From an uncultured Synergistia bacterium (GTDB lineage: Bacteria > Vulcanimicrobiota > SpSt-956 > JAKJGF01), in the NCBI GenBank assembly GCA_964431735.1, contig CAYSLJ010000009.1, positions 590 to 64,589 of the forward strand: a stretch of 64,000 nucleotides of DNA, in the 5' to 3' direction. Shown one piece after another: positions 1 through 64,000 of the stretch. The notes below the pieces were generated by a model that saw nothing but the letters and a program-made list of their open reading frames with translations, was not told where the DNA came from and made no database searches. A program made the translations under genes and the position numbers. Numbering within the stretch: position 1 is the first letter of the stretch; every line of letters starts with the position of its first letter.

Positions 1-51
1 CAGGTTATTAAAGAAGAGATAAAAAATTTGAAAAAGAAGGGTAAATTATGA
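1..51 (+). CDS. 3' end of a CDS that starts left of the window
   Basis: Frame 1 is open from base 1 to TGA 49-51 (..QVIKEEIKNLKKKGKL*). The stop overlaps the next ATG (ATGA at 48-51). Confidence 0.3.
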   Translation, partial: QVIKEEIKNLKKKGKL

Positions 52-302
52 AAAAAAATATGTTTGAATTCTGCACCGTATTGCTGGTTGCTTTAATTAT
101 TACAGTAAACTTCGGGTTTTACTTCATTACACTGCCCAAACAGCATGAAATCGATGCACTGAAAAAGGGGCCTGGAGGTATAATAGAACTTATAAATCAG
201 AGAGATGCAGACATAGCCTATATTCAAACTCTGGAAAAATATAAAGAGGAATGGGTAAATGCAAAAAAAGAACTGGCTGAATTGAAGAAAAAAAATCACT
301 GA
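48..302 (+). CDS. small hypothetical membrane protein (one N-terminal TM helix, charged coiled-coil tail)
   Basis: 84-aa ORF with a hydrophobic segment (FCTVLLVALIITVNFGFYFI) followed by a K/E-rich tail. I recognise no family. Confidence 0.45.
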   Translation: MKKNMFEFCTVLLVALIITVNFGFYFITLPKQHEIDALKKGPGGIIELINQRDADIAYIQTLEKYKEEWVNAKKELAELKKKNH

Positions 303-332
303 TGAAGAAAATCTTTTATCCAGGGGACAATA

Positions 333-1430
333 TTATCGTCTCTTTCCCTGACCGTAATCTTTCATAACATATTCAAACCTCTTTTTATCTGTACACATCT
401 TATAGGCATCTTCTGATGTAATATGTCCTTCAAGATGCAATCGTTTCAGTGTATCGTCAAGTGTGCACATCCTGTCTTCACCGCTTGTCTGCATGGTGGA
501 ATAAAGCAGTTTTGTTTTATCTTCCCTTATAAGATTTGCAACGGCAATAGTCCCCATAAGAATTTCATATGCAAGGATCTGTCCGTTTCCGTCTTTTCTC
601 CTTACAAGTGTTTGAGAGATTATGCCTCTTACAGTATCTGCCAGCAGATTTCTGATTGTACTTCTATGTTCTTCAGGGAAAAAATTAACATATCTGTCTA
701 TAGTTTCCGTGGCAGTTCTGGTATGAAGCGTGGCAAGTACAAGAGGTCCTGTTTCTGCCAGCCTTAATACCATTGACGCAGTTTCCATATCTTTAATTTC
801 GCCGACATAGACAACATCGGGATCTTCATTGAGGGTACTCTGAATGGCATGAGGGAAATTACATACATGAAAACCTATCTGTCTCTGATTTACCCTGCTT
901 TTTTTCGGAGTAAATACAAATTCTATAGGATTTTCTATTGTTATTATATTATAGGCGAATTCACTGTTTATCATTTCTATCATAGAAGAAACAGTAGTGC
1001 TTTTACCATGTCTTGCCCTGCCTGTTACAAGTACGAGACCGCTCTTATTTCTGGCAAGATCTTCAGCCACGAGAGGAAGTCTGAGTTCCTGCATTGTAGG
1101 AACTCTGGTAGGGATAACTCTCAATATTACCGCTTCACCTGTAAGCTGTGTATAAACATTGACCCTTACCCTTGACGATCCGGGAATATCTGCACCGAAA
1201 TCTATATCTATAAGTTCTTCCGAATAAAATTTACTCTTTTGATAATCATCTGTAAGATCATTTATAAGCCCGAGAACTTCTTTCTGTGAAATAACACCAT
1301 ATTCACCGGCAAATTTAAACTGTCCGTACAGTCTGTAACAGGCAACACTGTTACTGTAAATATGTATATCAGAAGCTCCTGACTCTATTAATTCCGTAAT
1401 TAGCTGTAATATTTTATCTGATTGTATCAT
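333..1430 (-). CDS. pilT: type IV pilus retraction ATPase, PilT family
   Basis: 365 aa. Walker A-like GRARHGKST, Asp box ITIENPIEF, Walker B DVVYVGEIKD, His box LVLATLHT and PilT-type AVANLIRE motif. Confidence 0.85.
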   Translation of the reverse strand: MIQSDKILQLITELIESGASDIHIYSNSVACYRLYGQFKFAGEYGVISQKEVLGLINDLTDDYQKSKFYSEELIDIDFGADIPGSSRVRVNVYTQLTGEAVILRVIPTRVPTMQELRLPLVAEDLARNKSGLVLVTGRARHGKSTTVSSMIEMINSEFAYNIITIENPIEFVFTPKKSRVNQRQIGFHVCNFPHAIQSTLNEDPDVVYVGEIKDMETASMVLRLAETGPLVLATLHTRTATETIDRYVNFFPEEHRSTIRNLLADTVRGIISQTLVRRKDGNGQILAYEILMGTIAVANLIREDKTKLLYSTMQTSGEDRMCTLDDTLKRLHLEGHITSEDAYKMCTDKKRFEYVMKDYGQGKRR

Positions 1431-1614
1431 AAAAAATCTTCTTTAATAAGTATTTATATGGTAACATATAAAGAATGTTACCTGCTTTCTATGGATAAAA
1501 TAAATTTCAAGGAGTTAATCGAAAATCCTGCTTTCACTACTCACTATTCGCTACAATCAACAATTTGATATTCCAACAATTTACTTTCAACAACGTTTCT
1601 AAAATCTATAAATA

Positions 1615-3726
1615 TCAATCAAGGAGGCCTTTTATCCAGGATATAACTCCGGGGAAAGGGGAATTTTTTATTTCATCCATTAGCTTCAGTCCTTTATCAT
1701 GCCAGAGGCCGTCAGGATTTTCATCCATATATTTTTTTAAAACATTTATGCTCTTTTTAATTCTCCCTGACTTAAACAGAATAAGAGCTTCAAAAAAATC
1801 CTTTTCTTTATATCCGGGATTGAGCATTAAAGCTTTTTTATACTGTGTCAGAGCAAGGTCTTTTGAGTGCTGTTCCAGTTTCCTCCCGTATAAATAATAA
1901 AGTTCTATAAGTTTATATTCAATATCTTCTTCCTGACAGGATATATAAATTTCGTCATATAACTCTATTGCTTCCTGATATTTTTTTAAATTTGCCAGAA
2001 CTTCTCCGTATAAAAGCTGAAATTTCACATCATCTTCTTTAAGTTCCAGGACTTTTTTTATATTCTCCTCAGCTTCTTCATAATTCTTAAGTTTCATGAG
2101 TATTTTCACATAAAGTACTCGAAGATTTATATCTTTCTTTCTTATTTCTATAGCTTTTTTCATGTATGTTTCTGCTTCGAAATATTTCCCGTCTATTTCA
2201 TAGAGAACAGCAAGATGAACATAACATTTCAGCATATTTTTATTCTCAGCCATGCTCACTATAAGCTCTTCTATCGTATCAAAATATAAATTTTTATCTT
2301 CAGGAAATCTATCTTTATATGGTTCCAAATTCTTACCGAGAAAAAGAGCAAGAAAATCCATAATATTTTTTTCCGTAAGATCACCCAGTGCCTGAAGAGC
2401 ACTTTTCTGAACAGCAGGACTCGGGTCTTTAAGGAGTTTCCCTATATCTTTTATAGCTATTCTGGCTCCTATCTTTGCAAGAGACGAAGGGGTATATCTT
2501 CTTATAATTTCATCAGGGCTGAAAAGCATTTTTATGAGAGGTTCAATGACTCTTTCATCTTTAAAATTACCGAGTAAATCTACTATTTTCCTGTGTTTTT
2601 CTTTAAATTCCTCCATAGTCAGAAGTTTTATAAGTGGTTCAAGAGCCCTCTGATCCTGTTTTTCTGCCATTTCTAAGACTCTATCTACATCATTGGCAGA
2701 AGAAATTATAAAAGCTGTTTCTTTGACCTGCTCTTTAGGAACCCTTTTCTGTGCAAAGAGTCCTTTTTTACTGGTAGAAACTTCTTCATTTATAAGCCCT
2801 TTTCTGGCTTCTTCCAGGTCTCCGCTATCATCATTAAACTCTCCCAGGTCTCTTTTTCCTTCCAGAACCTCTTTCATCTCCAGCGCAGAAGAAAAACGAT
2901 TTTCAGGGTAGAGACTAAGGGCTTTTTTTACAATCTTTTCAAGCCAGGGAGATACATCGGGTCTTGTTTCTTTCAGAGGAGGGAATTTCAGAGGTCCCGG
3001 CTGCACAGCAGTCAGGAGAAAATACATAACAGCAGCAAGACCGTAAAGATCACTCCTTGGCTCAGGCTGTCCCTGATACTGTTCAAGAGAAGCATATCCC
3101 ATGGTTCCTACAATAGTTTTTTCACTGCATGTATCAGGATTTACAGGTCTTGCAAGGCCAAAATCTATAAGCATTATCCTCCCGTCATTACAGAAAAATA
3201 TATTGGATGGTTTTATATCTCTATGAAGTATGGGTTTAGGCTTCTGATTGTGCAGATATACGAGAATATCACATACATCTATTCCAATTTTTACGACAAA
3301 TTTCTCATCTACTCCCGTATTGTTACATTTAACTGTTATATAAGTGAAAAGATCTATGCCATCAAGATAATCCATTATAAGATAATACCTGTTTTGATGG
3401 GTAAAATAATCTGTAACCCTGGGAATACCGTTATGCCTTAAATCGGCAAGAAGCTTGGCTTCTTCCATAAAACGTTTTTTCATATATTCCAGATCTGTTT
3501 CTTCCTGGTTGAGCATTTCTTTTATTGCACAGAGCTGGGTTAACCGGGTATCAAAACCTTTATATACTGCTCCCATACCTCCTGCTTTGATTGATTTTTT
3601 TATTTCATAACGACCGTCCAGAACAGTGCCGGGTTTAAACCATTTTACTCCGTAAGTGAGACAATAAATACAATTGCCGTCACCATCAAAATCTTTATGA
3701 CCACATTTAATACAAGCTTCAGCCAT
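1615..3726 (-). CDS. Ser/Thr protein kinase with N-terminal zinc ribbon and C-terminal HEAT-like and TPR repeats
   Basis: CxxC..CxxC at the N-terminus. Hanks kinase motifs GGMGAVYK, HRDIKPSN, DFGLA and GTMGY. HEAT-like (EPLIKLL, PAVQKSALQALG) and TPR-like C-terminal half. Confidence 0.9.
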   Translation of the reverse strand: MAEACIKCGHKDFDGDGNCIYCLTYGVKWFKPGTVLDGRYEIKKSIKAGGMGAVYKGFDTRLTQLCAIKEMLNQEETDLEYMKKRFMEEAKLLADLRHNGIPRVTDYFTHQNRYYLIMDYLDGIDLFTYITVKCNNTGVDEKFVVKIGIDVCDILVYLHNQKPKPILHRDIKPSNIFFCNDGRIMLIDFGLARPVNPDTCSEKTIVGTMGYASLEQYQGQPEPRSDLYGLAAVMYFLLTAVQPGPLKFPPLKETRPDVSPWLEKIVKKALSLYPENRFSSALEMKEVLEGKRDLGEFNDDSGDLEEARKGLINEEVSTSKKGLFAQKRVPKEQVKETAFIISSANDVDRVLEMAEKQDQRALEPLIKLLTMEEFKEKHRKIVDLLGNFKDERVIEPLIKMLFSPDEIIRRYTPSSLAKIGARIAIKDIGKLLKDPSPAVQKSALQALGDLTEKNIMDFLALFLGKNLEPYKDRFPEDKNLYFDTIEELIVSMAENKNMLKCYVHLAVLYEIDGKYFEAETYMKKAIEIRKKDINLRVLYVKILMKLKNYEEAEENIKKVLELKEDDVKFQLLYGEVLANLKKYQEAIELYDEIYISCQEEDIEYKLIELYYLYGRKLEQHSKDLALTQYKKALMLNPGYKEKDFFEALILFKSGRIKKSINVLKKYMDENPDGLWHDKGLKLMDEIKNSPFPGVISWIKGLLD

Positions 3727-3788
3727 TATTTATATTCTCTTTCCGCTATGAGGCATTATAGTTAATTTCATAACTTCTCAGGATTTAA

Positions 3789-3910
3789 GTGAGTAGTGAG
3801 TGGTGAGTAGAATATGGCATTGTCACTCACTGTTCACTGTTCACTCATTACTGACCTGAGCATAAGCATGTAATAAATTGCATCCTCCCGTCACGCGTTA
3901 CGCGTCACGA
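3789..3910. repeat. inverted GTGAGTA / TCACTnn arrays, TTACTGACCTGAGCATAAGCATG module, GTCACGC array
   Basis: GTGAGTA GTGAGTG GTGAGTA (3789-3809) faces TCACTCACTGTTCACTGTTCACTCATTAC (3823-3851). Module at 3847-3890. GTCACGC GTTACGC GTCACGA at 3890-3910. Confidence 0.85.
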
Positions 3911-4120
3911 GAATAAAATATACATTATTTATACTCACCTCAGTAATTATGAATTATTATGAAGCTAACTATTTTATGTGAAAGAATAGTTCCAGAATAG
4001 AAAAAAAAATCCTTCTTCTAACAGGGTCAGGGATACATAAAAAATGAAAATTAAAAAAGAAGAAAGCTTATATTATCTGATTAAATATATTTTTTTATTC
4101 ATATAAATTATTTCATATTA

Positions 4121-5539
4121 TCAGGTAAGCCCGAAATATCTCTGAGCCCCCAGTATTTCAACCCATCCGTTGGCCCATTTTGCCGCATCGTATTTTTCAA
4201 AACGATTTCCCCAGTCTGCAAGGTGATTATCTTCATAAATAGCCCTTATAAAACCTCCTATATGTTTCGGATGCCACCCTGCATCCATAAAATCATTTAT
4301 CAGATAATTTAATTTATCAGGCTGCAGAAGAGAGGGATTGGGGTTAGAAATTATACGGGCTAAATGAGGAAATTGTATGCATATGGCATTATAATTACGA
4401 TAGGTTTTATTCCATATTTCACATGGTTCATGTTCTTCGCTGTCCATTAAATGATGAAAATAAGCCATAGGAGATTCTCTGTATAAACGGATTAAATTTC
4501 TGATACCTGAACTTCCTTCAGGTATATGACCATCCTGCTCCGAAAAATGTTTCAGAGCTTCATAATAATTATTCCTTACCTTTACCATGGTTCTCATATC
4601 GGGGAAGTTTTCCGCCCATCCTCTGGCACGTATAAGACGAACGGGAATGGGGGTCTGGTAGAAAACCTCTGGATCAAGTATTTTCTGAAAATGGAGTTTT
4701 ATATAAGGAGAATCAGGAATAGAGCAATTCGAATTATCAACACTTCTTGTGAGCATGGTAAGATCCAGAGCTATACCTTCATCACCTATATCGGACATTT
4801 CAACAGGCAATCTGTAAGACAGTCTTCTTGCATCATGAATAATCAAACCTGCAAGAAAAAGCATCAGACGTAAAGCACCTTTAAAAGAAAGTTCTTCTCT
4901 CTCGGTTACTGCTCTGTGTCTTTTAAAAGCAGGATATTTCTGCTTTGCCGCAAGAGTCGGTTCTATTATTCCTCCAATCCTTACCAGTTCAGAAAAAAGA
5001 GGAGAATGAAAGGGCACAGAAGAAATGAAATTATAACCTCTTCCTGTCAGGATAGCTATATGATCAATTCCTAAAGAAAGAAGTTTCTCTCTTATAAGAG
5101 AATAAACAGGCTCTACGGCAGACAGAACTTCTTCCTGATTTAAAAGAATATTACTGCAGTCTCTACTGGTAAAATATTCAATATCCAGAAATATAAGAAC
5201 TCTTTTTTTCTGCCATACTGATTGACAGAGAGCAAGAGGAGGATCTTTATAATTTACATAATAATTTACATATTCTTCTTTTGAAACCGCCCGTCCTGTA
5301 CAGAGCTTTCCCTTTTCTTCGACAATCTGCCTTCCTATAAGAGCCAGGTATTCACATGACGTTGACATCATAGCTTCCCGGAGATTGGCTGAATCGCTGA
5401 GACGTCTGAGCCCTTTTTCCAGATGAAAATTATTATATTCTGAGCCTAAAGACTGAAGGGCCACACGCCATACATCATCATGCCACCACCAGTCATTAAG
5501 GGCAGAAACAGATTCGGATAAATCCATCATAATCACCAC
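4121..5539 (-). CDS. hypothetical protein with archaeo-eukaryotic primase (AEP)-like motif pattern
   Basis: 472-aa ORF. IFLDIEY (DxE, nt 5177-5185), then about 50 aa later LTGRGYNF (nt 5030-5044), then IALDLT. This resembles AEP motifs I-III, but Asn replaces the motif II His. By-eye comparison only. Confidence 0.4.
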   Translation of the reverse strand: MVIMMDLSESVSALNDWWWHDDVWRVALQSLGSEYNNFHLEKGLRRLSDSANLREAMMSTSCEYLALIGRQIVEEKGKLCTGRAVSKEEYVNYYVNYKDPPLALCQSVWQKKRVLIFLDIEYFTSRDCSNILLNQEEVLSAVEPVYSLIREKLLSLGIDHIAILTGRGYNFISSVPFHSPLFSELVRIGGIIEPTLAAKQKYPAFKRHRAVTEREELSFKGALRLMLFLAGLIIHDARRLSYRLPVEMSDIGDEGIALDLTMLTRSVDNSNCSIPDSPYIKLHFQKILDPEVFYQTPIPVRLIRARGWAENFPDMRTMVKVRNNYYEALKHFSEQDGHIPEGSSGIRNLIRLYRESPMAYFHHLMDSEEHEPCEIWNKTYRNYNAICIQFPHLARIISNPNPSLLQPDKLNYLINDFMDAGWHPKHIGGFIRAIYEDNHLADWGNRFEKYDAAKWANGWVEILGAQRYFGLT

Positions 5540-5581
5540 CTCTGTCAGTCAGGGGTTTGTTCGGATCACTACTCGCCTGTA

Positions 5582-5690
5582 ATCGTGACGCGTGACGCGT
5601 AGTTTCATCAGATGCCTGTCGAACACAGAGCTATTGCTTTTCACTGGTTCCCATTCACTTTTCACTCTTCACTCTTCCCCACTCACTTTT
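5582..5690 (-). repeat. intercistronic mosaic element (shorter)
   Basis: Minus-strand order: stop of the 366-aa gene, GTGAGTGGGGAAGAGTGAAGAGTGAAAAGTGAA, spacer, CTACGCGTCACGCGTCACGAT. Confidence 0.8.
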
Positions 5691-6783
5691 CCCTTATCAT
5701 CTCAATAAAATTCCTTCTTTTTAATTTTCTGCATATAGCCATGTTTATTTCCTTTATTGCTTTAAGTATAATATTAAAATCTTTTTCGAAAATTTCCAGG
5801 ACAAGCCTCAGAGGACGTCCGGATTTCACACAAAAATCCACTGCAAGCTCAAAGGCTGCCGAAATATTCATTTCAAAACCTTCATTATACATTTCTGGAG
5901 GCTCATCAAGTCGGAAACGGGCTTTGAAAGGATCTTCATCAGGATATATACCGGGGACAAGATGGGTTTCAGTCTGCCAGCAACCACCGAGATGCCAGAC
6001 ATATACATCATGAGGATTAAGAAGATTAAGGGTATCTTCCATTATCTGAGGAAATCTTTTAAAGCGAACATCTTCAAAGCCTTCTTTTCTTGTCTCACAT
6101 ATTAAAGCCTGAGATCTCCACAGATGGGACATATCAAAAACAAGTCTTGTCTCAGGTAATATGGCCTGACATTCTTCCAGTATTCTTTTTGTCTCAGTCG
6201 GAGTGGCAGGATATTTCGGAAACTCAAGTATTTCAATACATGGCACGAAGGAAAAACCTTCTTCTTTATAGACCTTTGCAAACTCACTGAAAACTTTTAT
6301 ACTTTCCGGTATAAAAACAAATTCTCTATAATTATCGTCTATCCACCTGTCTACCTGACACAGGTGGAATACAAAATAATCTGCATAAATACTGTTAGCC
6401 CATCTCATTACTTCAATAATACTTGCTATACTGTAGTTTTTCTTAAAACCGCTGATATCCAGAACATCTATTTTGAGGTTAGGGGCATGAACACCCAGGA
6501 TTCTTGGTTGTTCAAATATTTCATAACTTATGCCCTGATTTGCCGCAATTTCTGTCCACGAGTTTTTCTGAGGAATAAACATATTGTTCACATGGTCATA
6601 TTCACCCCAGATCTTTTCCGGTTGTAATTCCATAAGATAATAGGGAGATGAAAGGGTTACACGGAGGTCATGAATATAATAACGAAGACTGTCAGGTATG
6701 GATCTGCCAAGACGGACATCTGCCTTATTGACACAGGAAAGGGCGGGACCGACAAAAACAAATTCGTCAAACACGTTACTCAC
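5683..6783 (-). CDS. xylose isomerase-like TIM-barrel (sugar phosphate isomerase/epimerase / AP endonuclease 2 fold) protein
   Basis: 366 aa. Spaced motifs LGVHAP, FVFHL, IEILE, FDMSH, WHLGG and LEI are typical of the metal-binding TIM-barrel family. The stop lies inside a heptamer array. Confidence 0.5.
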   Translation of the reverse strand: MSNVFDEFVFVGPALSCVNKADVRLGRSIPDSLRYYIHDLRVTLSSPYYLMELQPEKIWGEYDHVNNMFIPQKNSWTEIAANQGISYEIFEQPRILGVHAPNLKIDVLDISGFKKNYSIASIIEVMRWANSIYADYFVFHLCQVDRWIDDNYREFVFIPESIKVFSEFAKVYKEEGFSFVPCIEILEFPKYPATPTETKRILEECQAILPETRLVFDMSHLWRSQALICETRKEGFEDVRFKRFPQIMEDTLNLLNPHDVYVWHLGGCWQTETHLVPGIYPDEDPFKARFRLDEPPEMYNEGFEMNISAAFELAVDFCVKSGRPLRLVLEIFEKDFNIILKAIKEINMAICRKLKRRNFIEMIREK

Positions 6784-6850
6784 CTTTCTCTCTAAATATT
6801 AAATTATTGTAAGCAGTCAGATTTTACAGTTTATTTCATAACTTATTAAT

Positions 6851-6975
6851 AATTTAAGTGATCGTGACGCGTAACGCGTCACGCGTGACATGAGGAAACA
6901 TCTATTATATGCTTATGGTCAGGTCAGTAATAACCTCTTAATACGTGATGCACAGAGATTAAACTAGCCGTTACG
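6851..6975. repeat. ACGCGT heptamer array, inverted copy of the TTACTGACC module, second short array
   Basis: ATCGTGACGCGTAACGCGTCACGCGTGACA (6851-6880). Inverted module at 6882-6921. GCCGTTACGCGTCACGAGA at 6957-6975. Confidence 0.85.
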
Positions 6976-7197
6976 CGTCACGAGAACATATATGTGTTAT
7001 TTATACTCACCACAGTAATTATAAATTCTTATGAAACTAACTATAATTTACATCATCTACATGTAATATTAGAAAAAAAATAAAAAAATGTCAATATAAT
7101 TAAACAAAAAGGTAATAAAAAATTTTCAATTACAAAAAGTTAACAAAATTTTAACTTTCTTCTATTTACTTGCCTCCGGTAACGTGTTATCTTAGTA

Positions 7198-9261
7198 TTG
7201 ATGAATATCAATAAATGTAACTATAAACCAGTCGAATATACAATTTCTAAAAAGTCCGGAGAAACCGGGGAAAAAGATTGCGGTGATTCTTTCTCTCCTT
7301 CTTCTCCCGAGAAGGAATGGACTTTTCTTGTATTTCTGGATGCCACAAAAAATCATGATAAAATAGCCCTGTATAAATTAAAAGATCTCGAAAAGACCGG
7401 GTCTAACGAAAATGTAAATATAGTGGCAGAAGTAACCAGAAGCAAGCACTTCATGGACAGAATAACAAAAGACTGGCAGGGTACAAAGAGATTTTATGTT
7501 ACAAAGGGAGAGAAAGATAAAAATATAAGGCAGTTGGCCCATCTTTATTTACCAGGCCATACATATGGCGTAACTTCTCCTGAAGTGGAAAAAATGGATT
7601 TTCAGGATCCCGGTGACAACCAGACCCTGGAACAATTTCTGAAATGGGGTATGGAGAAATATCCTGCCAGACACTATGGTGTTCTTATCTCTTCCAACGG
7701 TTCAGGTATAGAGGGAATAATGGGTGATGAAAACAACAGAGTAACACTACCGGAACTGGGTGAAATAGCCAGAAACATAAAAGGTTCCACAGGAAAAAAG
7801 ATTGATCTTATGTTACTAGATGAAAGTAATTCCGCCAGCATGGAAGTGGCGACAGAACTTTCCGGCCATGTAAATTATATGATTGGTTCCGAAGGAGAGC
7901 TGAAATGCGCAAAAATACCTTTCGGGAAAGCTATTAAAACAATAAAAGAAGGAATAAAAGAAGAAGGCACAATAACTCCGAAGGAAGCAGCACTGTCATT
8001 TATTTATGAAAGCGGAAGACGAAAGTATGCTTCTGTTGATACTCCTTCAGTCTCTGCCATAGATCTGAACAAAACAGATAATGTCAATAAAATACTTGCT
8101 CCTCTCACAGAAGCCCTGAAAAATCATTCCGATAAAAAATTACTCAAAAATCTGGTTAAAAAAAGCCAGCAGTTCTATAACAGTAAAGGTAAAAAAGAAT
8201 TTCTGGATCTCAGGGATTTTACAAAGGTAATTGCAGATGAGATGAAAGTATCAGATCCTCATCTTGCAGAACTGGCGAAAGAACTGGATAAAGAACTGGG
8301 TGAAATGGTTATTGGAAATTTTTATGAAGGTGAAACTTTTCAGAATTCACGCGGTATTGCCATATTCGCTCCTTCAACAAAAGATGAAAGAACGGAAAAA
8401 ATTTCCAGAAAAATCTATCCAGAACTGGCATTGAACAAAGAAACAGGATGGAATGATTTTATAAACAAAATAGCAACAGATAATCATTTTAAAAAATTTC
8501 TTTCTTCTGTAGGAGTCGGAGAAAAAGAGCTGAAGGTTCTGGACAAATTTTTCACCCTTACAAGACAGGTCTTTAATGTAGGAGTAAGTATCGGCAGTAT
8601 AGGACTTGCTCTGACATGTCTTGATAATGTGGTAAACGGACAGTTAGCAGGTCCTGTAGGGACAGCAGTAGCTCTCGGTCTTGGCGGCACTGAAATTTCT
8701 TACGGCATAAAAAATACCTATTTATACGCTACAAATGAAGAAATAAAAGACAGAACACAGGTTTTAGATCCACTGTTCTACACAATGGAAGGTATTGCAA
8801 TTACATCCACCATGTCTTTACCTGCAAAGGTTCTCGGTGCCATGGGCAAGCAAATTGTACAGGGCATAGGAGCAATGGGAGGAGCATATCATGCCGCTAC
8901 AGGAGCATATAAAGTTTTTTCGGCTTTAAATGATGATAAATTAATTAATAAAAAAGAAAAAGTAATAGACAATACTCTTGACAGCATGAGAGGCATTGCC
9001 GTAGTTGCAGTAACCATGGGAATAATACTGGGAGCAGGAGCTGCTTTTACAACACCGGCAGGTATTGTTGCCGCTGCCATACCCGTAGCAAGGGCAATAT
9101 ATAACATACTCAGTAACATAAAAGATCTTAAAGCAGAAGATGTAGATATGAAAAGTTTCAGGGAGAAACTGGCAGAGATACAGGATCTGTCAGGCGCCAG
9201 ACCGAAACATTACATATCTCCTACAATAAAAGGTATTATTGAAGGTGCGGGAGCAATATAA
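7198..9261 (+). CDS. clostripain (peptidase C11)-like protein, probably catalytically inactive, with Gly/Ala-rich hydrophobic C-terminal region
   Basis: WTFLVFLDA..N and ARHYGVLISSNGSG / DLMLLDESNSAS resemble the C11 His and Cys blocks, but with Asn (7696-7698) and Ser (7825-7827) at the dyad positions. TTG at 7198 or ATG at 7201. The last 220 aa or so are G/A-rich helices. Confidence 0.6.
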   Translation: MMNINKCNYKPVEYTISKKSGETGEKDCGDSFSPSSPEKEWTFLVFLDATKNHDKIALYKLKDLEKTGSNENVNIVAEVTRSKHFMDRITKDWQGTKRFYVTKGEKDKNIRQLAHLYLPGHTYGVTSPEVEKMDFQDPGDNQTLEQFLKWGMEKYPARHYGVLISSNGSGIEGIMGDENNRVTLPELGEIARNIKGSTGKKIDLMLLDESNSASMEVATELSGHVNYMIGSEGELKCAKIPFGKAIKTIKEGIKEEGTITPKEAALSFIYESGRRKYASVDTPSVSAIDLNKTDNVNKILAPLTEALKNHSDKKLLKNLVKKSQQFYNSKGKKEFLDLRDFTKVIADEMKVSDPHLAELAKELDKELGEMVIGNFYEGETFQNSRGIAIFAPSTKDERTEKISRKIYPELALNKETGWNDFINKIATDNHFKKFLSSVGVGEKELKVLDKFFTLTRQVFNVGVSIGSIGLALTCLDNVVNGQLAGPVGTAVALGLGGTEISYGIKNTYLYATNEEIKDRTQVLDPLFYTMEGIAITSTMSLPAKVLGAMGKQIVQGIGAMGGAYHAATGAYKVFSALNDDKLINKKEKVIDNTLDSMRGIAVVAVTMGIILGAGAAFTTPAGIVAAAIPVARAIYNILSNIKDLKAEDVDMKSFREKLAEIQDLSGARPKHYISPTIKGIIEGAGAI

Positions 9262-9390
9262 TCGTGACGCGTGACGCGTGACGCGAGGGTAATGACAGTT
9301 CTGATAGTTTGACAGGTTATTTTGTATCGTGACGCGTGACGCGAGGATTTCGAACAGCCCCATAGTCGTGAAAAGTGAAGAGTGAAATAA
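9261..9390 (+). repeat. two CGTGACG arrays plus a GTGAAnA array downstream of the C11-like gene
   Basis: ATCGTGACGCGTGACGCGTGACGCGAGG (9261-9288), ATCGTGACGCGTGACGCGAGG (9326-9346) and GTCGTGAAAAGTGAAGAGTGAAATA (9365-9389). Confidence 0.85.
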
Positions 9391-9500
9391 TGGAAATAAA
9401 AAACACACCTTATATATACAAAATCTTCCAAATATAAAAAACCTCCTGAAACATAAGGAATTTCACACAATATGTATTAAAAACTACAGAAAAAACAAAT

Positions 9501-10006
9501 CCTTCACTGGCAGAAAAAGCCAGAAATCTGGATAAATCCCTGGAGGAAATGGTAAAAGCCAATTTCTATGTAGGCCAGGACGTAGATAAAGCAAAAGGGG
9601 TTGCCATTTATGCACCGGTAAAAAAACTTTCCCTATCAAGATATATCCTTGATGATGTATATCCCGAATTGAAACTGGCGAAAGAGACGGAATGGCTTAC
9701 CTTTATACAGGATCTTGCAAAAGACAAAAAACTTTATGCTTTTCTCAAATACCGTGGTGTAAGTCATGAAGACATAGATTTCCTTGATAAATGCTGGTAT
9801 AAGAGACTGTAAAGAAATAATCCTTGCAAATTGTCAGAACGGTTATTATCCTCGCGTGACGCGTTACGCGTTACGCGTCACGATATAGACTGTAAATATG
9901 ATGGAGTTATTTTTTCACAGACCCTAACATCTGTGAAATCACAAAAAAAAGTGTGGAAATAGGAAGTATAGGTGCTGCAATTACAGTCTTTAAATCTCTA
10001 AAGTAG
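9501..10006 (+). pseudogene. decayed fragment of a paralogue of the C11-like gene, split by a repeat module
   Basis: 9501-9812 encodes ..SLAEKARNLDKSLEEMVKANFYVGQ..GVAIYAP..VYPELKLAKETEWLTFIQ.., collinear with residues of the 7198-9261 product (HLAELAKELDKELGEMVIGNFYEGE..GIAIFAP..IYPELALNKETGWNDFIN). 9902-10006 encodes YFFT..SVEIGSIGAAIT, matching KFFT..GVSIGSIGLALT. There is no N-terminal domain and stops interrupt the frame. Confidence 0.75.
9804..9896 (-). repeat. about 73-nt module (ACGCGT heptamers + AATAACC..GGTTATT hairpin) bracketed by 10-bp direct repeats
   Basis: AGACTGTAAA at 9804-9813 and 9887-9896. The interior is about 90% identical to the reverse complement of 52282-52355. Confidence 0.85.
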
Positions 10007-10227
10007 CATGATGTAAGCTCTAACAAATATGCCTGTTCCAGTTTAGATTTTTTTCGGAGGAGCGCCAGGCAGGCAAAGCCAGGAGATTTATAATACCAAA
10101 ATTGATAGCAAAATGTTATAACCATTGACTGGAGGGGACAAAATTACAGATTATCTGTTGTCGTATTTATCACTATCAGCATTTTATTATGAGAATCGTG
10201 ACGCGTGACGGTAGGAACAGCTTCTCA

Positions 10228-11487
10228 TTAATTGATATCCTGCTCCTTTTTAATCAAACCTTCGTAATGCCTGGCAAGGGCAATGGCAGGTATAAATCTG
10301 ATGAGACTTATGGCAAGATTGAGAAAAGCCATATAATGAAGAGGTAAAGCCGTTACAATGAGGAGTAAACTTGCAAGACCGTCACCGAGTCGGCAGACAA
10401 AGGTTTCTACTATAGCCTTTCCCTGATATTTGAAATCCCTGTCAGTAGGCATATAAAGTATTTCTCTCGAAGCCCTGTTGAAGGAATATTCTGTGCTGTA
10501 ATTACCGATATGATACATACTTCCGAAGGTAAGGCTCCCGGAACAGATAAGGGAAAAAGAACCTGCCAGATTGACAAGGGGTGCTATTAAAACAGCCGGC
10601 ATCATACCTGCATATTTCACGATACGATGAACGCAGAATATCTGAAAAAACAATCCCAGTCCGTTAATCCATAGATTCATTTCTGCCCAGAATTCTGTCC
10701 TCAATGCCTTATCGGTAATACTGTATTTCACTATGGCATTCATCTGATTGTAAAGAACGGTTGCTCCTGAAGACATGAGAAAAGCGGCAAGCACCATCCA
10801 CTGAAGATATCCGGACTGAACAATCAGGGAAAAACCGCTTTCACCTTTTTCATGTTCCGATATTTTTTCCTGTTTATCCAGATCTTTGTCCCTGAGAGGA
10901 AGAAGCAAATACATAAAAGCAATTGTTATCATAAGAAGAAAGGAAGATAAAAAAAGAAGATTTTCCACTTCTATCCTGGTAGAAAGACTTGCCGTGAGGT
11001 AACTTCCCGCAAGTCCTCCGATAGTTCCACCTGCAGTTATTTTGCCGAAATAAGTCTTTGCATCATTGCTGTTACATATATCATTTACAAAAGACCAGAA
11101 CATGGTTACAGTGAAAACATTATAAATACCTACAAAGAAATAATATATTATTATCCATACATACCGTCCCGGTTGTATACCCAGAAAAGGTATATTTATT
11201 TGAGGCCATGACATCCTTAATATAAAGGCAAACAATAAAAGACATAAAGAAAAAAATATTGTTACAATCTTGATTAATCTTTTTGGATTTTGAATACATG
11301 CCAGTCTGTCGTAAATAAAATTAAAAAATAGAATGAATACCATAACTCCTATACCGAGATAGGGAACCCATTCATGAGGCAGTTCATTTGTAAGTGCTTC
11401 TCTCAGAGGTTTCACAATATAATAACCTGTCATTAAAGTAAATAACCACAGGAAAGATAACAGAGCAAGTTTATGTTCTCTTTTCAT
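10228..11487 (-). CDS. polytopic membrane transporter (MFS-like; N-terminus resembles Npt1/Tlc nucleotide-transporter family)
   Basis: 419 aa with about 11-12 hydrophobic helices. The N-terminal LTLMTGYYIVKPLREAL motif resembles the AAA/Tlc family signature. By-eye call. Confidence 0.5.
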   Translation of the reverse strand: MKREHKLALLSFLWLFTLMTGYYIVKPLREALTNELPHEWVPYLGIGVMVFILFFNFIYDRLACIQNPKRLIKIVTIFFSLCLLLFAFILRMSWPQINIPFLGIQPGRYVWIIIYYFFVGIYNVFTVTMFWSFVNDICNSNDAKTYFGKITAGGTIGGLAGSYLTASLSTRIEVENLLFLSSFLLMITIAFMYLLLPLRDKDLDKQEKISEHEKGESGFSLIVQSGYLQWMVLAAFLMSSGATVLYNQMNAIVKYSITDKALRTEFWAEMNLWINGLGLFFQIFCVHRIVKYAGMMPAVLIAPLVNLAGSFSLICSGSLTFGSMYHIGNYSTEYSFNRASREILYMPTDRDFKYQGKAIVETFVCRLGDGLASLLLIVTALPLHYMAFLNLAISLIRFIPAIALARHYEGLIKKEQDIN

Positions 11488-11565
11488 AATTACGATAGAA
11501 TAACACTACTTACATATTTTTGCAACTATAAACTATTTATTATTCAGGTTATTTGTGTTAATATA

Positions 11566-11599
11566 TTCGTGACGCGTAACGCGTGACGCGTAACGCGAG
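11566..11599 (+). repeat. CGTGACG/CGTAACG array upstream of nadK
   Basis: TTCGTGACGCGTAACGCGTGACGCGTAACGCGAG. Confidence 0.9.
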
Positions 11600-11634
11600 A
11601 TGATAAACCTGACTGAAGAGAGGAACTGTTTCAA

Positions 11635-12498
11635 ATGAAATCTGTCGGTTTGTTTCTCGACGATCAAAAAAAAGAAGCTATTGATACAGGGAAAAATTTA
11701 ATAAAATGGTTTAATGGGAAAAATCTTTCTGTCCTTACGACAAAAAGTCTGGCAAAAAAACTCTCCAGAGAAGAAATAGGATTGGAAAAAGAAGAACTTC
11801 TGAATAAGATAGACTGGGCGGTAACACTCGGCGGTGACGGAACATTTTTGAGATGGGCTCACTGGGTTTCGGCAAAATCCATTCCGCTTCTGGGTGTAAA
11901 TCTCGGAACCCTGGGATTTCTTACAGAGGTTAAATTATCCAACATATATGAAGATATAAATAAAGTCCTTGATGGAAAATTTGAAATAGAAAAAAGAATG
12001 ATGCTTGAAGTTACTGTTACTGTTGACGGAGAAAAGGTTTTTCGTGATATAATATTGAATGACGCAGTACTTTACAGAGCCCACCATTCTCGTTCGGTAA
12101 AAATCTGCGTAAAGGTAAGTGAGAAATTTAAGCTCACCTATTTCGGCGACGGAGTAATCATAGCAACTCCTACCGGTTCTACGGCATATTCTCTCTCTGC
12201 AGGAGGGCCCATAGTAAACCCGACTGTTGAAACAATCCTTGTAACACCGATATGCTCTCATTCTCTTTATCATAAACCCCTTCTGGTTCCTCCCAATGAC
12301 AGTATATGGCTGAGTAATGCAGAACCGACAAGAGATATAAGAATATCCCTTGACGGTCAGAAGGTATGGGAAATGAGTGATAATGATGTTGTACAGATAA
12401 GAAGGGCGGAAGAAACAACAAATTTTATAAAGATAGGAACAGATTATTACCAGTTGCTCAATGAAAAACTTCAATGGGGCGGCGTTTTATGTCAGTGA
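11635..12498 (+). CDS. nadK: NAD+ kinase
   Basis: GGDGTFLR, NLGTLGFLTE and DGVIIATPTGSTAYSLSAGGPIV motifs. 287 aa. Confidence 0.93.
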   Translation: MKSVGLFLDDQKKEAIDTGKNLIKWFNGKNLSVLTTKSLAKKLSREEIGLEKEELLNKIDWAVTLGGDGTFLRWAHWVSAKSIPLLGVNLGTLGFLTEVKLSNIYEDINKVLDGKFEIEKRMMLEVTVTVDGEKVFRDIILNDAVLYRAHHSRSVKICVKVSEKFKLTYFGDGVIIATPTGSTAYSLSAGGPIVNPTVETILVTPICSHSLYHKPLLVPPNDSIWLSNAEPTRDIRISLDGQKVWEMSDNDVVQIRRAEETTNFIKIGTDYYQLLNEKLQWGGVLCQ

Positions 12499-12628
12499 GT
12501 GGTGAAGAGTGAAAAGTGAGCAGGGGCGAACCACTGTGTTCGCCCGGTACCGGCAAAAATACGCATCACGCATTACGCATCATGCATCACGACCCACCCG
12601 TCACGCGTTACGCGTTACGCGTCACGAT
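12496..12628 (+). repeat. intercistronic mosaic element (GTGAnnn heptamers - GC hairpin - GGTACCGG - ACGCATC/ACGCGTT heptamers); archetype
   Basis: tGAGTGGTGAAGAGTGAAAAGTGAG, then GGGCGAAC-cactgt-GTTCGCCC (12524-12545), then GGTACCGG, then 10 in-phase ACGCnTn units ending GTCACGAT. Lies between the nadK stop and the next start. Confidence 0.9.
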
Positions 12629-12647
12629 TAAAAAAGAGGTGTAAATA

Positions 12648-13829
12648 ATGAAATTCAATTCTGAACATGCTTATAAATATACGGAAGATTTATCTTTCCC
12701 CCGATCTCCCGGCAGCGAAGGAGAGAAACAGGCAAGGGATTATATTATCGATAGTTTTAAACATAAGGAACTGGATGTGGAAATTCAGGAATTTAAATTT
12801 TCTACCTTCCCTCTTTCCGTTATGGCAAGGATTTTTCTATTGCTTCTCATAACAATGCAGATTCTTATGTATATCTGCTATGACAGAAATCCTTTATATT
12901 CTGTTTTGATTTCCTTTGTAGTTGTAAGTCTTATAATCACATCCACAAAATGGAGGAAAAATTATCATAAACTCTATGACGTTCCTTGGAAAGAAAAGAC
13001 TTCATGGAATATCATAGCCAGAAAAACAAAGGAAAATGCCACAAAAAATCTCATATTCCTTGCCCATTACGATTCAAAATCACAGACTCTTCCCGCTTTC
13101 TGGAGGGCAACTCTCTTCGGCACATCTCTCGTCGGAAGCGTTTCCCTCATAGGATTAACCACCGTGCTCGCAATATGTAAATTCATTGACTGGCCCGTTC
13201 CTGTGTGGGATAAAAGTCTTCTCTTTTATCTATGTGTCATTACAACTGTAGCTCTCTTTTTACTGCAACTTAACAGGTCAGGGAACAAATCTCCTGGCTC
13301 ACTGGACAATGCATCAGGCATTGGAGTTCTTCTAGAACTCGCGAAAATACTTCCTGAAGAGGTGAACAACACAAACCTTACTTTCATCGCAACAGGAGCG
13401 GAAGAAGACGGACTGTGCGGTGCGGTAAGATTTATGGAGACAGAAGGATATAAATACGATAAAGAAAAGACCTATTTTATAAATTTTGACGGCCCGGGAG
13501 CAGAAGGTAATATAATAATAACCTCTTCCTACGGAATACCTCCCTTTCATACGGGAGGCCTCCTGACTCCTCTGTCTTTAAAAATAGCAAAAGAACTTAA
13601 ATATCCTGTTACAAAGGGTTATATTCCTCTGGGAGCGGGACTGGATCAGTTTCCCGTATCGGTATACGGATTTCCTGTAATAACAGTATCAGGTGGTAAA
13701 TTATTTTCAAAGATAATTTTTGCAATTCACTCGGAATATGATAGAATGGATCTTATATCAAGACATGCTCTCGAAAGAGCCGGTAATCTGTGCTATAAAA
13801 TGGCTCTGGAGATAGACAGATATTTTTAG
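12648..13829 (+). CDS. membrane-associated M28 family metallopeptidase
   Basis: FLAHYDS, PGSLDNASGIGVLLELAK and TGAEEDGLCGA zinc-ligand blocks, with internal TM helices. Confidence 0.8.
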   Translation: MKFNSEHAYKYTEDLSFPRSPGSEGEKQARDYIIDSFKHKELDVEIQEFKFSTFPLSVMARIFLLLLITMQILMYICYDRNPLYSVLISFVVVSLIITSTKWRKNYHKLYDVPWKEKTSWNIIARKTKENATKNLIFLAHYDSKSQTLPAFWRATLFGTSLVGSVSLIGLTTVLAICKFIDWPVPVWDKSLLFYLCVITTVALFLLQLNRSGNKSPGSLDNASGIGVLLELAKILPEEVNNTNLTFIATGAEEDGLCGAVRFMETEGYKYDKEKTYFINFDGPGAEGNIIITSSYGIPPFHTGGLLTPLSLKIAKELKYPVTKGYIPLGAGLDQFPVSVYGFPVITVSGGKLFSKIIFAIHSEYDRMDLISRHALERAGNLCYKMALEIDRYF

Positions 13830-13895
13830 AGTTGAAAGTTGAGAGTTGAGAATTGAGAGTTTAAAACACTCAACACTCAACATTAAACCATAAAC
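13827..13895 (+). repeat. different heptamer family (GAGTTGA-type) followed by its inverted form (CAACACT)
   Basis: TAG-AGTTGAA AGTTGAG AGTTGAG AATTGAG AGTTTAA AACACTC AACACTC AACATTA. The array contains the stop of the M28 gene. Confidence 0.85.
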
Positions 13896-13915
13896 TATAT
13901 TTAAGAGGTGATTTT

Positions 13916-15040
13916 ATGTTAACAGAATTCGCTCCTCCCGAGAGAGCGGAACTTAAAGAAGTTATGGAACAGAATATGGCTTTAAAAGACCATACCCTTA
14001 TAAAAACACTCCTTGATAGTTCCCCTGATATGGTAGTCATACTGAACGAGTATCGGCAGATTATCCTGGCAAATGATAATTTTTTGAAATTTCTGAATAG
14101 AGAAGAAGAAAAGAATATTATCGGGAAAAGGCCGGGGGAAGCTGTAGGTTGTATTCATGCCGATGAAGGGCCGGGAGGATGTGGCACATCAAAATTCTGT
14201 AAATATTGCGGTGCAGCCCATGCTATAGTAAACACCATTACACAAAATAAAAAAGATGTACAGGAATGCAGGATAAATATCAGCGATGAAGCAGGTATTA
14301 CTGCATTAACACTTCGTGTATGGACAACACCTTTCAATATCAATGGCGATAACTATGTTATCTTCTGTGTCAGAGATGTATCAGATGAAAAATACCGTTA
14401 TATGCTCGAGAGGATTTTCTTTCATGATATTTTAAACCTTGCCGGAGGACTTCAGGGTATTATGGAATTAATGCCTGATCTGACAGAAGAAGAGGCAAGG
14501 GATTTTTATAAAGAAGGTCTCACTCTTTCAAGACAGCTTATAGGAGAAATAGAAAGCCAGCGTTCCCTTCTTCAGGCAGAAAGAGGAGATTTACATGTAA
14601 ATATTACAGAAATTTTTGTGCCTGAATTTCTGTCTGCCATATGTACACTCTATAGAAATCATCCTGTAGCGGAAAACAAAATTATGCCGGAACCGAACAT
14701 CAAAGGGGAACATTCTATAGACACAGACCAGGTACTGTTAAGTAGAGTAATAGGAAATCTCATAAAAAATGCTCTTGAAGCATCTGAACCGGGTCAGAAA
14801 GTAACAGTTTCTTATACAAATGATAAGAAAAATATTGTATTTTCTATCTATAATGAAAAAGAAATGCCTGAAGAAGTAAAAATGCAGATATTTAATCGTT
14901 CTTTCAGCACGAAAGCATCTTCAGGTAGAGGACTCGGCACATACAGCGTAAAACTTTTAACGGAAAGATATCTGAAAGGTAAAGTGGATTTTACTTCTAC
15001 AGAGGAAGGAACTACTTTTAATGTGAGATTGCCTGTTTAG
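13916..15040 (+). CDS. cytoplasmic sensor histidine kinase with Cys-rich PAS-like sensor
   Basis: PAS-like N-terminus carries CIHADEGPGGCGTSKFCKYCGAAH. H-box FFHDILNLAGGL, N-box NLIKNALEAS and G2-like GRGLGTYSV. Confidence 0.8.
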   Translation: MLTEFAPPERAELKEVMEQNMALKDHTLIKTLLDSSPDMVVILNEYRQIILANDNFLKFLNREEEKNIIGKRPGEAVGCIHADEGPGGCGTSKFCKYCGAAHAIVNTITQNKKDVQECRINISDEAGITALTLRVWTTPFNINGDNYVIFCVRDVSDEKYRYMLERIFFHDILNLAGGLQGIMELMPDLTEEEARDFYKEGLTLSRQLIGEIESQRSLLQAERGDLHVNITEIFVPEFLSAICTLYRNHPVAENKIMPEPNIKGEHSIDTDQVLLSRVIGNLIKNALEASEPGQKVTVSYTNDKKNIVFSIYNEKEMPEEVKMQIFNRSFSTKASSGRGLGTYSVKLLTERYLKGKVDFTSTEEGTTFNVRLPV

Positions 15041-15178
15041 TGAGTCGTGAGTAGGGAAAAGTGAATAGTGAATAGTGAAAAGTGAGTAGGGAAAAGTGAA
15101 TAGTGAATAGTAAAAAGTGAAGCCTGAAGGGTGAGCAGGCATACCCTGCGCATCACGCATCACGCGTCACGCGTCACG
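15038..15178 (+). repeat. intercistronic mosaic element
   Basis: About 12 GTGAnnn-type units, a weak AGGGT..ACCCT hairpin, then GCGCATCACGCATCACGCGTCACGCGTCACG. Confidence 0.85.
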
Positions 15179-15202
15179 TTTCCGTACAACAGGAGAATAA
15201 AA

Positions 15203-16135
15203 ATGACAACATATCTGATAACAGGGGGCTGTGGTTTTATAGGCTCCCACATAGCTGAAGAACTTTTAAAAAGTCAGGAAAATAAGATTATTATAATAGA
15301 TAATTTATCATCCGGATATTTAAAAAATATTGAACATATAAAAGACAGAGTGGAATTTATAGAAGCAGATATAAGAGATTTCAACAAAATACTTCACGCA
15401 ATGAAAGGTGTGGATTATGTTTTTCATGAAGCTGCTCTCGTATCGGTTTTCGATTCTATAAATCGCCCTCTTGATAATCACAGTATAAATCTAACTGGAA
15501 CTCTTAATATTCTGGAAGGTGCCAGAAGAAGTAAAGTAAAAAGAGTAGTCCTGGCAGGTTCTGCTGCAGTATACGGCAACGATCCTGTTCTTCCGAAGGT
15601 TGAAACTATGGTTCCATGCCCTCTGACTCCCTACGGGATATCAAAGCTGGGAAAAGAGTATTACGGAAAAATTTATTCGGAACTATATAATTTACCTGTC
15701 ATATCACTCAGATATTTCAATGTATTCGGCCCGCGGCAGGATCCGTCTTCTCCATATTCAGGTGTCATCTCAAAATTTACAGATAATATCCTGTCAGGCA
15801 AATCCCCCGTTATATTCGGCGATGGTCTGCAGACAAGGGATTTTGTATTTGTAAAAGATGTGGTAAAAGCAAATATTCTGGCTATGAACAGTAAGAAAGT
15901 TAAGGGCGGAGAAGTATTTAATATTGCCACAGGCATTTCGGAGAATCTTATAACATTACTGGAAATAATAAATAAAATTGCAGGAAAAAATATAAAGGCA
16001 ATCTATAAAGAGGAACGGGAAGGAGACATAAGACATTCTGCGGCAGATATAACAAAAGCCAGAGAGATACTGGGATATGAACCTTCTTTTACTCTGGAAG
16101 ATGGAATGAAAATACTTCTTTTAAATAGAGAGTAA
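15203..16135 (+). CDS. NAD-dependent nucleotide-sugar epimerase/dehydratase (SDR, UDP-sugar 4-epimerase-like)
   Basis: GGCGFIGSH Rossmann motif and YGISK catalytic YxxxK. AGGAG lies 7 nt upstream of ATG 15203. The longer track ORF from 15131 starts inside the repeat array. Confidence 0.88.
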   Translation: MTTYLITGGCGFIGSHIAEELLKSQENKIIIIDNLSSGYLKNIEHIKDRVEFIEADIRDFNKILHAMKGVDYVFHEAALVSVFDSINRPLDNHSINLTGTLNILEGARRSKVKRVVLAGSAAVYGNDPVLPKVETMVPCPLTPYGISKLGKEYYGKIYSELYNLPVISLRYFNVFGPRQDPSSPYSGVISKFTDNILSGKSPVIFGDGLQTRDFVFVKDVVKANILAMNSKKVKGGEVFNIATGISENLITLLEIINKIAGKNIKAIYKEEREGDIRHSAADITKAREILGYEPSFTLEDGMKILLLNRE

Positions 16136-16191
16136 TATCTTTTCCATCTAAATTCATACCAGTTCATTTAACGTTTTTTTATTCAGTTAAC

Positions 16192-16698
16192 TTATTTCGC
16201 CACTTCTGCATGTAAAACATGCCTGGCAGCTTTCTCTGATAACTTTGATCCGACATAACCTCCGAGAAGTGGCAGTCCAACCATAGCAGCCACAATTACC
16301 AGGCAGGCGACCCGCGCCACAGGGCCTTGTGCTAATGTTGCGTTCATCAGGACACTGTTAATGGATGGAGAGGATGATGCATGGAATGCTAAAGCGACAT
16401 ATGCAGCTGTTCCTCCAATCACACCGGTTGCAGTTCCTAATGCTTTCGCCGTCATTACTGTAACCTCTTTAAAATCTTTTTTAGAAAAGGACGGTGATAC
16501 ATTATTCTCCTTAGCAATTTCACTGGCAGCAAAATTTTTTAGTTTTTTCATAAGTTCTATATTGGCATCTTCCGATCTTCCATTGAAAATAGCTATATCT
16601 TTAATCTCTTCCCCGTCTTTTCTGGCAACTAAAATACCTGAAACATTGCCGGTAGAAACATTTTTTATCGGACTCTGGCTAATTTTCATAAAAAACAT
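16192..16698 (-). CDS. hypothetical protein with Gly/Ala-rich hydrophobic C-terminus
   Basis: 168-aa ORF downstream of pelG on the same strand. The C-terminal GTATGVIGGTAAYVALA..VAAMVGLPLLGGYVG is glycine-zipper-like. Confidence 0.45.
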   Translation of the reverse strand: MFFMKISQSPIKNVSTGNVSGILVARKDGEEIKDIAIFNGRSEDANIELMKKLKNFAASEIAKENNVSPSFSKKDFKEVTVMTAKALGTATGVIGGTAAYVALAFHASSSPSINSVLMNATLAQGPVARVACLVIVAAMVGLPLLGGYVGSKLSEKAARHVLHAEVAK

Positions 16699-16929
16699 CC
16701 TCTCCGTATATATAAATAAAATTATCCTTCTACTATAGAATATTCAGATATTCAAGTAAAAGTTTCATTTATTTTATTATAATTATTTTTCTTTCTGCTG
16801 TCTTTATAATAATAACACAATAATAATAACACATTCCATCAGGTGGGCTGTTATAAAAGTTTTGTTCCTGAGTAAAATCAGGCATAGCAAACGAATCGAA
16901 GTAATCTCACTGTTATATGGAACATTGGT

Positions 16930-18336
16930 TCAGTCTTTAAATTTCGGCATTACCGGCTGTCCCTGAGAAACAGGTTTACAGAGAAAAGTCAGATAATTAA
17001 GATGTTTCATTTTATACATGAGATTGAGAAATATTATAACAGTGCTGATTATTATTGCTATCAGGTAGCCGGTACCCAAAGTAAAAGAGCTATGCCATAT
17101 AAACAGATAGCTCAGGATTCCGTTTAACATGGTGAATATGGAAATACATACAAGGGAATCTGTAAGTAATTCAAGATACCAGTGTAATACGACAAGAACC
17201 AGAAATAAAATCTGGAAAAAAGCAGCTACTATAAGTATTCGAAATACAGGGACAATATCATCTACATTAAAATGGAGAAACCTTATTATATAAGGAGCTA
17301 TAAGAAAGATTATAAGGGTAATAAAAAACTGTATTTTTGTTATGTGCAGTAATTTGTCCTTCAAAGCTGAAATCAAAAAAATTCTTTTATCTTCTATTTC
17401 TTTATAAGTACCTTCATTCAGAATTGTATTTATATATTTTCTCAATCCTTCATAAAAATCTGTTTCTACCTGCAGAAAAAATACGGACATGGCAGGAATT
17501 ATTGTAAGTGCAGCCAGAAAAGACGATGTATCATAGGGATAATGGGCCAGAAAAGCTGCTTCCAATCTGATACCTTCAGGAGAATACCAGACAATCAATT
17601 TATCAAGCCAGTAGCCGAGATTATATAAAAAAGCAGCCAGTGCAAGCTGGGGATATTTATTAAAATATCTCGTAAATTCAAAAATTCTGTCTTCTCCCCA
17701 TGTAAATTCACTTTTTATACGTCCTATAAGAAAGATTACAATGGCAACCTGCCCCAGCGTAAACCCTGCAAGGTAACCTTCTGTATGCCAGTAATTACCT
17801 GCAATCATAGCAGTAAGAAAACTTAATATAAATCCAAGAAAATATATGGAAACAACCTTTATATAATCCCTCAGAGATGAGAGGAAAACCATTATTATCC
17901 ACTGAAAAGACACGGTACAGAATAAAATTACAAATAATATTTTCAATATAAAATTTACTGTAGAAAAAGATATAAAAACAGAAGAAGCAATAAAACATAA
18001 GAGTCCTGACAGAAACATGACACCGGCAAAATTCGGAAACAGTGCAGAATATTCCCTCTGGTACAATCTATCTGAAATAAAACGGGTCAGCACTAATTGA
18101 AATATACTTGTAATAATCAGGGAAAAGGTATATACATAGACTATTATAACCCTGAATAATACCATAGGGGGCTGAACAGAATAAGAGCCGGCAAATACAC
18201 TGAGACCTGCTATGGACATAACGGCAAAAAGCCAGGGACCGGAAGATATAACAAGTGAAATTAAATTTGCTTTAAAATCACTGACATATCTGTCTTCATG
18301 CAATAATTTTTTTAACAGAAAACCTATGCCTGCCAT
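16930..18336 (-). CDS. pelG: Pel polysaccharide export membrane protein PelG
   Basis: N-terminus MAGIGFLLKKLL is as in PelG. About 12 TM helices, 468 aa, last gene of the pelD-E-F-G order. Confidence 0.85.
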   Translation of the reverse strand: MAGIGFLLKKLLHEDRYVSDFKANLISLVISSGPWLFAVMSIAGLSVFAGSYSVQPPMVLFRVIIVYVYTFSLIITSIFQLVLTRFISDRLYQREYSALFPNFAGVMFLSGLLCFIASSVFISFSTVNFILKILFVILFCTVSFQWIIMVFLSSLRDYIKVVSIYFLGFILSFLTAMIAGNYWHTEGYLAGFTLGQVAIVIFLIGRIKSEFTWGEDRIFEFTRYFNKYPQLALAAFLYNLGYWLDKLIVWYSPEGIRLEAAFLAHYPYDTSSFLAALTIIPAMSVFFLQVETDFYEGLRKYINTILNEGTYKEIEDKRIFLISALKDKLLHITKIQFFITLIIFLIAPYIIRFLHFNVDDIVPVFRILIVAAFFQILFLVLVVLHWYLELLTDSLVCISIFTMLNGILSYLFIWHSSFTLGTGYLIAIIISTVIIFLNLMYKMKHLNYLTFLCKPVSQGQPVMPKFKD

Positions 18337-18356
18337 AAATGGTAAACCTTTCTTTA

Positions 18357-18530
18357 TTCGTCACGCGTAACGCGTTACGCGTGACGGGTGGGTCGTGATG
18401 CGTGATGCGTGATGCGTAGTTTACGTGACGCGTGACGGGTGGGTCATATCCAGGGCGTTTAATAAAACGCCCCTACGACTCACTTTTCACTCTTCACTTT
18501 TCACTCTTCACTCTTCACCCTTCACTACTC
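18357..18530 (-). repeat. intercistronic mosaic element (pelF-pelG junction)
   Basis: TCACTCT/TCACTTT x7 on the top strand. Hairpin GGGCGTTT-aata-AAACGCCC (18453-18472). GATGCGT x3 and ACGCGT units. Confidence 0.9.
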
Positions 18531-20860
18531 AACAGTTTCTTAAACTCCTCACCGTATCTCTCCAACACATCTTTCTTCTGATAATATCTTTCCATTCTTA
18601 TTTTCCCTGTTTGAGCCATTCTTTTATAGAGGTGTTCATCCCTCAATATGGTCATTATGGCGCCTGCTGTTTCAGAGGTAGCATGGACATTCGTTATAAG
18701 TCCGCATTTTCCGAGCATCTCGTCTTCACCGTCTTTACCGTATAAAAGTTCCCTGCAACATCCTACATTTGTAGCCACACATGGTATGCCGGCACTCATG
18801 GCTTCCATTAACGTAAGAGGCTGTCCTTCACTTATACTGGTAAGCACAACCAGATCTACATCATTAAAAGCCTCTGCCAGATTTACATTACCGGTGAATT
18901 CCACAATGCCGTCAAGGCCCATCAGGTTTATAAGGGTAATACATTCATCAAAATATTCTCTGTCTTCATCATAAGGCCCCATAACAAGAAATTTAACATT
19001 TCCCCCCATTTCATCACATACAAGCCTGGCTGCAAGAATGTAAGTTTTTATGTCTTTTATGGGTACAACTCTTCCTACAAGCGTTACAGTAAGAGTTTTT
19101 TTATTCAGTTCCTTTGGCTTAACTGATGTAAATCTCTCCATATCAATTCCGTTTGGAATAATAACAATCCTGGAAGGGTCTGCTCCTGCTTCTATTTCCA
19201 TTCTCCCGTTATCAGAGAAAAGAGTAGTTATAGTAGACGAATGGGTATATACAAGAGAACTCAGGGTAAGATAAAGATTTATCCATACTTTTTTCAACCC
19301 TGTAAATACTTCCCTTGCCATATAACCGTCCTGTTTTATCTCATAGATCCAGTTGGCCTGGTTTATTTCTATCATTCTCTCCCTGTGGTAAATACCATGT
19401 TCTGTTAACATCAAAGGTTTATTGTAATATAAACTGGAAAGAGTTGCTCCCAGTCCTGCATATCCGGTAAGGACAGTATAAAATAAAGAAGCAGGCGGAT
19501 AAGTGGCTCTTAAAATATTATAAACCGGTAATACAAGAGATCTGTATGACCAGATGTATTCAAGAAAAGGCACATCTGAAAGACTGTTATTATAAAGTTT
19601 TGTTATAAATTTCCATGCTTCGGGAGAGAAAAAAAGGTCACCTATATCCAGTTTAAAACCCTCCATAACACCCAGTTCTTTACATAAACATTTAAATCTG
19701 TCTTTATCTATTTTCCCGGAAGATATTATGAAATCAAAGAGAAGATCCATTAACTGCCGGGCTCCGGTGTTTTTACCTTTCCTCTTTATATCCGGTAAAT
19801 CGTATAAATATATATCTTTATAATATAAAATATTTTTCGGAAGATCATACTTAAATTCTTTTATTTCAGAGCTGGAAGCCACCATATGAACAACAGAAAA
19901 AGTAAAATCTTTAAAATACTTAATCTGTTCCTGAACCCATGAAGAGACACCGCCTCTTACATAAGGATAACTTCCTTCCACAAAAAGACATATGTCTGCT
20001 TTTTCGAAATTCTTTTCCTTTGAAAATTTTGCCATAGTCCATTTCAATACAGGATTTGTAACATCATCGGCATCGACAGAGAGGTTTTTATCTCTGAAAA
20101 GTGACTCTGCCATACCGGATTCTCTCAATACTCTGAGTACTTCATTTCTTACATTTTTATCTCTTTCTTTTTTTAAATAATTTTTCAATATCCCGGGAAT
20201 AGTACAGGATTTAATCTGTCCCAGAGCCCATACACATGTAACACGAACAGAAGGATTTTCATCGTTGAGGAGTTTAACAAGTTCATTACAGGCTTTTTTG
20301 ATTTTTCTACTGCCACAGTAAAAGGCTGCAGTATATCTGACTTCTGCATCACAGTCTCTCAAAGATTTTATAACAGTATCTTCGGCTCTTTCATCTCCGA
20401 TAAGACGGAGGCTGTCTATTATACGGGCCCTTATTCCGGGGTCTTTATCCTTTAATATCCCGATAAGCGGTATAACAGCATTTGCCTGTTCTCCCATGCC
20501 AAGAGATTTTATTGCATAAGTGCGGACATAATCATCAGATGAAGCGAGCAAATCCAGGAAATAATCATATTTAAAATCAGATCTTATATTATCCAGTGCT
20601 CTTTCTGCAGTTCTCTGAATAATTTTGCTTTCATCAAATAAAAATTCTGTTAAATCTTTAACAGTACTTTTATAATCAAATAAAGACAGATGTTTTATAA
20701 CATAATACTTAATCTTAAAATCAGATAATTTCACTGCCTGTGCCAGACTGTGAAGATCTTCTTCGTTCTTTATTTTCGAAAGAAGATATTCTGCTTCTTC
20801 CCTCTTTGTTGTATCCAGAAGCACAAGACCATTGAATATTTTCTCTATTGTTTCTTCCAC
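18515..20860 (-). CDS. pelF: PelF-type GT4 glycosyltransferase with about 280-aa N-terminal HEAT-repeat extension
   Basis: DICLFVEGSYPYVRGGVSSWV (near nt 19995) is the PelF N-terminal signature. GT-B C-terminal EGQPLTLMEAMSAGIP. The N-terminal part has repeated D.....VR..A..ALG HEAT/PBS-lyase units. Confidence 0.88.
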   Translation of the reverse strand: MEETIEKIFNGLVLLDTTKREEAEYLLSKIKNEEDLHSLAQAVKLSDFKIKYYVIKHLSLFDYKSTVKDLTEFLFDESKIIQRTAERALDNIRSDFKYDYFLDLLASSDDYVRTYAIKSLGMGEQANAVIPLIGILKDKDPGIRARIIDSLRLIGDERAEDTVIKSLRDCDAEVRYTAAFYCGSRKIKKACNELVKLLNDENPSVRVTCVWALGQIKSCTIPGILKNYLKKERDKNVRNEVLRVLRESGMAESLFRDKNLSVDADDVTNPVLKWTMAKFSKEKNFEKADICLFVEGSYPYVRGGVSSWVQEQIKYFKDFTFSVVHMVASSSEIKEFKYDLPKNILYYKDIYLYDLPDIKRKGKNTGARQLMDLLFDFIISSGKIDKDRFKCLCKELGVMEGFKLDIGDLFFSPEAWKFITKLYNNSLSDVPFLEYIWSYRSLVLPVYNILRATYPPASLFYTVLTGYAGLGATLSSLYYNKPLMLTEHGIYHRERMIEINQANWIYEIKQDGYMAREVFTGLKKVWINLYLTLSSLVYTHSSTITTLFSDNGRMEIEAGADPSRIVIIPNGIDMERFTSVKPKELNKKTLTVTLVGRVVPIKDIKTYILAARLVCDEMGGNVKFLVMGPYDEDREYFDECITLINLMGLDGIVEFTGNVNLAEAFNDVDLVVLTSISEGQPLTLMEAMSAGIPCVATNVGCCRELLYGKDGEDEMLGKCGLITNVHATSETAGAIMTILRDEHLYKRMAQTGKIRMERYYQKKDVLERYGEEFKKLLSSEG

Positions 20861-20890
20861 TTAACTATCTCCGCCTATCAGTGTATGAGA

Positions 20891-21000
20891 ATCGTAACGA
20901 GTAACACGTAACGCGTGACGGGTTTAATCCCTGTACATTATGCATTACCAATTACTTTGTAACGAGTCACCTGTCACACATCACCTGTTACGCATCCAGG
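20891..21000. repeat. degenerate CGTAACG array and TCACCTG/TCACACA heptamers at the pelF-pelE junction
   Basis: ATCGTAACGAGTAACACGTAACGCGTGACGGG (20891-20922). TCACCTG TCACACA TCACCTG TTACGCA (20973-21000) covers the pelE stop and its last codons. Confidence 0.75.
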
Positions 21001-22005
21001 TTCTCTCCAGTAAACGATAAAATCTTTTATCTTTTCTTTTTCATCACCGTCATATATTTCAATGAGAGATTCTATTTTTTTTATATACACGTCCATATGC
21101 TTTAAATCCTTTTTCTGCCAGTAACACTCAGAAATAGCTATTAAAGATGACATATCATGTTCTTTTGAAGAAAGAGATTTTTCTATGTACTTTATAGCTT
21201 TATCATAATCTCTTTCATAGAGATAAAGTTTCCCCATTAAAAAATTGGTTTCATACTGGTCTGAATTTAATTCCAGTGACTTTCCGAGCATCGATTTCGC
21301 ATGTCCCAGTTCATCTTTTATTGTTTTATAATTATCAAATAATCCGGAAAAAGCATATTCCATTATAACACTTCCCAGATCAAGATAAATTCTGTAATCT
21401 GAAGGATGTTCTTTAAGTTCCAGTTTTAATTCATTTATAAAAAGATTATATTTTTCCGATATAGTTGCAAGTTCTTCTCCTGCATAATATCTTATATCCA
21501 TATGGCGATCATTTAACAAATCCTTTAAAATCTCAATTGAATTATGACTTACAAATTTTCCCAGTGATTTCACCAGATTCAATTTCTGGCTGAAATCCTC
21601 TTCAATCCTTACAGAATCACGAAAAGGCTGAAGATCAATATTTAATTTTAAAAAATCAAGAGATTTTGTTAATTTCGGAGTTTTATCTCTGTCTCTCGTA
21701 TCTGATAAAATATACTCCCTGTACTCTTCATAGAGATTTAATGTTTTTCCTTTATCCTTCCTCCTCAACATCTGATAAATACCGATATAGCCAAAGACCG
21801 GTAAAGACATGAGAAAAATAAATACAAAAGGATAAAAGGTTTTTCTTTTATCTTTAAGTAAATACACAGACAGAGAAGCCAGGAGAGAAGCCATTATATG
21901 TCCTGTCATAATATAGACTTCCCAATCTGTATAATTACGGAATAGAAGATATAAAGAACATACTTCCAGAAAAAAACTTGATATCATAAAAAAAATAGAA
22001 ACCAT
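20974..22005 (-). CDS. pelE: PelE-like inner-membrane TPR protein
   Basis: 343 aa with N-terminal TM helices and a TPR-like C-terminus. It sits between pelD and pelF. 1-nt overlap with pelD. Confidence 0.65.
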   Translation of the reverse strand: MVSIFFMISSFFLEVCSLYLLFRNYTDWEVYIMTGHIMASLLASLSVYLLKDKRKTFYPFVFIFLMSLPVFGYIGIYQMLRRKDKGKTLNLYEEYREYILSDTRDRDKTPKLTKSLDFLKLNIDLQPFRDSVRIEEDFSQKLNLVKSLGKFVSHNSIEILKDLLNDRHMDIRYYAGEELATISEKYNLFINELKLELKEHPSDYRIYLDLGSVIMEYAFSGLFDNYKTIKDELGHAKSMLGKSLELNSDQYETNFLMGKLYLYERDYDKAIKYIEKSLSSKEHDMSSLIAISECYWQKKDLKHMDVYIKKIESLIEIYDGDEKEKIKDFIVYWREPGCVTGDV

Positions 22006-23414
22006 TATAACTGTTCCCTGTTTCTTATTTCGGCAATTATTTCTTCAAGGGATTTTTTACCTGAAAAAGGTGAAGAATAAACTATTTTTACTTTTAATAT
22101 TGAATCATCTTCAAAAGGTTTCAGGCTGAAATGCACCATTTTCTTCTGAATAGCAGATATAAGATCATCTATATTATCATTGTTTATCTTATGCTTAAGC
22201 ACTGCAAATTCCCATTCATGTTCAAAATGGGCAAAAAGGTCAAAATCCTTTATATATTCCCCAATTATCCTGGATACAAATTTCAATACAGATGGTTCTT
22301 TTGCAGCAGGTAATTTCTCCCAGTCGAGTATTTTAACCATAATAAGAATAAAATCCACGCCTGTATTCTGGGCGCTCAGAAAGGCCTCTTCCAGTCTCAT
22401 TGAAAAATATTCATATTTAAAAATCTGTGTATCAGGTCTGATTATTCTCCTTCCTTCTGATATTTTATAGGTCATGGCATTTTCTATAGCCCTGGAACAC
22501 CAGTCTGAAAGTAATAAAAAGATTTTTTCCGTTACACGATTAAACTTCAGGAAACTGATATTATTGATATTTAACACACCATACATATCACCGTCACTAT
22601 TTTTTAAAGGAGCTATGTAAACAGGCATATCGGATATGACAGTATCTTTAAATTTTTCCTGGCTTATGGAAAAAAGTTCCCTTTTTTCAAAAACCATAGT
22701 ATAAGGAGATTCTATTATTTCTATTCTTTCCTTCGGAGCTTCTTCATAATCATAATAACCTGTGTAAGATTTCAGGCATAAGACATTACCTTCCAGAATA
22801 TAGAGAGTTACCTTCTCTGCCTCCACATATTTCATAACTATTTCAGGTATTTCTTTATATAATCCTTCCAGTTGCAGATTTTGCATATCTTTTGCATCCT
22901 GATAGAGATCGGTCATAGTAGAAGTCTGTGTAAGAATCTTTCTTTCGTAATTATCTTTTAAAAATGAATTTATTTCATACCGTTCATTCAGTTCTCTGTA
23001 TTTGCTGTCAGACTGTTGAAGTTCTTCCTGTAATTCTTTTATTTTTTTCACATATTTTGTCTGAACAGGACCAAGAAAGAGGAGTATAATAAAAAATACA
23101 ACTATTTCCAGCAATCTGTATAATAGAGCGTTTATACCATAAGGTGGAATGAAAATAAAATAAATGGATGAAATTATGACGGAATAAAACCCCCAGTCAG
23201 GGCCATAGCGAAATACTATGAATAAAATAAAAAGATAAAAAGGATTTATTAAAAAAGAATGGATTTTAATATAACAGGGATCGCCGGGAAATAAAAATAT
23301 ATTAATCACTATAAGGATAAAGGCAAAAATATTTATTTCCCAGAAAACAGGATATTTTGTTCTGTCTCTGACCTTTTTTATTGTGTCCAGGTAATAATTT
23401 ACTTTATTGTTCAT
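22005..23414 (-). CDS. pelD: PelD-like membrane protein (TM + GAF-like + degenerate GGDEF-like)
   Basis: 469 aa with four N-terminal TM helices, a coiled coil and two cytoplasmic alpha/beta domains. The call rests on synteny; c-di-GMP-binding residues are not verified. Confidence 0.65.
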   Translation of the reverse strand: MNNKVNYYLDTIKKVRDRTKYPVFWEINIFAFILIVINIFLFPGDPCYIKIHSFLINPFYLFILFIVFRYGPDWGFYSVIISSIYFIFIPPYGINALLYRLLEIVVFFIILLFLGPVQTKYVKKIKELQEELQQSDSKYRELNERYEINSFLKDNYERKILTQTSTMTDLYQDAKDMQNLQLEGLYKEIPEIVMKYVEAEKVTLYILEGNVLCLKSYTGYYDYEEAPKERIEIIESPYTMVFEKRELFSISQEKFKDTVISDMPVYIAPLKNSDGDMYGVLNINNISFLKFNRVTEKIFLLLSDWCSRAIENAMTYKISEGRRIIRPDTQIFKYEYFSMRLEEAFLSAQNTGVDFILIMVKILDWEKLPAAKEPSVLKFVSRIIGEYIKDFDLFAHFEHEWEFAVLKHKINNDNIDDLISAIQKKMVHFSLKPFEDDSILKVKIVYSSPFSGKKSLEEIIAEIRNREQL

Positions 23415-23425
23415 AAATTTTAATA

Positions 23426-23548
23426 ACGTGACGGGTTGGTTCGTGATGCGTAATGCGTAATGTGTGATAATCGTGACGCGTAACGCGTAACGCGTGACGG
23501 GTAAGTATCCCTTTCACTTTTCACTTTTCACGACTCACCACTCACTCA
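23426..23548 (-). repeat. intercistronic mosaic element (receiver-pelD junction, no GC hairpin)
   Basis: TTCACTT units, CGTGACGCGTAACGCGTAACGCGTGACGGG, and GTGATGCGTAATGCGTAATG. Confidence 0.85.
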
Positions 23549-23947
23549 AACAGGTCTGTTCTGTATTTTCTCTACAAAACCAACAGCTTTTACAAGCTCA
23601 TCATTGGAAAAAGGCTTGTTGATATAATAATCTGCACCGTAATCATAACTTGTAAGAACTGCATCCGATGTTTTCAAAGCAGTTAACATTATTACCGGAA
23701 TATGCTTTGTTTTAGGGTTTGATTTAATTTTCAGTGTAGCCTGAATACCATCCATTCTGGGCATCATTATATCCATTAAAATAACATCGGGCTGCAGTTC
23801 AAGCGCTTGTTCTACTGCTTCAACTCCGTTATCTACTATGGTTAACTCATAGCCAATTTTCCCAAGAATAGTTTTAATAACAAGTCTTATAGGTACAGTA
23901 TCCTCTGCAAGGAGGGCTTTTTTTCTATCTTCACTCATAATAATCAT
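23546..23947 (-). CDS. single-domain response regulator (CheY-like receiver)
   Basis: DVILMDIMMPRMDG, LTA and K-P motifs. 133 aa, inside the pel gene string. Confidence 0.9.
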   Translation of the reverse strand: MIIMSEDRKKALLAEDTVPIRLVIKTILGKIGYELTIVDNGVEAVEQALELQPDVILMDIMMPRMDGIQATLKIKSNPKTKHIPVIMLTALKTSDAVLTSYDYGADYYINKPFSNDELVKAVGFVEKIQNRPV

Positions 23948-24162
23948 CCTTTTTATTGTTTCATAACTTATATTCGTGACGCATGACGCCAGGATTAATA
24001 TATATTTCGAGAAGAATTATATATTTTCCTCTACCGTAGCTAAAATTTCGGCATAGGCAGAGGTATATCTTTCAATCTACCGCTCTTTACAGATAGCGTT
24101 TTTTTACGACAGGTAGTTGTATTTTTACTGGAAATTGCACTTAATTTTGTAAATCTATTAAT

Positions 24163-24220
24163 CAGTGAATAGTGAGTAGTGAAAAGTAAGTAAAATCCAA
24201 TTTTTTTCACTTTTCACTCT
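24163..24220. repeat. inverted heptamer arrays forming a potential hairpin
   Basis: GTGAATA GTGAGTA GTGAAAA GTAAGTA, then a loop, then TTCACTT TTCACTC. Confidence 0.8.
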
Positions 24221-24246
24221 GAATATTCTGTGATAAATTTCTTTTT

Positions 24247-24289
24247 CCATTGTATATAAAATCACCTGTCATTTTTAAACACAATCATA
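24247..24289 (+). repeat. 43-nt element, copy A (TATATAAAATCACCTGTCATTTTTAAACAC core)
   Basis: Matches 44549-44593 with one indel and a few mismatches. Confidence 0.8.
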
Positions 24290-24359
24290 GGAAAAGAAGC
24301 CGTTAAAATTTTGAGTAAAGAAGCAGGAGAAAAATTATTTATAATAGATAAAATTAAAG

Positions 24360-26084
24360 CTAAAATTTTGCTTTCAATCCCAGAGTCAATTCATAATCCT
24401 TTGTATCTGGCTCTATAACACCAATTCTTCCAACTCTGCTGAGACCTTTTATATATTCTCCATAGAGGAAAAAATCATCTCCAATTTTATGATCTATATA
24501 CATGGAATAAATATTATAATCACTCAGTTCATTTGATGAATGCATATAATTTACTCTGAAGAGTGAATTTTCCGTCCAGTAAATATCCCATTCAATAGAA
24601 TAATTCCACTGAGACAGGTCAAGGGGACTGTAATATAAAGGACTTTCAAAGGTATGATGCAATCCCGTATGACTTATACCTGCCGTTATCCATGTATTTT
24701 TTCTGTTATCCCATAACCTGTAAAAGGCAGCTATTTCACTGTACGTTCCATTATTGCCGTCAGAATAATCGTAATCAGAAACATGGGCAAGTAAACTGCA
24801 TTTCTCCGTAAGATTAAGACCTGTATAATAATCCATGCCATTATAAGAAATATTTTCTTTCATAGCCTCTACTGTTTCCAGAACAAAATCCTTTCTATGC
24901 CTTATACCTGCTTCCAGTATATCATTTTTAAAAGCAAACTCACCATAGTAAGTACTGCCCTGAGTTCCTCCACTGTAACCTCCTCCTGCAGAAAAATTTT
25001 CCGTAATATGCTGTGTAACGTCAAGTTGACCTTTATTATATATACCTGTATAGGCATCACTTTTAATTTTATATCTGTTAGCTGAGAGAAGAATTTCTGT
25101 TCCTGTAGTCATAACAGGATAGAAAAGACCTGCATAATAATTTATGTAATCCTGATTATTAATGCTTCCCTGACTGTATTCTCCTCCTGTGTATATACCT
25201 GATATATCATCTTCAAGAATATTTAACATTTCTCTACCATAATTCCTGCCTGAAGAGATTTTCGTTAATTGATTGTAATAGGCAGAATAAAAATAAGGAG
25301 TTCTTGAAATATTATAATTAAGCTCTGAGAGTCTTGCCTGATTTAAAGAGTTTTCATTTTCTTCCGAAGGGTTTTCTCTGTATATTTCTTCATATAATTC
25401 TATGGCTTCTTTATATTTATATGTATTTAAATATATAAAAGCAATTCTTTCATGGGAACATTTTTCTCTTATATCCTGTCTTTCCAGTATATTATAAGCT
25501 TTTTTATAGGATCCTGTAATCATATAAAGATCGAGAAGGCGGAGCAATTTATCCTGATTATCAGGTTCAAATTCTAAAAGCTTTTCCGTAAGGGCTGTTT
25601 CTTCTTTAAAGGATTTATTATTTTTATAAATATCCAGTAATTTATTTATTATTTCTTTATTATCACCATAGGTTTTTAATGTATTCAGACATTCTTCTGT
25701 AGCATAGGCATAGGAACCTGTAGCATTGTAAATATCTATAACAAGTGTTCTTATATGCACATCTTCAGGTTTTACTTCAAGATACCTTTTATATAATAAA
25801 ACTGCATAGGAATAATTTCTCATTTCTATCATCATATCGGCAAAAGCCAGTAACACTTCAGTATTTTTCGGTTCATCTTTAAGTAATGTCTGATATATAC
25901 CTATAGCAGAGTCATAATGTTTATTGGTTCTGAGCACAGACGCATCATAAAGAAAATCTTCAGTCTTTTTTATCTCCTGTTCCGGTATAACTTCTGTATC
26001 AGGAGCGGCAGTTTCTTGTCCGTAGAGGATATTAATATTTAAAAACATTATAAAAAGTATTATTATGATCATTTTTTTATACAT
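24360..26084 (-). CDS. PelB-like outer-membrane protein (signal peptide, TPR repeats, C-terminal beta-barrel)
   Basis: Signal-like N-terminus. TPR-like residues about 40-250. The aromatic/Gly-rich alternating C-terminal half ends in ..LGLKAKF (OMP terminal Phe). It is much shorter than Pseudomonas PelB. Confidence 0.6.
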   Translation of the reverse strand: MYKKMIIIILFIMFLNINILYGQETAAPDTEVIPEQEIKKTEDFLYDASVLRTNKHYDSAIGIYQTLLKDEPKNTEVLLAFADMMIEMRNYSYAVLLYKRYLEVKPEDVHIRTLVIDIYNATGSYAYATEECLNTLKTYGDNKEIINKLLDIYKNNKSFKEETALTEKLLEFEPDNQDKLLRLLDLYMITGSYKKAYNILERQDIREKCSHERIAFIYLNTYKYKEAIELYEEIYRENPSEENENSLNQARLSELNYNISRTPYFYSAYYNQLTKISSGRNYGREMLNILEDDISGIYTGGEYSQGSINNQDYINYYAGLFYPVMTTGTEILLSANRYKIKSDAYTGIYNKGQLDVTQHITENFSAGGGYSGGTQGSTYYGEFAFKNDILEAGIRHRKDFVLETVEAMKENISYNGMDYYTGLNLTEKCSLLAHVSDYDYSDGNNGTYSEIAAFYRLWDNRKNTWITAGISHTGLHHTFESPLYYSPLDLSQWNYSIEWDIYWTENSLFRVNYMHSSNELSDYNIYSMYIDHKIGDDFFLYGEYIKGLSRVGRIGVIEPDTKDYELTLGLKAKF

Positions 26085-29000
26085 GCCTCCAGAATATAAT
26101 TTTGAGGCTTACCTTTTAATTCATATTTAAATGAAAGTAATCCTTCCCTGTCTGTCTTTACATCGAAATTAATATCTCCAAGGGTAACATTATAAAGGGT
26201 ATCTCTTTTTAAACTGGCAATTTCCATATAACCGGCACCAATACCATCCTGAATTACTGCTTTTATTTTATGTTCATCACAGTCCCAGAGGCCAATATAG
26301 TGAGATGCCGATTTCAGATAAACTTTACTCTGTATCTTATCTGTAAGATAAATTTTATGTTCCTCTTTCTCATCTAAAAATATGTAAAGAGAATTATTAT
26401 AATAATTAAATCCAAGAATATTTTCTGACCTTTCTAAATCAGGCCTGAGAGAAGTATTATCAAATCTCACAGTTCTTAAATAACCCATATTCCTGATAAT
26501 AAAACCTCCATCGCCTGTTTTTCCCGTCTGAGCATAGTAAAAATCTTTTATAATACGGGAGTACTGGCTTGCAAAGAGAAGGGCCATATGCTTTGAAAGG
26601 CAGTATTCATAAAGCTTCTGAAGAGCTTCAAGACTTTCCCTGTAAATACCACTGTAAAAATGATAATAAATATTTACAGCTCCTATCCTCAGAGGCTTAT
26701 CTGTATTTTCTATATGGTCTATCAATTTTATCATACCATTATAATTTCCTGTCCAGGATTTTGTATATATATAATCATTACTGCCTGATGTATGAACCTG
26801 CAGTCCCTTCCCCTGTTTTATAAGGACAGGACATAAACTGCTGTATGAATCATAATCTTTATCATAAATAGGATCTCCTCCATTTATATTGGCAAGTCCC
26901 AGTTTTTCTGTTTCTAAGAGAAACTCTTCTGTAGGATTACACATGCCGGGCCAGAAGATAATTTTATTCACCTTTCCGGGAGGCACAAGATTCTGATTGA
27001 TTAAAGCCGTAGAATATAGTATTTCTGTTTCAGGAGAAGCTTTCTCATAGCTTATTTTATAATTGCCTGTATCTCCTGACATATCTATCTTTACATCTCC
27101 ACTGACTAAATTAAATGGATGGCTATGGCTATGACTGGCAACTTCAATATTATCCAGGGCAAAGATGTGACGGGCCATATCCATAGCAGGATTATAATAT
27201 TTTACACCATATCTTATGATTTCATCTGTTATTACAGAAGAACTTACAGGGAGATTATATTTTTTGAAAATCTCTTCTGTAACTATTTCACCTGCATATC
27301 TTCCCGGTTCATCAGAAGATACATTCATAAGGCCGTCAGCATCTACATGACTGTAAAAAATCCTCTGACCGTTCAGAGTCGTATAATCTAATCTGGGCAT
27401 TTCTTCCAGAGCAAGAGCATCCTGAAAAAAATCAAAAGGATTTACAACCCATCTACCGCTTTCCTGATCCAGAATAGCCTGTGCATCATATTGAAGATTT
27501 AGTAATTCTCCATAATTTTCAGGAGAAGCCTGAGTGTTTTGACTGTAGAAGAAATCACCGGAGATTATTCCTCCCCACGGGCCTGTAACTACAGGAGAAA
27601 TATTTCCATTTTCAGAATTGTATATATTAAGAAGAATTTTATTCCCTTCTCTGATAGATCTCAGAGGATTCACACCGGCATTATCATCTATATTTAAAGG
27701 ACTTTCAAAACCAAAAAGACCATCTTTTATATAAACTATTTTTCCAGGATGATAAAAGGATTTATATACATCAGGACGGCCCCTGTTAAATATATTTCCA
27801 CTGTATCCATAGGCACTTACATTCATTTCATTGATTCTGTGAGTTACAAGACTGTTTTTCAGAGCCTTTAAATTTTCTAATATATAAAAATAATTTTCAT
27901 CACATTCCAGTCCCAGCATTGAAAAGACATCTTTTACATGGGAAGAAAAGGTGAATTTTTCAGAATCATAAAAAGCACCGTAATTATCCAGAATAATTAC
28001 TTTTTTACCATTATTTATCTGTTTTAAAAGCCACAGATTATAATTATCTGCACCTTTCATATCAGTGTCTGTAAACCAGGTCATAACTGCCATATAATCC
28101 TTCATTGTTTCATCATCAGGTCTATCTGTTTCAATATCCACATAATCACAGACAAGGCCGAGATGATTTAAAATAATATCACAGCAGTCACAGGCAGAAG
28201 ATGTTTCAAAATCTATAACTTCACTGCTTTTATAAAGGACAAGCACTTTTCTCGGAAGAGGTAAAGAACATGGCAGACGTTCTTTTTCTATCTTTTTATT
28301 CATAAGAGCTCTCTCTAACTCTTTTTCTTTATCTACAGTAATATTATAAACTTCTGGAGGAATAAATTCATATTCTCTGAGTGCTTCTTCCAGGAATTTA
28401 TCCAGTTTAAGTATAAAACTGATTTCCCAGTTATCCTGTCTCTGTCTGTAAATATATCCCTGAAGTGCCATGCCTCCATAAGGTGTTACTACAACTACAT
28501 CACTGTTGCTTCCTTTTCTGTCTTTTCTGCTCAGAGTGAGAAAACTTTTATTTTCAGGCAGACGGGATTTAAAGAGAAAATAATTTTTAAAATCTTCCTT
28601 TTTAGAAAGCATTTCTTTATTAATACATTCTTCTGATATATAATCACAGTTTATTATATCAGATCTGTCTGTCCACTGCTGTTTCATTACAAGGCCGAAA
28701 GGATAGAAAAAATTATTGATTTCTATTTCACTTAAATATCTTACAATATAATGTGAGTCCTTTTTTATTTTCTCCGTATAGGCACCGAAATCTCCGAGAA
28801 TTATAACCTTCTTCCCGGCAGAAACCTGATCTCCAAGCCACTCACAGTATTTTGCTGCATTATACATTTCTGAAGTGCCATACCAGGAAATTATGCATCC
28901 ATATTCTTTCATAACAGAACTGTCAGGTATACCTTTATCTATATCATAATAATCCAGTTCATAACCAAGTTTAAAGAGTTTAACAGAAGCCAGTTTTTTT

Positions 29001-29818
29001 ATAAAATTTTCCCTGTCAGACTGTTTTTCAGAACTTTTATAAAGAGCCAGCAATTTTTTAGAAGTAAATTTCTCAGGGTTTTTATATGTGAGAACATCGT
29101 AGAGAAAATCCTTCCTTTTTAAATGCCATATTATATTTCCTGACGACTCATCTATAGAATAAATATATCCTATCTGAGCCATTCCCCCGTAAGGAGTTCT
29201 TACAACAGCACAATTTTCCCTCCCAGGCTGACTTTTAAGACCTGTGGTAAGATAGCTTTTATTATTTTTATTTATGGATTCAAATAATGCAAAATATTCA
29301 GGAAAAGGTGAAGGTATAGAATTTACTACAGAGGGATCTCTGTAAAGAACTTCTACATCATCTTTATTGATTTTATCACTGCCTTTAAATTCAAGTCCCA
29401 GTAAAAAAAAGAAATCATTCAGGTCTTCGTTACTAAGCCAGTTAATACCATCATCGGAATGGGCTCCAAAATTTCCAAAAATTACAATTTTCCTGCCTTC
29501 TTTTATCTGTTTTGAAAGCCAGGTGATATATTCTTTCGAGTGAGGATGTATGGCAGTAAAATAAAAGGTTACAACACCTTCATAGTCTTTCATTTCATCA
29601 GATGACGGCAGAACAGAAAGAGCATCTTTATAGTCTACTTCATAGCCCAGGGCTTTTAATTCTCCTTCAAGATGATATAAAACAGGATTATCTGAAGCTG
29701 TGGCATTTTCATTTGATTTATAAAGGGCAAGTATTTTTTTATTAGCTGCTATGGTGAAGGTGTGGAAAATAAGAAGAAAAAAAATCGTAAATATAAAAAT
29801 TTTATATATCAAAGGCAT
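26069..29818 (-). CDS. PelA-like protein: three tandem about 230-aa alpha/beta modules + CE4-like deacetylase + C-terminal beta-domain
   Basis: Three paralogous modules (KILALYKSNE.., KLLALYKSSE.., KVLVLYKSSE..). FYSHVDADG (nt 27335-27349) and ASHSHSHPF (nt 27119-27133) resemble CE4 metal and catalytic motifs. Signal peptide present. Confidence 0.65.
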   Translation of the reverse strand: MPLIYKIFIFTIFFLLIFHTFTIAANKKILALYKSNENATASDNPVLYHLEGELKALGYEVDYKDALSVLPSSDEMKDYEGVVTFYFTAIHPHSKEYITWLSKQIKEGRKIVIFGNFGAHSDDGINWLSNEDLNDFFFLLGLEFKGSDKINKDDVEVLYRDPSVVNSIPSPFPEYFALFESINKNNKSYLTTGLKSQPGRENCAVVRTPYGGMAQIGYIYSIDESSGNIIWHLKRKDFLYDVLTYKNPEKFTSKKLLALYKSSEKQSDRENFIKKLASVKLFKLGYELDYYDIDKGIPDSSVMKEYGCIISWYGTSEMYNAAKYCEWLGDQVSAGKKVIILGDFGAYTEKIKKDSHYIVRYLSEIEINNFFYPFGLVMKQQWTDRSDIINCDYISEECINKEMLSKKEDFKNYFLFKSRLPENKSFLTLSRKDRKGSNSDVVVVTPYGGMALQGYIYRQRQDNWEISFILKLDKFLEEALREYEFIPPEVYNITVDKEKELERALMNKKIEKERLPCSLPLPRKVLVLYKSSEVIDFETSSACDCCDIILNHLGLVCDYVDIETDRPDDETMKDYMAVMTWFTDTDMKGADNYNLWLLKQINNGKKVIILDNYGAFYDSEKFTFSSHVKDVFSMLGLECDENYFYILENLKALKNSLVTHRINEMNVSAYGYSGNIFNRGRPDVYKSFYHPGKIVYIKDGLFGFESPLNIDDNAGVNPLRSIREGNKILLNIYNSENGNISPVVTGPWGGIISGDFFYSQNTQASPENYGELLNLQYDAQAILDQESGRWVVNPFDFFQDALALEEMPRLDYTTLNGQRIFYSHVDADGLMNVSSDEPGRYAGEIVTEEIFKKYNLPVSSSVITDEIIRYGVKYYNPAMDMARHIFALDNIEVASHSHSHPFNLVSGDVKIDMSGDTGNYKISYEKASPETEILYSTALINQNLVPPGKVNKIIFWPGMCNPTEEFLLETEKLGLANINGGDPIYDKDYDSYSSLCPVLIKQGKGLQVHTSGSNDYIYTKSWTGNYNGMIKLIDHIENTDKPLRIGAVNIYYHFYSGIYRESLEALQKLYEYCLSKHMALLFASQYSRIIKDFYYAQTGKTGDGGFIIRNMGYLRTVRFDNTSLRPDLERSENILGFNYYNNSLYIFLDEKEEHKIYLTDKIQSKVYLKSASHYIGLWDCDEHKIKAVIQDGIGAGYMEIASLKRDTLYNVTLGDINFDVKTDREGLLSFKYELKGKPQNYILEACIKK

Positions 29819-31818
29819 TACTCCTTTATAAAAATTTCCTTTATTTCACAGGGATTACTCTGATTGTTATTATAATCAACAGATGTAACAAATATTTTAT
29901 AACTATGAGAAATAGAAAGATTATCAATAAACATTTCACATATATGAGAAGGAATTATAAAAGGGAGTCTTATTTTCTGTTCTGAAGGGAAACAGTATAA
30001 CCTGTAACAGGAAAGATCGTCACAGATGACAGGGTTCCAGATAACCTGAAGTTTTTTGTTTTCTTTTTTATATTCTACATAGAGACCTTCAGGAGAAGGA
30101 GGAGGTGTACAGTCTTTCGGACATAGTGCAACCGGATAGGCTACAGGTCCCTCTTGATCTGTTTCCGATAAAGGAGAAACAGAAAAATAATAAATCTTTC
30201 CATTTACAAGATTATCTATCACAGCTGAATTACCTGTTACAGTCTTTAAAAAATTCAGATTACCGGGACTGTCACCTGAATAAATATTAGATCTGTTACA
30301 GTTATTCTCCCATGTAAGATAAACAGAACTTTCTCTTCCCTCTCCCTCTAAAGAATAAATAATTCCCGGATAAATTCCATCAATTGTATGCAAAACTGTT
30401 TTACTGTAAGGAGTCTGAAGGGAAAAATTTTTCCCGATAAGTTTTACATAAATATAATAATCTGTATCTTTATCAAGACCGAAAGAAGAACAGATAATTT
30501 CACTGCCATTTAAAATAACATTTTCTTCATAATCAATTTCAATTTTTTGAAGAAGAGATATTTCACTGGAAATACTATCTTTTTCTCCATATCTTAAATC
30601 TATAAAGTAATCTCTTCCCGGAAGCAGATTGTTTTGCCCGTCTATACCGATATAAACAAGAAACCTCCCTTTTTCACTTTCTTCTGCTCTTACTTTTTTG
30701 ATTGAAGGTATTTTATCATCTTCTGTAAAATATTTCTCTACAGGAGGGAAAATCTTCTGTAAATCAGGAGTAGAAATATAATATGAATAATTCTCATCTC
30801 CCAGGAGATTTATACCATTATAAAATATATTATAAAAATCTTTTTGATCCGGATTGAGATAGTCGAGAACAAATAGATGAAAACCGTCTTTTTTCTTCAT
30901 ATTCGGAATAATATAATTCTTTAATACATTGAAATTTTCCGCTCCATAAGGGCTTTCAAGACCTTTATTTCTGTACCAGTCCCATTCCGAGGCAAAACTC
31001 TCAAACATAATACCATCGATAGAAGGTCTGAATATATGGGCATATTTTTCTAAAAGAAAAAAGCCTCTGTTTCCTATAAGATATTTATCAGGAAAATCTT
31101 CTCTGATTTTTTTCACAAGAAAGGCCATATTCTCCTGAGTCCATCCGTAATTTCCCCAGGGTGAAGCAGTATCAAGAGTATCAAGGAAAAAACCGTCTAC
31201 TCCGAAATCATCTGAAAGTTTTTTCATCTTTTTCTCTATCATATCCTGCCAGAGAGAGTCGCCTGGGTTAACAAAATAACTTCCCCACTTGCCATTTTCA
31301 TCCGGGAGACAGTCATGACCCGGAAAAAATTCAGGCATTCCACCGGGCAGATAGTTAAAAAAACCTTTTTCATTGAAAACATAACTTACATGATCGACAT
31401 ATCTGGAAGGATAATCATTTTTAAGATAATGCAATTCTTTATCATAAAATACAGGGCCTTCTTTCTTATTTTCAATATTACCTGCCCCCTGTGGCACCAT
31501 CTCATCTTCACCTATTGATACATAGGCTATTACCATTATGTCATCATCTGTTCCTTCAATTCCATCACGGCCATTCTTAATTTTTTTAATCATTTCAGGA
31601 GTAATATTATCCAGGTCATTTCCTGGATGAAGAATTACAAGATCGAAATCAAAAACTCTGGAAATTGTTTCACAATCCCATTGTCCGTAATATACAAGAT
31701 ATTTTAGAGGATATTTTTTATTATATTTCAAAGAAGTAGCCCCTGCTTTTTCAATGGAGGATATACTAAGAAAAAAGGTAAAAAAAAATAAAATCAGAAA
31801 AATTTTGCCTGTTATCAT
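29818..31818 (-). CDS. secreted TIM-barrel glycoside hydrolase (GH114/GH166, PelA hydrolase-like) with C-terminal FN3-like domains
   Basis: YYGQWD, VIAYVSIGE and GVDGFFLDTLD blocks are typical of endo-alpha-1,4-(N-acetyl)galactosaminidase-like barrels. TAATG overlap with the next gene. Confidence 0.7.
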   Translation of the reverse strand: MITGKIFLILFFFTFFLSISSIEKAGATSLKYNKKYPLKYLVYYGQWDCETISRVFDFDLVILHPGNDLDNITPEMIKKIKNGRDGIEGTDDDIMVIAYVSIGEDEMVPQGAGNIENKKEGPVFYDKELHYLKNDYPSRYVDHVSYVFNEKGFFNYLPGGMPEFFPGHDCLPDENGKWGSYFVNPGDSLWQDMIEKKMKKLSDDFGVDGFFLDTLDTASPWGNYGWTQENMAFLVKKIREDFPDKYLIGNRGFFLLEKYAHIFRPSIDGIMFESFASEWDWYRNKGLESPYGAENFNVLKNYIIPNMKKKDGFHLFVLDYLNPDQKDFYNIFYNGINLLGDENYSYYISTPDLQKIFPPVEKYFTEDDKIPSIKKVRAEESEKGRFLVYIGIDGQNNLLPGRDYFIDLRYGEKDSISSEISLLQKIEIDYEENVILNGSEIICSSFGLDKDTDYYIYVKLIGKNFSLQTPYSKTVLHTIDGIYPGIIYSLEGEGRESSVYLTWENNCNRSNIYSGDSPGNLNFLKTVTGNSAVIDNLVNGKIYYFSVSPLSETDQEGPVAYPVALCPKDCTPPPSPEGLYVEYKKENKKLQVIWNPVICDDLSCYRLYCFPSEQKIRLPFIIPSHICEMFIDNLSISHSYKIFVTSVDYNNNQSNPCEIKEIFIKE

Positions 31819-31827
31819 GCTGTATTA

Positions 31828-33915
31828 TTATCCTCCCTTTTTGGCAAGCCTTATAAGCTTTGTGCCTTTCACGGGGCCTTTTGAACCATCTTTATCATCA
31901 TCGGAAATACCGGGAGGCAGCGTCATTTCTGTATATGTGTGTTTAACGGGAATGGTAAAAGTGAAAGTACTTCCCTTTCCGAATTCACTTTCAACCCATA
32001 TTTTGCCTCTGTGATATTTAATAATCTCTTTACATATAGGAAGCCCGAGACCTGTACCGTCAGGTTTGCCTGTGGCAGTATCTTCTATCTGGCAGAATTT
32101 CAGGAATATTTTTTCATGATTTTCCGGCGCAATTCCTCTTCCGGAATCCTTAACAGATACATATAGACTGCCATCTTTATAATAAGCATTAAGATTGATT
32201 GACTGATTCTCGTGACAGAATTTTATAGCATTTGACAGTAAATTTGTTATGACCTGAATAATCTTATCTCTGTCTACCATAATCCTGGGGAGACCATTTT
32301 CTATCTGCAGTTCAACCTGAAGATTTTTCTTACTTATAAGAGAACTGGTAGAATTTACGGCACTCACTATTAATTCTTCTATATCTGCTTCTTCAGATTT
32401 CCATTCCGTTCTGCCTGATTCTATTTTTGAAATATCCAGCACATCATTTATAAGTCTTGTAAGTCTTTCACTTTCATCATTTATTATTGTAAGAAATTCC
32501 TTTTGAGTTTCTTTATCTTCATCATAGGTAAGTAAAATTTCTGCAAAGGATTTTATCGAAGTAAGAGGAGTTCTCAATTCATGTGATACAGTACTTATAA
32601 ATTCGGATTTCATCCTGTCAATTTCTTTTTCATAGGTTATATCCCTCAGGAGAGTCACCTTCCCGAGTTCTTCTTTTTTCTCATTCATCACCCTTGAAAC
32701 ACTTGCTTTTAATGTTCTGGGTGCTCTCTCAAGTAAAGATGAAAGTTCTATCTCTTCCGAAATTGATTCTTCATCAAGAGGGAGTTTTTTATTAAAAAGC
32801 TCAACGAGATTTTCATTATCTATAACATCTTCCAGTAGCCTGTCCTTCAATTCCTCTGCAGAAACTCTGAAGATTCGCTCAAAGGCAGGATTGATGAGTA
32901 TAACTGTTCCGGAAGAATCTGTAACTACTATGCCGTCTATAATACTGTTTATAATGGCTTCTATCTGATTTTTCGCCTGTATAATAGCCTCTGTAGATCT
33001 TGCAGTTTCTATGGCAGCAGCAGCCTGTCCTGCCAGAATGGAAAGTAATTCAGAATCTTTTTCTTCAAGTGGCTCATCATAATAATCATCTTTACCTGCT
33101 ATTAATGAACCGATAACCTCTCCTTTTACTTTAAGAGGCATTTCTATGAAATTTTTAACATCAAGTGCTTTTATATAAGGATGAAATTCAGGAGGAACTG
33201 AAGCAAGATTATTTACAAGAAGGGGTTCTCCTTTTACTACAGAATAAAGAGTTACACCACTTTCAATCTGCTGTTCGAATTTATTCAGATTTTTCAAACT
33301 GAAGCCGACACCGCGATGAATAAAAAAATCTTTTTCACCGCTTTTAATCAAAATAACAAGACTGCGATTATATCCGAGTTTACTTACAATAGCTTCACTT
33401 ATAGTTTTCAAAATACCCTGTAATGTCTGAGCAGAACTTATCCAGGTACCTATCTCATGAAGTGTAAAAAGACCTTTAACTTTTTCATCTAAAAGCCTGT
33501 TAACTTTTGTAAGTTCAAAATCAGTTTTAATAAGAACCTTGGAATTATCTTCCATTTCTTTATAGGTAGCTTCCATTTTTTCCTTTTCCCTTGCCAGTTT
33601 CTCCATATTTTCTTCAAGCTCTTTCTGGACTTTATGCAGTTTTATCTCATAAGTTTCCTTTGTTTTTTGACTGATAAATTTCCCGGCATTACTGCATAAA
33701 TAAGTGAAAAGAATAAAAAATATAACAAGAAAAAATGGAATAACATAGGTAAAAGGATAAATAAAATTACCATAAAGGAAATATAACACTCCTACCAGAA
33801 TTACAAAAATAAAAAAGACTATCCAGAGGCCTAATACTGGTTGAAATACTGTCAATTTTTCTGTTTTATTCATAAAAGCACCCTGTAATATAATAATGCA
33901 TGATATGTAATACAA
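31828..33915 (-). CDS. membrane sensor histidine kinase (TM, coiled coil, GAF, PAS, HisKA, HATPase)
   Basis: H-box FISTVSHELRTPLTSI, N-box NLLSNAIKF, DSGRGI and GTGLGLPICK. An alternative start MNKTEK lies at 33873. Confidence 0.92.
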   Translation of the reverse strand: MYYISCIIILQGAFMNKTEKLTVFQPVLGLWIVFFIFVILVGVLYFLYGNFIYPFTYVIPFFLVIFFILFTYLCSNAGKFISQKTKETYEIKLHKVQKELEENMEKLAREKEKMEATYKEMEDNSKVLIKTDFELTKVNRLLDEKVKGLFTLHEIGTWISSAQTLQGILKTISEAIVSKLGYNRSLVILIKSGEKDFFIHRGVGFSLKNLNKFEQQIESGVTLYSVVKGEPLLVNNLASVPPEFHPYIKALDVKNFIEMPLKVKGEVIGSLIAGKDDYYDEPLEEKDSELLSILAGQAAAAIETARSTEAIIQAKNQIEAIINSIIDGIVVTDSSGTVILINPAFERIFRVSAEELKDRLLEDVIDNENLVELFNKKLPLDEESISEEIELSSLLERAPRTLKASVSRVMNEKKEELGKVTLLRDITYEKEIDRMKSEFISTVSHELRTPLTSIKSFAEILLTYDEDKETQKEFLTIINDESERLTRLINDVLDISKIESGRTEWKSEEADIEELIVSAVNSTSSLISKKNLQVELQIENGLPRIMVDRDKIIQVITNLLSNAIKFCHENQSINLNAYYKDGSLYVSVKDSGRGIAPENHEKIFLKFCQIEDTATGKPDGTGLGLPICKEIIKYHRGKIWVESEFGKGSTFTFTIPVKHTYTEMTLPPGISDDDKDGSKGPVKGTKLIRLAKKGG

Positions 33916-33935
33916 ATAAAATGTAATATATCATG

Positions 33936-34313
33936 CTACTTTTTACCGCTGAAGATTTCTTCCAACCTCTGAAGCATTTTAACAGGACTGAAAGGTTTTG
34001 TCAGATATTCATTGGCTCCTGCCTGCAGGCCTTTTTCTTTATCCACATCCTGACTTTTAGCTGTAAGCATAATAATATAAAGATCTTTAAATTCCTGATA
34101 CTTGCGTATTTCCAGGCACACATCATAACCATTTTTTTTAGGCATCATTACATCAAGAAGAACCAGATCAGGCCTGTAAGACTTTATCTTATCCAGAGCA
34201 TCGTCACCGTTATTTGCACAGAGAACATTATACCCTTTCTTCTCCAGTACGAAACTGAGAGATTTTATAATATAGGGTTCATCATCTACTAAAAGAATTT
34301 TCTTGGTAAGCAT
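33936..34313 (-). CDS. single-domain response regulator
   Basis: LLVDDE, LVLLDVMMPKKNG, LTAK and KPF. 125 aa. Confidence 0.92.
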   Translation of the reverse strand: MLTKKILLVDDEPYIIKSLSFVLEKKGYNVLCANNGDDALDKIKSYRPDLVLLDVMMPKKNGYDVCLEIRKYQEFKDLYIIMLTAKSQDVDKEKGLQAGANEYLTKPFSPVKMLQRLEEIFSGKK

Positions 34314-34338
34314 ATTTCTGATTTACCATATATATATT

Positions 34339-34426
34339 AGCTATCAGCTATCAGGTTATAGTGAGTCGTGAGTAGTGAGTACCCGGCTCTGTCACATATC
34401 ACAATTCGTAACGCGTGACGCGTGGA
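34339..34426 (+). repeat. AGCTATC heptamers, GTGAGTC/GTGAGTA units and a short ACGCGT array, in plus orientation within a minus-strand operon
   Basis: AGCTATC AGCTATC AGGTTAT A GTGAGTC GTGAGTA GTGAGTA ... TCGTAACGCGTGACGCGTGG. Confidence 0.8.
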
Positions 34427-34550
34427 ATGTTTTAAAATCTGTTGATGCTGATAGCTGAATGCTTACTGGAAATCTTTATTTCTTATCTATTCTATCAGTT
34501 AAAGAAATATCCTGCTTTTCTTTTATTGTGTGTCTATAAATTTATATGAC

Positions 34551-34683
34551 GATCGTCACGCGTGACGGGTGGGGTCGTGATGCGTGATGCGTATTTAATC
34601 TTCAGGGCGTTTAATAAAACGCCCCTACGACTCACCCTTCACTTTTCACCCTTCACTTTTCACTTCTCACCACGCACCACTCA
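34551..34683 (-). repeat. intercistronic mosaic element
   Basis: Its hairpin is identical to 18453-18472 (34605-34624). Flanked by TCACCCT/TCACTTT units and GTGATGCGTGATGCG / CGTCACGCGTGACGGG. Confidence 0.9.
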
Positions 34684-37353
34684 CTTACCACGTAATTCTT
34701 CCAGATATTTTCCTGCTTTATAGTTGTATTTATCCAGTTGGAGAACATTTTTGTAATTTTCTTCCGCTTTTTTCCTGTCACCTCTGGTCAGAGAAATTAA
34801 ACCAAGTAAAAGATAACCATCAGGAAAATTTTTATCTTTTTCAATGGCTTTTGAAGCATAATTTAAAGCCGATGCCGTATCACCTGAATATAAAGATATA
34901 AAAGATCTTGAAGCATAACCTTCAGGTATATCCAGTCGGGAAGATTTTTTAAAAAATTTCACACTTTCATCTTTATTGCCGGAAACATAAAGGCAAAAGC
35001 CAATATAATAATATAATATATCTCCATCACGAATATTAGTGAGTCCTTTCTTGTAGCAATCAACAGCCTGTTTCCACTCTCCTTTATATTGAAAGGCTTT
35101 ACCTGAATTGAAATAAAAAGATAAAAAATCCGGTTTAATGGCAATACCTCTGTTAAAGATTTCTACAGCATCATCGAAAAGTCCCTGTTTCATCAGAGAA
35201 ATCCCAAGATTCAGGCATGCAAGATAATTTCTGCGATCCAGATTTAACAGTTTCTTATATTCGCTTACTGCTTTCTCATAAAGTCCGAGAGAATTATAAA
35301 TATTACCGAGATTATTATATGCTGCCAGGTAGGAAGGGTTAAGGGTTAATACAAGAAGATATTCATCTATTGACTTCTGAGTATTACCTGCCAGATTATA
35401 ACTGTAGGCAAGATTATAATGAAAATCGGGGTTCTGTGGTTCCAGTGTCACTGCCTTCTGAAAACAGGAGATACTATCTTTCTTATTACCCCGGGAAAGA
35501 TAGATCTTTCCGAGCTGAACAAAACACACAGACGACGAAGGTTCCATTTCCAGAGCTTTTTTATAAAATTTTTCCGATTCTTTAAGATCATTTACTTCAA
35601 GGAAAAGCTGGCCCATTTCAATAAAGGTATGATAGTCAGGTTTTATCTTTATAGCCTGTTCAAAATAATTCAGACTCTTATCATATTCTCCCTGAGATCT
35701 GTACATAGAGCCCAGGGCTGTTAGTAAATCAGTATTCTGAGGTTCCAGCTCTATGGCCTTTTTATAGGCTTCTTCTCCTTCCTTCCAGAGACGAGAAATA
35801 CTGTATGATTGTCCGAGATAAAAATAACAGATGGCACTGTAAGGATTTATTCTCAGTGCTTCTTTATACTGCCCTATAGCTTTATTCATTTCTCCCTTTC
35901 TTGCATAAAGTTGTCCGCATAGATAACGGGCAAGAAAGTTTTCCGGGTCGAAAACAATTGCCTGAAGTAAACATGAAAGACCATCATCATATTTATTTAA
36001 CATTCCCAGGGCAGCACCTTTACCCGTAAGTCCGTCCACCAGGTTCGGTGAAATCTTAAGTACCTTATTGAAAATATTCAGAGATTCTTCATATTTTCCT
36101 GTATTCAGGTAAATAGTTCCCAGTTGAAGCAAATATGAGGTATTCTCAGGTTCAAGTTCAATTGCCTTAAAAAAATAAGGTAATGCTTTTTCGTAGTCTT
36201 TTTTATAAAGAACTATCTGTCCCAGGTTATAGTAATAAAAAGATGCCCTTATATTGCTTTCAAGTGCTTTTTTATAAAGTCTCTCCCCTTCTTCAAAATT
36301 ACCTGTATCACAGTAAACAAGGGCAAGATTATTAAGAGCCTGCAGGTTATCGGGTTCCACAGACAGAACATATTCATATTCAAGTATTGCAATATAAGGC
36401 ATATCATCTTCCTGAAGTACTAAAGCAAGTTTAAGACAGTCTTCTATGGAGGATTTGTCAATGGAATAGGCACCTTTAAAAGCTTCAAGAGATTCTCTGT
36501 ACATGGTAAGAGCGTAATAAGCTCTTCCAAGATTATATAAGACTTCTGGCTTTTTTCCTTTTTCCATGGACAGAGCAATTTTATACTGTTCTACAGCTGC
36601 CTGATAATTACCAGATTTAAAATAATCAATACCAAGATTATTATAATAATCTGCCACATCAGGCTTAATCTCTATAGCTTTCTTATGAGCTTCTATAGCT
36701 TTATCGGATTCTCCCAGAGCTGTATAGACAAGGCCCACGTGGTCATAATATATATCATTATCATTATCTATATGAATAGCTTTTTGAAATTCTTCCATAG
36801 CTTCTTTATAATTACCAAGACTGAATAAAAGCCATCCTCTGTTATCATGAAACAGTGCTACAGCCGGTTCATACTTAACTGCTTTCGTGTAATGTTCCAG
36901 TGCTTCTTTACCTTGTCCGAGTTCTTCATAAGCTCTGCCCAGACTGTTATGTATTTTACCGTCTGAACTGTCAAGTTTCAGTGCAGTCAAACAGATATCT
37001 ACAGCATCCTGAAATTTTCCGGTTTTTAAATAGATTTCTCCAAGATTATAAAAAGTATCGACATTTGCCGGATCTATTTTCAGAACAGTTAAATATTCAT
37101 CTCTGGCCATGTCGAGACGGGAAAGTTTAAAATATATATTACCCAGTAAAAAATGAGCTTCGCCGAAATCAGGGTATAATTTAATTGCAGAAGTTAATTC
37201 TTTTATGGCATCCTCCAGCGAACTTCTGGTGATAAGAGTTCTGGCCTCTGATAAATGTTTTTTTGCTCTGATAACATTATCAGGTTCAGCAGAATAACAG
37301 GGAAGAGATAGAAAAAAGATAATAGATAGAAGTATAAAAATTGATTTTTTTAT
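34681..37353 (-). CDS. secreted TPR-repeat protein (about 890 aa); start codon non-canonical or unresolved
   Basis: The track ORF starts at ATG 37110. The frame stays open upstream and encodes a signal peptide (KKSIFILLSIIFFLSLPCYSA) and a further TPR. AAGGGGGA lies 7 nt before ATA at 37353-37351. There is no in-frame ATG, GTG or TTG. Confidence 0.6.
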   Translation of the reverse strand: MKKSIFILLSIIFFLSLPCYSAEPDNVIRAKKHLSEARTLITRSSLEDAIKELTSAIKLYPDFGEAHFLLGNIYFKLSRLDMARDEYLTVLKIDPANVDTFYNLGEIYLKTGKFQDAVDICLTALKLDSSDGKIHNSLGRAYEELGQGKEALEHYTKAVKYEPAVALFHDNRGWLLFSLGNYKEAMEEFQKAIHIDNDNDIYYDHVGLVYTALGESDKAIEAHKKAIEIKPDVADYYNNLGIDYFKSGNYQAAVEQYKIALSMEKGKKPEVLYNLGRAYYALTMYRESLEAFKGAYSIDKSSIEDCLKLALVLQEDDMPYIAILEYEYVLSVEPDNLQALNNLALVYCDTGNFEEGERLYKKALESNIRASFYYYNLGQIVLYKKDYEKALPYFFKAIELEPENTSYLLQLGTIYLNTGKYEESLNIFNKVLKISPNLVDGLTGKGAALGMLNKYDDGLSCLLQAIVFDPENFLARYLCGQLYARKGEMNKAIGQYKEALRINPYSAICYFYLGQSYSISRLWKEGEEAYKKAIELEPQNTDLLTALGSMYRSQGEYDKSLNYFEQAIKIKPDYHTFIEMGQLFLEVNDLKESEKFYKKALEMEPSSSVCFVQLGKIYLSRGNKKDSISCFQKAVTLEPQNPDFHYNLAYSYNLAGNTQKSIDEYLLVLTLNPSYLAAYNNLGNIYNSLGLYEKAVSEYKKLLNLDRRNYLACLNLGISLMKQGLFDDAVEIFNRGIAIKPDFLSFYFNSGKAFQYKGEWKQAVDCYKKGLTNIRDGDILYYYIGFCLYVSGNKDESVKFFKKSSRLDIPEGYASRSFISLYSGDTASALNYASKAIEKDKNFPDGYLLLGLISLTRGDRKKAEENYKNVLQLDKYNYKAGKYLEELRGK

Positions 37354-37374
37354 GGCGAAATCCCCCTTTGATTT

Positions 37375-37463
37375 GTGACGCGTAATGCGTGATGCGTATT
37401 TAATCCCAGGGTGTTTAGTTAAATGCCCTTACCTCACTTTTCACGACTCACTACTTTCACTCT
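37375..37463 (-). repeat. intercistronic mosaic element (degenerate)
   Basis: GTGACGCGTAATGCGTGATGCG, degenerate hairpin AGGGTGTTTAGTTAAATGCCCT, and TCACTTTTCACGACTCACTAC. Confidence 0.75.
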
Positions 37464-38395
37464 CCGCTTTCAAATACAACTACAAATCTGTACCGTGCAT
37501 TTGCCTCATATCTGTCTAAAAGAATAAGTAATTTTCCGCCTTTTTTTATAAAAATACTTTTTCCCTTATCTCCGCTGTAAAATACAGAAGACGTATCTTC
37601 TCCCGTATAAGGGTTTTTCCATGTTCCGCTGGTCATTTCATCACCATTAACTATAGAAATATTAACGGAAGGTTTTCCCATATTCCCTTCGCCGTATCTT
37701 CCTTCTATATTTAAATAAACAGTTAATTTCCCCGGATAAGGAACTTCTACTGTATAATAATCTCTGTTACCCTGAAGACCGTATTTACCGATAAAGCCTG
37801 TATGACCGACAACAGGTTGCTTCAAAGAAAGTTTCATTGCAGAGGAAGGAGTATCATTGGGTTCCGTTTCGGAAACAGCAGATGAAAGGGATTCTTTTTT
37901 ATTGTTTCCTTTTTCTTCATAAACAATTTTTACTTTATAATAAGCATGTTCACCGTAACGATCGACAAGTATATAAATATTACCGGGTTTTTGAACGGTT
38001 ATTATTCTGGTAATACTATCGGTACAAACAGGAGACTTTTCTTTACCGCTGGAAGGATCTTTCCATTGACCTGTTTTCAATTCATCTTTATTCAGAATAT
38101 CTACTCTTATAGAAGATTCTCCTGATTTATTACCGAACTTTCCCGTAACAGAAGCATAAACAGTAAGTTTCCCCGGATATTTAACGGGAAGACAGAATAT
38201 ATCAATATCTCCCATAAGGCCGTACTGAGTTTGAACACCTGTATGACCGGTAACTGTTTCGCCTGAAGAAATAATATTGGCTTTATCTGTGGTATTATTT
38301 AATTCTACTTCTTCTTTTGAACATACCGGCATAAGGGACATAAAAAAAAGTAATAAAACAATTGATAGCTGTTTGTATAACAATATAATCACCAT
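37457..38395 (-). CDS. secreted protein with two pre-peptidase C-terminal (PPC)-like beta-domains
   Basis: Signal peptide. Two internal repeats; the second starts ETEPNDTPSSAMKL..GNRDYYTVEVPYPGKLTVYLN, a PPC-type pattern. Confidence 0.6.
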   Translation of the reverse strand: MVIILLYKQLSIVLLLFFMSLMPVCSKEEVELNNTTDKANIISSGETVTGHTGVQTQYGLMGDIDIFCLPVKYPGKLTVYASVTGKFGNKSGESSIRVDILNKDELKTGQWKDPSSGKEKSPVCTDSITRIITVQKPGNIYILVDRYGEHAYYKVKIVYEEKGNNKKESLSSAVSETEPNDTPSSAMKLSLKQPVVGHTGFIGKYGLQGNRDYYTVEVPYPGKLTVYLNIEGRYGEGNMGKPSVNISIVNGDEMTSGTWKNPYTGEDTSSVFYSGDKGKSIFIKKGGKLLILLDRYEANARYRFVVVFESGE

Positions 38396-38406
38396 TTACT
38401 TAAGGA

Positions 38407-38438
38407 ATCGTGACGCGTGACGCGTGACGCGTGACGGG
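38407..38438 (+). repeat. CGTGACG heptamer array x4
   Basis: ATCGTGACGCGTGACGCGTGACGCGTGACGGG. Confidence 0.9.
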
Positions 38439-38596
38439 AGGAAACGGGTTTCATTCAGTCACTATTGAATAAATTCTCTGTCATATATAAAATTCCTTTA
38501 TATGGATTTTGTATGAGAATGAGTATAATATTGGCAGAAACAGGGAAAATTCAAAGATTGAAACATAAGGATTTATATGATAAGATAAAGAAAGTT

Positions 38597-38705
38597 ATTA
38601 CTGACCTGAGCATAAGCATGTAATAAAAGTTTTCCTCCCGTCACGCGTTACGCGTTACGTGTCACGAGAGCATATATTTATTATTTATGCTCACTCCGGT
38701 AATAA
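38597..38705 (+). repeat. TTACTGACCTGAGCATAAGCATG module + GTCACGC array + ATTATTTATGCTCAC block upstream of the giant TPR gene
   Basis: Collinear with 3847-3950 and, for the second half, with 6957-7010. Confidence 0.85.
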
Positions 38706-38763
38706 CAGGAAGAGATAAAATCACTGAGCCCGTGAAGTGTCACGATAAAAAAGGAGAGAAAAA

Positions 38764-41700
38764 GTGAAATCATTATTCATTACAATATTACTGCTCATAA
38801 TAATTACAGGCTGTTTCTGCGATGGAATATGTCAGGAAAAAATGGGAGATTATCTTACGAAAGCAAGAAAATTTCAGGGAGAAGGGAAAATTGACAGTGC
38901 AATAGATATTCTTAATAAGGCAATAGAAAAAGATCCTTCCTTCAAAGAAGCTTACTATATGCTCGGTAATATATATATTACAGAAGCCTATTACAGAAAA
39001 GCTTCAGAAGTATTTAAAAAATTAAATGAGCTTCTTCCCGATGATTTAATGATTCAATATCTTATGGCAGTATCTGATTTCCTTTCCTATGATTATATTT
39101 CTGCCAGTAAAAAACTGGAAAAGATATTAAATTACAATCCGAGAGACACAATTTCCAGAGGTTATCTGGTGCTGACTCTGTCCAGAATGGGACAGAACGA
39201 CAGGGCTCTTGATGAATTAATGACAGTAGTAAAATATAATCTGAAAGGTGACAGTGACTATACCCTCTACACAAAAATAGAAAGTTATGCCTTTAATACA
39301 GATCTTGTAATACCTTCACTGAAAGATCTGAAAGAAATAGTTGAAAACAACACAAAAAATCCTATGGCAAATGTAATACTGGGGTGGTTTGATTACAATG
39401 AAAATGCTACGGCAAAAGCAGCAGAACATCTTAAAAAAGCAGCAGAGGAAAATCCTTCTGACGCTGTTGCCCATTATATTTTTGGCCTTATCAGCTACAG
39501 TCTAAATGATCCTGAAACAGCAGTTATTGAATATGAAAAAGCTTATAAACTCGACAGGAAGCTTACAGAATCGGTACAGGAAAAATTTCAATATATTGAA
39601 CAGGCAAAAAGGGATAAACATATTCTGGATCTGGAAAGAAAATTAACAGAAGAACCGGAAAATGACAGAGTTATATTTGAACTTGCTAAAATCTATTATT
39701 ACAGATATTCCTATTCACAGGCACAGACTCTCCTTGAAAAAGCCATAAAAGTAAATCCGAAAGAAATTGAGTATTATAATCTTCTCGGAACAGTTTATAT
39801 AAAAAAATATGAATGGCAGAAAGCAATAGATATTTTTAAGAAAACTACGGGAATGGATAAAAAAAATGGTTCGTCCTGGTCAAACCTCTGCTACGCCTAT
39901 GAAAGATCCGGCTTCTACAAAGAAGCCATTGAAGCAGGAGAAGAATCTCTGGCTTATGGTAAAGGAGATATACAGACATGGTCAAGTATGGCCATTTCTT
40001 ATTATTATCTGGAACAATTTGATAAATCTATAGAATCATTCCAGAAAGCTATAAATATGGATCAAAATAACGGTGAACTGTTCTGCAGATATGCTATGGC
40101 ACTTCAATGGAAAGGCAAAATTGATGAAGCAGCAAAGAACTATAAGAAAGCAATAGAGCTTGAACCTGACTTACTGGATTCTTACTATAACCTGGGAAAT
40201 ACTCTTATGACAGCAGGTAATTATGAAGAGGCAATAAAATATTTTCAACAGGTTTTGAGTATGAGATCAAAGTACAGATCCATATATACAATAAACTTCA
40301 ATGAAAGTACCGTTAATATAGCTCAGGCAATGATGGAATTAAATGACTATGAGAAAGCGATAGAAAAACTGAATATTGTAATCAGTTCAGATCCACTGAA
40401 TATACGGGCTCATCTATTCAAAGCCTATGCATATGACATGTTAAATAAAAAGGAAGAAGCAAAAAAAGAATTCATAAAAACCTTTTCATTAATGTCCAGT
40501 ATTCCTTTTGAATCATCAGAAAAAGGATTTACCCCATATTCACTGGAAACAGTTTTTTCTCCCATAGATGAACCTTTTATACATTACGGTGTATCAATGG
40601 AAGATCAGTGGCTCTCTACCTACCTGGGAGAACCACAGTTTGTCCTGAGTCCTGAAAGAAAAGAAGTTGAAATAATAGAAGATATAAAGAAACATCCTGA
40701 CAGAACAGATCTGGCTCTGGAACTCATAAAACTTTATCTTTATGAAAGAAGAGCAGAGGATGCTCTAAAAAAACTATCCACGGTGGATGAGAAAAACATT
40801 GATAGTTTTCAACTGCATAATATAAAAGGTATAATATATACACTTCAGGGGAAAACAGATATTGCACTTATAGAATTTAACAGGTCTCTCGAATTAAATA
40901 GCCAGAGTTTTGAAATACACAACAATATTTCAGTAGTGTATCAATTTCTGAAAAACTACGGGCCTGCCATAGATCATCTAAAAAAATCAATAGAGCTAAA
41001 TTTTATAAACAGCTGGGCCTATAACAATCTGGGAATGATTTATATAGAACAGAAAAACTATACAAATGCAGAAGAGGTTCTTTACTTTGCAAAAGTATCT
41101 GATCTTAAATCTCCCTGGATAAGACATAATCTCGGATGGACCTATTACAAACTTAATAAAACAGAAGAGGCAATTAAAGAATTAAAGGAAGCAATAAAAC
41201 TGAATCCCGGAGAGGTTACGTTCCCGGAACATCTGGGATGGATATATTATGAACATGATGACAATGGTAATGCTCTCAAATCTTATTATAAAGTACTGGA
41301 AATAAATCCTCAAAAAGATAATATATATAATGCCATAGGCATTATCCTGGCAAAGGAACATAAATACATTCAGGCAGTATCAAATTATAAAAAAGCTCTG
41401 AAAATCAATGACACAGAAGAACTATATCACAGGAATCTCGGCATATCCTATTATAAACTGGATAAATATGCAGAAGCATCACAGGAATTTCAAAAAGCAC
41501 TGAATATAAATTATTATTCCTCTGAAAATCAAATTAATCTATCATCAGCTCTATTTAAACAGGGGAAAACAGAAGACGGGATGACTTATTTGAAAAATGC
41601 CTTATCTTATAATGAACATGATTACAACCCTGTAATAGATCTTATAATATCGAATAATCAGGGGGCTATATATCTGGAACAGGGTAAACTGGATCTGGCA

Positions 41701-42918
41701 GAACATCAATTTCAAAATATAATAAATTATAAAGATACTTATAAAGGAATGGAGCAATACATTACAAATTATTATGTAGAAGTATATAATAATATGGCCA
41801 TTTTAAAATACAGGCAGGGTCTGACTGAAGAAGCCGTTAACATACTTAAAAATACCATAAAAATTGCTCCTGATTGCAGCAGCACACTCAACAACCTTGC
41901 ATTATTAGAGGATAAAGAACAGGCAGGAGAACTATATGAAAAAGCAATTAAAATTGACGGGAGAGGACTTTATTACAATAACCTTGGAGTAATGTACTTC
42001 AAGTCAGGTAATATAGATAAAGCCATAGAAGTTCTGAAAAAAGGCAAAAACAGGAAGCTTCCCATTGTTAACTATAATCTGGGAGGAGCCTATCTACAGA
42101 AAAACATGCTAAATGAAGCTATGAGAGAATTCAAAAACATACCGGTTCAGTCTTATCTGGCACCTGAAGCATGTTATTATACAGGTCTTATTTATTACAG
42201 GGAAGGTAAAAAAATAAAGGCCCGGGAAAAATACGAAGAAGCCATTTCAATGAAGAAAACCTCTGATAATCTCGTAAATGCCGGATGGCTTCTTCTTAAT
42301 CTTAAAGCCTATGAACTGGCAATGGATAAATTCAGAGATGCAATCAGAGTAAATGCCGGTAATGTATCGGCCTATGCAGGTATGGCTACATGTTACTTTA
42401 ATATGTCTCATATGGACAGGGCTATGGAAGAAGCAAATAAAGGTATAAAGTCAGATCCGTCTTCTGAAAAGCCCTATATAATAAGGGCACTTGTATATTA
42501 TCACAATAAAGATTTTGACAGAACTATAGAGGATCTAAAAAAAGCACTACAACTTAATCCACAGAACAGTCTCGTATATTACAACTACGGATATATACTT
42601 CAGGAAAAGAAAGACACAGACAGGGCAATAAAAGCTTTTGAGCAGGCAATATCACTTAATAAAACATCAATTCTTGCAACAGGGGCCGGCAGTTTTATAT
42701 ATTTTCTTAAAGGAGACTATGAGAAAGCAAAGGAGTCTGCCTATCAGGTAATAGAAAATGATATTACTTTTGCAGACGCCTATTATATTCTGGGCAGAGT
42801 GGCCGAAAAAGAAGGGAATAAAGAAAAAGCTATCTTTGAATATAAAAGAGCACTGAAAGCTGATCCGCTACATGTTGAAGCCGGTGAGGCAGTAAAGAGA
42901 GTGAGTAGTGACCAGTGA
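38764..42918 (+). CDS. giant secreted TPR-repeat protein (1384 aa)
   Basis: GTG start after AAGGAGAG. Signal or lipoprotein-like N-terminus (LLIIITGCF). TPR consensus (A..Y..AL..(D/N)P....A..NLG) recurs throughout. Confidence 0.85.
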   Translation: MKSLFITILLLIIITGCFCDGICQEKMGDYLTKARKFQGEGKIDSAIDILNKAIEKDPSFKEAYYMLGNIYITEAYYRKASEVFKKLNELLPDDLMIQYLMAVSDFLSYDYISASKKLEKILNYNPRDTISRGYLVLTLSRMGQNDRALDELMTVVKYNLKGDSDYTLYTKIESYAFNTDLVIPSLKDLKEIVENNTKNPMANVILGWFDYNENATAKAAEHLKKAAEENPSDAVAHYIFGLISYSLNDPETAVIEYEKAYKLDRKLTESVQEKFQYIEQAKRDKHILDLERKLTEEPENDRVIFELAKIYYYRYSYSQAQTLLEKAIKVNPKEIEYYNLLGTVYIKKYEWQKAIDIFKKTTGMDKKNGSSWSNLCYAYERSGFYKEAIEAGEESLAYGKGDIQTWSSMAISYYYLEQFDKSIESFQKAINMDQNNGELFCRYAMALQWKGKIDEAAKNYKKAIELEPDLLDSYYNLGNTLMTAGNYEEAIKYFQQVLSMRSKYRSIYTINFNESTVNIAQAMMELNDYEKAIEKLNIVISSDPLNIRAHLFKAYAYDMLNKKEEAKKEFIKTFSLMSSIPFESSEKGFTPYSLETVFSPIDEPFIHYGVSMEDQWLSTYLGEPQFVLSPERKEVEIIEDIKKHPDRTDLALELIKLYLYERRAEDALKKLSTVDEKNIDSFQLHNIKGIIYTLQGKTDIALIEFNRSLELNSQSFEIHNNISVVYQFLKNYGPAIDHLKKSIELNFINSWAYNNLGMIYIEQKNYTNAEEVLYFAKVSDLKSPWIRHNLGWTYYKLNKTEEAIKELKEAIKLNPGEVTFPEHLGWIYYEHDDNGNALKSYYKVLEINPQKDNIYNAIGIILAKEHKYIQAVSNYKKALKINDTEELYHRNLGISYYKLDKYAEASQEFQKALNINYYSSENQINLSSALFKQGKTEDGMTYLKNALSYNEHDYNPVIDLIISNNQGAIYLEQGKLDLAEHQFQNIINYKDTYKGMEQYITNYYVEVYNNMAILKYRQGLTEEAVNILKNTIKIAPDCSSTLNNLALLEDKEQAGELYEKAIKIDGRGLYYNNLGVMYFKSGNIDKAIEVLKKGKNRKLPIVNYNLGGAYLQKNMLNEAMREFKNIPVQSYLAPEACYYTGLIYYREGKKIKAREKYEEAISMKKTSDNLVNAGWLLLNLKAYELAMDKFRDAIRVNAGNVSAYAGMATCYFNMSHMDRAMEEANKGIKSDPSSEKPYIIRALVYYHNKDFDRTIEDLKKALQLNPQNSLVYYNYGYILQEKKDTDRAIKAFEQAISLNKTSILATGAGSFIYFLKGDYEKAKESAYQVIENDITFADAYYILGRVAEKEGNKEKAIFEYKRALKADPLHVEAGEAVKRVSSDQ

Positions 42919-42963
42919 AGAGTGAAGGGTGAAGAGTGAAGATTGTGATGAAACGCATTACGA
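42901..42963 (+). repeat. GTGAnnn heptamer array ending in ACGCATTACGA
   Basis: GTGAGTA GTGACCA GTGAAGA GTGAAGG GTGAAGA GTGAAGA. Contains the last codons and the stop of the 1384-aa TPR gene. Confidence 0.85.
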
Positions 42964-43557
42964 TTATATTCCTTCGAGTCTCGAAATAATACCCTCTATA
43001 GTAATCCCCTGTTTATATATCTCTTCAAGTATTGCTCTGACATCCTTCGGAAGATGGTTTCCTTTCCTCAGGATCATTTCACACTGACCTATTACAGCAG
43101 TAAGTGGATTATTTATTTCATGTCTTATGGTCAGGGCAATCTGGCCTACTGCTGCCATACGTTCTGCCTGAACTATTTTATTCTGCAGTTCCTTTATTCT
43201 GAGCAGATTTCTTATCCTTGCAAGCAGTTCGGAAAGTTCGAAAGGTTTTGCAAGATATTCATCTGCCCCCATTTCAAATCCCTTCATCATATCATCTATT
43301 TCGTTCTTGGCAGTAAGCATCAGAACAGGTATATCTTTCAAATGGTCACTGCTTTTAATTATTTTAAGAGCCTCATAACCATCGATATCAGGCATTATAA
43401 TATCAAGTATAATAAGATCAATCGTTCTGGAACTTAATATATTTATACCTTCAAGAGCATCTTCGGCAGTAATAACTTTATAATCTTCTTTCTCAAGGGT
43501 AAATTTAATAAGCCGTCTTATAGCATAATCATCATCAATAACAATTATTACAGCCAT
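42964..43557 (-). CDS. receiver domain fused to a HisKA-type DHp domain, no ATPase domain
   Basis: REC (LIILDIIMPDIDG, LTAK, KPF), then AAVGQIALTIRHEINNPLTAV (H-box). The protein ends about 50 aa later. Confidence 0.8.
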   Translation of the reverse strand: MAVIIVIDDDYAIRRLIKFTLEKEDYKVITAEDALEGINILSSRTIDLIILDIIMPDIDGYEALKIIKSSDHLKDIPVLMLTAKNEIDDMMKGFEMGADEYLAKPFELSELLARIRNLLRIKELQNKIVQAERMAAVGQIALTIRHEINNPLTAVIGQCEMILRKGNHLPKDVRAILEEIYKQGITIEGIISRLEGI

Positions 43558-43559
43558 AA

Positions 43560-44249
43560 CTATTCCTTTCCGAGATCAATCATTTTTATACCACTGAGAT
43601 AATCTTTAACCGGCGTATCCTGAAGGCCTTCCAGTTTCTGAATTATTCTCTCTATACGAAGAGTACTTTCCAGGATATGAGTTATTCTTTTTTTTATATC
43701 AGAAGGAATTTCTCTGGTTACAAGAGATTCTGACAGTTTCACAATAGATTTCAGAGGTTTTTCCATTTCCTGTTTTACAGTGAGAGCAACATGGCCGACA
43801 ACAGCCAGACGCTCTGCCTTTATTAACTGAAGTTGAAGACTTCTGAGTCTGAGAAGTGCTTCTGCTCTTACAGAGAGTTCCTGATGATCAAAGGGTTTGG
43901 CCAGATAGTCATAGGCTCCGTAATCAAGTCCTTTTATCTTATCCTGAAGCTGATCCTGGGCAGTTAACATCATAACAGGTATGGTCTGAAGATCACTATC
44001 TTTCTGCAGGTGCTGCAGTACTTCATAACCGGTCATAGCCGGCATAATAACATCAAGGATAATAAGATCGGGATTAATTTCTTTTATCTGCTTCAGTGCT
44101 TCTACACCATTAGAAAAAGGATAAGTTTCATGATTATTTTTTTTTAGTCGATGGGTTACAATCTTTCGCACACCATCATCATCATCTATAATAAGGATCT
44201 TTGCCATAAGGATTTTACTGAAACCTTTCTCTCTTACTGAGTTGAGCAT
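43560..44249 (-). CDS. paralogous receiver-DHp protein with His replaced (KQEMEKPL)
   Basis: REC (LIILDVIMPAMTG, LTAQ, KPF), then VVGHVALTVKQEMEKPLKSI, where the H-box His position is Gln. No ATPase domain. An alternative start lies at 44207. Confidence 0.75.
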   Translation of the reverse strand: MLNSVREKGFSKILMAKILIIDDDDGVRKIVTHRLKKNNHETYPFSNGVEALKQIKEINPDLIILDVIMPAMTGYEVLQHLQKDSDLQTIPVMMLTAQDQLQDKIKGLDYGAYDYLAKPFDHQELSVRAEALLRLRSLQLQLIKAERLAVVGHVALTVKQEMEKPLKSIVKLSESLVTREIPSDIKKRITHILESTLRIERIIQKLEGLQDTPVKDYLSGIKMIDLGKE

Positions 44250-44289
44250 AAATAATACATGTGTAATTATATTAACCCGTAATGATTAA

Positions 44290-44332
44290 CGGGAGGAAAC
44301 AATTATTAACTGCTTATGCTCAGGTCAGTAAA
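44290..44332 (-). repeat. inverted copy of the TTACTGACCTGAGCATAAGCA module
   Basis: CGGGAGGAAACAATTATTAACTGCTTATGCTCAGGTCAGTAAAA is the reverse complement of the module. Confidence 0.8.
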
Positions 44333-44548
44333 ATAATGATATGGAGTAAGGTCGAAATTTAACCTGATATATTATTATACTTAGAAAAACTAATAAAAGC
44401 AATAGAATTGAAAAAATCATTGACTGCTATGTAATGATAGATTATAATGCTTCCTAATGTGTAATACGAAAAAATTATGTGTAAAGAGGGTGATGGGTTA
44501 AGAAGATTCAGAACCTAAAACCCAGAACCTGAGACATTTAATTAATGT

Positions 44549-44593
44549 TCATTTATATATAAAATTACCTGTCATTTTTAAACACCAATCATA
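44549..44593 (+). promoter_or_regulatory. 43-nt element, copy B, 16 nt upstream of the nurA start (possible promoter or leader)
   Basis: TATATAAAATTACCTGTCATTTTTAAACAC core. It contains a -10-like TATATAAAAT. Confidence 0.4.
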
Positions 44594-44608
44594 TGTGAAA
44601 GTATAATA

Positions 44609-45781
44609 ATGTTAGATTTCGGATCAGTAAAAAAACAATTAAAATATATGGTAAAAGAAAAAAATGAAACAAAAGGACTCTTTCATGACAGATTAAAACA
44701 GGGATGGTCAGAAGTAAAGAGATGGAAGGAAGACTGGGAAACACTGAAAAAAAAAGTAGAAGAAGCAAAAACTTCCTGGCTTCTTGGAAAACTATATGAA
44801 TCTTTTGATAATAAAAGAAATACGCCGGAAAGGCCAAAGGAAATAACTGTTATAGCAACAGATGGTTCTCAAATATTTCCCGATCACCACGAAATATCAT
44901 CATGTTATCTTATTAATACAGGTTATGTAGTAATTCATTATGGAACAAAAGAAAAACCCCTTATGTCACAGGAGGCTATGCTTTATTACAAAGATAATGA
45001 TCTCTTTGAACAGGTAAATGGAAGAAAAATAAGTGTAAACACCTCCATAGTATCTGCCAGGAGAGGTATTCTGGAGATGGAAAAATTAACTCTTCTTCTG
45101 CTTGATAACTCTGCAAGAAAACATATTCTGGGTCTTGTAGATGGAACGCTCATTCTCTGGACTCTTGAAGGAAGTGCCCCTGATTTCAGAGATAAAATTT
45201 TAAAATCTTTTATAACATATCTGAACAGACTGAAAGACAGGAAAATACCTGTAGCATCCTATTTGAGCCGTCCCAGGACAAATGATTTTTCAAATAGCCT
45301 CAAAGTGGGACTGTGTCCGGAAAAAAAAGTTAACTGTGACGCATGTCCCTATAAAGAACAGCTATTTCTACCCTGTTCTCCTGTTGAAGGCATTACAGAT
45401 GCCATGTTATTCAAAGGAGTTCTTAAAGAAGGGGAAAGAAGTCCTCTTTTTGAAAGCTCTTCAGGTATAATGTCACATTACGGAGAACATAAAATTTTAT
45501 TCTATTATATCCATACAGGTCAGGAAATAGGAAGGGTAGAAATACCTCTGTGGGTTGCAAAAGATAAAGAGCTGCTCAATCGTACACAGAGCGTAATCTA
45601 TGACCAGGTAAAAAAAGGAGGAGGCTATCCTGTTATTCTCTCAGAAGCCCATGAAAAAGCAGTAATAAGGGGAACTGACAGAGAAATATTTTACAGAATG
45701 ATTTCTGACAGTCTGGTAGAAGAAAAGATCCCTGTTACAATGTCTGCAAAGAAGGCATCGAAAGAAGTGGTCAGAGTTTAA
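44609..45781 (+). CDS. nurA: NurA-domain nuclease
   Basis: VIATDGSQIFPD (DGS at 44861-44869) and GLVDGTLILW motifs. 390 aa, in an operon with a HerA-type ATPase. Confidence 0.7.
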   Translation: MLDFGSVKKQLKYMVKEKNETKGLFHDRLKQGWSEVKRWKEDWETLKKKVEEAKTSWLLGKLYESFDNKRNTPERPKEITVIATDGSQIFPDHHEISSCYLINTGYVVIHYGTKEKPLMSQEAMLYYKDNDLFEQVNGRKISVNTSIVSARRGILEMEKLTLLLLDNSARKHILGLVDGTLILWTLEGSAPDFRDKILKSFITYLNRLKDRKIPVASYLSRPRTNDFSNSLKVGLCPEKKVNCDACPYKEQLFLPCSPVEGITDAMLFKGVLKEGERSPLFESSSGIMSHYGEHKILFYYIHTGQEIGRVEIPLWVAKDKELLNRTQSVIYDQVKKGGGYPVILSEAHEKAVIRGTDREIFYRMISDSLVEEKIPVTMSAKKASKEVVRV

Positions 45782-45782
45782 A

Positions 45783-45980
45783 ATCGTGACGCGTGACGCG
45801 TAACGCGTGACGCGAGGTTCAGAACCATCAGGAATTGAAGGGTGAGTAGTGAGTCGTGAGTCGTGAAGGGTGAATAGTAGGGGCGCCCCCCCTGTGGTCG
45901 CCCGGTACCGGTGAAACACGTATCACGGCATTACGCATCACGAACCACCTGTCACGCGTAACGCGTTACGCGTCACGATT
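45783..45980 (+). repeat. intercistronic mosaic element (with extra leading CGTGACG array)
   Basis: ATCGTGACGCG..CGAGG, GTGAGTA/GTGAGTC units, GGGGCGCCCCCCCTGTGGTCGCCC, GGTACCGG, ACGCATC units, and GTCACGCGTAACGCGTTACGCGTCACGAT. Confidence 0.9.
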
Positions 45981-45994
45981 ATAGGAGTTACATT

Positions 45995-46558
45995 ATGAAC
46001 AATGTCGGAGAAATACTTGAAAGCAGTACAAGGGAATTTATGGCTGAATGTAAAGACAGTCCGCCCCCTCTCGGCAGCCTCATTAAAATAGAGGGAACCC
46101 CTACAGTACTTGCAATAATATACAATATATTTACCTACTGTATAGAGCCCAACAGAAGGCCCACTGCTTACGGTATGTCCATAGAAGAACTGCAGGAAGA
46201 ACAGCCGCAGATATTCGAATTATTAAAAACAGGATTTCAGGCTATTATAGTAGGTTTCCATCAGGATGGAGTATATCATCAATTCTCCCCTCCCCTGCCT
46301 CCGTCACTCCATAGTTTTGTCTATAACTGTACAGAAGACGAACTTCGTGCCTTTACTCAAGAACATGATTACTTGAGAATGATCTTCACTTCAAATAAAG
46401 GCCAGTCAGATGAAATAATAATATCCTTTATAAGACAGGCATGGAATACCTGGAGTCATGACAGAAATTTCATGATATCAGCAGGGAAAGAGCTGTCTAT
46501 ATTACTTAAAGATGATTATGAAAGACTTCAGTCAATAATCAAACGAATTCTTAAATGA
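45995..46558 (+). CDS. hypothetical protein between nurA and herA (possible small beta-barrel/HAS-barrel-like N-terminus)
   Basis: 187-aa ORF with an AGGAG RBS. N-terminal VGEILESSTREF..LGSLIKIEG..VLAIIYNI has the pattern of the barrel at the HerA N-terminus. Weak by-eye inference. Confidence 0.5.
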   Translation: MNNVGEILESSTREFMAECKDSPPPLGSLIKIEGTPTVLAIIYNIFTYCIEPNRRPTAYGMSIEELQEEQPQIFELLKTGFQAIIVGFHQDGVYHQFSPPLPPSLHSFVYNCTEDELRAFTQEHDYLRMIFTSNKGQSDEIIISFIRQAWNTWSHDRNFMISAGKELSILLKDDYERLQSIIKRILK

Positions 46559-46570
46559 ACAAATAAAGGA

Positions 46571-46597
46571 TCACGCGTCACGCGTGACGCGTCACGA
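46571..46597. repeat. palindromic ACGCGT heptamer array just upstream of herA
   Basis: TCACGCGTCACGCGTGACGCGTCACGA. Self-complementary around ACGCGT. Confidence 0.9.
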
Positions 46598-46604
46598 ATC
46601 AAAA

Positions 46605-48233
46605 ATGACAAAAAAAAGAAAAAGAATAGGTGTAATAACAAAAGGTTCTCTTGTAGAAGGACTTGAAATGAAACATGACTCTTGCCAGTCAATAGAAGAA
46701 ATAAAAGCAGGGAAATTTGTTGTCATAGACGGTGAAAAGAATCAGTTTTTCTCAATGATTACAGACATGAGACTTGATTCAACAAATCCTGAAATATTAA
46801 TAAACCCTCCTTCTGAAGGTAACGGAATTATGAGGGAAATCCTGAGTGGAACAAATACCTATGCAACAGTATGTTTAAAACCAATGCTTATGGTAGCCAA
46901 CAAAGAAGATAAAGAGGAAAAACCTGAAATAAGCCCTGTAAAATCAATACCTGCCCATTTTTCAGGAGTTTTTGAAGCACAGGATGAAGATGTAAATAGA
47001 ATATTCGGAGAAGAAAGTCTGGGGAAAAAATATTTTAATATTGGCACTCCCCTTGATATGAACAGTCCTGTATGTCTTAATCTTGAGAGATTTGTAGAAA
47101 GAAGTAACGGTATATTCGGTAAAACGGGAACAGGGAAAACCTTCCTTACAAGACTTGTGCTGAGCGGACTTGTCAGGAATTCACAGGCAGCAAACCTGAT
47201 TTTTGACATGCACAGCGAATACGGTTACAGGGCAATAAAAGAAGGAGGAGGAGAGTCTTTTGTAAAGGGACTCAAACAGCTATTCGGAGATAAAGTTGCC
47301 ATATTTACCCTTGACCCTGAATCTTCGAAAGAAAGGCCTGTTCAGCCTGATTTCGTTGTAAAAATTCCCTATAATCAGATAAAAGTAGAAGATGTTCTTC
47401 CTCTTGAAGAAGTGCTCAATCTAAATCAGACAGCTCTCGAATCTGCCTATATAATAAGGAACCGTTTTGACAGGGAATGGCTCAGAACCCTTCTTGACCA
47501 GGAGTATGCAGATTTAGTTGATTTTTCAGAAGAAATAGGTGCAAATGCCAGTTCTATTTCCGCACTTTACAGAAAATTAAAAAGACTGGAAGATTTTGAT
47601 TTTCTCACAAAACAGCAACCCCAGGTAGATGCAGTAAAAAAAATTATGGAATATCTGGACAGAGGTATTCATATAGTCCTTGAATTCGGAAGACAGAGCA
47701 ATCTTTTATGTTACCTCCTTGTAGCAAATATACTTACAAGAAGAATCCATAAAGATTATATCAGAAAAACAGAAAAATACCTTTCCACCCAGAAACCTGA
47801 AGATAAACCCAAACAGCTTGTCATAACAATAGAAGAAGCCCATAAATTCCTTAACCCCACAGCAGCAAAACAGACAATATTCGGAGTCATTGCAAGGGAA
47901 ATGAGAAAATATCATGTATCACTTCTCGTAGTGGATCAGAGACCATCAGGCATAGATGATGAAGTCCTGTCTCAGATAGGCACAAGGATTGTTGCCCAGT
48001 TGAATGATGAAAAAGACATTCAGGCAGTGCTTACGGGAGTGAGTAATACGTCCGGCCTCCGTTCTGTTCTTGCAAGCCTGGATTCAAAACAACAGGCCCT
48101 TATAATAGGACATGCCGTCCCCATGCCGATAGTTATAAAATCCAGGGACTATGATGAAAAATTCTATAAAGCCATGATGGATCAGGATGCCGGGAGGAAA
48201 GTGGATATCAATAAAATAATATCACGGTGGTGA
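46605..48233 (+). CDS. herA: HerA/DUF87-type hexameric ATPase
   Basis: N-terminal barrel-like segment (IGVITKGSLVEGLE..KAGKFVVIDG). Walker A GKTGTGKT (47118-47141), Walker B LVITIEEAHKF and LLVVDQRPS. ATG 46605 is preferred over GTG 46584, which lies in a repeat. Confidence 0.8.
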   Translation: MTKKRKRIGVITKGSLVEGLEMKHDSCQSIEEIKAGKFVVIDGEKNQFFSMITDMRLDSTNPEILINPPSEGNGIMREILSGTNTYATVCLKPMLMVANKEDKEEKPEISPVKSIPAHFSGVFEAQDEDVNRIFGEESLGKKYFNIGTPLDMNSPVCLNLERFVERSNGIFGKTGTGKTFLTRLVLSGLVRNSQAANLIFDMHSEYGYRAIKEGGGESFVKGLKQLFGDKVAIFTLDPESSKERPVQPDFVVKIPYNQIKVEDVLPLEEVLNLNQTALESAYIIRNRFDREWLRTLLDQEYADLVDFSEEIGANASSISALYRKLKRLEDFDFLTKQQPQVDAVKKIMEYLDRGIHIVLEFGRQSNLLCYLLVANILTRRIHKDYIRKTEKYLSTQKPEDKPKQLVITIEEAHKFLNPTAAKQTIFGVIAREMRKYHVSLLVVDQRPSGIDDEVLSQIGTRIVAQLNDEKDIQAVLTGVSNTSGLRSVLASLDSKQQALIIGHAVPMPIVIKSRDYDEKFYKAMMDQDAGRKVDINKIISRW

Positions 48234-48235
48234 AG

Positions 48236-48367
48236 TCGTGACGCGTAACGCGTGACGCGTGACGGGTGGTTCGTAATGCGTGATGCGTGATGCGTGATTT
48301 GACCGGTATTGGGCGCCCCCCTGCGGTCGCCCCTACTCTTCACTCTTCACTCTTCACTTTTCACTGG
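48236..48367 (-). repeat. intercistronic mosaic element between convergent herA and the radical SAM gene
   Basis: TCGTGACGCGTAACGCGTGACGCGTGACGGG, GTAATGCGTGATGCGTGATGCGTGA, GGGCGCCCCCCTGCGGTCGCCCC, and TCACTCT x3. Confidence 0.9.
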
Positions 48368-49606
48368 ATTAACACTCCCTACCCTTAATTTCGGAAAAGA
48401 ATTTTTCATAGATTTTATAAAATTTAACATGCCTGTTACAGTACTTTTCGGCGGAGTAATTACATTAAAATACAGAGAAGGATCTATATTTAAATTTCTG
48501 AGCTGAACCATGGTGACGGGATATTTATCCAGTAAATTAAACAGGGCATGGCACTCTTCCTCTCTGTCGGTAAAGCCGGGAATTACAAGCAGATTAATAG
48601 ACAGAAAAATTTTTTCACCCATCTCAATAGAAGTCATTACATCCTTAAAAGAATAGGTCTGTGGTTTAAAATAAGCTGTATAATTATCTTCTTTTGCACT
48701 GTTAAGACCTATTCTTACACTGTCAAGGCCTGCTTCTATTGCTTTTCTTATAACATGAGGGTTACTGCCATTGGTATTTAAATGAATTGTTCCTCTGTCA
48801 GTTCTTCTTCTTATCTCTTTTATTGAATTCACGAGAAGATCTCCCCTGAGGGTAGGTTCTCCTTCACAGCCCTGGCCAAAACTTAATAAAGGTTTCTCTG
48901 CTCTATTTAAATGATTTACACCTGTAGAAACAATCTCTTCTATAGAAGGAGTAAACACTATTCTGTTCTGAGGGGACGGAAATCCTGATGACTCTTCATT
49001 CTGAAAGGAAATACATCCGCAGCATTGAGCATTACAGGCAGGAGAAATAGGAATTCCACCTTCCCATCTTTCATAAAATATATTCTGTGCATTGTAACAT
49101 TGATAGTAAAGGGCACAGTGAGAAAGATGCTTCAACAGGCGGTTTCCCGGTTCTTTTTGAAGACGTTTTTTTACCTTCTTTTTTAAATCAGGAGTACTGT
49201 ACTGTGACGGATCCCACTGTTTTACTTTTTCTGTTTCATGAGCTGCCACATAAAATCCATTACTTTTAAAACCTGTAAAGCTATAGGCGAATAAAGGAAG
49301 GGGCTGAACTTTTTTCTGTTCTTTATAAGCAGGCAGTAAAAGCCTTGTATAACCATTTGGCAGCAGGGTACTTACAGAGAAAATACCTCCTTTAACCCCC
49401 GCCATAGTGCTGAAACATTTCACTTTACCTCTATATTTTCCGAAGGGTAAACGTTCAGGCATTAAACTCAAAGAACTTCCATAAGGTAAAGGGATCATTT
49501 CAGAATTTAAAGCTTCTCTGAAGGAAAAGCCGTCAAAAGCCAGCGCTTCTATATCAGGATTATCATAAACCTGTCCGCATCGGTCAGAATAAACAATATT
49601 AAACAT
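48347..49606 (-). CDS. radical SAM protein with about 190-aa N-terminal extension
   Basis: CNAQCCGC gives CX3CX2C. TIM-barrel-like GxE/NTNG blocks (GQGCEGEP, HLNTNGS). The last 5 codons lie in a heptamer array. Confidence 0.75.
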   Translation of the reverse strand: MFNIVYSDRCGQVYDNPDIEALAFDGFSFREALNSEMIPLPYGSSLSLMPERLPFGKYRGKVKCFSTMAGVKGGIFSVSTLLPNGYTRLLLPAYKEQKKVQPLPLFAYSFTGFKSNGFYVAAHETEKVKQWDPSQYSTPDLKKKVKKRLQKEPGNRLLKHLSHCALYYQCYNAQNIFYERWEGGIPISPACNAQCCGCISFQNEESSGFPSPQNRIVFTPSIEEIVSTGVNHLNRAEKPLLSFGQGCEGEPTLRGDLLVNSIKEIRRRTDRGTIHLNTNGSNPHVIRKAIEAGLDSVRIGLNSAKEDNYTAYFKPQTYSFKDVMTSIEMGEKIFLSINLLVIPGFTDREEECHALFNLLDKYPVTMVQLRNLNIDPSLYFNVITPPKSTVTGMLNFIKSMKNSFPKLRVGSVNPVKSEE

Positions 49607-49680
49607 TTAGCTGGAGGAAATAAAATTAAATCTCTTTTCTGATAGAATATAAAGATAACTCCGGTACTATCATTCCTCGC

Positions 49681-49708
49681 GTCACGCGTCACGCGTCACG
49701 CGTCACGA
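49681..49708 (-). repeat. GTCACGC x3 + GTCACGA array between rho and the radical SAM gene
   Basis: On the minus strand it reads ATCGTGACGCGTGACGCGTGACGCGTGACGCGAGG, the same module as at 9261, 45783 and 52117. Confidence 0.9.
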
Positions 49709-49738
49709 TATTAATTATTCCCGACTGATAATTACACC

Positions 49739-51010
49739 TCACTTACTCATAGAAAGAGCTTCTCTTGTTATGGTTTTCAGGAAGTCCAGATTATTTTTAG
49801 TCTTTTTAATGCGATCAATAAGAAGTTCAGTCATCTCAGTAGCATCAAAAACTGCAAAAGCTCTTCTGAGAAGCCATATTTTCTGAAGGTCACTTTCAGA
49901 AAGCAGTAGTTCTTCATGTCTGGTACCAGATTTTTTAAGATCAATGGCAGGGAAAATTCTTTTTTCTGCAAGTTTCCTGGACAGTTCCAGTTCCATATTA
50001 CCGGTGCCCTTAAATTCTTCATATATGACATCATCCATTTTACTTCCTGTTTCTATAAGAGCAGTGGCAATTATAGTAAGACTTCCACCTTCTTCTATAT
50101 TTCTTGCAGCACCGAAAAATGCCTTTGGTTTAATCAAAGCCATAGTATCTATACCTCCAGAAAGTGTTCTTCCACTTGTAGGAAGGGCAAGATTATAAGC
50201 TCTTGCAAGTCTTGTAAGACTGTCCAGTAAAATAACAACATCCCTTTTGTGTTCCACCAGTCTCTTTGCCTTTTCCAGAATAAGTTCTGCTACAATGGTA
50301 TGATTTTCCGGAGGTTCATCAAAGGTAGAACTTACCACTTCACCTTTTATAGATCTCTTCATATCCGTTACTTCTTCAGGTCTTTCACCTATAAGAACAG
50401 CTATTATCGAGACATCAGGATAATTGGTTGATATACCATGAGCAATCTTTTTGAGTAGTATAGTTTTACCTGCTTTCGGAGGGGCTACTATTAAAGCTCT
50501 CTGCCCTCTTCCGAGAGGAGACATAAAATCTATTAACCTGGCTTCCATTTCATCATAGACTGTTTCCAGAGTAAATCTATTATTCGGATATATGGGAGTT
50601 AATTTATCAAAGGGAATCCTGGCCCGTGCATTATCAGCACTGTCTTCATTCACAGTAATGACTTTCAGCAATCCATAATATCTTTCGCCGTTCTTCGGTG
50701 GCCTTATCTGGCCGAGTACCGTATCACCTGTGCAGAGATCAAATCGTTTAATCTGTGATTGAGAAACATAAATATCATCCGAACCGGGAAGATAGCTGGA
50801 ACGCCTTAAAAAACCATACCCTTCAGGCAATATATCAAGTACTCCTCCGGCAAATATCAAACCTTTCTGCTGTGCCTCATTTTCCAGAATCCTGTGTATA
50901 AGGCTATTTTTCTTAAGATTATGATAACCTGTAAGACTTTTTTCCTTTGCTATTTCAAGCAAATCAGTTCTACTCATATTTTCGAGTTCTTCAAATTCCA
51001 TAAAAATCAC
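49739..51010 (-). CDS. rho: transcription termination factor Rho
   Basis: N-terminal Rho_N (LLEIAKEK), GYGFLR RNA-binding, Walker [19 protein letters not shown], and the ending EL..R..AI. Confidence 0.95.
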
Positions 51011-51060
51011 CTCTTAATTATTTTAATTATTTATATTCAATGGCTACAAAACTCACCATT

Positions 51061-52098
51061 TTAAGTTTCCTGTCTGTTAATAACATTTAAACAAAGAGCA
51101 AAGAGTAATATAGAGCCACCTCCCAGTACAAGATAATTAAAAAACAAACCGCTACAATTTCCTTCCAGACCTTTTGTAATACCGTCTACAAGATAATAAC
51201 TTGGCAGGCATCCTGACAGAGTACGTAATAAACTGGAATTTTCAGAAAGTACAATAGGCACCATCAGACATATAAAAGCAAGAGAATTAATAGAATTTGC
51301 CGTACTCTGCGACGGAGATATAAATGCTACAAATATTCCCCAGCAGGAAAAAAATATGCCTCCCAGTAACAACATAGAAAATAAAACAGGTAAATTACCT
51401 GTCAATGACCTGTTTAAACCAAGCAACAGAAAAGCAGAAGAAAAACTCAATATAATACCGAGCAGTGCTTTCCCTGTAATAAAATCATAAATACTGGCAG
51501 GAGATACAAGTAATGCATCCAGAGTTTTTCTATCCTTTTCTTCAATCAAAGAAGAAGTTGTTATTACAAGACTTCCCATAATAGTCAGAAGTATCCATAA
51601 GGGAAGAATATAATGTAAAGTACCTCCTCTACCGGGTTTATAAATCTTTTCTATCTTTACCTGCATAGGGAAAGGCTGTTTCGCATAGATTCTCATTAAT
51701 TCAAATAATTCCATTAAAAGTATTTCCGATCCCTTTAAAGCAGGTTCATTAATTAAAATTCTGACTGCAGGCTGACTGTTTTTCGAGATATCTTCATCGA
51801 AATATTCCGGCAATATAATTACAAGTAAACAATTTCTATCATTAAGGCTTACAGGGCCTTCTTCCTGATTTTTCAATAATTTTATGGAAAAAAGGCCGGT
51901 CTTTTTTAAAAAATCCAGAAAACCTGATTTACCATTATCATAATACCCTATTCCCGGAAGAGCATCTGAATAAGAAAAAGCACAGGTAAACAGTAATGAT
52001 AATACTACAGGAGTTGCCAGACTGACCCATACAGCCTTACTCCGGGTTATATCAATTAAATCCTTTAACAAAATAGCAAAAATACTATGGAAGGACAT
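51061..52098 (-). CDS. ABC-2 type transporter permease
   Basis: 345 aa. N-terminal TM, large loop, then five C-terminal TM helices. An ABC ATPase lies two genes upstream. Confidence 0.7.
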   Translation of the reverse strand: MSFHSIFAILLKDLIDITRSKAVWVSLATPVVLSLLFTCAFSYSDALPGIGYYDNGKSGFLDFLKKTGLFSIKLLKNQEEGPVSLNDRNCLLVIILPEYFDEDISKNSQPAVRILINEPALKGSEILLMELFELMRIYAKQPFPMQVKIEKIYKPGRGGTLHYILPLWILLTIMGSLVITTSSLIEEKDRKTLDALLVSPASIYDFITGKALLGIILSFSSAFLLLGLNRSLTGNLPVLFSMLLLGGIFFSCWGIFVAFISPSQSTANSINSLAFICLMVPIVLSENSSLLRTLSGCLPSYYLVDGITKGLEGNCSGLFFNYLVLGGGSILLFALCLNVINRQET

Positions 52099-52116
52099 CC
52101 ATCACCTGTAATTAAA

Positions 52117-52151
52117 AATCGTGACGCGTGACGCGTAATGCATAACGCGAG
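52117..52151 (+). repeat. CGTGACG array
   Basis: ATCGTGACGCGTGACGCGTAATGCATAACGCGAGG. Confidence 0.85.
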
Positions 52152-52272
52152 GCAAGATTATCTTCTCTCTTTTTATCTAAAAAAATCTGCTAAAATATAA
52201 CATTCACCTTTTCCGGTGAAAACTGCCGGCTGAATGCTTACTAAGGGGTTGTCAAGAAATAACCCAATCACA

Positions 52273-52364
52273 TTTACGTCTATATCGTGACGCGTAACGC
52301 GTAACGCGTGACGCGAGGATGATAACCGTTCTAACAATTTGCCAGGGTTATTTTCTTACAGTCC
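52273..52364 (+). repeat. second copy of the 73-nt module with the same bracketing motif
   Basis: TTTACGTCT (52273-52281), then ATATCGTGACGCGTAACGCGTAACGCGTGACGCGAGGATGATAACCGTTCTAACAATTTGCCAGGGTTATTTTC, then TTACAGTCC (52356-52364). Confidence 0.85.
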
Positions 52365-52419
52365 CTAATAAAAATGAAATGTATATAAATCTGAGGATGG
52401 ACGATTATATGTCAATCAT

Positions 52420-53040
52420 CTATAACTTCTCAGTAGTAATTTCTGACAGATAGCCTTTTTTTGATAACATGGTCTTAAAATCTTCGGCAAGAAACTTATC
52501 CTTTGTCCTTATAATAACAGTATATACAGGTTCTTTTCCTTTAACAATTTTATTGACTTCTACAGAACATTTTATAGCTGCTTTATTTAAGATCTTCCTG
52601 GCCATTTCTACGGCATCTTCATAACGCTGATAAACAGGACCTACCTGAACTATAGTTATATTGGGATTTATATCGGGACTGAAAATCTTTACAGAAAAAC
52701 CATTGCTTTCCAGTACTTTTTTTGTTTGATTGGCAAGAAATTCTCTATCCTTTAACTGGTAAACAACTGCTACTATAAACCCTTTATCTTCAGTTTTATA
52801 AGATACCTTTGAAACAATTTCCACATCAAAAGATCTGGCTTTAAATTCTTCAGCTACTTTCTCTGCCATGCTTTTATCCTGACCGTAAAAAGAACAGTTA
52901 ACCTTATATAAAACCTTTCCCATATCTACAGAGGAAAGACCATATTTCCCAAGTAAAATCATCAATAAAGAAAAAAAACTGAGCACTCCGAAAAAAACTA
53001 TAAGCCATTTTGGTGGTGATGGTATTAAATTTTCTTTCAT
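52420..53040 (-). CDS. membrane-anchored hypothetical protein with SPOR-like repeats
   Basis: N-terminal TM, then repeated beta-alpha-beta-like units (..FIVAVVYQLKDREFLANQTKKVL.., ..TIVQVGPVYQRYEDAVEMARKIL..). By-eye only. Confidence 0.4.
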   Translation of the reverse strand: MKENLIPSPPKWLIVFFGVLSFFSLLMILLGKYGLSSVDMGKVLYKVNCSFYGQDKSMAEKVAEEFKARSFDVEIVSKVSYKTEDKGFIVAVVYQLKDREFLANQTKKVLESNGFSVKIFSPDINPNITIVQVGPVYQRYEDAVEMARKILNKAAIKCSVEVNKIVKGKEPVYTVIIRTKDKFLAEDFKTMLSKKGYLSEITTEKL

Positions 53041-53156
53041 TTTTTAATTACCTGAATAAAATTCATCATTATATTTATTTACAGAGGGCTTACCATAGAG
53101 GTTAATATTTTGTACTTTCACCTGCTTATTCTAGCAAATCTATTATAATTAGTCAA

Positions 53157-54005
53157 CTATAGATTACCTCGATTTGTAATTCTTAAAAAAACTTCTTCCA
53201 GTTTTGGTTCTTCAGAGTGTATGGACAGAAGAATTTTACTGTTAAAAAATTCTTTTATTTTATCTCCTGTATCATTGCAATCTACAGGTAAAGATATTAC
53301 TCTGGCAATACCATTTTCTTCTATTTTAACATTAACTGTTCTTGAAGAATAAAGACTTTTAAGACTCTCTGTTCTGTCAAGAGCAATTATAGTGCCTCTG
53401 TCTATTATAGCCACACGGTTGCACAGTAACTCTGCTTCTTCCAGATAATGAGTTGTAAGAAATACAGTAACCCCTTCTTTACTCAGATTTAAAATCATAT
53501 TTCTGATCTGATGAGCCGAATGAGGGTCAAGACCGCTTGAAGGTTCATCCAGAAACATTACTGACGGTTTATGTAAAAGCGCACGTGCTATAAGAAGACG
53601 CTGTTTCATTCCCCGGGAATAATGCTGCACTGATTCTTTTGCTCTATGTGACAGTTCAACTATATCCAGGACTTCATAAACCCTCTTCTGTGATACTCTG
53701 TAAAGTCTTCTGAAGAGCTCCAGATTATTTATACCGCTCAATCTATGATAGAGATTTTGATGTTCAAATACTACACCTATATTTTCTTTAAGTTTTTTTC
53801 TATCTTTTATTATATCATAATTACATACAGAAGCTTTACCTGATGTTGGTTTTATCTGACCCGTAAGGATCCTGAGAGTAGTTGTTTTACCTGCGCCGTT
53901 AGGCCCCAGAAAGCCAAATATTTCACCCTTTTCTACCTTAAAAGAAATATTATTTAATGCTGTAATGGTTTTATATTTTTTTGTAACTTCAATAACTTCT
54001 ATCAA
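53157..54005 (-). CDS. ABC transporter ATP-binding protein (ABC-2/DrrA-like)
   Basis: GPNGAGKTT, Q-loop, YSRGMKQRL signature, LDEPSSGLD and H-loop. Apparent TTG start. Confidence 0.9.
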   Translation of the reverse strand: MIEVIEVTKKYKTITALNNISFKVEKGEIFGFLGPNGAGKTTTLRILTGQIKPTSGKASVCNYDIIKDRKKLKENIGVVFEHQNLYHRLSGINNLELFRRLYRVSQKRVYEVLDIVELSHRAKESVQHYSRGMKQRLLIARALLHKPSVMFLDEPSSGLDPHSAHQIRNMILNLSKEGVTVFLTTHYLEEAELLCNRVAIIDRGTIIALDRTESLKSLYSSRTVNVKIEENGIARVISLPVDCNDTGDKIKEFFNSKILLSIHSEEPKLEEVFLRITNRGNL

Positions 54006-54027
54006 AAGTTTCTGGCTCCATGTTTTA

Positions 54028-54116
54028 GCGTGATGCGTGATGCGTGATGCGCGTTTTCACCGATACCGGGCCGACCATCTTTCACTCTTTCACTCTTTCA
54101 CTCTTCACTCTTTCAC
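54028..54116 (-). repeat. intercistronic mosaic element (between two ABC ATPase genes)
   Basis: GCGTGAT x3, CACCGATACCGGGCCGACC (related to the GGTCGCCCGGTACCGGTG core), and TTCACTC units. Confidence 0.85.
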
Positions 54117-54790
54117 ACCAGTGTTCCCCTGAGCTGTCCGTTTTCAAGATAAAAAATACGATTGGCCACACTTGCAGATTTCGGGTCATGAGTGACCATG
54201 ATAAGAGTAACTTCCTGTGTTTCATTTATAGAACGTAAAACCTGCATTATTTCTCTACTGGTTTTTGCATCCAGATTACCTGTAGGTTCGTCTGCCAGCA
54301 AAAGTCCCGGTTTATTGGCAAGGGCTCTTGCAATAGCCACTCTCTGCTGCTGCCCGCCTGACAGATTTGACGGTTTATCATCTTTTTTCTCTTCCAGTCC
54401 TACTACACGTAAAAGGGCCAGTGCTCTTGCTTCTCTCTGTCCTTTAAATGTATCTCCAAGCTGCATGGGAAGAATAATATTTTCTATGACTGTAAGCGTG
54501 GGAAGCAAATTGTAATTTTGAAAAACAAAACCTATATTATAAAGTCTTATCTTCTCTCTTGTAGCTTCATCTGCCTCTGAAACATCTACATTATCAAGAT
54601 AAATACTGCCGAAAGTAGGATTATCTATACAGCCCAGTAAAAAAAGAAGTGACGATTTACCACAGCCGGAAGAGCCCATGATTGCGATAAAATCGCCCTT
54701 TTCAACGGTAAGACTCGCATTATCTATAACCTTGATAATGCCGGCAGAAGCTTCAAAATATTTTCTTAAATTCTGTACTCTTACATTCAT
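54113..54790 (-). CDS. ABC transporter ATP-binding protein (MacB/LolD/FtsE-like)
   Basis: GSSGCGKSS, LSGGQQQRVAIARAL, LLADEPTGNLD and VTHD. Confidence 0.9.
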   Translation of the reverse strand: MNVRVQNLRKYFEASAGIIKVIDNASLTVEKGDFIAIMGSSGCGKSSLLFLLGCIDNPTFGSIYLDNVDVSEADEATREKIRLYNIGFVFQNYNLLPTLTVIENIILPMQLGDTFKGQREARALALLRVVGLEEKKDDKPSNLSGGQQQRVAIARALANKPGLLLADEPTGNLDAKTSREIMQVLRSINETQEVTLIMVTHDPKSASVANRIFYLENGQLRGTLV

Positions 54791-54795
54791 TAATA

Positions 54796-54872
54796 ATCGT
54801 GACGCATGACGCGTGACGCGTGACGCGTGATACTATTATCACCGGTCACCGGTCACTGATCGCTGGTCACTG
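54796..54872 (+). repeat. CGTGACG array followed by GGTCACC/GGTCACT heptamers
   Basis: ATCGTGACGCATGACGCGTGACGCGTGACGCGTGAT (54796-54831). TATCACC GGTCACC GGTCACT GATCGCT GGTCACT (54837-54871). Confidence 0.85.
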
Positions 54873-54878
54873 TTAAAC

Positions 54879-56042
54879 TCACTCCCATCTCAAAGCCTTT
54901 ATAATATCCATTCTGGAAGCTATAAAAGCAGGTATTAAAGCACCTAAAAGACCCACTCCTATGGAAAGAGCCAGCGCTTCAAGGACTAATTTCACAGTAA
55001 CCTGTGACACAGGGAAAGACAGTCTCAACAGTGTAACAATGGCATCATTGAAAAGACCTGCTCCCAGATACCCCAGGATAATACCGAGAATTCCTCCTAT
55101 AGTGGAAAGAAAAAGAGATTCACATAAAACCATGCCGAAGATAAAAAATCTGGATGCTCCTATAGCCCTGAGTGTTCCGAACTCATCCATTCTTTCATAG
55201 GTGGACATAAGCATCGTATTCATAGAAGCAGTTATAGCAATTAATATTCCTATAGCTGAAATAGCATACTGAAGAAGCCTTACAAGATCGACAAAATGAT
55301 TGGCATCTCCAAGATACTCGGCTTTAGTCTTTACTGAAATACCTTTTATAGTTAAAATCTGCTTGATTATCTTTTCCATATCGGGATTTGCCAGATTATC
55401 TTCAAGTTGAATCCATATTTCCTGAACACCGTTGGCTTTTTGAGCCGCCAGTGCATCTTCGAGAGAAATAAAACAGGCATAATCCTCAAAACTTGACACG
55501 CCGTAGTTTTTTCCTACTACAGTAAACTCTGTCTCCGATATAGGAAATACACCGCCTTTATCAATATTCAGCACCTTTGATATCTGAGGACCTATTATAA
55601 GCTGGTGACTCGCCTGAATGGTTTCTCCGTCCTGAATTTCAAGCTTCGGAAAAAATACATTCATTTTTTCCGGGTTTATACCCCATACAACAACACCCAT
55701 TTTATCTTCCCCGACAGATGCCAGTAATCTTGTTATACCTGTTACCTCTTTTATTCCCTGTATGGACGTTATCTGTTCAATGGCTTCACATGGTATTGTA
55801 AGATAACCGCTGCCTATGGCTCCCATAGAACCGGCAGGTAAAAAAGATGTAGATTTAGGAATTACATAAAGACTTACCGATTGAAGATTTATTTCATAAT
55901 TCAATCTTTCATAAAGCCCTTCGGCAATGGAGACGAGTGATATTGTAGCGGCAACTGCAAGGAGCACTCCTATTATAGTCAGAGCACTTCTTTCTTTTTT
56001 CCTGGTAACATTCTTCTGAGCCAGGGATATAAAAACAAACAT
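54879..56042 (-). CDS. ABC transporter permease, FtsX/MacB-type
   Basis: N-terminal TM, periplasmic MacB_PCD-like domain and C-terminal FtsX 3-TM bundle ending ..IKALRWE. Confidence 0.85.
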   Translation of the reverse strand: MFVFISLAQKNVTRKKERSALTIIGVLLAVAATISLVSIAEGLYERLNYEINLQSVSLYVIPKSTSFLPAGSMGAIGSGYLTIPCEAIEQITSIQGIKEVTGITRLLASVGEDKMGVVVWGINPEKMNVFFPKLEIQDGETIQASHQLIIGPQISKVLNIDKGGVFPISETEFTVVGKNYGVSSFEDYACFISLEDALAAQKANGVQEIWIQLEDNLANPDMEKIIKQILTIKGISVKTKAEYLGDANHFVDLVRLLQYAISAIGILIAITASMNTMLMSTYERMDEFGTLRAIGASRFFIFGMVLCESLFLSTIGGILGIILGYLGAGLFNDAIVTLLRLSFPVSQVTVKLVLEALALSIGVGLLGALIPAFIASRMDIIKALRWE

Positions 56043-56200
56043 TTAATCATCTCTTTATAAGTGAGTGGTGAGTAGTGAGTAGAGAATTACTGCTCTTTAC
56101 TCTACAGATAAAATTCCTTTGTTACGACAGGAGAGTTCGCCGTGTCCTGTGGAAATCCTTCTGTGTAAAAAAGTTATTGACCCGGTTATCAGCCTTTTAT

Positions 56201-57064
56201 TTATGAAGAAAGACTGAAAGGATCACTTTCAAGTTCTTTAAGTATATAAGATTTGAAGTTCTTAAGTGTATCTATACATGCCTCCTGTTTCAGGGGACCA
56301 AATTTACTGATTTGAACCATCAAAGAAGTCATTTCCATGAGATTTTTAAATTCTTCCGATGTATCATGCTCTTCTATCACATCTTTCATATAACCGAGAA
56401 GTGTGTTTATATCATTTTTCTCATACGATTTTTCTATCATAGTTCTTTCTATAATATGAAGAAAAAGTTTATAAATCATATTACTCAATCTGTTTCCTGA
56501 AATTGCCATAGCTGCCTGTTTTGCCAGAATTGCCAGAATCTCTATATCTTCTTTAGAAAATCTGTCATTATCTTTATTTATTACCTCCAGGACCCCTATG
56601 ACTTTTTCCGATAATTCCATAGGAACTGCAAGGATTGAGCGTGTTTCATAATCTATCTCTTTACTTATAGCAGGGTCAAAAAGTTCGTCATCTTCCACAG
56701 AACTGACACATACAGGCTGTCCATGAAGAGCTACATAACCGGCAATTCCCTTACCGAGAGGAAACCTTTTGTCTTTAAGTTTTTCAGATTTCTCACCTTT
56801 TACTACTGCAAAATAAAGTTCTTCCCGTTCTTCATCTACAAGCAGTATTGAACCTGCATCGGTATTTGTAACCTTAAGAGCAACATCCATAATAGAATCT
56901 GCAAGATCCTTTTCCTCAAATTCCAACGCCAGTTTTGAAGTTACTGTCACGAGAGAAAGAATGTCTTTCAGGCTTCTCTTAACTCTCACATCTTCATCAA
57001 TTTTTTTTTCAGGAGGTCCGTAAGAAGGAAAAGAAGTCTCTCGATATAAATCTTTATCAGCCAT
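56201..57064 (-). CDS. GAF-domain protein
   Basis: DAGSILLVDEE..ELYFAVV..GKGIAGYVA..ILAVPM.. is a GAF pattern. Helical C-terminal domain. Confidence 0.7.
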   Translation of the reverse strand: MADKDLYRETSFPSYGPPEKKIDEDVRVKRSLKDILSLVTVTSKLALEFEEKDLADSIMDVALKVTNTDAGSILLVDEEREELYFAVVKGEKSEKLKDKRFPLGKGIAGYVALHGQPVCVSSVEDDELFDPAISKEIDYETRSILAVPMELSEKVIGVLEVINKDNDRFSKEDIEILAILAKQAAMAISGNRLSNMIYKLFLHIIERTMIEKSYEKNDINTLLGYMKDVIEEHDTSEEFKNLMEMTSLMVQISKFGPLKQEACIDTLKNFKSYILKELESDPFSLSS

Positions 57065-57191
57065 AATTTTACCTTTCAGAAATATATTAGCTGTCAGCTT
57101 TTTATTACCAGGACACTAACAATTATATCATTATAGTCAAGAAAAAGAAAGTAATACAAGGATTCTTTTGCTGTTTATGGAATAAATAGAT

Positions 57192-57965
57192 ATGAATGAA
57201 TCTGTTGAGTCAGAGAAAAATCTTTATTCTATAATAACACCTGAAATAGCCTGGGGCGAAAGCAAAGGTAAAGGTGTTAAAATAGCCATAGTTGACAGCG
57301 GTATAGACTCATATCACCCTGACCTGAAAGATTCTGTTACAGGCGGTGTGGAAATATCCATTGACAGGGAAAAAAATATACATATTATCACTCCTGATAT
57401 AATAACAGACTCTTTCGGTCATGGCACAGCCTGTGCCGGTATAATAAAGAGGCTGGCGCCGGAAGCGGAACTTTACAGCATAAAGGTCACTGCATCGGGA
57501 AGAGGAAAAGGGGAAGTATTTCTTGCAGGGTTGAAATGGGCCATAGATAATAATATGCATGTAATAAATCTGAGTCTCGGCACAACAAGCAGTATTTATA
57601 CGGGACGATTTTTTAAACTCCTTGAAGATGCCTACTATAAAGGCAATATAATAGTGACAGCAGCAAACAACCTTCCCTCTCCCAGTCTCCCTTCCGTATT
57701 TTCTTCCGTCATAGCAGTTTCTTATGATGATTTTAAAGATGATTTCTCTTTTGTATACCACCCCAATAATAAGATAGAATTCGATGCTCCCGGCATATAT
57801 GTAAAAACCACCTGGCCGGGAGGAGGATACAGGAAAATGACAGGCACAAGTTTTGCCGCTCCTCATATATCGGGGTTGACTGCATTGATTTTATCAAAAT
57901 ATCCCGGCCTTATGGCCTTTCAGGTAAAGGCTATATTGAGTTTTATGGGGAAAAAGAAGGCTTAA
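57192..57965 (+). CDS. short subtilisin-like serine protease (S8), no signal peptide
   Basis: Catalytic triad blocks VDSGID, HGTACAG and GTSFAAPHISG. 257 aa. Confidence 0.85.
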   Translation: MNESVESEKNLYSIITPEIAWGESKGKGVKIAIVDSGIDSYHPDLKDSVTGGVEISIDREKNIHIITPDIITDSFGHGTACAGIIKRLAPEAELYSIKVTASGRGKGEVFLAGLKWAIDNNMHVINLSLGTTSSIYTGRFFKLLEDAYYKGNIIVTAANNLPSPSLPSVFSSVIAVSYDDFKDDFSFVYHPNNKIEFDAPGIYVKTTWPGGGYRKMTGTSFAAPHISGLTALILSKYPGLMAFQVKAILSFMGKKKA

Positions 57966-58117
57966 GAGTCAATTTTTAATTATAAACTTTTTGCAGGAAA
58001 AGATCAAATCCTCCAGGCACTGTAGAAACTCCATATGTTCTGTGATATAATAAATATATAGATCTTTCTCATAGAAAGGATTGCCGGGATTATTTATAGA
58101 ACAGGAGATAGATAATA

Positions 58118-59017
58118 ATGAAATCCGACGATATAAAGATTGCCCATGCCAATTATGATATAGTGTTCAAATCTCTCACAGGGTTATTTAAAGACCAGAC
58201 TCTGGAATTCTACGGTCTTAAAACTGCTCCTATCGTAAGGGCAGAACCGGCAGAACTCCCTCAAATACAGATAGACGAAAGACGTATGGATTTTGTCTTT
58301 TATCTGTCAGATGATTCATTTATGCACATTGAGTTTCAAACAACAGTAAAAGAGGATGACCTGTTGAGATTTAAACTATATGATACACTTCTTTATGAAC
58401 AGAAAAGAAAACCTGTTAGAACTGCCGTTATTTATGGAGCAGGTATAAACAGCGCTCCCGTATTTCTTGATCACGGCTCTATAAAATATATTGTAGAACC
58501 TGTCTTTATGGGGAATTATGACGGCGATAAAACATATAATGAACTGGTGGAAAAAATTAATTCACGAATTACATTGACCATACAGGATAAATTAAATCTC
58601 ATATTTCTTCCTCTTATGAGAAATTCTGTAGATAAATCTCAAAGGGCTATAGAAGCTATAGAATTAGCTCAGAAAGTGGAAGATAAAAATGAACAACTCT
58701 TTTTAATAGGATGTCTGGTTGGTATATCAGACAAATTTATTGATGAAGAATATGTAAGGAAAATGCTGGAGGTGTTACGTATGACAAGGGTTATGCAGGC
58801 ATTATATAAAGAATTTAAAGAAGAAGGAATAAAAGAAGGAATAGAAAAAGGAATAGAAAAAGGAATAGAAAAAGGAATAGAAAAAGGAATAGAAAAAAAT
58901 AGATTGGAAATGGCACATAAGATGCTGGAAGATAACATTGACATCAATCTGATCGTAAAATATACAGGCCTTATGATTGAGGAAATTAAAGAATTATTGA
59001 AAGATGACAGGGATTAA
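58118..59017 (+). CDS. Rpn/YhgA-like recombination-promoting nuclease (PD-(D/E)XK transposase-like, TIGR01784-type)
   Basis: N-terminal YDIVFKSL.. and MDFVF..HIEFQ nuclease-core pattern. The C-terminal GIEK x5 tetrapeptide repeat tail is typical of this family. Confidence 0.75.
   Translation: MKSDDIKIAHANYDIVFKSLTGLFKDQTLEFYGLKTAPIVRAEPAELPQIQIDERRMDFVFYLSDDSFMHIEFQTTVKEDDLLRFKLYDTLLYEQKRKPVRTAVIYGAGINSAPVFLDHGSIKYIVEPVFMGNYDGDKTYNELVEKINSRITLTIQDKLNLIFLPLMRNSVDKSQRAIEAIELAQKVEDKNEQLFLIGCLVGISDKFIDEEYVRKMLEVLRMTRVMQALYKEFKEEGIKEGIEKGIEKGIEKGIEKGIEKNRLEMAHKMLEDNIDINLIVKYTGLMIEEIKELLKDDRD
58825..58896 (+). repeat. 12-nt coding tandem repeat (GGAATAGAAAAA x5 plus one degenerate unit)
   Basis: Encodes GIKE-(GIEK)5. 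Copy 2 has only a degenerate, unexpanded version. Confidence 0.9.
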
Positions 59018-59114
59018 TGGGATGGAAAGGATTACCGGGATTTTTTTGTCTGCATCACAGATGACACGGATTATTGGATTACACGGATTTATTTTTCCCG
59101 GAATTAAATTATGT

Positions 59115-59222
59115 TGTCAGAACTCGGATATATCGGATTAACGGATGAGTCGGATACTTCTCCCTTACTCTATCTTATCAATCCGATATATCCGATAAAT
59201 CCGACGCATCCGAGTTCTGACA
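59115..59222. repeat. 108-bp palindrome with four phased CGGAT motifs per arm
   Basis: TGTCAGAACTCGGAT (59115-59129) is the reverse complement of ATCCGAGTTCTGACA (59208-59222). CGGAT at 59125, 59134, 59142 and 59151; ATCCG at 59181, 59190, 59199 and 59208. Confidence 0.85.
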
Positions 59223-59462
59223 ATGGAAGCTACTGCCGGATGGAGAAATAGATATCCTATCCATTTCTATTATCCATCCAAACAGCAGACGAGATTTTTT
59301 TCTATATGTTCAATGTTTAAATAATTTATATCCCCTTAATATATAAGAGTCAAAATTTTGCATTTTTCCAAAAAAATTTTAATTTTTTTATTTTTTATCA
59401 GATCTATTCAGGAAATAAAACTCTGATAACTGTCCTGAAGCAAAGGACAGAAAGAGTCTTCT

Positions 59463-60517
59463 CACTGTAGAAACTCCATATATTCTGTGATATAATAAAT
59501 ATATAGATCTTTCTCATAGAAAGGATTGCCGGGATTATTTATAGAACAGGAGATAGATAATAATGAAATCCGATGATATAAAGATTGCCCATGCCAATTA
59601 TGATATAGTATTTAAATCTCTCACAGGCCTGTTTAAAGACCAGACTCTGGAATTCTAGGGTCTTAAAACTGCTCCTATTGTACGGGCAGAACCGGCAGAA
59701 CTGCCTCAGATACAGATAGATGAAAGACGTATGGATTTTGTATTTTACCTTTCTGATGATTCATTTATGCACCTTGAATTCCAGACAACAGTGAAAGAAG
59801 ATGACCTCTTAAGATTCAAGCTCTATGATACACTTCTTTACGAACAGAAAAGAAAACCTGTCAGGACTGCCGTTATTTATGGAGCAGGTATAAACAGTGC
59901 TCCCATATTCCTGGATCATGGTTCTATAAAATATATTGTAGAACCGGTTTTTATGGGTAATTATGACGGTGATAAAACATATAATGAACTGGTGGAAAAA
60001 ATTAATGCAGGACTTACATTAACCATACAGGATAAATTAAATCTCATATTTCTTCCTCTTATGAGAAATTCTGTAGAGAAATCTCAAAGAGCTATAGAGG
60101 CTATAGAATTGGCACAAAAAGTGGAAGATAAAAACGAACAGATATTTTTAATAGGCTGTCTTGTAGGCATATCAGATAAATTCATTGATGAAGAATATGT
60201 AAAAAAAATGCTGGAGGTGTTACGTATGACAAGAGTTATGCAGGCTTTATATAAAGAATTTAAACAGGAAGGAATAGAAGAAGGCAAAAAAGAAGGCATG
60301 GAAAAAGGTATGGAAAAAGGGAAAATGGAAACGGCACAAAAGATGCTGGAAGATAAGGTTGATATAAATTTAATCGTAAAATATACAGGACTTATGATAG
60401 AAGAAATTAAAGAATTGATAAAAAACGACAGGGATTAACGGGATGGATCACGGATTAAAAGGATTACACGGATGACACGGATTATTGGTTACACTGATTT
60501 ATTTTTCCCGGAATTAA
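59463..60517 (+). repeat. Rpn cassette copy 2 (direct repeat unit)
   Basis: See copy 1. Same upstream leader and same downstream CGGAT-rich tail. Confidence 0.85.
59563..60438 (+). pseudogene. second Rpn/YhgA-like copy inactivated by a premature stop
   Basis: Nearly identical to 58118-59017, but codon 32 is TAG (59656-59658) where copy 1 has TAC. The track ORF restarts at internal Met 59731. Confidence 0.8.
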
Positions 60518-60726
60518 TCTCAATCCATAAATTTTCTTCAATCCCACAGGATAAACTTATCCCCCAATCCATATGGCAGAATCCTTTTCCATCTTTCGAG
60601 CCTGTTTAAGCCTACCAGACGAAAAAGGGGATATATATTTGTCCGGCAGAGCCGGAGCAGGATTACAGCCTGGACAGGTTGTTGATCTGGAATAGAGTCC
60701 TTAAACCATATTCTTCTGACATATAA

Positions 60727-60852
60727 TTAACCTGTGCTGACAGGACGGAAACCCAGGTTGTTGTTGCGGTTATCAGGCGTGTTGTTGTTGCGGTTCGCCG
60801 ACCGGCAGTTATCGGGATTATTGTTCCAGCTGCCGCCGCGTTTGACACGGTT
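60727..60852 (-). repeat. DGR template repeat (TR)
   Basis: 126 bp collinear with 62916-63041 (offset 2189). On the minus strand it is rich in AAC codons (..[32 protein letters not shown]..). Confidence 0.93.
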
Positions 60853-60875
60853 AGCGCCTGTAACGACTGTACCCC

Positions 60876-61895
60876 TTAAAGTATGCAAATATTAAGTCTG
60901 TCACTGAAAAAATTTCTCCTGCCATGTAATGTGCTTGAGTGAATAAGATAACCTGTTCTGCTTGAAATTGAACGGGAAAGGAATAATTCATCAATATTGC
61001 CTTTCATATATTCTTTTTCCATAGCTCTAATTTTTCTCTTAAATTTAGCCCATTTTTTACCTTCCAATCTTATCAGGGAAGGAAAAATAGAAAATCCGAG
61101 GAAAGGAATTCCCTGGCTTACAGGTGCTAAAATCAAACTTTCTTCTTTCAGGGAAAGAGAGAGAGTTTTCGAAAGAAAATCTCTAATAAGATAGATTTGT
61201 TCTTTTATTAATGTTTTTTCCTCTCCAAAGATAATAAAATCGTCCATATATCTTATATAACCTTTAATAGAAAGTTTATTTTTAACAAAATGATCCAGCT
61301 GACCGAGATAATAATTGGCAAAATATTGACTTGTAAGATTTCCAATAGGAAGCCCCTTACCCGGCTTATTTCCCTCAACAGGGTGCTCGATAATTAAATC
61401 CAGAAGGGTTAAGAGTTTTTTATCTTTAAATTTCTTTCTGAGAAGATTTTTTAATATTCTGTGATCAATACTTTCAAAGAATTTTCTTATATCTCCTTTA
61501 AAAAAATAATTATTATGCCTGGTAAAATATTGGGTTTTCTTTATCGCTCTGTGGGTTCCTTTATCTTTACGGCAGGCATAGGTGTCATAGATAAAACTTT
61601 TCTCAAAAAATGGTTCTATTATATTGCATATGGCATGGTGTACCACACGATCCCGAAAGTGAGCGGCACAGATTTTTCTTTTTTTCGGTTCAAAAACATA
61701 GAAAATATGGTAAGGCATAAGATTATAAGTGCCTGAAATAAGTTCTTCCTGTAACTCAAAGAGTTCTGTTTCCAGATGAAAATAGAAATCAGCCACAGTA
61801 TGTTTATGTTTTTTTCCAAGACCTGCCTTACGGGAGGCAAGTAAAAGATTTCCAAAAGAAACTATTTGTTCAAATAAATATCCATAACGTTTCAC
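60876..61895 (-). CDS. DGR reverse transcriptase
   Basis: [13 protein letters not shown] (61326-61346) is the DGR RT signature. YMDD at 61239-61250. 339 aa and compact. Confidence 0.92.
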
Positions 61896-62242
61896 AGCGC
61901 AACTTCCTTCTGTTTAATCCATCCTCCAAGCATTTTTCCAACTTCATTAATAGATTTCCCTGCATATTCATAGGCATTGAGATTAATAAATTTCTGATTA
62001 TAGGACATACGGAGAAGAACTCTGAGTTTTTCAAGTCTCAAATTGGCTTTTTTCAAAATCTCCATTTTATTTTTTGAATATCTCGCTTCTATTAAATCTT
62101 CCACAATATCAAGGGCTAAATTCTCTATGCGATTTACAAAGATAAAACGAACCTTTCTGGGAAATTTTTCAGTTTTTAAGAACAGCCACTCTATAAACTC
62201 CACCCATTTTATAAATATGGGAAGGTCTTTATTACTATCCAT
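61892..62242 (-). CDS. avd: DGR accessory variability determinant (four-helix-bundle Avd)
   Basis: 116 aa and helical. The pattern ..FPRKVRFIFVNRIENLALDIVEDLIEA.. is as in Avd / 23S rRNA-IVS proteins. 4-nt overlap with the RT start. Confidence 0.8.
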   Translation of the reverse strand: MDSNKDLPIFIKWVEFIEWLFLKTEKFPRKVRFIFVNRIENLALDIVEDLIEARYSKNKMEILKKANLRLEKLRVLLRMSYNQKFINLNAYEYAGKSINEVGKMLGGWIKQKEVAL

Positions 62243-62735
62243 CGATTTTCCCCTCTACTCTCTCTTTATTATCAGCTAAAATATTCAACAGGTCTTTACC
62301 GTATTTTTCCACCCTTGCCCTGCCGAAACCTTCTATATTGGAAAGGGCGTTCAGACTCTGAGGTCTGAATTTAATCATTGTGGCAAGCTGTTTGTTTGTA
62401 CAGATAATATAGTGAGAAATTCCGTCAGATTTGGCCCTTTCAGCCCGCCAGCTGCGCAGGGAATTAAATAAGGGCATATCTTCATCAGAAAGTATTTCTC
62501 TCCAGGCTTCTTCTTTCTGCTTCCTGGTTTCTACCGGAGAGTCAAGTGATTTCATACGGTAGATTATTATTATAACAAGATATGGTATTTCATCTTTAAT
62601 AAAAAAATGATCCTTTAAAGATAAAATCTCTTTATCTTTGATAAAATCCCTGACAGGCATATCATCAAAGGAATCTATGGCTGAATTAAATTTTAATGTA
62701 ATAATTTTGCTTAACATATTAAATCTCCTTCCCAA
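62235..62735 (-). CDS. HRDC-domain protein (DGR accessory)
   Basis: C-terminal LFNSLRSWRAERAKSDGISHYIICTNKQLATMIKFRPQSLNALSNIEGFGRARVEKYGKDLL is an HRDC pattern. 8-nt overlap with avd. Confidence 0.8.
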   Translation of the reverse strand: MGRRFNMLSKIITLKFNSAIDSFDDMPVRDFIKDKEILSLKDHFFIKDEIPYLVIIIIYRMKSLDSPVETRKQKEEAWREILSDEDMPLFNSLRSWRAERAKSDGISHYIICTNKQLATMIKFRPQSLNALSNIEGFGRARVEKYGKDLLNILADNKERVEGKIDG

Positions 62736-62740
62736 AAATC

Positions 62741-62829
62741 CCCCGCCCGGACATTCAGACCTCCATTACGGGGGAGCGGCTTAACGCCGCTGTTCCCCCT
62801 TCATTACGGTCTGAATGTCTCCCCCCGGG
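62741..62829. other. GC-rich nested stem-loop between VR and the HRDC gene
   Basis: GGACATTCAGACC (62749-62761) pairs with GGTCTGAATGTC (62808-62819). Inner GGGGGAGCGGC-TTAA-CGCCGCTGTTCCCCC. Confidence 0.6.
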
Positions 62830-62847
62830 ACAATTTGATTACAATTT

Positions 62848-62890
62848 CTCTTTTACCCTTTTTGAAAAAATTCGCAAAAGGGTAAAAGAG
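62848..62890. other. perfect 15-bp inverted repeat 26 nt downstream of the VR end
   Basis: CTCTTTTACCCTTTT (62848-62862) pairs with AAAAGGGTAAAAGAG (62876-62890), with a 13-nt loop. Confidence 0.7.
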
Positions 62891-62908
62891 TAAAAAAATC
62901 AAGAGTAA

Positions 62909-64000
62909 CTAATTCCTGACAGGACGGAAACCCAGGAAGTAGTTGCGGCCATCAGGCGTGATGCCGATGCGGAACGCCGACCGGCAGCCATCGGGACCAA
63001 AGTTCCAGCTGCCGCCGCGAATGACACGGTAAGCGCCCGAAGCAGGGCCTGTAGGATTCGTGCCGGGACTTATACCATAATAAGCAGGTGGATTTATCCC
63101 ACTATCACTGAACCAATCACTGCACCATTCCCACACATTTCCGCTCATATCATAAAGGCCAAAGCTATTAGGAAGTTTCTGACCTACAATATGATGATTC
63201 TCATTACCGGGGCCACCATATCCATCTCCGGCATTATTCCAGTACCACGCATAATTCCCGATATTCGGCGGATCAGGCGGATAAGGATCACCCCAGTAAT
63301 ATTCTGCCGCATTACCGCCACGGCAGGCATATTCCCACTCTGCCTCTGTAGGAAGTCTATAACCATTAAGAGTCCTCCATACAGAAGGATCATTTCCTCT
63401 ATTATTTATCGGCCCGTAACAGGAAGTCAATCCCTGCTGAGTACTCAACCAGTTGCAATATGCTACCGCTCCATACCAGGATACATACACTACAGGACGA
63501 TTTTCATAACCAGAAATTACAGAGAACGTTCCAGCACCGGGCCCGCCTGTTATTCCCTGATACTGGTCTGCAACTATATTGATCCACTCTACTCCACCTT
63601 CTGTCTGATTACCTTCAGAATTTAAAAATAATACATAATTCGAATTAGTTACTTCATATTTAAACATATTAAAAGAACTTACTGTAATCGCGTGAACTGG
63701 TTCTTCAGATGCAGAAACAGTACTCCCCATATTAAAAGTCCCTCCGGCAATCGCCACCATCGGAGGCCCTACTACAGGTGTAGAAGTAGCCATCACGGTA
63801 GGAGTCACAGTAGGAGTCGCAGTCGCCGTAGCAGTCGGCTCCACCAGTGGCCTCACATTTATACTCTTCACTCCGGCAGTCACCTCATCATTCACTGCTC
63901 CGAAAGGACTTCCCGGACTTCCGTTATATTCGCTCTCACTCCTCCAGAACTCCACACGGCACGCACCCTGAGGAACTCCTGTAAAAGTAAAATTGCCTCC
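62909..64000 (-). CDS. DGR target protein, FGE-sulfatase (SUMF1)/C-type-lectin-fold domain; N-terminus beyond window
   Basis: The frame is open to base 64000. Thr/Pro linker, then EPVHAITVSSFNMFKYEVTN, VSWYGAVAYCNW, RLPTEAEWEYACRGG, GLYDMSGNVWEW and RVIRGGSW. Confidence 0.9.
   Translation of the reverse strand, partial: GGNFTFTGVPQGACRVEFWRSESEYNGSPGSPFGAVNDEVTAGVKSINVRPLVEPTATATATPTVTPTVMATSTPVVGPPMVAIAGGTFNMGSTVSASEEPVHAITVSSFNMFKYEVTNSNYVLFLNSEGNQTEGGVEWINIVADQYQGITGGPGAGTFSVISGYENRPVVYVSWYGAVAYCNWLSTQQGLTSCYGPINNRGNDPSVWRTLNGYRLPTEAEWEYACRGGNAAEYYWGDPYPPDPPNIGNYAWYWNNAGDGYGGPGNENHHIVGQKLPNSFGLYDMSGNVWEWCSDWFSDSGINPPAYYGISPGTNPTGPASGAYRVIRGGSWNFGPDGCRSAFRIGITPDGRNYFLGFRPVRN
62916..63041 (-). 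repeat. DGR variable repeat (VR) at the 3' end of the target gene
   Basis: Differs from the TR at 22 positions, all of them TR adenines on the coding strand. Encodes ..GGSWNFGPDGCRSAFRIGITPDGRNYFLGFRPVRN*. Confidence 0.93.

Follow-up and report, generated by a model that had tools for sequence, protein, structure and literature searches.

Between the genes for NAD kinase (nadK) and an M28 peptidase in an uncultivated sludge bacterium, labelled Vulcanimicrobiota, lies a composite repeat whose relatives recur throughout the 64,000-nt stretch of DNA that was analysed (the window). Its stop-side arm, as read from the sequence, consists of the four units GTGAGTG GTGAAGA GTGAAAA GTGAGCA (12495-12522, + strand), and the stop codon of nadK (TGA, 12496-12498) is part of the first of them. 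The arm is followed by a GC hairpin of type A, GGGGCGAAC-CACTGT-GTTCGCCC (12523-12545, +), which is present in the MFE and centroid predicted structures alike and has GCAG directly 5' of it, where most other copies have GTAG instead. The strandless palindrome CCGGTACCGG (12544-12553) lies within GGTACCGGTGAAAAY, a conserved linker 3' of hairpin A. The inner part of the start-side arm, ACGCATC ACGCATT ACGCATC ATGCATC ACGA (12561-12592, +), is built of ACGCATY units that read as GTGATGC/GTAATGC on the opposite strand, and the outer part, GTC ACGCGTT ACGCGTT ACGCGTC ACGAT or GTC(ACGCGTY)3ACGAT (12600-12628, +), reads there as GTGACGC/GTAACGC. These two arrays are joined by the phase-keeping junction ACGACCCACCC (12589-12599, +), conserved as ACGA(A/C)CCACCC. 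The element ends 19 nt 5' of the peptidase ATG at 12648, which has the RBS GAGGTG.

A preliminary description of this DNA took the composite to contain two distinct heptamer arrays. We find instead a single unit class, GTRAnnn, on opposite strands (ACGCGTC is GACGCGT reversed), and because both arms are GTRAnnn in inverted orientation the composite is a foldback. Its order is stop codon, (GTGAnnn)n, GC hairpin, (nnnTCAC)n, about 25 nt and the next start, and it fills the spacer by occupying the untranslated gap of the gene junction. The stop-side (GTGAnnn)n arm is C-poor and purine-rich and either begins at the upstream stop codon or provides it. The centre holds either of two GC hairpin types with conserved linkers, while the start-side arm in its full form reads (ACGCATY)n, ACGAMCCACCC, (ACGCGTY)n ACGAT and finishes some 20-30 nt short of the next start codon. 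The units, which include GTGAAAA, GTGACGC and GTGATGC, number from 3 to more than 20, and period 7 is kept over the junction (GTGACGG GTGGGTC GTGATGC), so that the arrays are phase-preserving as originally described. Order and linkers are conserved in the 43 junction-bearing copies. In 685 kb of DNA from this clade, hairpin A occurs in about 25 copies and hairpin B in 16, both confined to composites and in fixed orientation; there is one hairpin per composite, in constant orientation relative to the arms. Nearly all copies have (G)TAG or (G)CAG 5' of GGGGCG..., and this coincides with the tail of the last GTGAGTA unit. The outer ends of the composite, TCGTGAGTCGTGA and TCGTGACGCGTGA, match at 11/13 by eye.

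In the window, GTGANNNGTGANNNGTGA (GTGAnnn x3) has 46 matches against 0.00 expected from 100 shuffles, and TRF places period-7 rows all through it. The preliminary count of at least 10 copies in 56 kb was right about recurrence but understated it: there are 39 arrays of at least three units, and they are present in 21 of the 32 gaps of at least 60 nt. All 39 are intergenic; in the window and the additional loci together, where coding sequence makes up about 88% of the analysed DNA by greedy ORF calls, 8 of 214 arrays fall in ORFs. Sense arrays lie at a median of -1 nt from the upstream stop, and offsets of -4, -11 and -18 mean that the gene is terminated by the array's own TGA; antisense arrays lie at a median of 28 nt before the next start. 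Among adjacent arrays in the 685 kb of clade DNA, GTGA-then-TCAC occurs 100 times and the reverse order once. The composite was also said to follow the direction of the upstream gene in all ten listed copies; this holds for same-direction gaps at 35 with transcription to 4 against, but a composite at 3789-3908 (+), with GTGAGTA, TCACTGT and ACGCGT arms and fused to another repeat module, opposes both flanking genes.

The two sides differ in composition. In sense RNA the stop side has 9% C and 39% G, with 418 stop codons in 2758 nt, and the start side has 38% C and 18% G, with 7 starts and 7 stops in 2863 nt; GC skew is +0.62 and -0.36, respectively. AGA and AGG units make up 14% of the stop side versus 2.6% of the start side. 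Shine-Dalgarno mimicry by the stop-side arm is retained as a minor idea: complementarity of this arm to the canonical 16S tail, which may not be that of the host, is of the GGUGA type and extends over 5-6 nt only.

All ten sites first listed carry the composite in the described order. At 5575-5700 (-) it separates two genes of unknown function, with a stop-side arm that overlaps the upstream stop and a weak central hairpin. The histidine kinase/epimerase copy (15040-15178, +) has a 14-unit stop-side arm, a weak hairpin GCCTG..CAGGC and an ACGCATC/ACGCGTC arm; the downstream gene start was reassigned to 15203. From the PelF-like GT to PelG (18357-18530, -), a 7-unit stop-side arm whose second unit is the stop of the upstream gene is followed by hairpin B, GGGGCGTTTTATTAAACGCCC, and two start-side array blocks. 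The reported identity of this hairpin with that of the copy 3' of the TPR gene 34681-37110 (34551-34684, -) was confirmed, at positions 18452 and 34604. The response regulator/GAF protein copy (23426-23548, -) has GGGATACTTACCC only in place of a GC hairpin, and a short copy (37375-37463, -) has a degenerate hairpin B, GGGTGTTTAGTTAAATGCCC. The GC hairpin, presented as a regular component, is therefore not good in all ten: the copies at 5582, 15038 and 23426 have a weak one or none, and that at 37408 has a degenerate one. Downstream of NurA, a composite with outer inverted ACGCGT-type arms at 45786-45813 and 45949-45976 (45782-45981, +) gives the strongest predicted fold. At 48236-48367 (-), in a convergent gap, the stop-side arm provides the stop of a radical-SAM gene and the far end adjoins the HerA stop. 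The stop-side arm between two ABC ATPase genes (54028-54116, -) has an 8-nt unit, GTGAAAGA (54078-54116), an exception to the heptamer units otherwise described.

Additional copies are variants of the same plan. Between the stop of the M28 peptidase gene and the start of the histidine kinase gene (13828-13882, +) there is a TTGA-core version, (TTGARAG)n then (CACTCAA)n. A degenerate composite at 20894-20991 (-) has a stop-side array overlapping the stop of the gene 20974-22005 and start-side GTAACGA/GTAACGC units at 20894-20921, and the FtsX-ABC junction (54799-54870, -) has a hairpin-less composite, a GTGACCR arm then a GCGTCAC arm, with other unit classes in a close relative. In a convergent gap at 42901-42942 (+), the third unit of a six-unit stop-side array is the stop of a 1384-aa TPR gene. 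Three sense arrays (GTGACGC x3, x2, then GTGAAAA/GTGAAGA; 9264-9388, +) stand right after the stop of a clostripain-like gene. Solo arrays comprise one of ACGCGT type (38410-38437, +), which stands 14 nt ahead of the start of a minus-strand gene and places TCAC in the leader of that gene, and a four-unit GTGACGC array in sense orientation 32 nt past the rho stop codon (49679-49706, -). The location inside apparent operons holds for most clade copies, for example among pel and ABC transporter genes, and Pfam supports the gene pairs named earlier (NAD kinase/M28, PelF-like GT/PelG, NurA...HerA).

Structure prediction recovers the GC hairpin and an ACGCGT self-hairpin in the two sense-strand copies that have them, and the advantage of whole composites over shuffled sequence in folding is only marginal (z -1.5 to -3.8). 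The unit numbers of the two arms are uncorrelated (rho 0.04) and their variable nnn positions are non-complementary; because of this and the weak z-scores a long stem is not clearly selected, and we rejected a long matched stem as the selected feature. The hairpins were described as lacking a U-tract and unlike canonical intrinsic terminators, and this stands: no U-tract follows the composite hairpins on either strand, where GGTACCGG... or YGGRAT... is found instead, and none of the terminator-like sites between 11000 and 25000 (14 versus 8.6 ± 2.8 in shuffles, a modest excess) coincides with a composite hairpin. Promoter-like sites in the same 11-25 kb are not above shuffles and none is tied to a composite. 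The entire window has no Rfam match at the gathering score. Two further candidates were set aside by reasoning only: integron attC-like sites, given conserved housekeeping synteny in relatives and an unfit core-site consensus, and programmed frameshift or SECIS elements, since the units are not slippery heptamers. The hairpin as an independent mobile insert of the cyanobacterial SDR kind is set aside for now, as it was never found outside a composite in 685 kb.

The complete composite was found only in three related 'Vulcanimicrobiota' genomes and a few sludge contigs. The comparison of unit counts between relatives that had been suggested showed that orthologous gaps in five related assemblies differ by whole units and by swapped modules. 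Clean events at orthologous junctions with conserved flanks are indels of 7, 14, 42 and 63 nt (in short-read assemblies); these junctions also carry hairpin A, hairpin B or none, and differ in unit class. Across all orthologous alignments, indel length is a multiple of 7 in 12 of 61 cases and thus not dominantly so because the alignments are messy there, and only clean events are cited. Comparison of these gaps shows rapid change by whole-unit slippage and by exchange of modules among copies, and the non-repeat linkers that the copies have in common show descent from shared templates. An exact-protein look-up for strain variants led from one protein to one additional relative, and a second protein had no record. 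In a distant relative (PelG 55% identity) period-7 arrays were not found in 12 kb.

The ACGCGT-type arm is more widespread and turns up as an inverted 28-nt pair in many phyla, among them Acidobacteriota/Aminicenantes, Bacteroidales, Nitrospirota and Planctomycetota. There it nearly always has four units (28 nt) with the borders ATC|GTGACGCGTAACGCGTGACGCGTGACG, and the inverted arms lie 70-500 nt apart. The pairs lie between convergent genes in the four cases checked, each with at least one flanking gene confirmed by Pfam. In Aminicenantia and Acidobacteria, perfect 28-bp arms form long stems between convergent genes, and these stems begin no more than about 20 nt from each stop, or overlap it. 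Neither the exact strings of the composite nor a description of the exact 28-nt arm was found in the literature searched. Judged by its constancy across phyla, this arm looks more like a recognised site or a terminal inverted repeat than like a passively drifting satellite.

Several known repeat systems bear comparison with the composite. Cyanobacterial STRR heptamers were reportedly described by Mazel and colleagues in 1990, and the nif intergenic regions are said, after Jackman and Mulligan in 1995, to be variable yet structured. STRRs share with our arrays tandem heptanucleotides, transcribed operon spacers, strain variation and an association with stem-loops, but STRR1-3 are CCCCAGT, TTGGTCA and CAACAGT in heterocystous cyanobacteria, as opposed to GTRAnnn in another phylum here, and we know of no description of a fixed composite of array, hairpin and inverted array among them. 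The REP, BIME and REPIN elements of Proteobacteria are extragenic yet transcribed, lie within operons or at operon ends, and in the case of REP/BIME stabilise upstream mRNA. The original suggestion of a REP/BIME-like element is apt for placement and modularity: short palindromes and defined linkers form a mosaic, copy number is high and a GTAG-like tetranucleotide, which here may simply belong to the preceding heptamer, stands 5' of the palindrome. However, our composite has a single hairpin in fixed orientation in place of alternating REPs or inverted doublets, its arms are tandem heptamers of variable number, sequence similarity is lacking, and no RAYT gene was detected by Pfam in 40/44 window ORFs. 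Pneumococcal BOX, Neisseria Correia/NEMIS and enterobacterial ERIC elements are small, non-coding, intergenic and co-transcribed sequences with long imperfect hairpins; the number of internal modules varies in BOX, and BOX, Correia and ERIC affect mRNA in an orientation-dependent manner. Their arms are of unique sequence, in contrast to the tandem-repeat arms here, the sequences are unrelated, and to our knowledge none of them obeys a gene-end polarity rule of such strictness.

The closest published class is the GGGNATC / GGGGA(C/T)T repeats of Xanthomonas and Nostoc, which are tandem 7-nt repeats, strongly intergenic and mostly between same-direction ORFs (Rehm et al. 2015, PMC4692102). Their G-rich strand is the coding one where the repeat lies no more than 50 bp past a stop, overlap included, and the non-coding one where it precedes a start by up to 50 bp; inverted pairs are known, unit number and sequence vary at the same junction between close relatives, and transcription is documented (PMC4692102). 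At least three tandem 7-nt units, exclusion from coding sequence, gene-end polarity and variation in unit number are all found in our arrays as well. The statement that this kind of element is not recognised was therefore too strong, given the published polarity rule and the presence of the ACGCGT-type arm in many phyla. Unlike GGGNATC, the GTRAnnn unit has no G-tracts and hence forms no quadruplex, contains a stop codon, is not biased towards arrays of four in this clade, and is joined with GC hairpins and conserved linkers in one recurring composite. TAACTGA direct repeats are intergenic in marine Beggiatoaceae, cyanobacteria and Bacteroidetes, a patchy cross-phylum spread of one exact heptamer for which an RNA- or translation-level role was proposed (MacGregor 2015, PMC4679880). 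Since TAACTGA contains stop codons, its overlap with gene ends is at most 18 nt; it lies in forward orientation right upstream of start codons, in 2-6 copies, almost never inverted and with no hairpin module (PMC4679880). The unit here is different, and its stop-containing forward arrays abut stops, not starts. Geobacter metallireducens has heptamer families (GGACCGG; MTYCTGA) with dozens of copies of 4-5 tandem units each, some paired on opposite strands at variable distance (PMC2700814), but these are other units, some within genes, with no composite of hairpin and linker or described gene-end polarity.

The composite is an unusually organised variant of polar heptamer repeats and REP/BIME-like in placement. 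Our preferred reading, to which we give a probability of roughly 45%, is that the element belongs to a high-copy family of modular foldback intergenic repeats derived from the polar heptanucleotide satellite GTRAnnn, REP/BIME-like and with a polarity imposed by translation. The composite is probably transcribed as a spacer, with translation signals keeping its orientation in check; any function is inferred. It would be co-transcribed with the flanking genes and would behave as REP/BIME elements do, as a structured spacer that mostly propagates itself or brings a slight benefit, and not as a sequence-specific switch. Strict polarity could be imposed through translation as follows. Since 7 mod 3 is 1, the stop-side arm has TGA/TAA in three frames and can harmlessly abut or replace the end of a gene. 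The start-side arm in mRNA would be C-rich and nearly free of start and stop codons, and would avoid placing anti-Shine-Dalgarno-like CCUUCAC/UCUUCAC units beside the RBS. The likeliest physiological effect would come from a stable GC hairpin, together with multi-register GUGA:UCAC pairing, on the 3' side of the upstream cistron. Located there, this structure would shield or subdivide the mRNA and make adjacent cistrons independent of each other. A filter on stop codons cannot be the general cause of polarity, because GGGAATC repeats have the same polarity and no stop codons. The density of arrays, in two thirds of gaps, could point to a positive function.

An unlikely alternative, though the one that fares best, is a MITE- or REPIN-like mobile element whose inverted arrays are terminal inverted repeats. 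The transposase or HUH nuclease that binds them would be encoded at another locus, transposition would spread the copies, and horizontal transfer would have carried the ACGCGT-type arm between phyla. The strict 5'-GTGA...TCAC-3' arrangement (100:1), the linkers shared among copies, the four-unit inverted pairs with constant borders in other phyla, module-sized presence/absence differences between relatives and a REP-like GTAG/GCAG 5' of the GC hairpin are consistent with such an element. However, GTAG may simply be how the last GTGAGTA unit finishes, and variation of arm length by whole units and of unit class at orthologous sites is unusual for an end recognised by a protein. No target-site duplication or clean empty site was recognised among the few comparable loci, where the cases of presence and absence are messy rearrangements, nor was a transposase or RAYT-like domain found by Pfam in 40/44 window ORFs. 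The array has 0 matches among 2.9 million viral contigs, which also led us to reject a phage origin.

It is somewhat less likely again that the arrays are register-specific platforms for an oligomeric nucleic-acid-binding protein, be it Rho, a HutP/TRAP-like ring or a cold-shock/OB-fold protein with a footprint of 6-7 nt. The GTRA core is invariant with nnn free, periodicity is strict through junctions, and polarity follows strand composition, as seen in the GC skew, and not sequence class, with G-rich/C-rich polarity also in an unrelated heptamer family. HutP binds UAG triplets at 7-nt spacing, cold-shock domains bind about 7 nt, and Rho, which the organism encodes, favours C-rich and G-poor RNA. 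If Rho is the binder, transcription that enters a gene always runs into the C-rich strand. RNA antisense to the stop-side arm would then recruit Rho and shut off antisense transcripts, and the start-side arm would make transcription further downstream depend on translation. The start-side arrays, at 20-60 nt, are below the length of a typical Rho loading site, however. The proteins named are candidates only; against such a platform, unit number is highly variable (3 to more than 20) and unit classes are swapped between close relatives with no evident constraint.

We regard as improbable a broader proposal, that the GTRAYGC arm marks a horizontally spreading, cross-phylum 'gene-boundary punctuation' system, a near-palindromic 28-nt array set after stops and in convergent inverted pairs as a polar insulator, which the sludge clade expanded to the full mosaic and which a dedicated enzyme or binding protein installs and maintains. 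If true, anything leaving a gene would meet three-frame stops in G-rich RNA, and anything entering a gene would produce C-rich RNA that loads Rho or another protein. Still less credible are factor-independent terminators or attenuators with no U-tract, bidirectional between convergent genes and partial in operons: the long convergent-gene stems near stops in Aminicenantia and Acidobacteria and the one window composite in a convergent gap (48236-48367) would fit, but most clade copies lie inside apparent operons, where termination would be harmful, a U-tract is lacking on both strands and the composite folds are weak. Every source is a metagenome assembly, in which repeats may collapse or expand, and exact unit counts are uncertain, but an origin of the arrays as short-read assembly artefacts is effectively refuted. 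Five independent assemblies, produced by different assemblers, have them at orthologous junctions; they lie within long contigs, one of which, from an unrelated Bacteroidales genome, spans 492 kb; they follow gene-relative rules that an artefact would not know; and most arrays are below read length.

What bacterial heptamer repeats do has been a question since the cyanobacterial STRRs (1990). This clade is an extreme and very regular case, with arrays in two thirds of gaps and about 1% orientation exceptions; the arrays are linked to hairpins and conserved linkers, and five related assemblies reveal modes of change. Three unrelated heptamer families are relevant, GGGNATC and GTRAnnn sharing gene-end polarity and TAACTGA the stop-codon constraint, and features common to unrelated families point to a general mechanism linked with translation, transcription or mutation. 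The 28-nt ACGCGT-type arm would be relevant to gene-end annotation and terminator prediction in uncultivated lineages, and to the quality of assembly and binning.

The focal element at 12495-12628, between the genes for NAD kinase and an M28 peptidase, has exactly the sequence given in the preliminary description, and the observation itself is confirmed: a print-out of each intergenic gap and a phase-aware array finder recovered all ten composites listed there, plus many more. Tandem Repeats Finder reported period-7 rows by the dozen throughout the window, where the pattern GTGANNNGTGANNNGTGA has 46 matches against 0.00 expected from dinucleotide-preserving shuffles. None of the 39 window arrays with at least three units lies in coding DNA, which by greedy ORF calls accounts for ~88% of the analysed DNA (window and fetched loci, of which L005-L132 were selected by motif). 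Arrays are present in 21 of the 32 window gaps of at least 60 nt and occupy 1211 of 7994 intergenic bases. Pfam upheld the assigned gene names (NAD kinase followed by M28 peptidase, PelF-like glycosyltransferase followed by PelG, and NurA with HerA).

The composite had been described as built from two array types. Instead, every array belongs to one unit class, GT(G/A)Annn, used on opposite strands, because ACGCGTC, ACGCGTT and ACGCATC are GTGACGC, GTAACGC and GTGATGC on the other strand. The composite is therefore a foldback, 5'-(GTGAnnn)n ... (nnnTCAC)n-3', and since ACGCGT is itself palindromic, the arm made of it can pair with itself at 6 of 7 positions. One plan fits the 43 aligned copies that have the junction motif: the stop codon; (GTGAGTS)(GTGAARR)n GTGAGYA; either G-GGGCGAAC..GTTCGCCC-GGTACCGGTGAAAAY or, alternatively, G-GGGCGTTTWATTAAACGCCC-YGGRWT..AAT; (ACGCATY)n; the junction motif ACGAMCCACCC; GTC(ACGCGTY)n ACGAT(TATA); and the RBS with ATG. 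In ~720 kb of fetched loci, almost entirely clade DNA, hairpin A occurs in ~25 copies and hairpin B in 16, solely within the composite context and in a single orientation; being bound in this way they are parts of the element, and a reading as independent inserts was rejected. The non-repeat linkers are shared, so the copies derive from common templates rather than from independent local slippage. A foldback variant with a TTGA core (13828-13882) and one with the 8-nt unit GTGAAAGA (54078-54116) keep the logic of the composite, both retaining TGA and a period not divisible by three. The element represents a dispersed family of modular, foldback-shaped repeats built from a polar heptamer satellite.

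It is placed exactly between stop codon and RBS, under a near-absolute orientation rule. With simple greedy ORF calls as gene models (starts shifted past arrays; weaker in high-GC loci), sense GTGA arrays have a median offset of -1 nt from the upstream stop and recurrent offsets of -4, -11 and -18, so that the TGA in unit 1, 2 or 3 is the stop codon of the gene; sense-strand TCAC arrays lie a median of 28 nt ahead of the next start. A count made without reference to gene models covered neighbouring arrays separated by at most 120 nt: across 685 kb of clade DNA, GTGA precedes TCAC in 100 pairs, and the opposite order occurs a single time. In same-direction gaps the asymmetric composite, purine arm first, runs with transcription 35 times and against it 4 times. 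In the sense RNA the stop-side arm contains 9% C, 39% G and 418 stop codons in 2758 nt, and the start-side arm 38% C, 18% G and 7 starts plus 7 stops in 2863 nt. AGA and AGG units are commoner in the stop-side arm (14% of its units) than in the start-side arm (2.6%); ahead of an RBS they would read UCUUCAC or CCUUCAC, which is anti-Shine-Dalgarno-like. Several proteins end inside arrays (18515-18525, 42901-42918, 48347-48364 and 20974-20991), so the repeat encodes their final 1-5 residues, and these vary from one relative to another: the PelF-like protein terminates in ..LLSSEG, ..LLKSEG or ..LLNSE across three genomes. Arrays lie at both internal junctions (45782-45994 and 46568-46595) of the cluster at 44609-48233, which comprises NurA, a 187-aa ORF with no Pfam match, and HerA; the elements evidently tolerate such tight functional gene pairs.

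The closest known match is the GGGNATC heptamers of Xanthomonas and Nostoc (Rehm et al. 2015, PMC4692102), found close to the ORF on their 5' side. Past a stop they are on the coding strand, and ahead of a start on the non-coding one; they differ in unit number among relatives, and are transcribed, without known function (PMC4692102). A stop-containing heptamer has an 18-nt overlap limit and a patchy cross-phylum spread (MacGregor 2015, PMC4679880), and some heptamer sites in Geobacter are paired (PMC2700814). REP/BIME, BOX, Correia and ERIC elements are similar in placement and modularity, but the composite departs from REP/BIME in its single hairpin of fixed orientation and from the others in its tandem-repeat arms, and exact-string literature searches for these units returned no match. 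Overall, the preliminary interpretation is partly supported: the oriented composite stands, and the two array types do not.

Among 185,579 species genomes the junction motif occurs in only 3, CTOTU7676, ER2 and ER1 (39 stretches); it was also found in 11 metagenome contigs, one from activated sludge. A PelG search returned the same three as GTDB species representatives labelled Vulcanimicrobiota; the window represents a fourth genome, with 86-97% DNA identity to them, and a Logan contig a fifth related assembly. No period-7 arrays were seen in 12 kb of a relative at 55% identity.

The four-unit ACGCGT-type array also occurs outside the clade. With taxonomic labels taken as given, the matches listed include MAGs from many phyla (Aminicenantes, Acidobacteria, Bacteroidales, Clostridia, Nitrospirae, Acetothermia, Planctomycetota, Verrucomicrobia, Myxococcota and others) with 38% to 70% G+C; the array was found in 0 viral contigs. 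Among these listed matches, the arm is nearly always exactly 28 nt with the common border ATC|GTGACG, arms come in GTGA-then-TCAC pairs separated by 70-500 nt of other sequence, and in 52 of 72 cases a same-strand ORF (at least 100 aa) ends no more than 40 nt before the arm. For each of four such convergent pairs, Pfam identifies a real gene on one side or both. GTGAAGA-type arrays are also present in some of these genomes (L094, L056). High-GC MAGs with the labels Aminicenantes, Acidobacteria and Clostridia have ACGCGT arms that flank a ~63-nt nnnCCAA heptamer run (AAATTCCAAATCCCAAGCACCAAAT...) and its inverted partner; nested foldbacks lie at L045 3353-3502, L046 4956-5018 and 7911-7973, L067 376-439 and L097 1633-1784. 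The runs are nearly identical between differently labelled MAGs, so one conserved nested foldback is common to these genomes, which implies horizontal spread or unreliable labels.

The element changes over time through slippage of units and exchange of modules. The PelF-PelG junction has conserved flanks and a variable filling: hairpin B and two start-side blocks in the window, hairpin A in ER2, and no hairpin in CTOTU7676, where a TCACTGG arm replaces ACGCGTC. Differences at other orthologous junctions amount to 7, 14, 42 or 63 nt, or involve entire unit classes, the exact unit counts coming from short-read assemblies. Copies are also inherited vertically, because ER1 and ER2 have a common locus-specific hairpin variant at one junction. 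Downstream of pelG, the window and ER1 have a segment of ~800 nt (16136-16935) that CTOTU7676 and ER2 lack, consisting of a 168-aa ORF with no Pfam match (16192-16698) and its flanks; this is a whole-gene insertion or deletion at a gap. Copies from common templates could be the product of a transposase acting on a MITE- or REPIN-like element; comparison of the relatives found neither target duplications nor clean empty sites, and we regard this explanation as rather unlikely.

A second repeat family, TTACTGACCTGAGCATAAGCATGTAATAAA, has 4 window copies versus 0 expected (3848-3877 (+), 6901-6930 (-), 38598-38627 (+) and 44302-44331 (-)), located in long or divergent gaps, two of them upstream of large genes (7198, 38764). 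Three of the four adjoin CCTCCCGTCACGCGTTACGCGTCACGAGA..ATATA..TTATTTATRCTCACC.CAGTAAT, which the two plus-strand copies follow; the family is possibly a promoter-region module or other small mobile element. Arrays ending GACGCGAGG (window 9285-9330, 9830-9860 in reverse and 52314-52375; L065 and L043) precede a conserved module, GAT(G)ATAACCGTTCTRAYAATTTGMCAGGGTTATTTT..TTACAGTCYCTAAT, which has its own small inverted repeat GATAACC..GGTTAT and is duplicated or missing among relatives (70, 351 and 457-nt indels). A tandem cassette duplication (58018-58317 versus 59463-59762; 58832-59026 versus 60253-60447) contains two paralogous genes with no Pfam match (58118-59017 and 59731-60438), with upstream regions 94% identical, each followed by 8-9-nt arrays (CACGGATTA / TCGGATTA). 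The 42-nt inverted repeat between the paralogues (59098-59139 / 59198-59239) is built from 8-9-nt units; foldbacks in this region are not confined to 7-nt units. Two more inverted repeats (62750-62819 and 62845-62893) share one gap at the right end of the window, where G+C is higher (43% in 62-64 kb versus ~36% overall); one is a GC-rich palindrome with 31-nt arms and the other an AT-rich one with 18-nt arms, and they have no sequence relation to the heptamer system.

In the predicted RNA fold of the composite, GUGA and UCAC pair in register to give a series of 4-5 bp helices, a ladder with the GC hairpin at its tip. For the sense strands, z-scores against dinucleotide shuffles are no stronger than -1.5 to -3.8, and in 2 of 4 sense-strand centroids either the GC hairpin and an ACGCGU self-hairpin alone remain or the ladder is mostly gone. 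Stop-side and start-side arm lengths are uncorrelated, and the variable nnn positions show no complementarity between the two arms. Strong folds are predicted for the copy at 45782-45981, between two ACGCGT arms, and for the foldbacks of other phyla; an Rfam search matched no family. We favour, at a probability of roughly 0.45, a reading in which the composite would be transcribed together with its flanking genes and its action, if any, would be generic. The GC hairpin and multi-register pairing may supply a 3' structure for the upstream cistron, and translation would determine which orientation survives, gene ends calling for stops in three frames and pre-RBS positions for a leader that lacks starts and stops and is not anti-Shine-Dalgarno-like. 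Such a translational filter is insufficient alone, because GGGAATC repeats, which lack stop codons, have the same polarity. Register-specific protein binding, including the idea of a Rho-based insulator, seems improbable. The gene for transcription termination factor Rho lies in the window (49739-51010 (-)), with a four-unit GTGACGC array 32 nt beyond its stop codon, an arrangement that is relevant to Rho loading and proves nothing. Action as U-less terminators is very unlikely, and the earlier judgement that the hairpins do not look like intrinsic terminators holds, as they lack a U-tract and no terminator-scanner hit in 11000-25000 coincides with a composite hairpin.

We conclude that heptamer repeats of this kind are known, though unexplained, and that the composite is a variant of them with an unusual organisation. 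What is new is the fixed composite of array, hairpin, linker and inverted array, its saturation of operon junctions, and the recurrence of a 28-nt ACGCGT-type arm across phyla at convergent gene ends.

Follow-up and report, generated by a model that had tools for sequence, protein, structure and literature searches.

The 64,000 nucleotides of DNA analysed here (the window) hold a complete hypervariation cassette of an uncultured bacterium, and with a probability of about 0.9 this locus is a chromosomal diversity-generating retroelement (DGR) of the HRDC + Avd type that operates by the mechanism proposed below. All parts of the cassette are on the minus strand, in the order target gene, HRDC gene, avd, reverse transcriptase (RT) gene, template repeat (TR) and structured RNA. 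The DGR is of a large and already described class and is one more example of it rather than a new principle: DGRs of this build are catalogued in published surveys (PMC5758913), and DGR hypermutation has been surveyed across the global microbiome (PMC8144416). HRDC is found in 4% of DGRs, about half of these also with avd (PMC5758913). The locus belongs to the published HRDC-containing "Architecture C" DGRs (PMC5758913), with which it shares the combination of an HRDC accessory gene with avd and the layout as a single-strand cassette.

The TR (60737-60862) begins 13 nt past the RT stop codon and aligns without gaps, over 126 nt and at an offset of 2179, to the variable repeat (VR, 62916..63041), which is in frame and makes up the final 42 codons of the target gene; both are on the minus strand. 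On the top strand, each of the 22 mismatches falls on a T in the TR copy, and hence on an adenine of the coding (minus) strand. Of the 36 TR adenine positions, 22 differ in the VR, and of the 90 other positions none does. At equal overall divergence, about 16 non-A mismatches are expected, and the probability that all 22 mismatches land by chance on 36 A sites of 126 is 1.9e-15. The window has exactly two copies of the 21-mer CTGACAGGACGGAAACCCAGG, one at 60737 and the other at 62916, and the true TR/VR offset is therefore 2179. An independent repeat finder returned the pair as 60737-60858 / 62916-63037; the final 4 nt of the 126 (60859-60862), with two more A-site mismatches, are the least certain part of the pair. 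The preliminary description of this DNA had the VR correct but placed the TR at 60727-60852 (offset 2189), wrong by 10 nt. At these coordinates the segments are out of register, with 92 mismatches of every kind; we rejected this as the sign of a false finding, as it is caused by the 10-base slip. At the offset of 2179, the claims of a gapless alignment of 126 nt with 22 mismatches at template adenines only (22/36) and of an identical final 21 nt in both copies hold, the peptides quoted for the two copies are correct on translation, and the pairwise alignment with a mismatch tally by TR base, which had been suggested as a check, gives the 0/90 at non-A positions. The reading as a DGR is likewise supported, with the defining components that can be tested from sequence all present and intact.

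The 36 TR adenines are distributed over 19 codons, 12 of them AAC; there are 18, 16 and 2 at codon positions 1, 2 and 3, respectively, with a concentration in AAC/AAT codons; variable adenines in the first two positions of AAY codons are typical of DGR targets, as is a VR at the C-terminal end of a C-type-lectin or Ig fold. There is no A-to-C among the 22 TR to VR substitutions (P = 1e-4 under equal rates). We dropped this as a special feature, as the relatives are biased likewise: A-to-C is their rarest class (14%; A>G 573, A>T 537, A>C 186), and given this bias P is ~0.03. A search of both strands of the 64-kb window, in which the non-A TR positions were required to match and which was repeated with 45-nt sub-windows, found no VR beyond 62916-63041.

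The window contains only the 3' part of the target (variable protein) gene (62909..64000, minus strand, TAG stop at 62909-62911): the ORF stays open as far as base 64000 and runs off the window end, so that the N-terminus is outside the window. In the visible part, the end of a beta-sandwich domain is followed by a linker rich in Pro and Thr and by an FGE-sulfatase domain of the C-type-lectin fold (Pfam PF03781, E 6.6e-60), and full-length homologues of ~600 aa have two CarboxypepD_reg domains, Big_2 and FGE. Among solved structures, TvpA, a DGR protein of Treponema (PDB 2y3c), is the closest, and the VR aligns with the C-terminal variable region of TvpA. There are 19 variable codons, located on the ligand-binding face of the C-type-lectin-fold domain and allowing ~4e19 possible proteins, and the target protein is probably secreted or surface-exposed and ligand-binding. 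A protein search with the target gave no match above 83% identity. The exact 21-mer of the IMH was found in JGI metagenomes, in homologous target genes of a related organism with 77% nucleotide identity: in five metagenome contigs, this same 21-mer is the VR end of such a gene. No RT, TR or RNA was found beside these metagenome homologues, and they say nothing direct on the present locus. As indirect evidence of ongoing adenine mutagenesis, two alleles of this target gene in the related organism diverge at 27% of the VR positions versus 7% upstream.

The HRDC-domain accessory gene (62235..62735, minus strand; Pfam PF00570, E 9.9e-19) lies between the target gene and avd and encodes a protein of 166 aa (from a TTG at 62735) or 160 aa (from an ATG at 62717); an exact look-up of the protein with both possible starts returned no match. 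The avd gene (accessory variability determinant; 61892..62242, minus strand) encodes 116 aa, scores 113.4 bits with NCBIfam NF033474 DivGenRetAVD (cut-off 80) and matches Pfam bAvd PF22296 with E 3.8e-20; it overlaps the HRDC and the RT genes by a few bases at each end. The RT (60876..61895, minus strand; 339 aa, Pfam RVT_1) has a YMDD motif and LPIGNLTSQ, consistent with the IGNLTSQ motif reported previously. In the RT of the Bordetella phage (bRT), residues R74, I181, G182, Q187, D138, D215 and D216 contact template, dNTP or metal (bioRxiv 10.1101/2023.10.23.563531). In the alignment from the PDB match these correspond to R73, I184, G185, Q190, D135, D218 and D219 of the present RT, all invariant in 39 homologues.

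Directly 3' of the TR is a structured non-coding RNA of ~165 nt (60574..60736, minus strand), the counterpart of the 'spacer' (Sp) RNA of the Bordetella phage. Read along the minus strand, it consists of helix P1 (60735-60729 / 60680-60674), the stem-loop P2 (60713-60705 / 60698-60690), a conserved GUCCAGG (60675-60669), helix P3 (60656-60651 / 60647-60642) followed by an A-rich tract (60642-60631), and helix P4 (60630-60618 / 60593-60583), which encloses UGGUAGG...CGAAA. The fold z-score is -3.3. In a plain MAFFT alignment of 13 loci, that is, one not fitted to the structure, 83% of the cells can pair, compared to 31-51% with slid partners, and compensatory changes are seen in 32 of the 37 pairs; none of 500 shuffles came up to these figures. 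Our own covariance model scores 117 bits (E 2.6e-29) at 60574..60736, its sole match in the window, and recovers the RNA from 58 of the 100 sources, namely the window and 57 other DGR loci. Those full-length matches that were compared with TR coordinates start between a few and ~30 nt from the TR end on the RT strand, and this position next to the TR holds whether the TR is before or after the RT. By analogy, the RNA structure, conserved after the TR across DGR loci, may serve in RT-Avd recruitment and priming.

The only Rfam family that matches the RNA is RF02921 RT-14, over its full model length (1-144, at 60581-60736), with 36.2 bits and E 0.027, below the gathering score of 48.1. Among 20 related loci, none has an Rfam RT motif at gathering score and 8 have none at E <= 5; the RNA was therefore modelled de novo. 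The RNA is laid out like RT-14 (RF02921, PMC5737381): an outer stem surrounds a hairpin, next come a small hairpin and a linker rich in A, and a long stem then closes off UAGUAG...GAA. It is a divergent sibling of RT-14 and not a formal member. RT-10, the Sp motif of the Bordetella phage BPP-1 (PMC5737381), has no match here, and for the other RT motifs a role in DGRs has only been speculated (PMC5737381). The covariance model ties the RNAs of many DGRs, both those with HRDC and Avd and those with Avd only, to the RNA elements of the Bordetella phage, and the layout brings in RT-14 as well, a link that supports a conserved priming RNP across phyla.

The neighbours of the cassette are rho, a histidine kinase, a Ser/Thr kinase, TPR proteins and a glycosyltransferase, and there are no tRNA genes; these neighbours are cellular genes, and we rejected a phage or plasmid origin on these grounds. 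A duplicated Rpn-like gene adjoins the cassette and one copy has an in-frame stop. This evidence of a rearranged and decayed neighbourhood would fit a fossil DGR, with parts that are still recognisable but with retrohoming lost (if, for instance, expression or a host factor is gone) and the VR frozen. We consider a fossil unlikely: all four ORFs are intact, the catalytic residues are conserved, all helices of the RNA are intact in the window's own sequence, and drift after inactivation would have hit all bases, whereas no non-A mismatch is present at the 90 positions. The element appears competent, with a VR that looks recently rewritten relative to neutral drift, and from these sequence features we infer current activity.

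A second alternative is that the RT is of the group II intron, retron or defence-associated (DRT/Abi) kind and the repeat incidental. There are matches to NCBIfam models of group II RT/maturase, retron St85 and Drt, and the database labels of some homologues read 'retron-type' or 'group II intron' RT, but all such NCBIfam matches are weak and far under the curated cut-offs (135.9 bits versus 300 for the group II model TIGR04416, 51.9 versus 235 for the retron model), and 339 aa are, in our judgement, too short for a maturase/endonuclease extension. Furthermore, the best structural relative is a DGR RT: the best PDB match is the bRT of the Bordetella phage (8ub7, E 1.4e-57, 199 bits, residues 2-316 aligned), while the best group II intron RT reaches only E 3.8e-21 and 79 bits and retron RTs are also far more distant than bRT. 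Rfam searches of 58000-64000 found no group II intron or retron ncRNA, even at E <= 1. We regard a non-DGR RT as extremely improbable; judged by motif 4 ((I/L/V)GxxxSQ), the PDB matches and the A-only TR/VR pairs of relatives, the RT is of the DGR type. An ordinary segmental duplication of a gene 3' end, with strand-biased divergence and an unrelated RT nearby, has nothing in its favour except the bare existence of a direct repeat and can be dismissed for practical purposes: it is already refuted by a mismatch spectrum that affects one base of one copy only, the changed copy is in frame while the unchanged one is AAC-rich and non-coding, and Avd, a DGR-type RT and a TR-linked RNA co-occur as in dozens of relatives.

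Among 133 loci recovered via RT homology, 84 have clean A-only TR/VR pairs. The nearest loci, from several phyla, have the same target-HRDC-avd-RT-TR cassette, with the HRDC gene at the same position in the 10 nearest relatives; the closest (44-56% RT identity) are from MAGs labelled Acidobacteria/Blastocatellia, Desulfobulbaceae, Deltaproteobacteria and Methanosarcina. Among sequenced relatives, the organism itself is closest to a MAG that bears the label 'Bacillota bacterium UR.bin48', with a Rho that is 91% identical. An exact look-up of the RT identified a single other assembly (Logan SRR10812145, 2358 nt), which ends before the VR, and in a search for VR variants of the same element the source genome was absent among the GTDB representatives.

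Two characterised systems are useful for comparison. Like the TvpA DGR of Treponema denticola, which is part of the clade of HRDC-containing DGRs, the element has its VR at the C-terminus of a C-type-lectin target of the FGE type, and the alignment to TvpA extends across the VR. However, the Treponema loci that we recovered share only 35-36% RT identity and have the TR upstream of the RT, whereas here it is after the RT, and the nearest relatives of the present element are not in spirochaetes. The prototype, the DGR of the Bordetella phage BPP-1 (mtd-avd-TR-brt; cryo-EM structures 8ub7-8ube), also has adenine-specific TR-to-VR differences, an Avd, and an RT that is homologous over the full length with the same active-site and template-contact residues. 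It differs from the present element in several aspects: the order here is target-HRDC-avd-RT-TR-RNA, with the RNA element not between TR and RT; an HRDC gene is present in addition; the target is of the FGE type rather than the Mtd type; and the location is chromosomal with cellular neighbours including rho, whereas BPP-1 is in a phage.

In the mechanism that we propose, the steps of transcription, RNP, cDNA and homing are modelled on the Bordetella phage paradigm, while codon variation and anatomy are taken from the present locus. Minus-strand transcription would run through RT, TR and the downstream structured RNA, and the RT-Avd complex would bind the RNA 3' of the TR. Mapped by position and shape and not by sequence homology, the P2 stem-loop may be the counterpart of the Avd-binding stem-loop of BPP-1, P3 with the A-rich tract that of the stop element and the single-stranded thumb ring, and the long P4 stem-loop that of the RT-binding element. 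cDNA synthesis would be primed in cis within this RNA and begin near the TR 3' end, and the TR would be copied faithfully save opposite adenines, where wrong nucleotides would go in. The adenine-mutagenised cDNA would take the place of the C-terminal VR in the target gene, and homing would be directed by the shared 21-nt 3' segment together with the VR-specific GAATTAG, tandem octamers and an inverted repeat, downstream sequences that the TR does not have, and the HRDC protein may act in nucleic-acid binding during homing. The predicted outcome is the variation of 19 codons on the ligand-binding face of the C-type-lectin fold.

The IMH-like 3' segment of the VR, CCTGGGTTTCCGTCCTGTCAG (62916..62936, minus strand), is the same as the TR copy and has no substitution despite containing one adenine; directly after these shared 21 nt the copies diverge (GAATTAG at the VR, CACAGG at the TR). 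IMH and IMH* are thus, in contrast to BPP-1, identical over the final 21 nt, a candidate boundary of mutagenesis, and such identical pairs are known for some DGRs (PMC5758913). As IMH equals IMH*, protection of the TR from self-homing would have to rest on downstream sequence. An AT-rich inverted repeat (I9; 62845..62893, minus strand; 18-nt arms, 94% complementary, 13-nt loop) starts 22 nt beyond the VR end and is absent after the TR; the fold z-score of the region 62720-62940 is -6.6. BPP-1 likewise has an IMH-like 3' segment and, past the VR, an inverted repeat, but the Bordetella repeat is GC-rich and immediately adjacent, 4 bp from the IMH. An inverted repeat downstream of the IMH is found in only 34% of DGRs and is therefore not strictly defining (PMC5758913). 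The 5' arm of I9 and 5 nt upstream of it are spanned by the tandem octamers TTTTTTTAC TCTTTTAC CCTTTTGC (62898-62874, minus strand), and I9 with its octamers is a candidate target-side recognition element. Comparable repeats are also found after the VR in relatives, and, as a tentative and rather speculative idea, many DGRs of this RT lineage, including the present one, could mark the target site by tandem repeats and not (only) by a GC-rich cruciform. If this is true, octamers that act as protein-binding or replication-pausing element could explain how VR and TR are discriminated when IMH equals IMH*; they are a concrete candidate for the poorly understood target-recognition step of retrohoming.

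We also considered an RNA-guided targeting by pairing of the post-TR RNA with the DNA downstream of the VR and rejected it for lack of support: complementary stretches are slightly longer for cognate (7.3 nt) than for non-cognate combinations (6.6 nt), but the position of the matches along the RNA is not consistent, and they can be accounted for by a common genome composition. A second inverted repeat (I2; 62750..62819, minus strand), G+C-rich and imperfect with 31-nt arms of 77% complementarity, lies in the stretch that separates the target and HRDC genes; it has no match in Rfam and may be a terminator, an attenuator or another cruciform.

In about half of the related loci, the sequence just downstream of the VR has short strand-specific tandem repeats of ~8 nt. 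No description of them was found in the searchable DGR papers, and they may be new. The repeats are of the types YCTTTTAC/CCCTTTAC/CTTTTGC or TTCTGA/TTCTGG, have a period of ~8 nt and are found 10-60 nt past the VR.

From its sequence, the locus at the end of the window is a genuine, complete diversity-generating retroelement (DGR) of the HRDC and Avd (accessory variability determinant) type. All its parts are on the minus strand, in the 5'-3' order target gene, variable repeat (VR), inverted repeats, HRDC gene, avd, reverse transcriptase (RT) gene, template repeat (TR) and structured RNA. The preliminary description was right in reading the locus as a DGR, but its coordinates had slipped by 10 bases: in its register (60727-60852 against 62916-63041, offset 2189) 92 of 126 positions differ and there is no alignment. 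Pairwise alignment places the gapless 126-nt pair at 60737-60862 (TR, minus strand, beginning 13 nt past the RT stop codon) and 62916-63041 (VR, minus strand). The true offset is 2179, because the two copies of the 21-mer CTGACAGGACGGAAACCCAGG, the only ones in the window, are at 60737 and 62916; this 21-nt 3' end is common to TR and VR without substitution and the sequences part at the next base. A second, independent repeat finder returned 60737-60858 and 62916-63037, and the final four bases of the 126-nt repeat are its least secure part.

In the corrected register, the mismatch pattern originally described is reproduced in full: there are 22 mismatches, each a top-strand T in the TR copy (A on the minus, coding strand), so that 22 of the 36 template adenines are changed and none of the 90 other positions (P = 1.9e-15 for all 22 landing on A sites; about 16 non-A mismatches are expected at the same divergence). 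The TR and VR peptides had also been quoted correctly. The substitutions are A>T (13) and A>G (9); the zero count for A>C is unremarkable, since related loci are biased likewise (573 G, 537 T and 186 C at A). The TR copy is AAC-rich and non-coding and the VR copy is in frame; adenines of the TR fall on codon positions 1 and 2 (18/16/2 for positions 1/2/3), and the 19 variable codons give about 4e19 protein variants. No second VR was found in the whole window, with both strands scanned. The absence of any non-A difference between TR and VR argues for recent rewriting of the VR; all DGR proteins are intact, and so are the RNA helices.

The ORF of the target gene (62909 to beyond 64000, minus strand; PF03781, E 6.6e-60) stays open as far as base 64000, and its N-terminus is therefore outside the window. 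The part inside encodes an FGE-sulfatase domain, preceded by a Pro/Thr-rich linker and the last portion of a beta-sandwich domain; the VR supplies the final 42 codons, and the stop codon TAG comes after it. The best match among solved structures is TvpA of Treponema denticola (2y3c), a DGR variable protein, and the alignment passes through the VR.

The HRDC-domain gene (62235-62735, minus strand; PF00570, E 9.9e-19) is followed by avd (61892-62242, minus strand), identified by NCBIfam NF033474 ('diversity-generating retroelement protein Avd') with 113.4 bits at a cut-off of 80; avd shares a few bases with each flanking gene, an arrangement expected of an operon. The RT gene (60876-61895, minus strand) encodes LPIGNLTSQ, as had been claimed for the DGR RT motif. 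Its top match among all PDB sequences is the RT of the Bordetella phage DGR (bRT; 8ub7 and sister entries, E 1.4e-57, residues 2-316), compared with 3.8e-21 for the best group II intron RT and about 1e-12 for retron-type RTs. NCBIfam scores for group II RT/maturase, retron St85 RT, Drt2-5 and AbiA are all far under the curated cut-offs and these assignments were rejected. The bRT residues contacting template, dNTP or metal are R74, I181, G182, Q187, D138, D215 and D216 (Handa et al., bioRxiv 10.1101/2023.10.23.563531); their counterparts in the PDB-search alignment are, in the same order, R73, I184, G185, Q190, D135, D218 and D219, and none of the seven varies among 39 aligned homologues. The RT family is populous, with thousands of homologues at 50-63% identity in the protein database.

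Directly 3' of the TR is a structured RNA (60574-60736, minus strand). Rfam gives a single weak match, RT-14 (RF02921; 60581-60736, minus strand), with 36.2 bits at a gathering score of 48.1, and finds no RT motif in the nearest relatives. RT-n motifs were found adjoining RT genes; one of them, RT-10, is the spacer from TR to RT in the Bordetella phage, and a role in DGRs for motifs besides RT-10 was put forward by the authors as a speculation (PMC5737381). The 170 nt past the TR are visibly alike among related loci, and RNAalifold, run on 13 loci aligned by plain MAFFT, predicts two stems, with compensatory change in 22 of 25 pairs. A four-helix structure was then drawn up: P1 encloses the stem-loop P2, a linker with GUCCAG comes next, then the hairpin P3 with ACAAA after it, and last a long P4 around UGGUAGG...CGAA. 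In the 13-locus MAFFT alignment 83% of cells pair, compared with 31-51% when partners are slid by 1-3 columns, and both sides change in 32 of 37 pairs; none of 500 shuffles did as well. The covariance model derived from the alignment has a single match in the window (60574-60745, 117 bits, E 2.6e-29) and also matches 57 other loci; pairing in the model-fitted alignment is 91.6%. Among the matches that were compared with TR coordinates, full-length ones start between a few and about 30 nt from the detected TR end, on the RT strand, irrespective of whether the TR comes after the RT (L055, L078) or before it (L105, L102; all loci gathered via RT homology). The window RNA forms every helix and folds better than 200 of 200 shuffles (z = -3.3).

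The layout of the window RNA matches that of the Bordetella phage RNP, which has, shortly past the TR, a stem-loop of about 9 bp that binds Avd, and further a single-stranded stretch and a long RT-binding stem-loop. The Avd-binding stem-loop is often capped by a UNCG loop; the relatives have UACG or CACG, whereas the window has UUAAGG. Such RNA elements were reported in 207 of 278 Avd-containing DGRs in the paper describing the Bordetella phage RNP elements. From position and shape, we infer that P2, P3 and P4 take the roles of these elements. If the Bordetella paradigm applies (PMC6182149, PMC5703328, PMC3240598, bioRxiv 10.1101/2023.10.23.563531), RT-Avd would bind the post-TR RNA, cDNA synthesis would be primed in cis from this RNA near the TR 3' end, nucleotides would be misincorporated opposite A and the cDNA would replace the VR, guided by the IMH (the 3' segment of the VR) and a downstream element. 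The HRDC protein presumably binds nucleic acid during homing.

Downstream of the VR are two inverted repeats. The first is AT-rich (62845-62893, minus strand; 18-nt arms, 94% complementary) and begins 22 nt past the VR; its 5' arm is spanned by the tandem octamers TTTTTTTAC TCTTTTAC CCTTTTGC (62898-62874, minus strand), which reach 5 nt further upstream. In the window, octamers and inverted repeat come after the VR and are absent after the TR. The second, between target gene and HRDC gene, is G+C-rich and imperfect (62750-62819, minus strand; 31-nt arms, an internal GC hairpin, then GGGCGGGGGAUUUUUGGG); it has no Rfam match and may act as a terminator or attenuator, keeping expression of the target apart from that of the cassette. 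Tandem motifs after the VR are strand-specific with a period of about 8 nt and are of two types: YCTTTTAC/CCCTTTAC/CTTTTGC (type 1, to which the window repeats at 62874-62898, minus strand, belong) and TTCTGA/TTCTGG (type 2). Of 77 non-redundant related loci, 36 have at least two copies of one type in the 70 nt past the VR, but only one has them after the TR. The repeats lie 10-70 nt past the VR, type 1 in L002, L055, L058, L063, L064, L067, L069, L073, L077, L078, L080, L086, L094, L103, L112, L116, L118, L123, L130 and L132, and type 2 in L071, L084, L087, L097, L104, L105, L107, L108, L113-L115, L117, L128 and L016-L026. Short-period self-similarity is higher after the VR than after the TR, in shuffled sequence or in in-gene controls (Mann-Whitney P ~1e-16, an optimistic value because the loci are related). 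A test for complementarity of the post-VR repeats to the post-TR RNA was negative. A limited search of the DGR literature found no description of these repeats, which may be an undescribed target-side element.

Among 133 loci, 132 of them fetched via RT homology, a detector of A-only mismatches located a TR/VR pair in 84. The RT is 44-56% identical in the nearest loci, which are L002 (Methanosarcina MAG), L054 and L055 (Acidobacteria/Blastocatellia), L056, L058 (Desulfobulbaceae) and L059; these six, L057, L070, L089 and L122 have HRDC, avd and RT in the same order. Where a repeat pair was detected in these ten loci, the TR is right after the RT; the VR is 2.0-2.5 kb upstream in all of these but L070. 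The order avd-RT-TR and cases of identical IMH/IMH* (the 3' segments of VR and TR) were described by Wu et al. (PMC5758913); the element is a new example of a described DGR variety. L002 (Methanosarcina sp. MAG, NZ_DAOOUJ010000002.1) has the same gene order as the window, with 52% (RT), 49% (Avd) and 41% (HRDC) identity; such a close relative on an archaeon-assigned contig indicates either cross-domain transfer or a binning error. Positions 1-774 of L055 (Blastocatellia MAG) contain a 23S rRNA 3' end, overlapped by a group I intron match, and a 5S rRNA gene; the L055 VR is some 2 kb downstream of them.

Homologous target genes (77% nucleotide identity), ending in the same 21-mer and GAATTAGTT, are present on five JGI metagenome contigs: L214 (Ga0302243_1009105), L216 (Ga0302240_1018560), L217 (Ga0307358_101041), L218 (Ga0302240_1001220) and L219 (Ga0302249_1003868). 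The genes are from a related organism and encode about 600 aa with two CarboxypepD_reg domains, Big_2 and an FGE domain; downstream are one PD-(D/E)XK and one Rpn-like gene. Between their two alleles, 27% of VR positions differ, compared with 7% upstream and 1% downstream. The contig stretches examined have no RT, TR or post-TR RNA beside the target gene; either a DGR encoded elsewhere acts on these genes as remote targets, or their VRs are orphaned.

A phage context of the window DGR was rejected, as the surrounding genes are cellular: rho (49739-51010) and genes for histidine and Ser/Thr kinases, for large TPR proteins and for a glycosyltransferase. The genomic context of the DGR is free of tRNA genes. 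Rho is 91% identical in the MAG 'Bacillota bacterium UR.bin48', the only close genome, with all others at 62% or less. Among the genes for TPR proteins, histidine kinases and glycosyltransferase are two adjacent large minus-strand ORFs (26069-29818, 1249 aa, and 29818-31818, 666 aa), both lacking a Pfam match at E <= 1e-5. Two tandem paralogous genes directly adjoin the DGR, at 58118-59017 and 59565-60438 on the plus strand; their 5' regions are 94% identical, and they belong to the Rpn family (recombination-promoting nuclease / putative transposase; TIGR01784 match under cut-off). The second copy is a pseudogene or recoded, because at about 59657 it reads an in-frame TAG in place of the TAC of the first copy. 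Within the first ORF, six copies of the 12-nt tandem repeat GGAATAGAAAAA (58821-58896) encode (GIEK)n; at 60266-60305 the repeat of the paralogue is shorter and degenerate. Each Rpn-like gene is followed by a cluster of short ACGGAT(T)-type repeats (59000-59240 and 60430-60520; for example CACGGATGACACGGATTATTGG), accompanied by long inverted repeats at 59098-59239, and these clusters may be the ends of a mobile unit. Repeats of the ACGGAT(T) type are also present just after the VR of the targets on L214, L217, L218 and L219.
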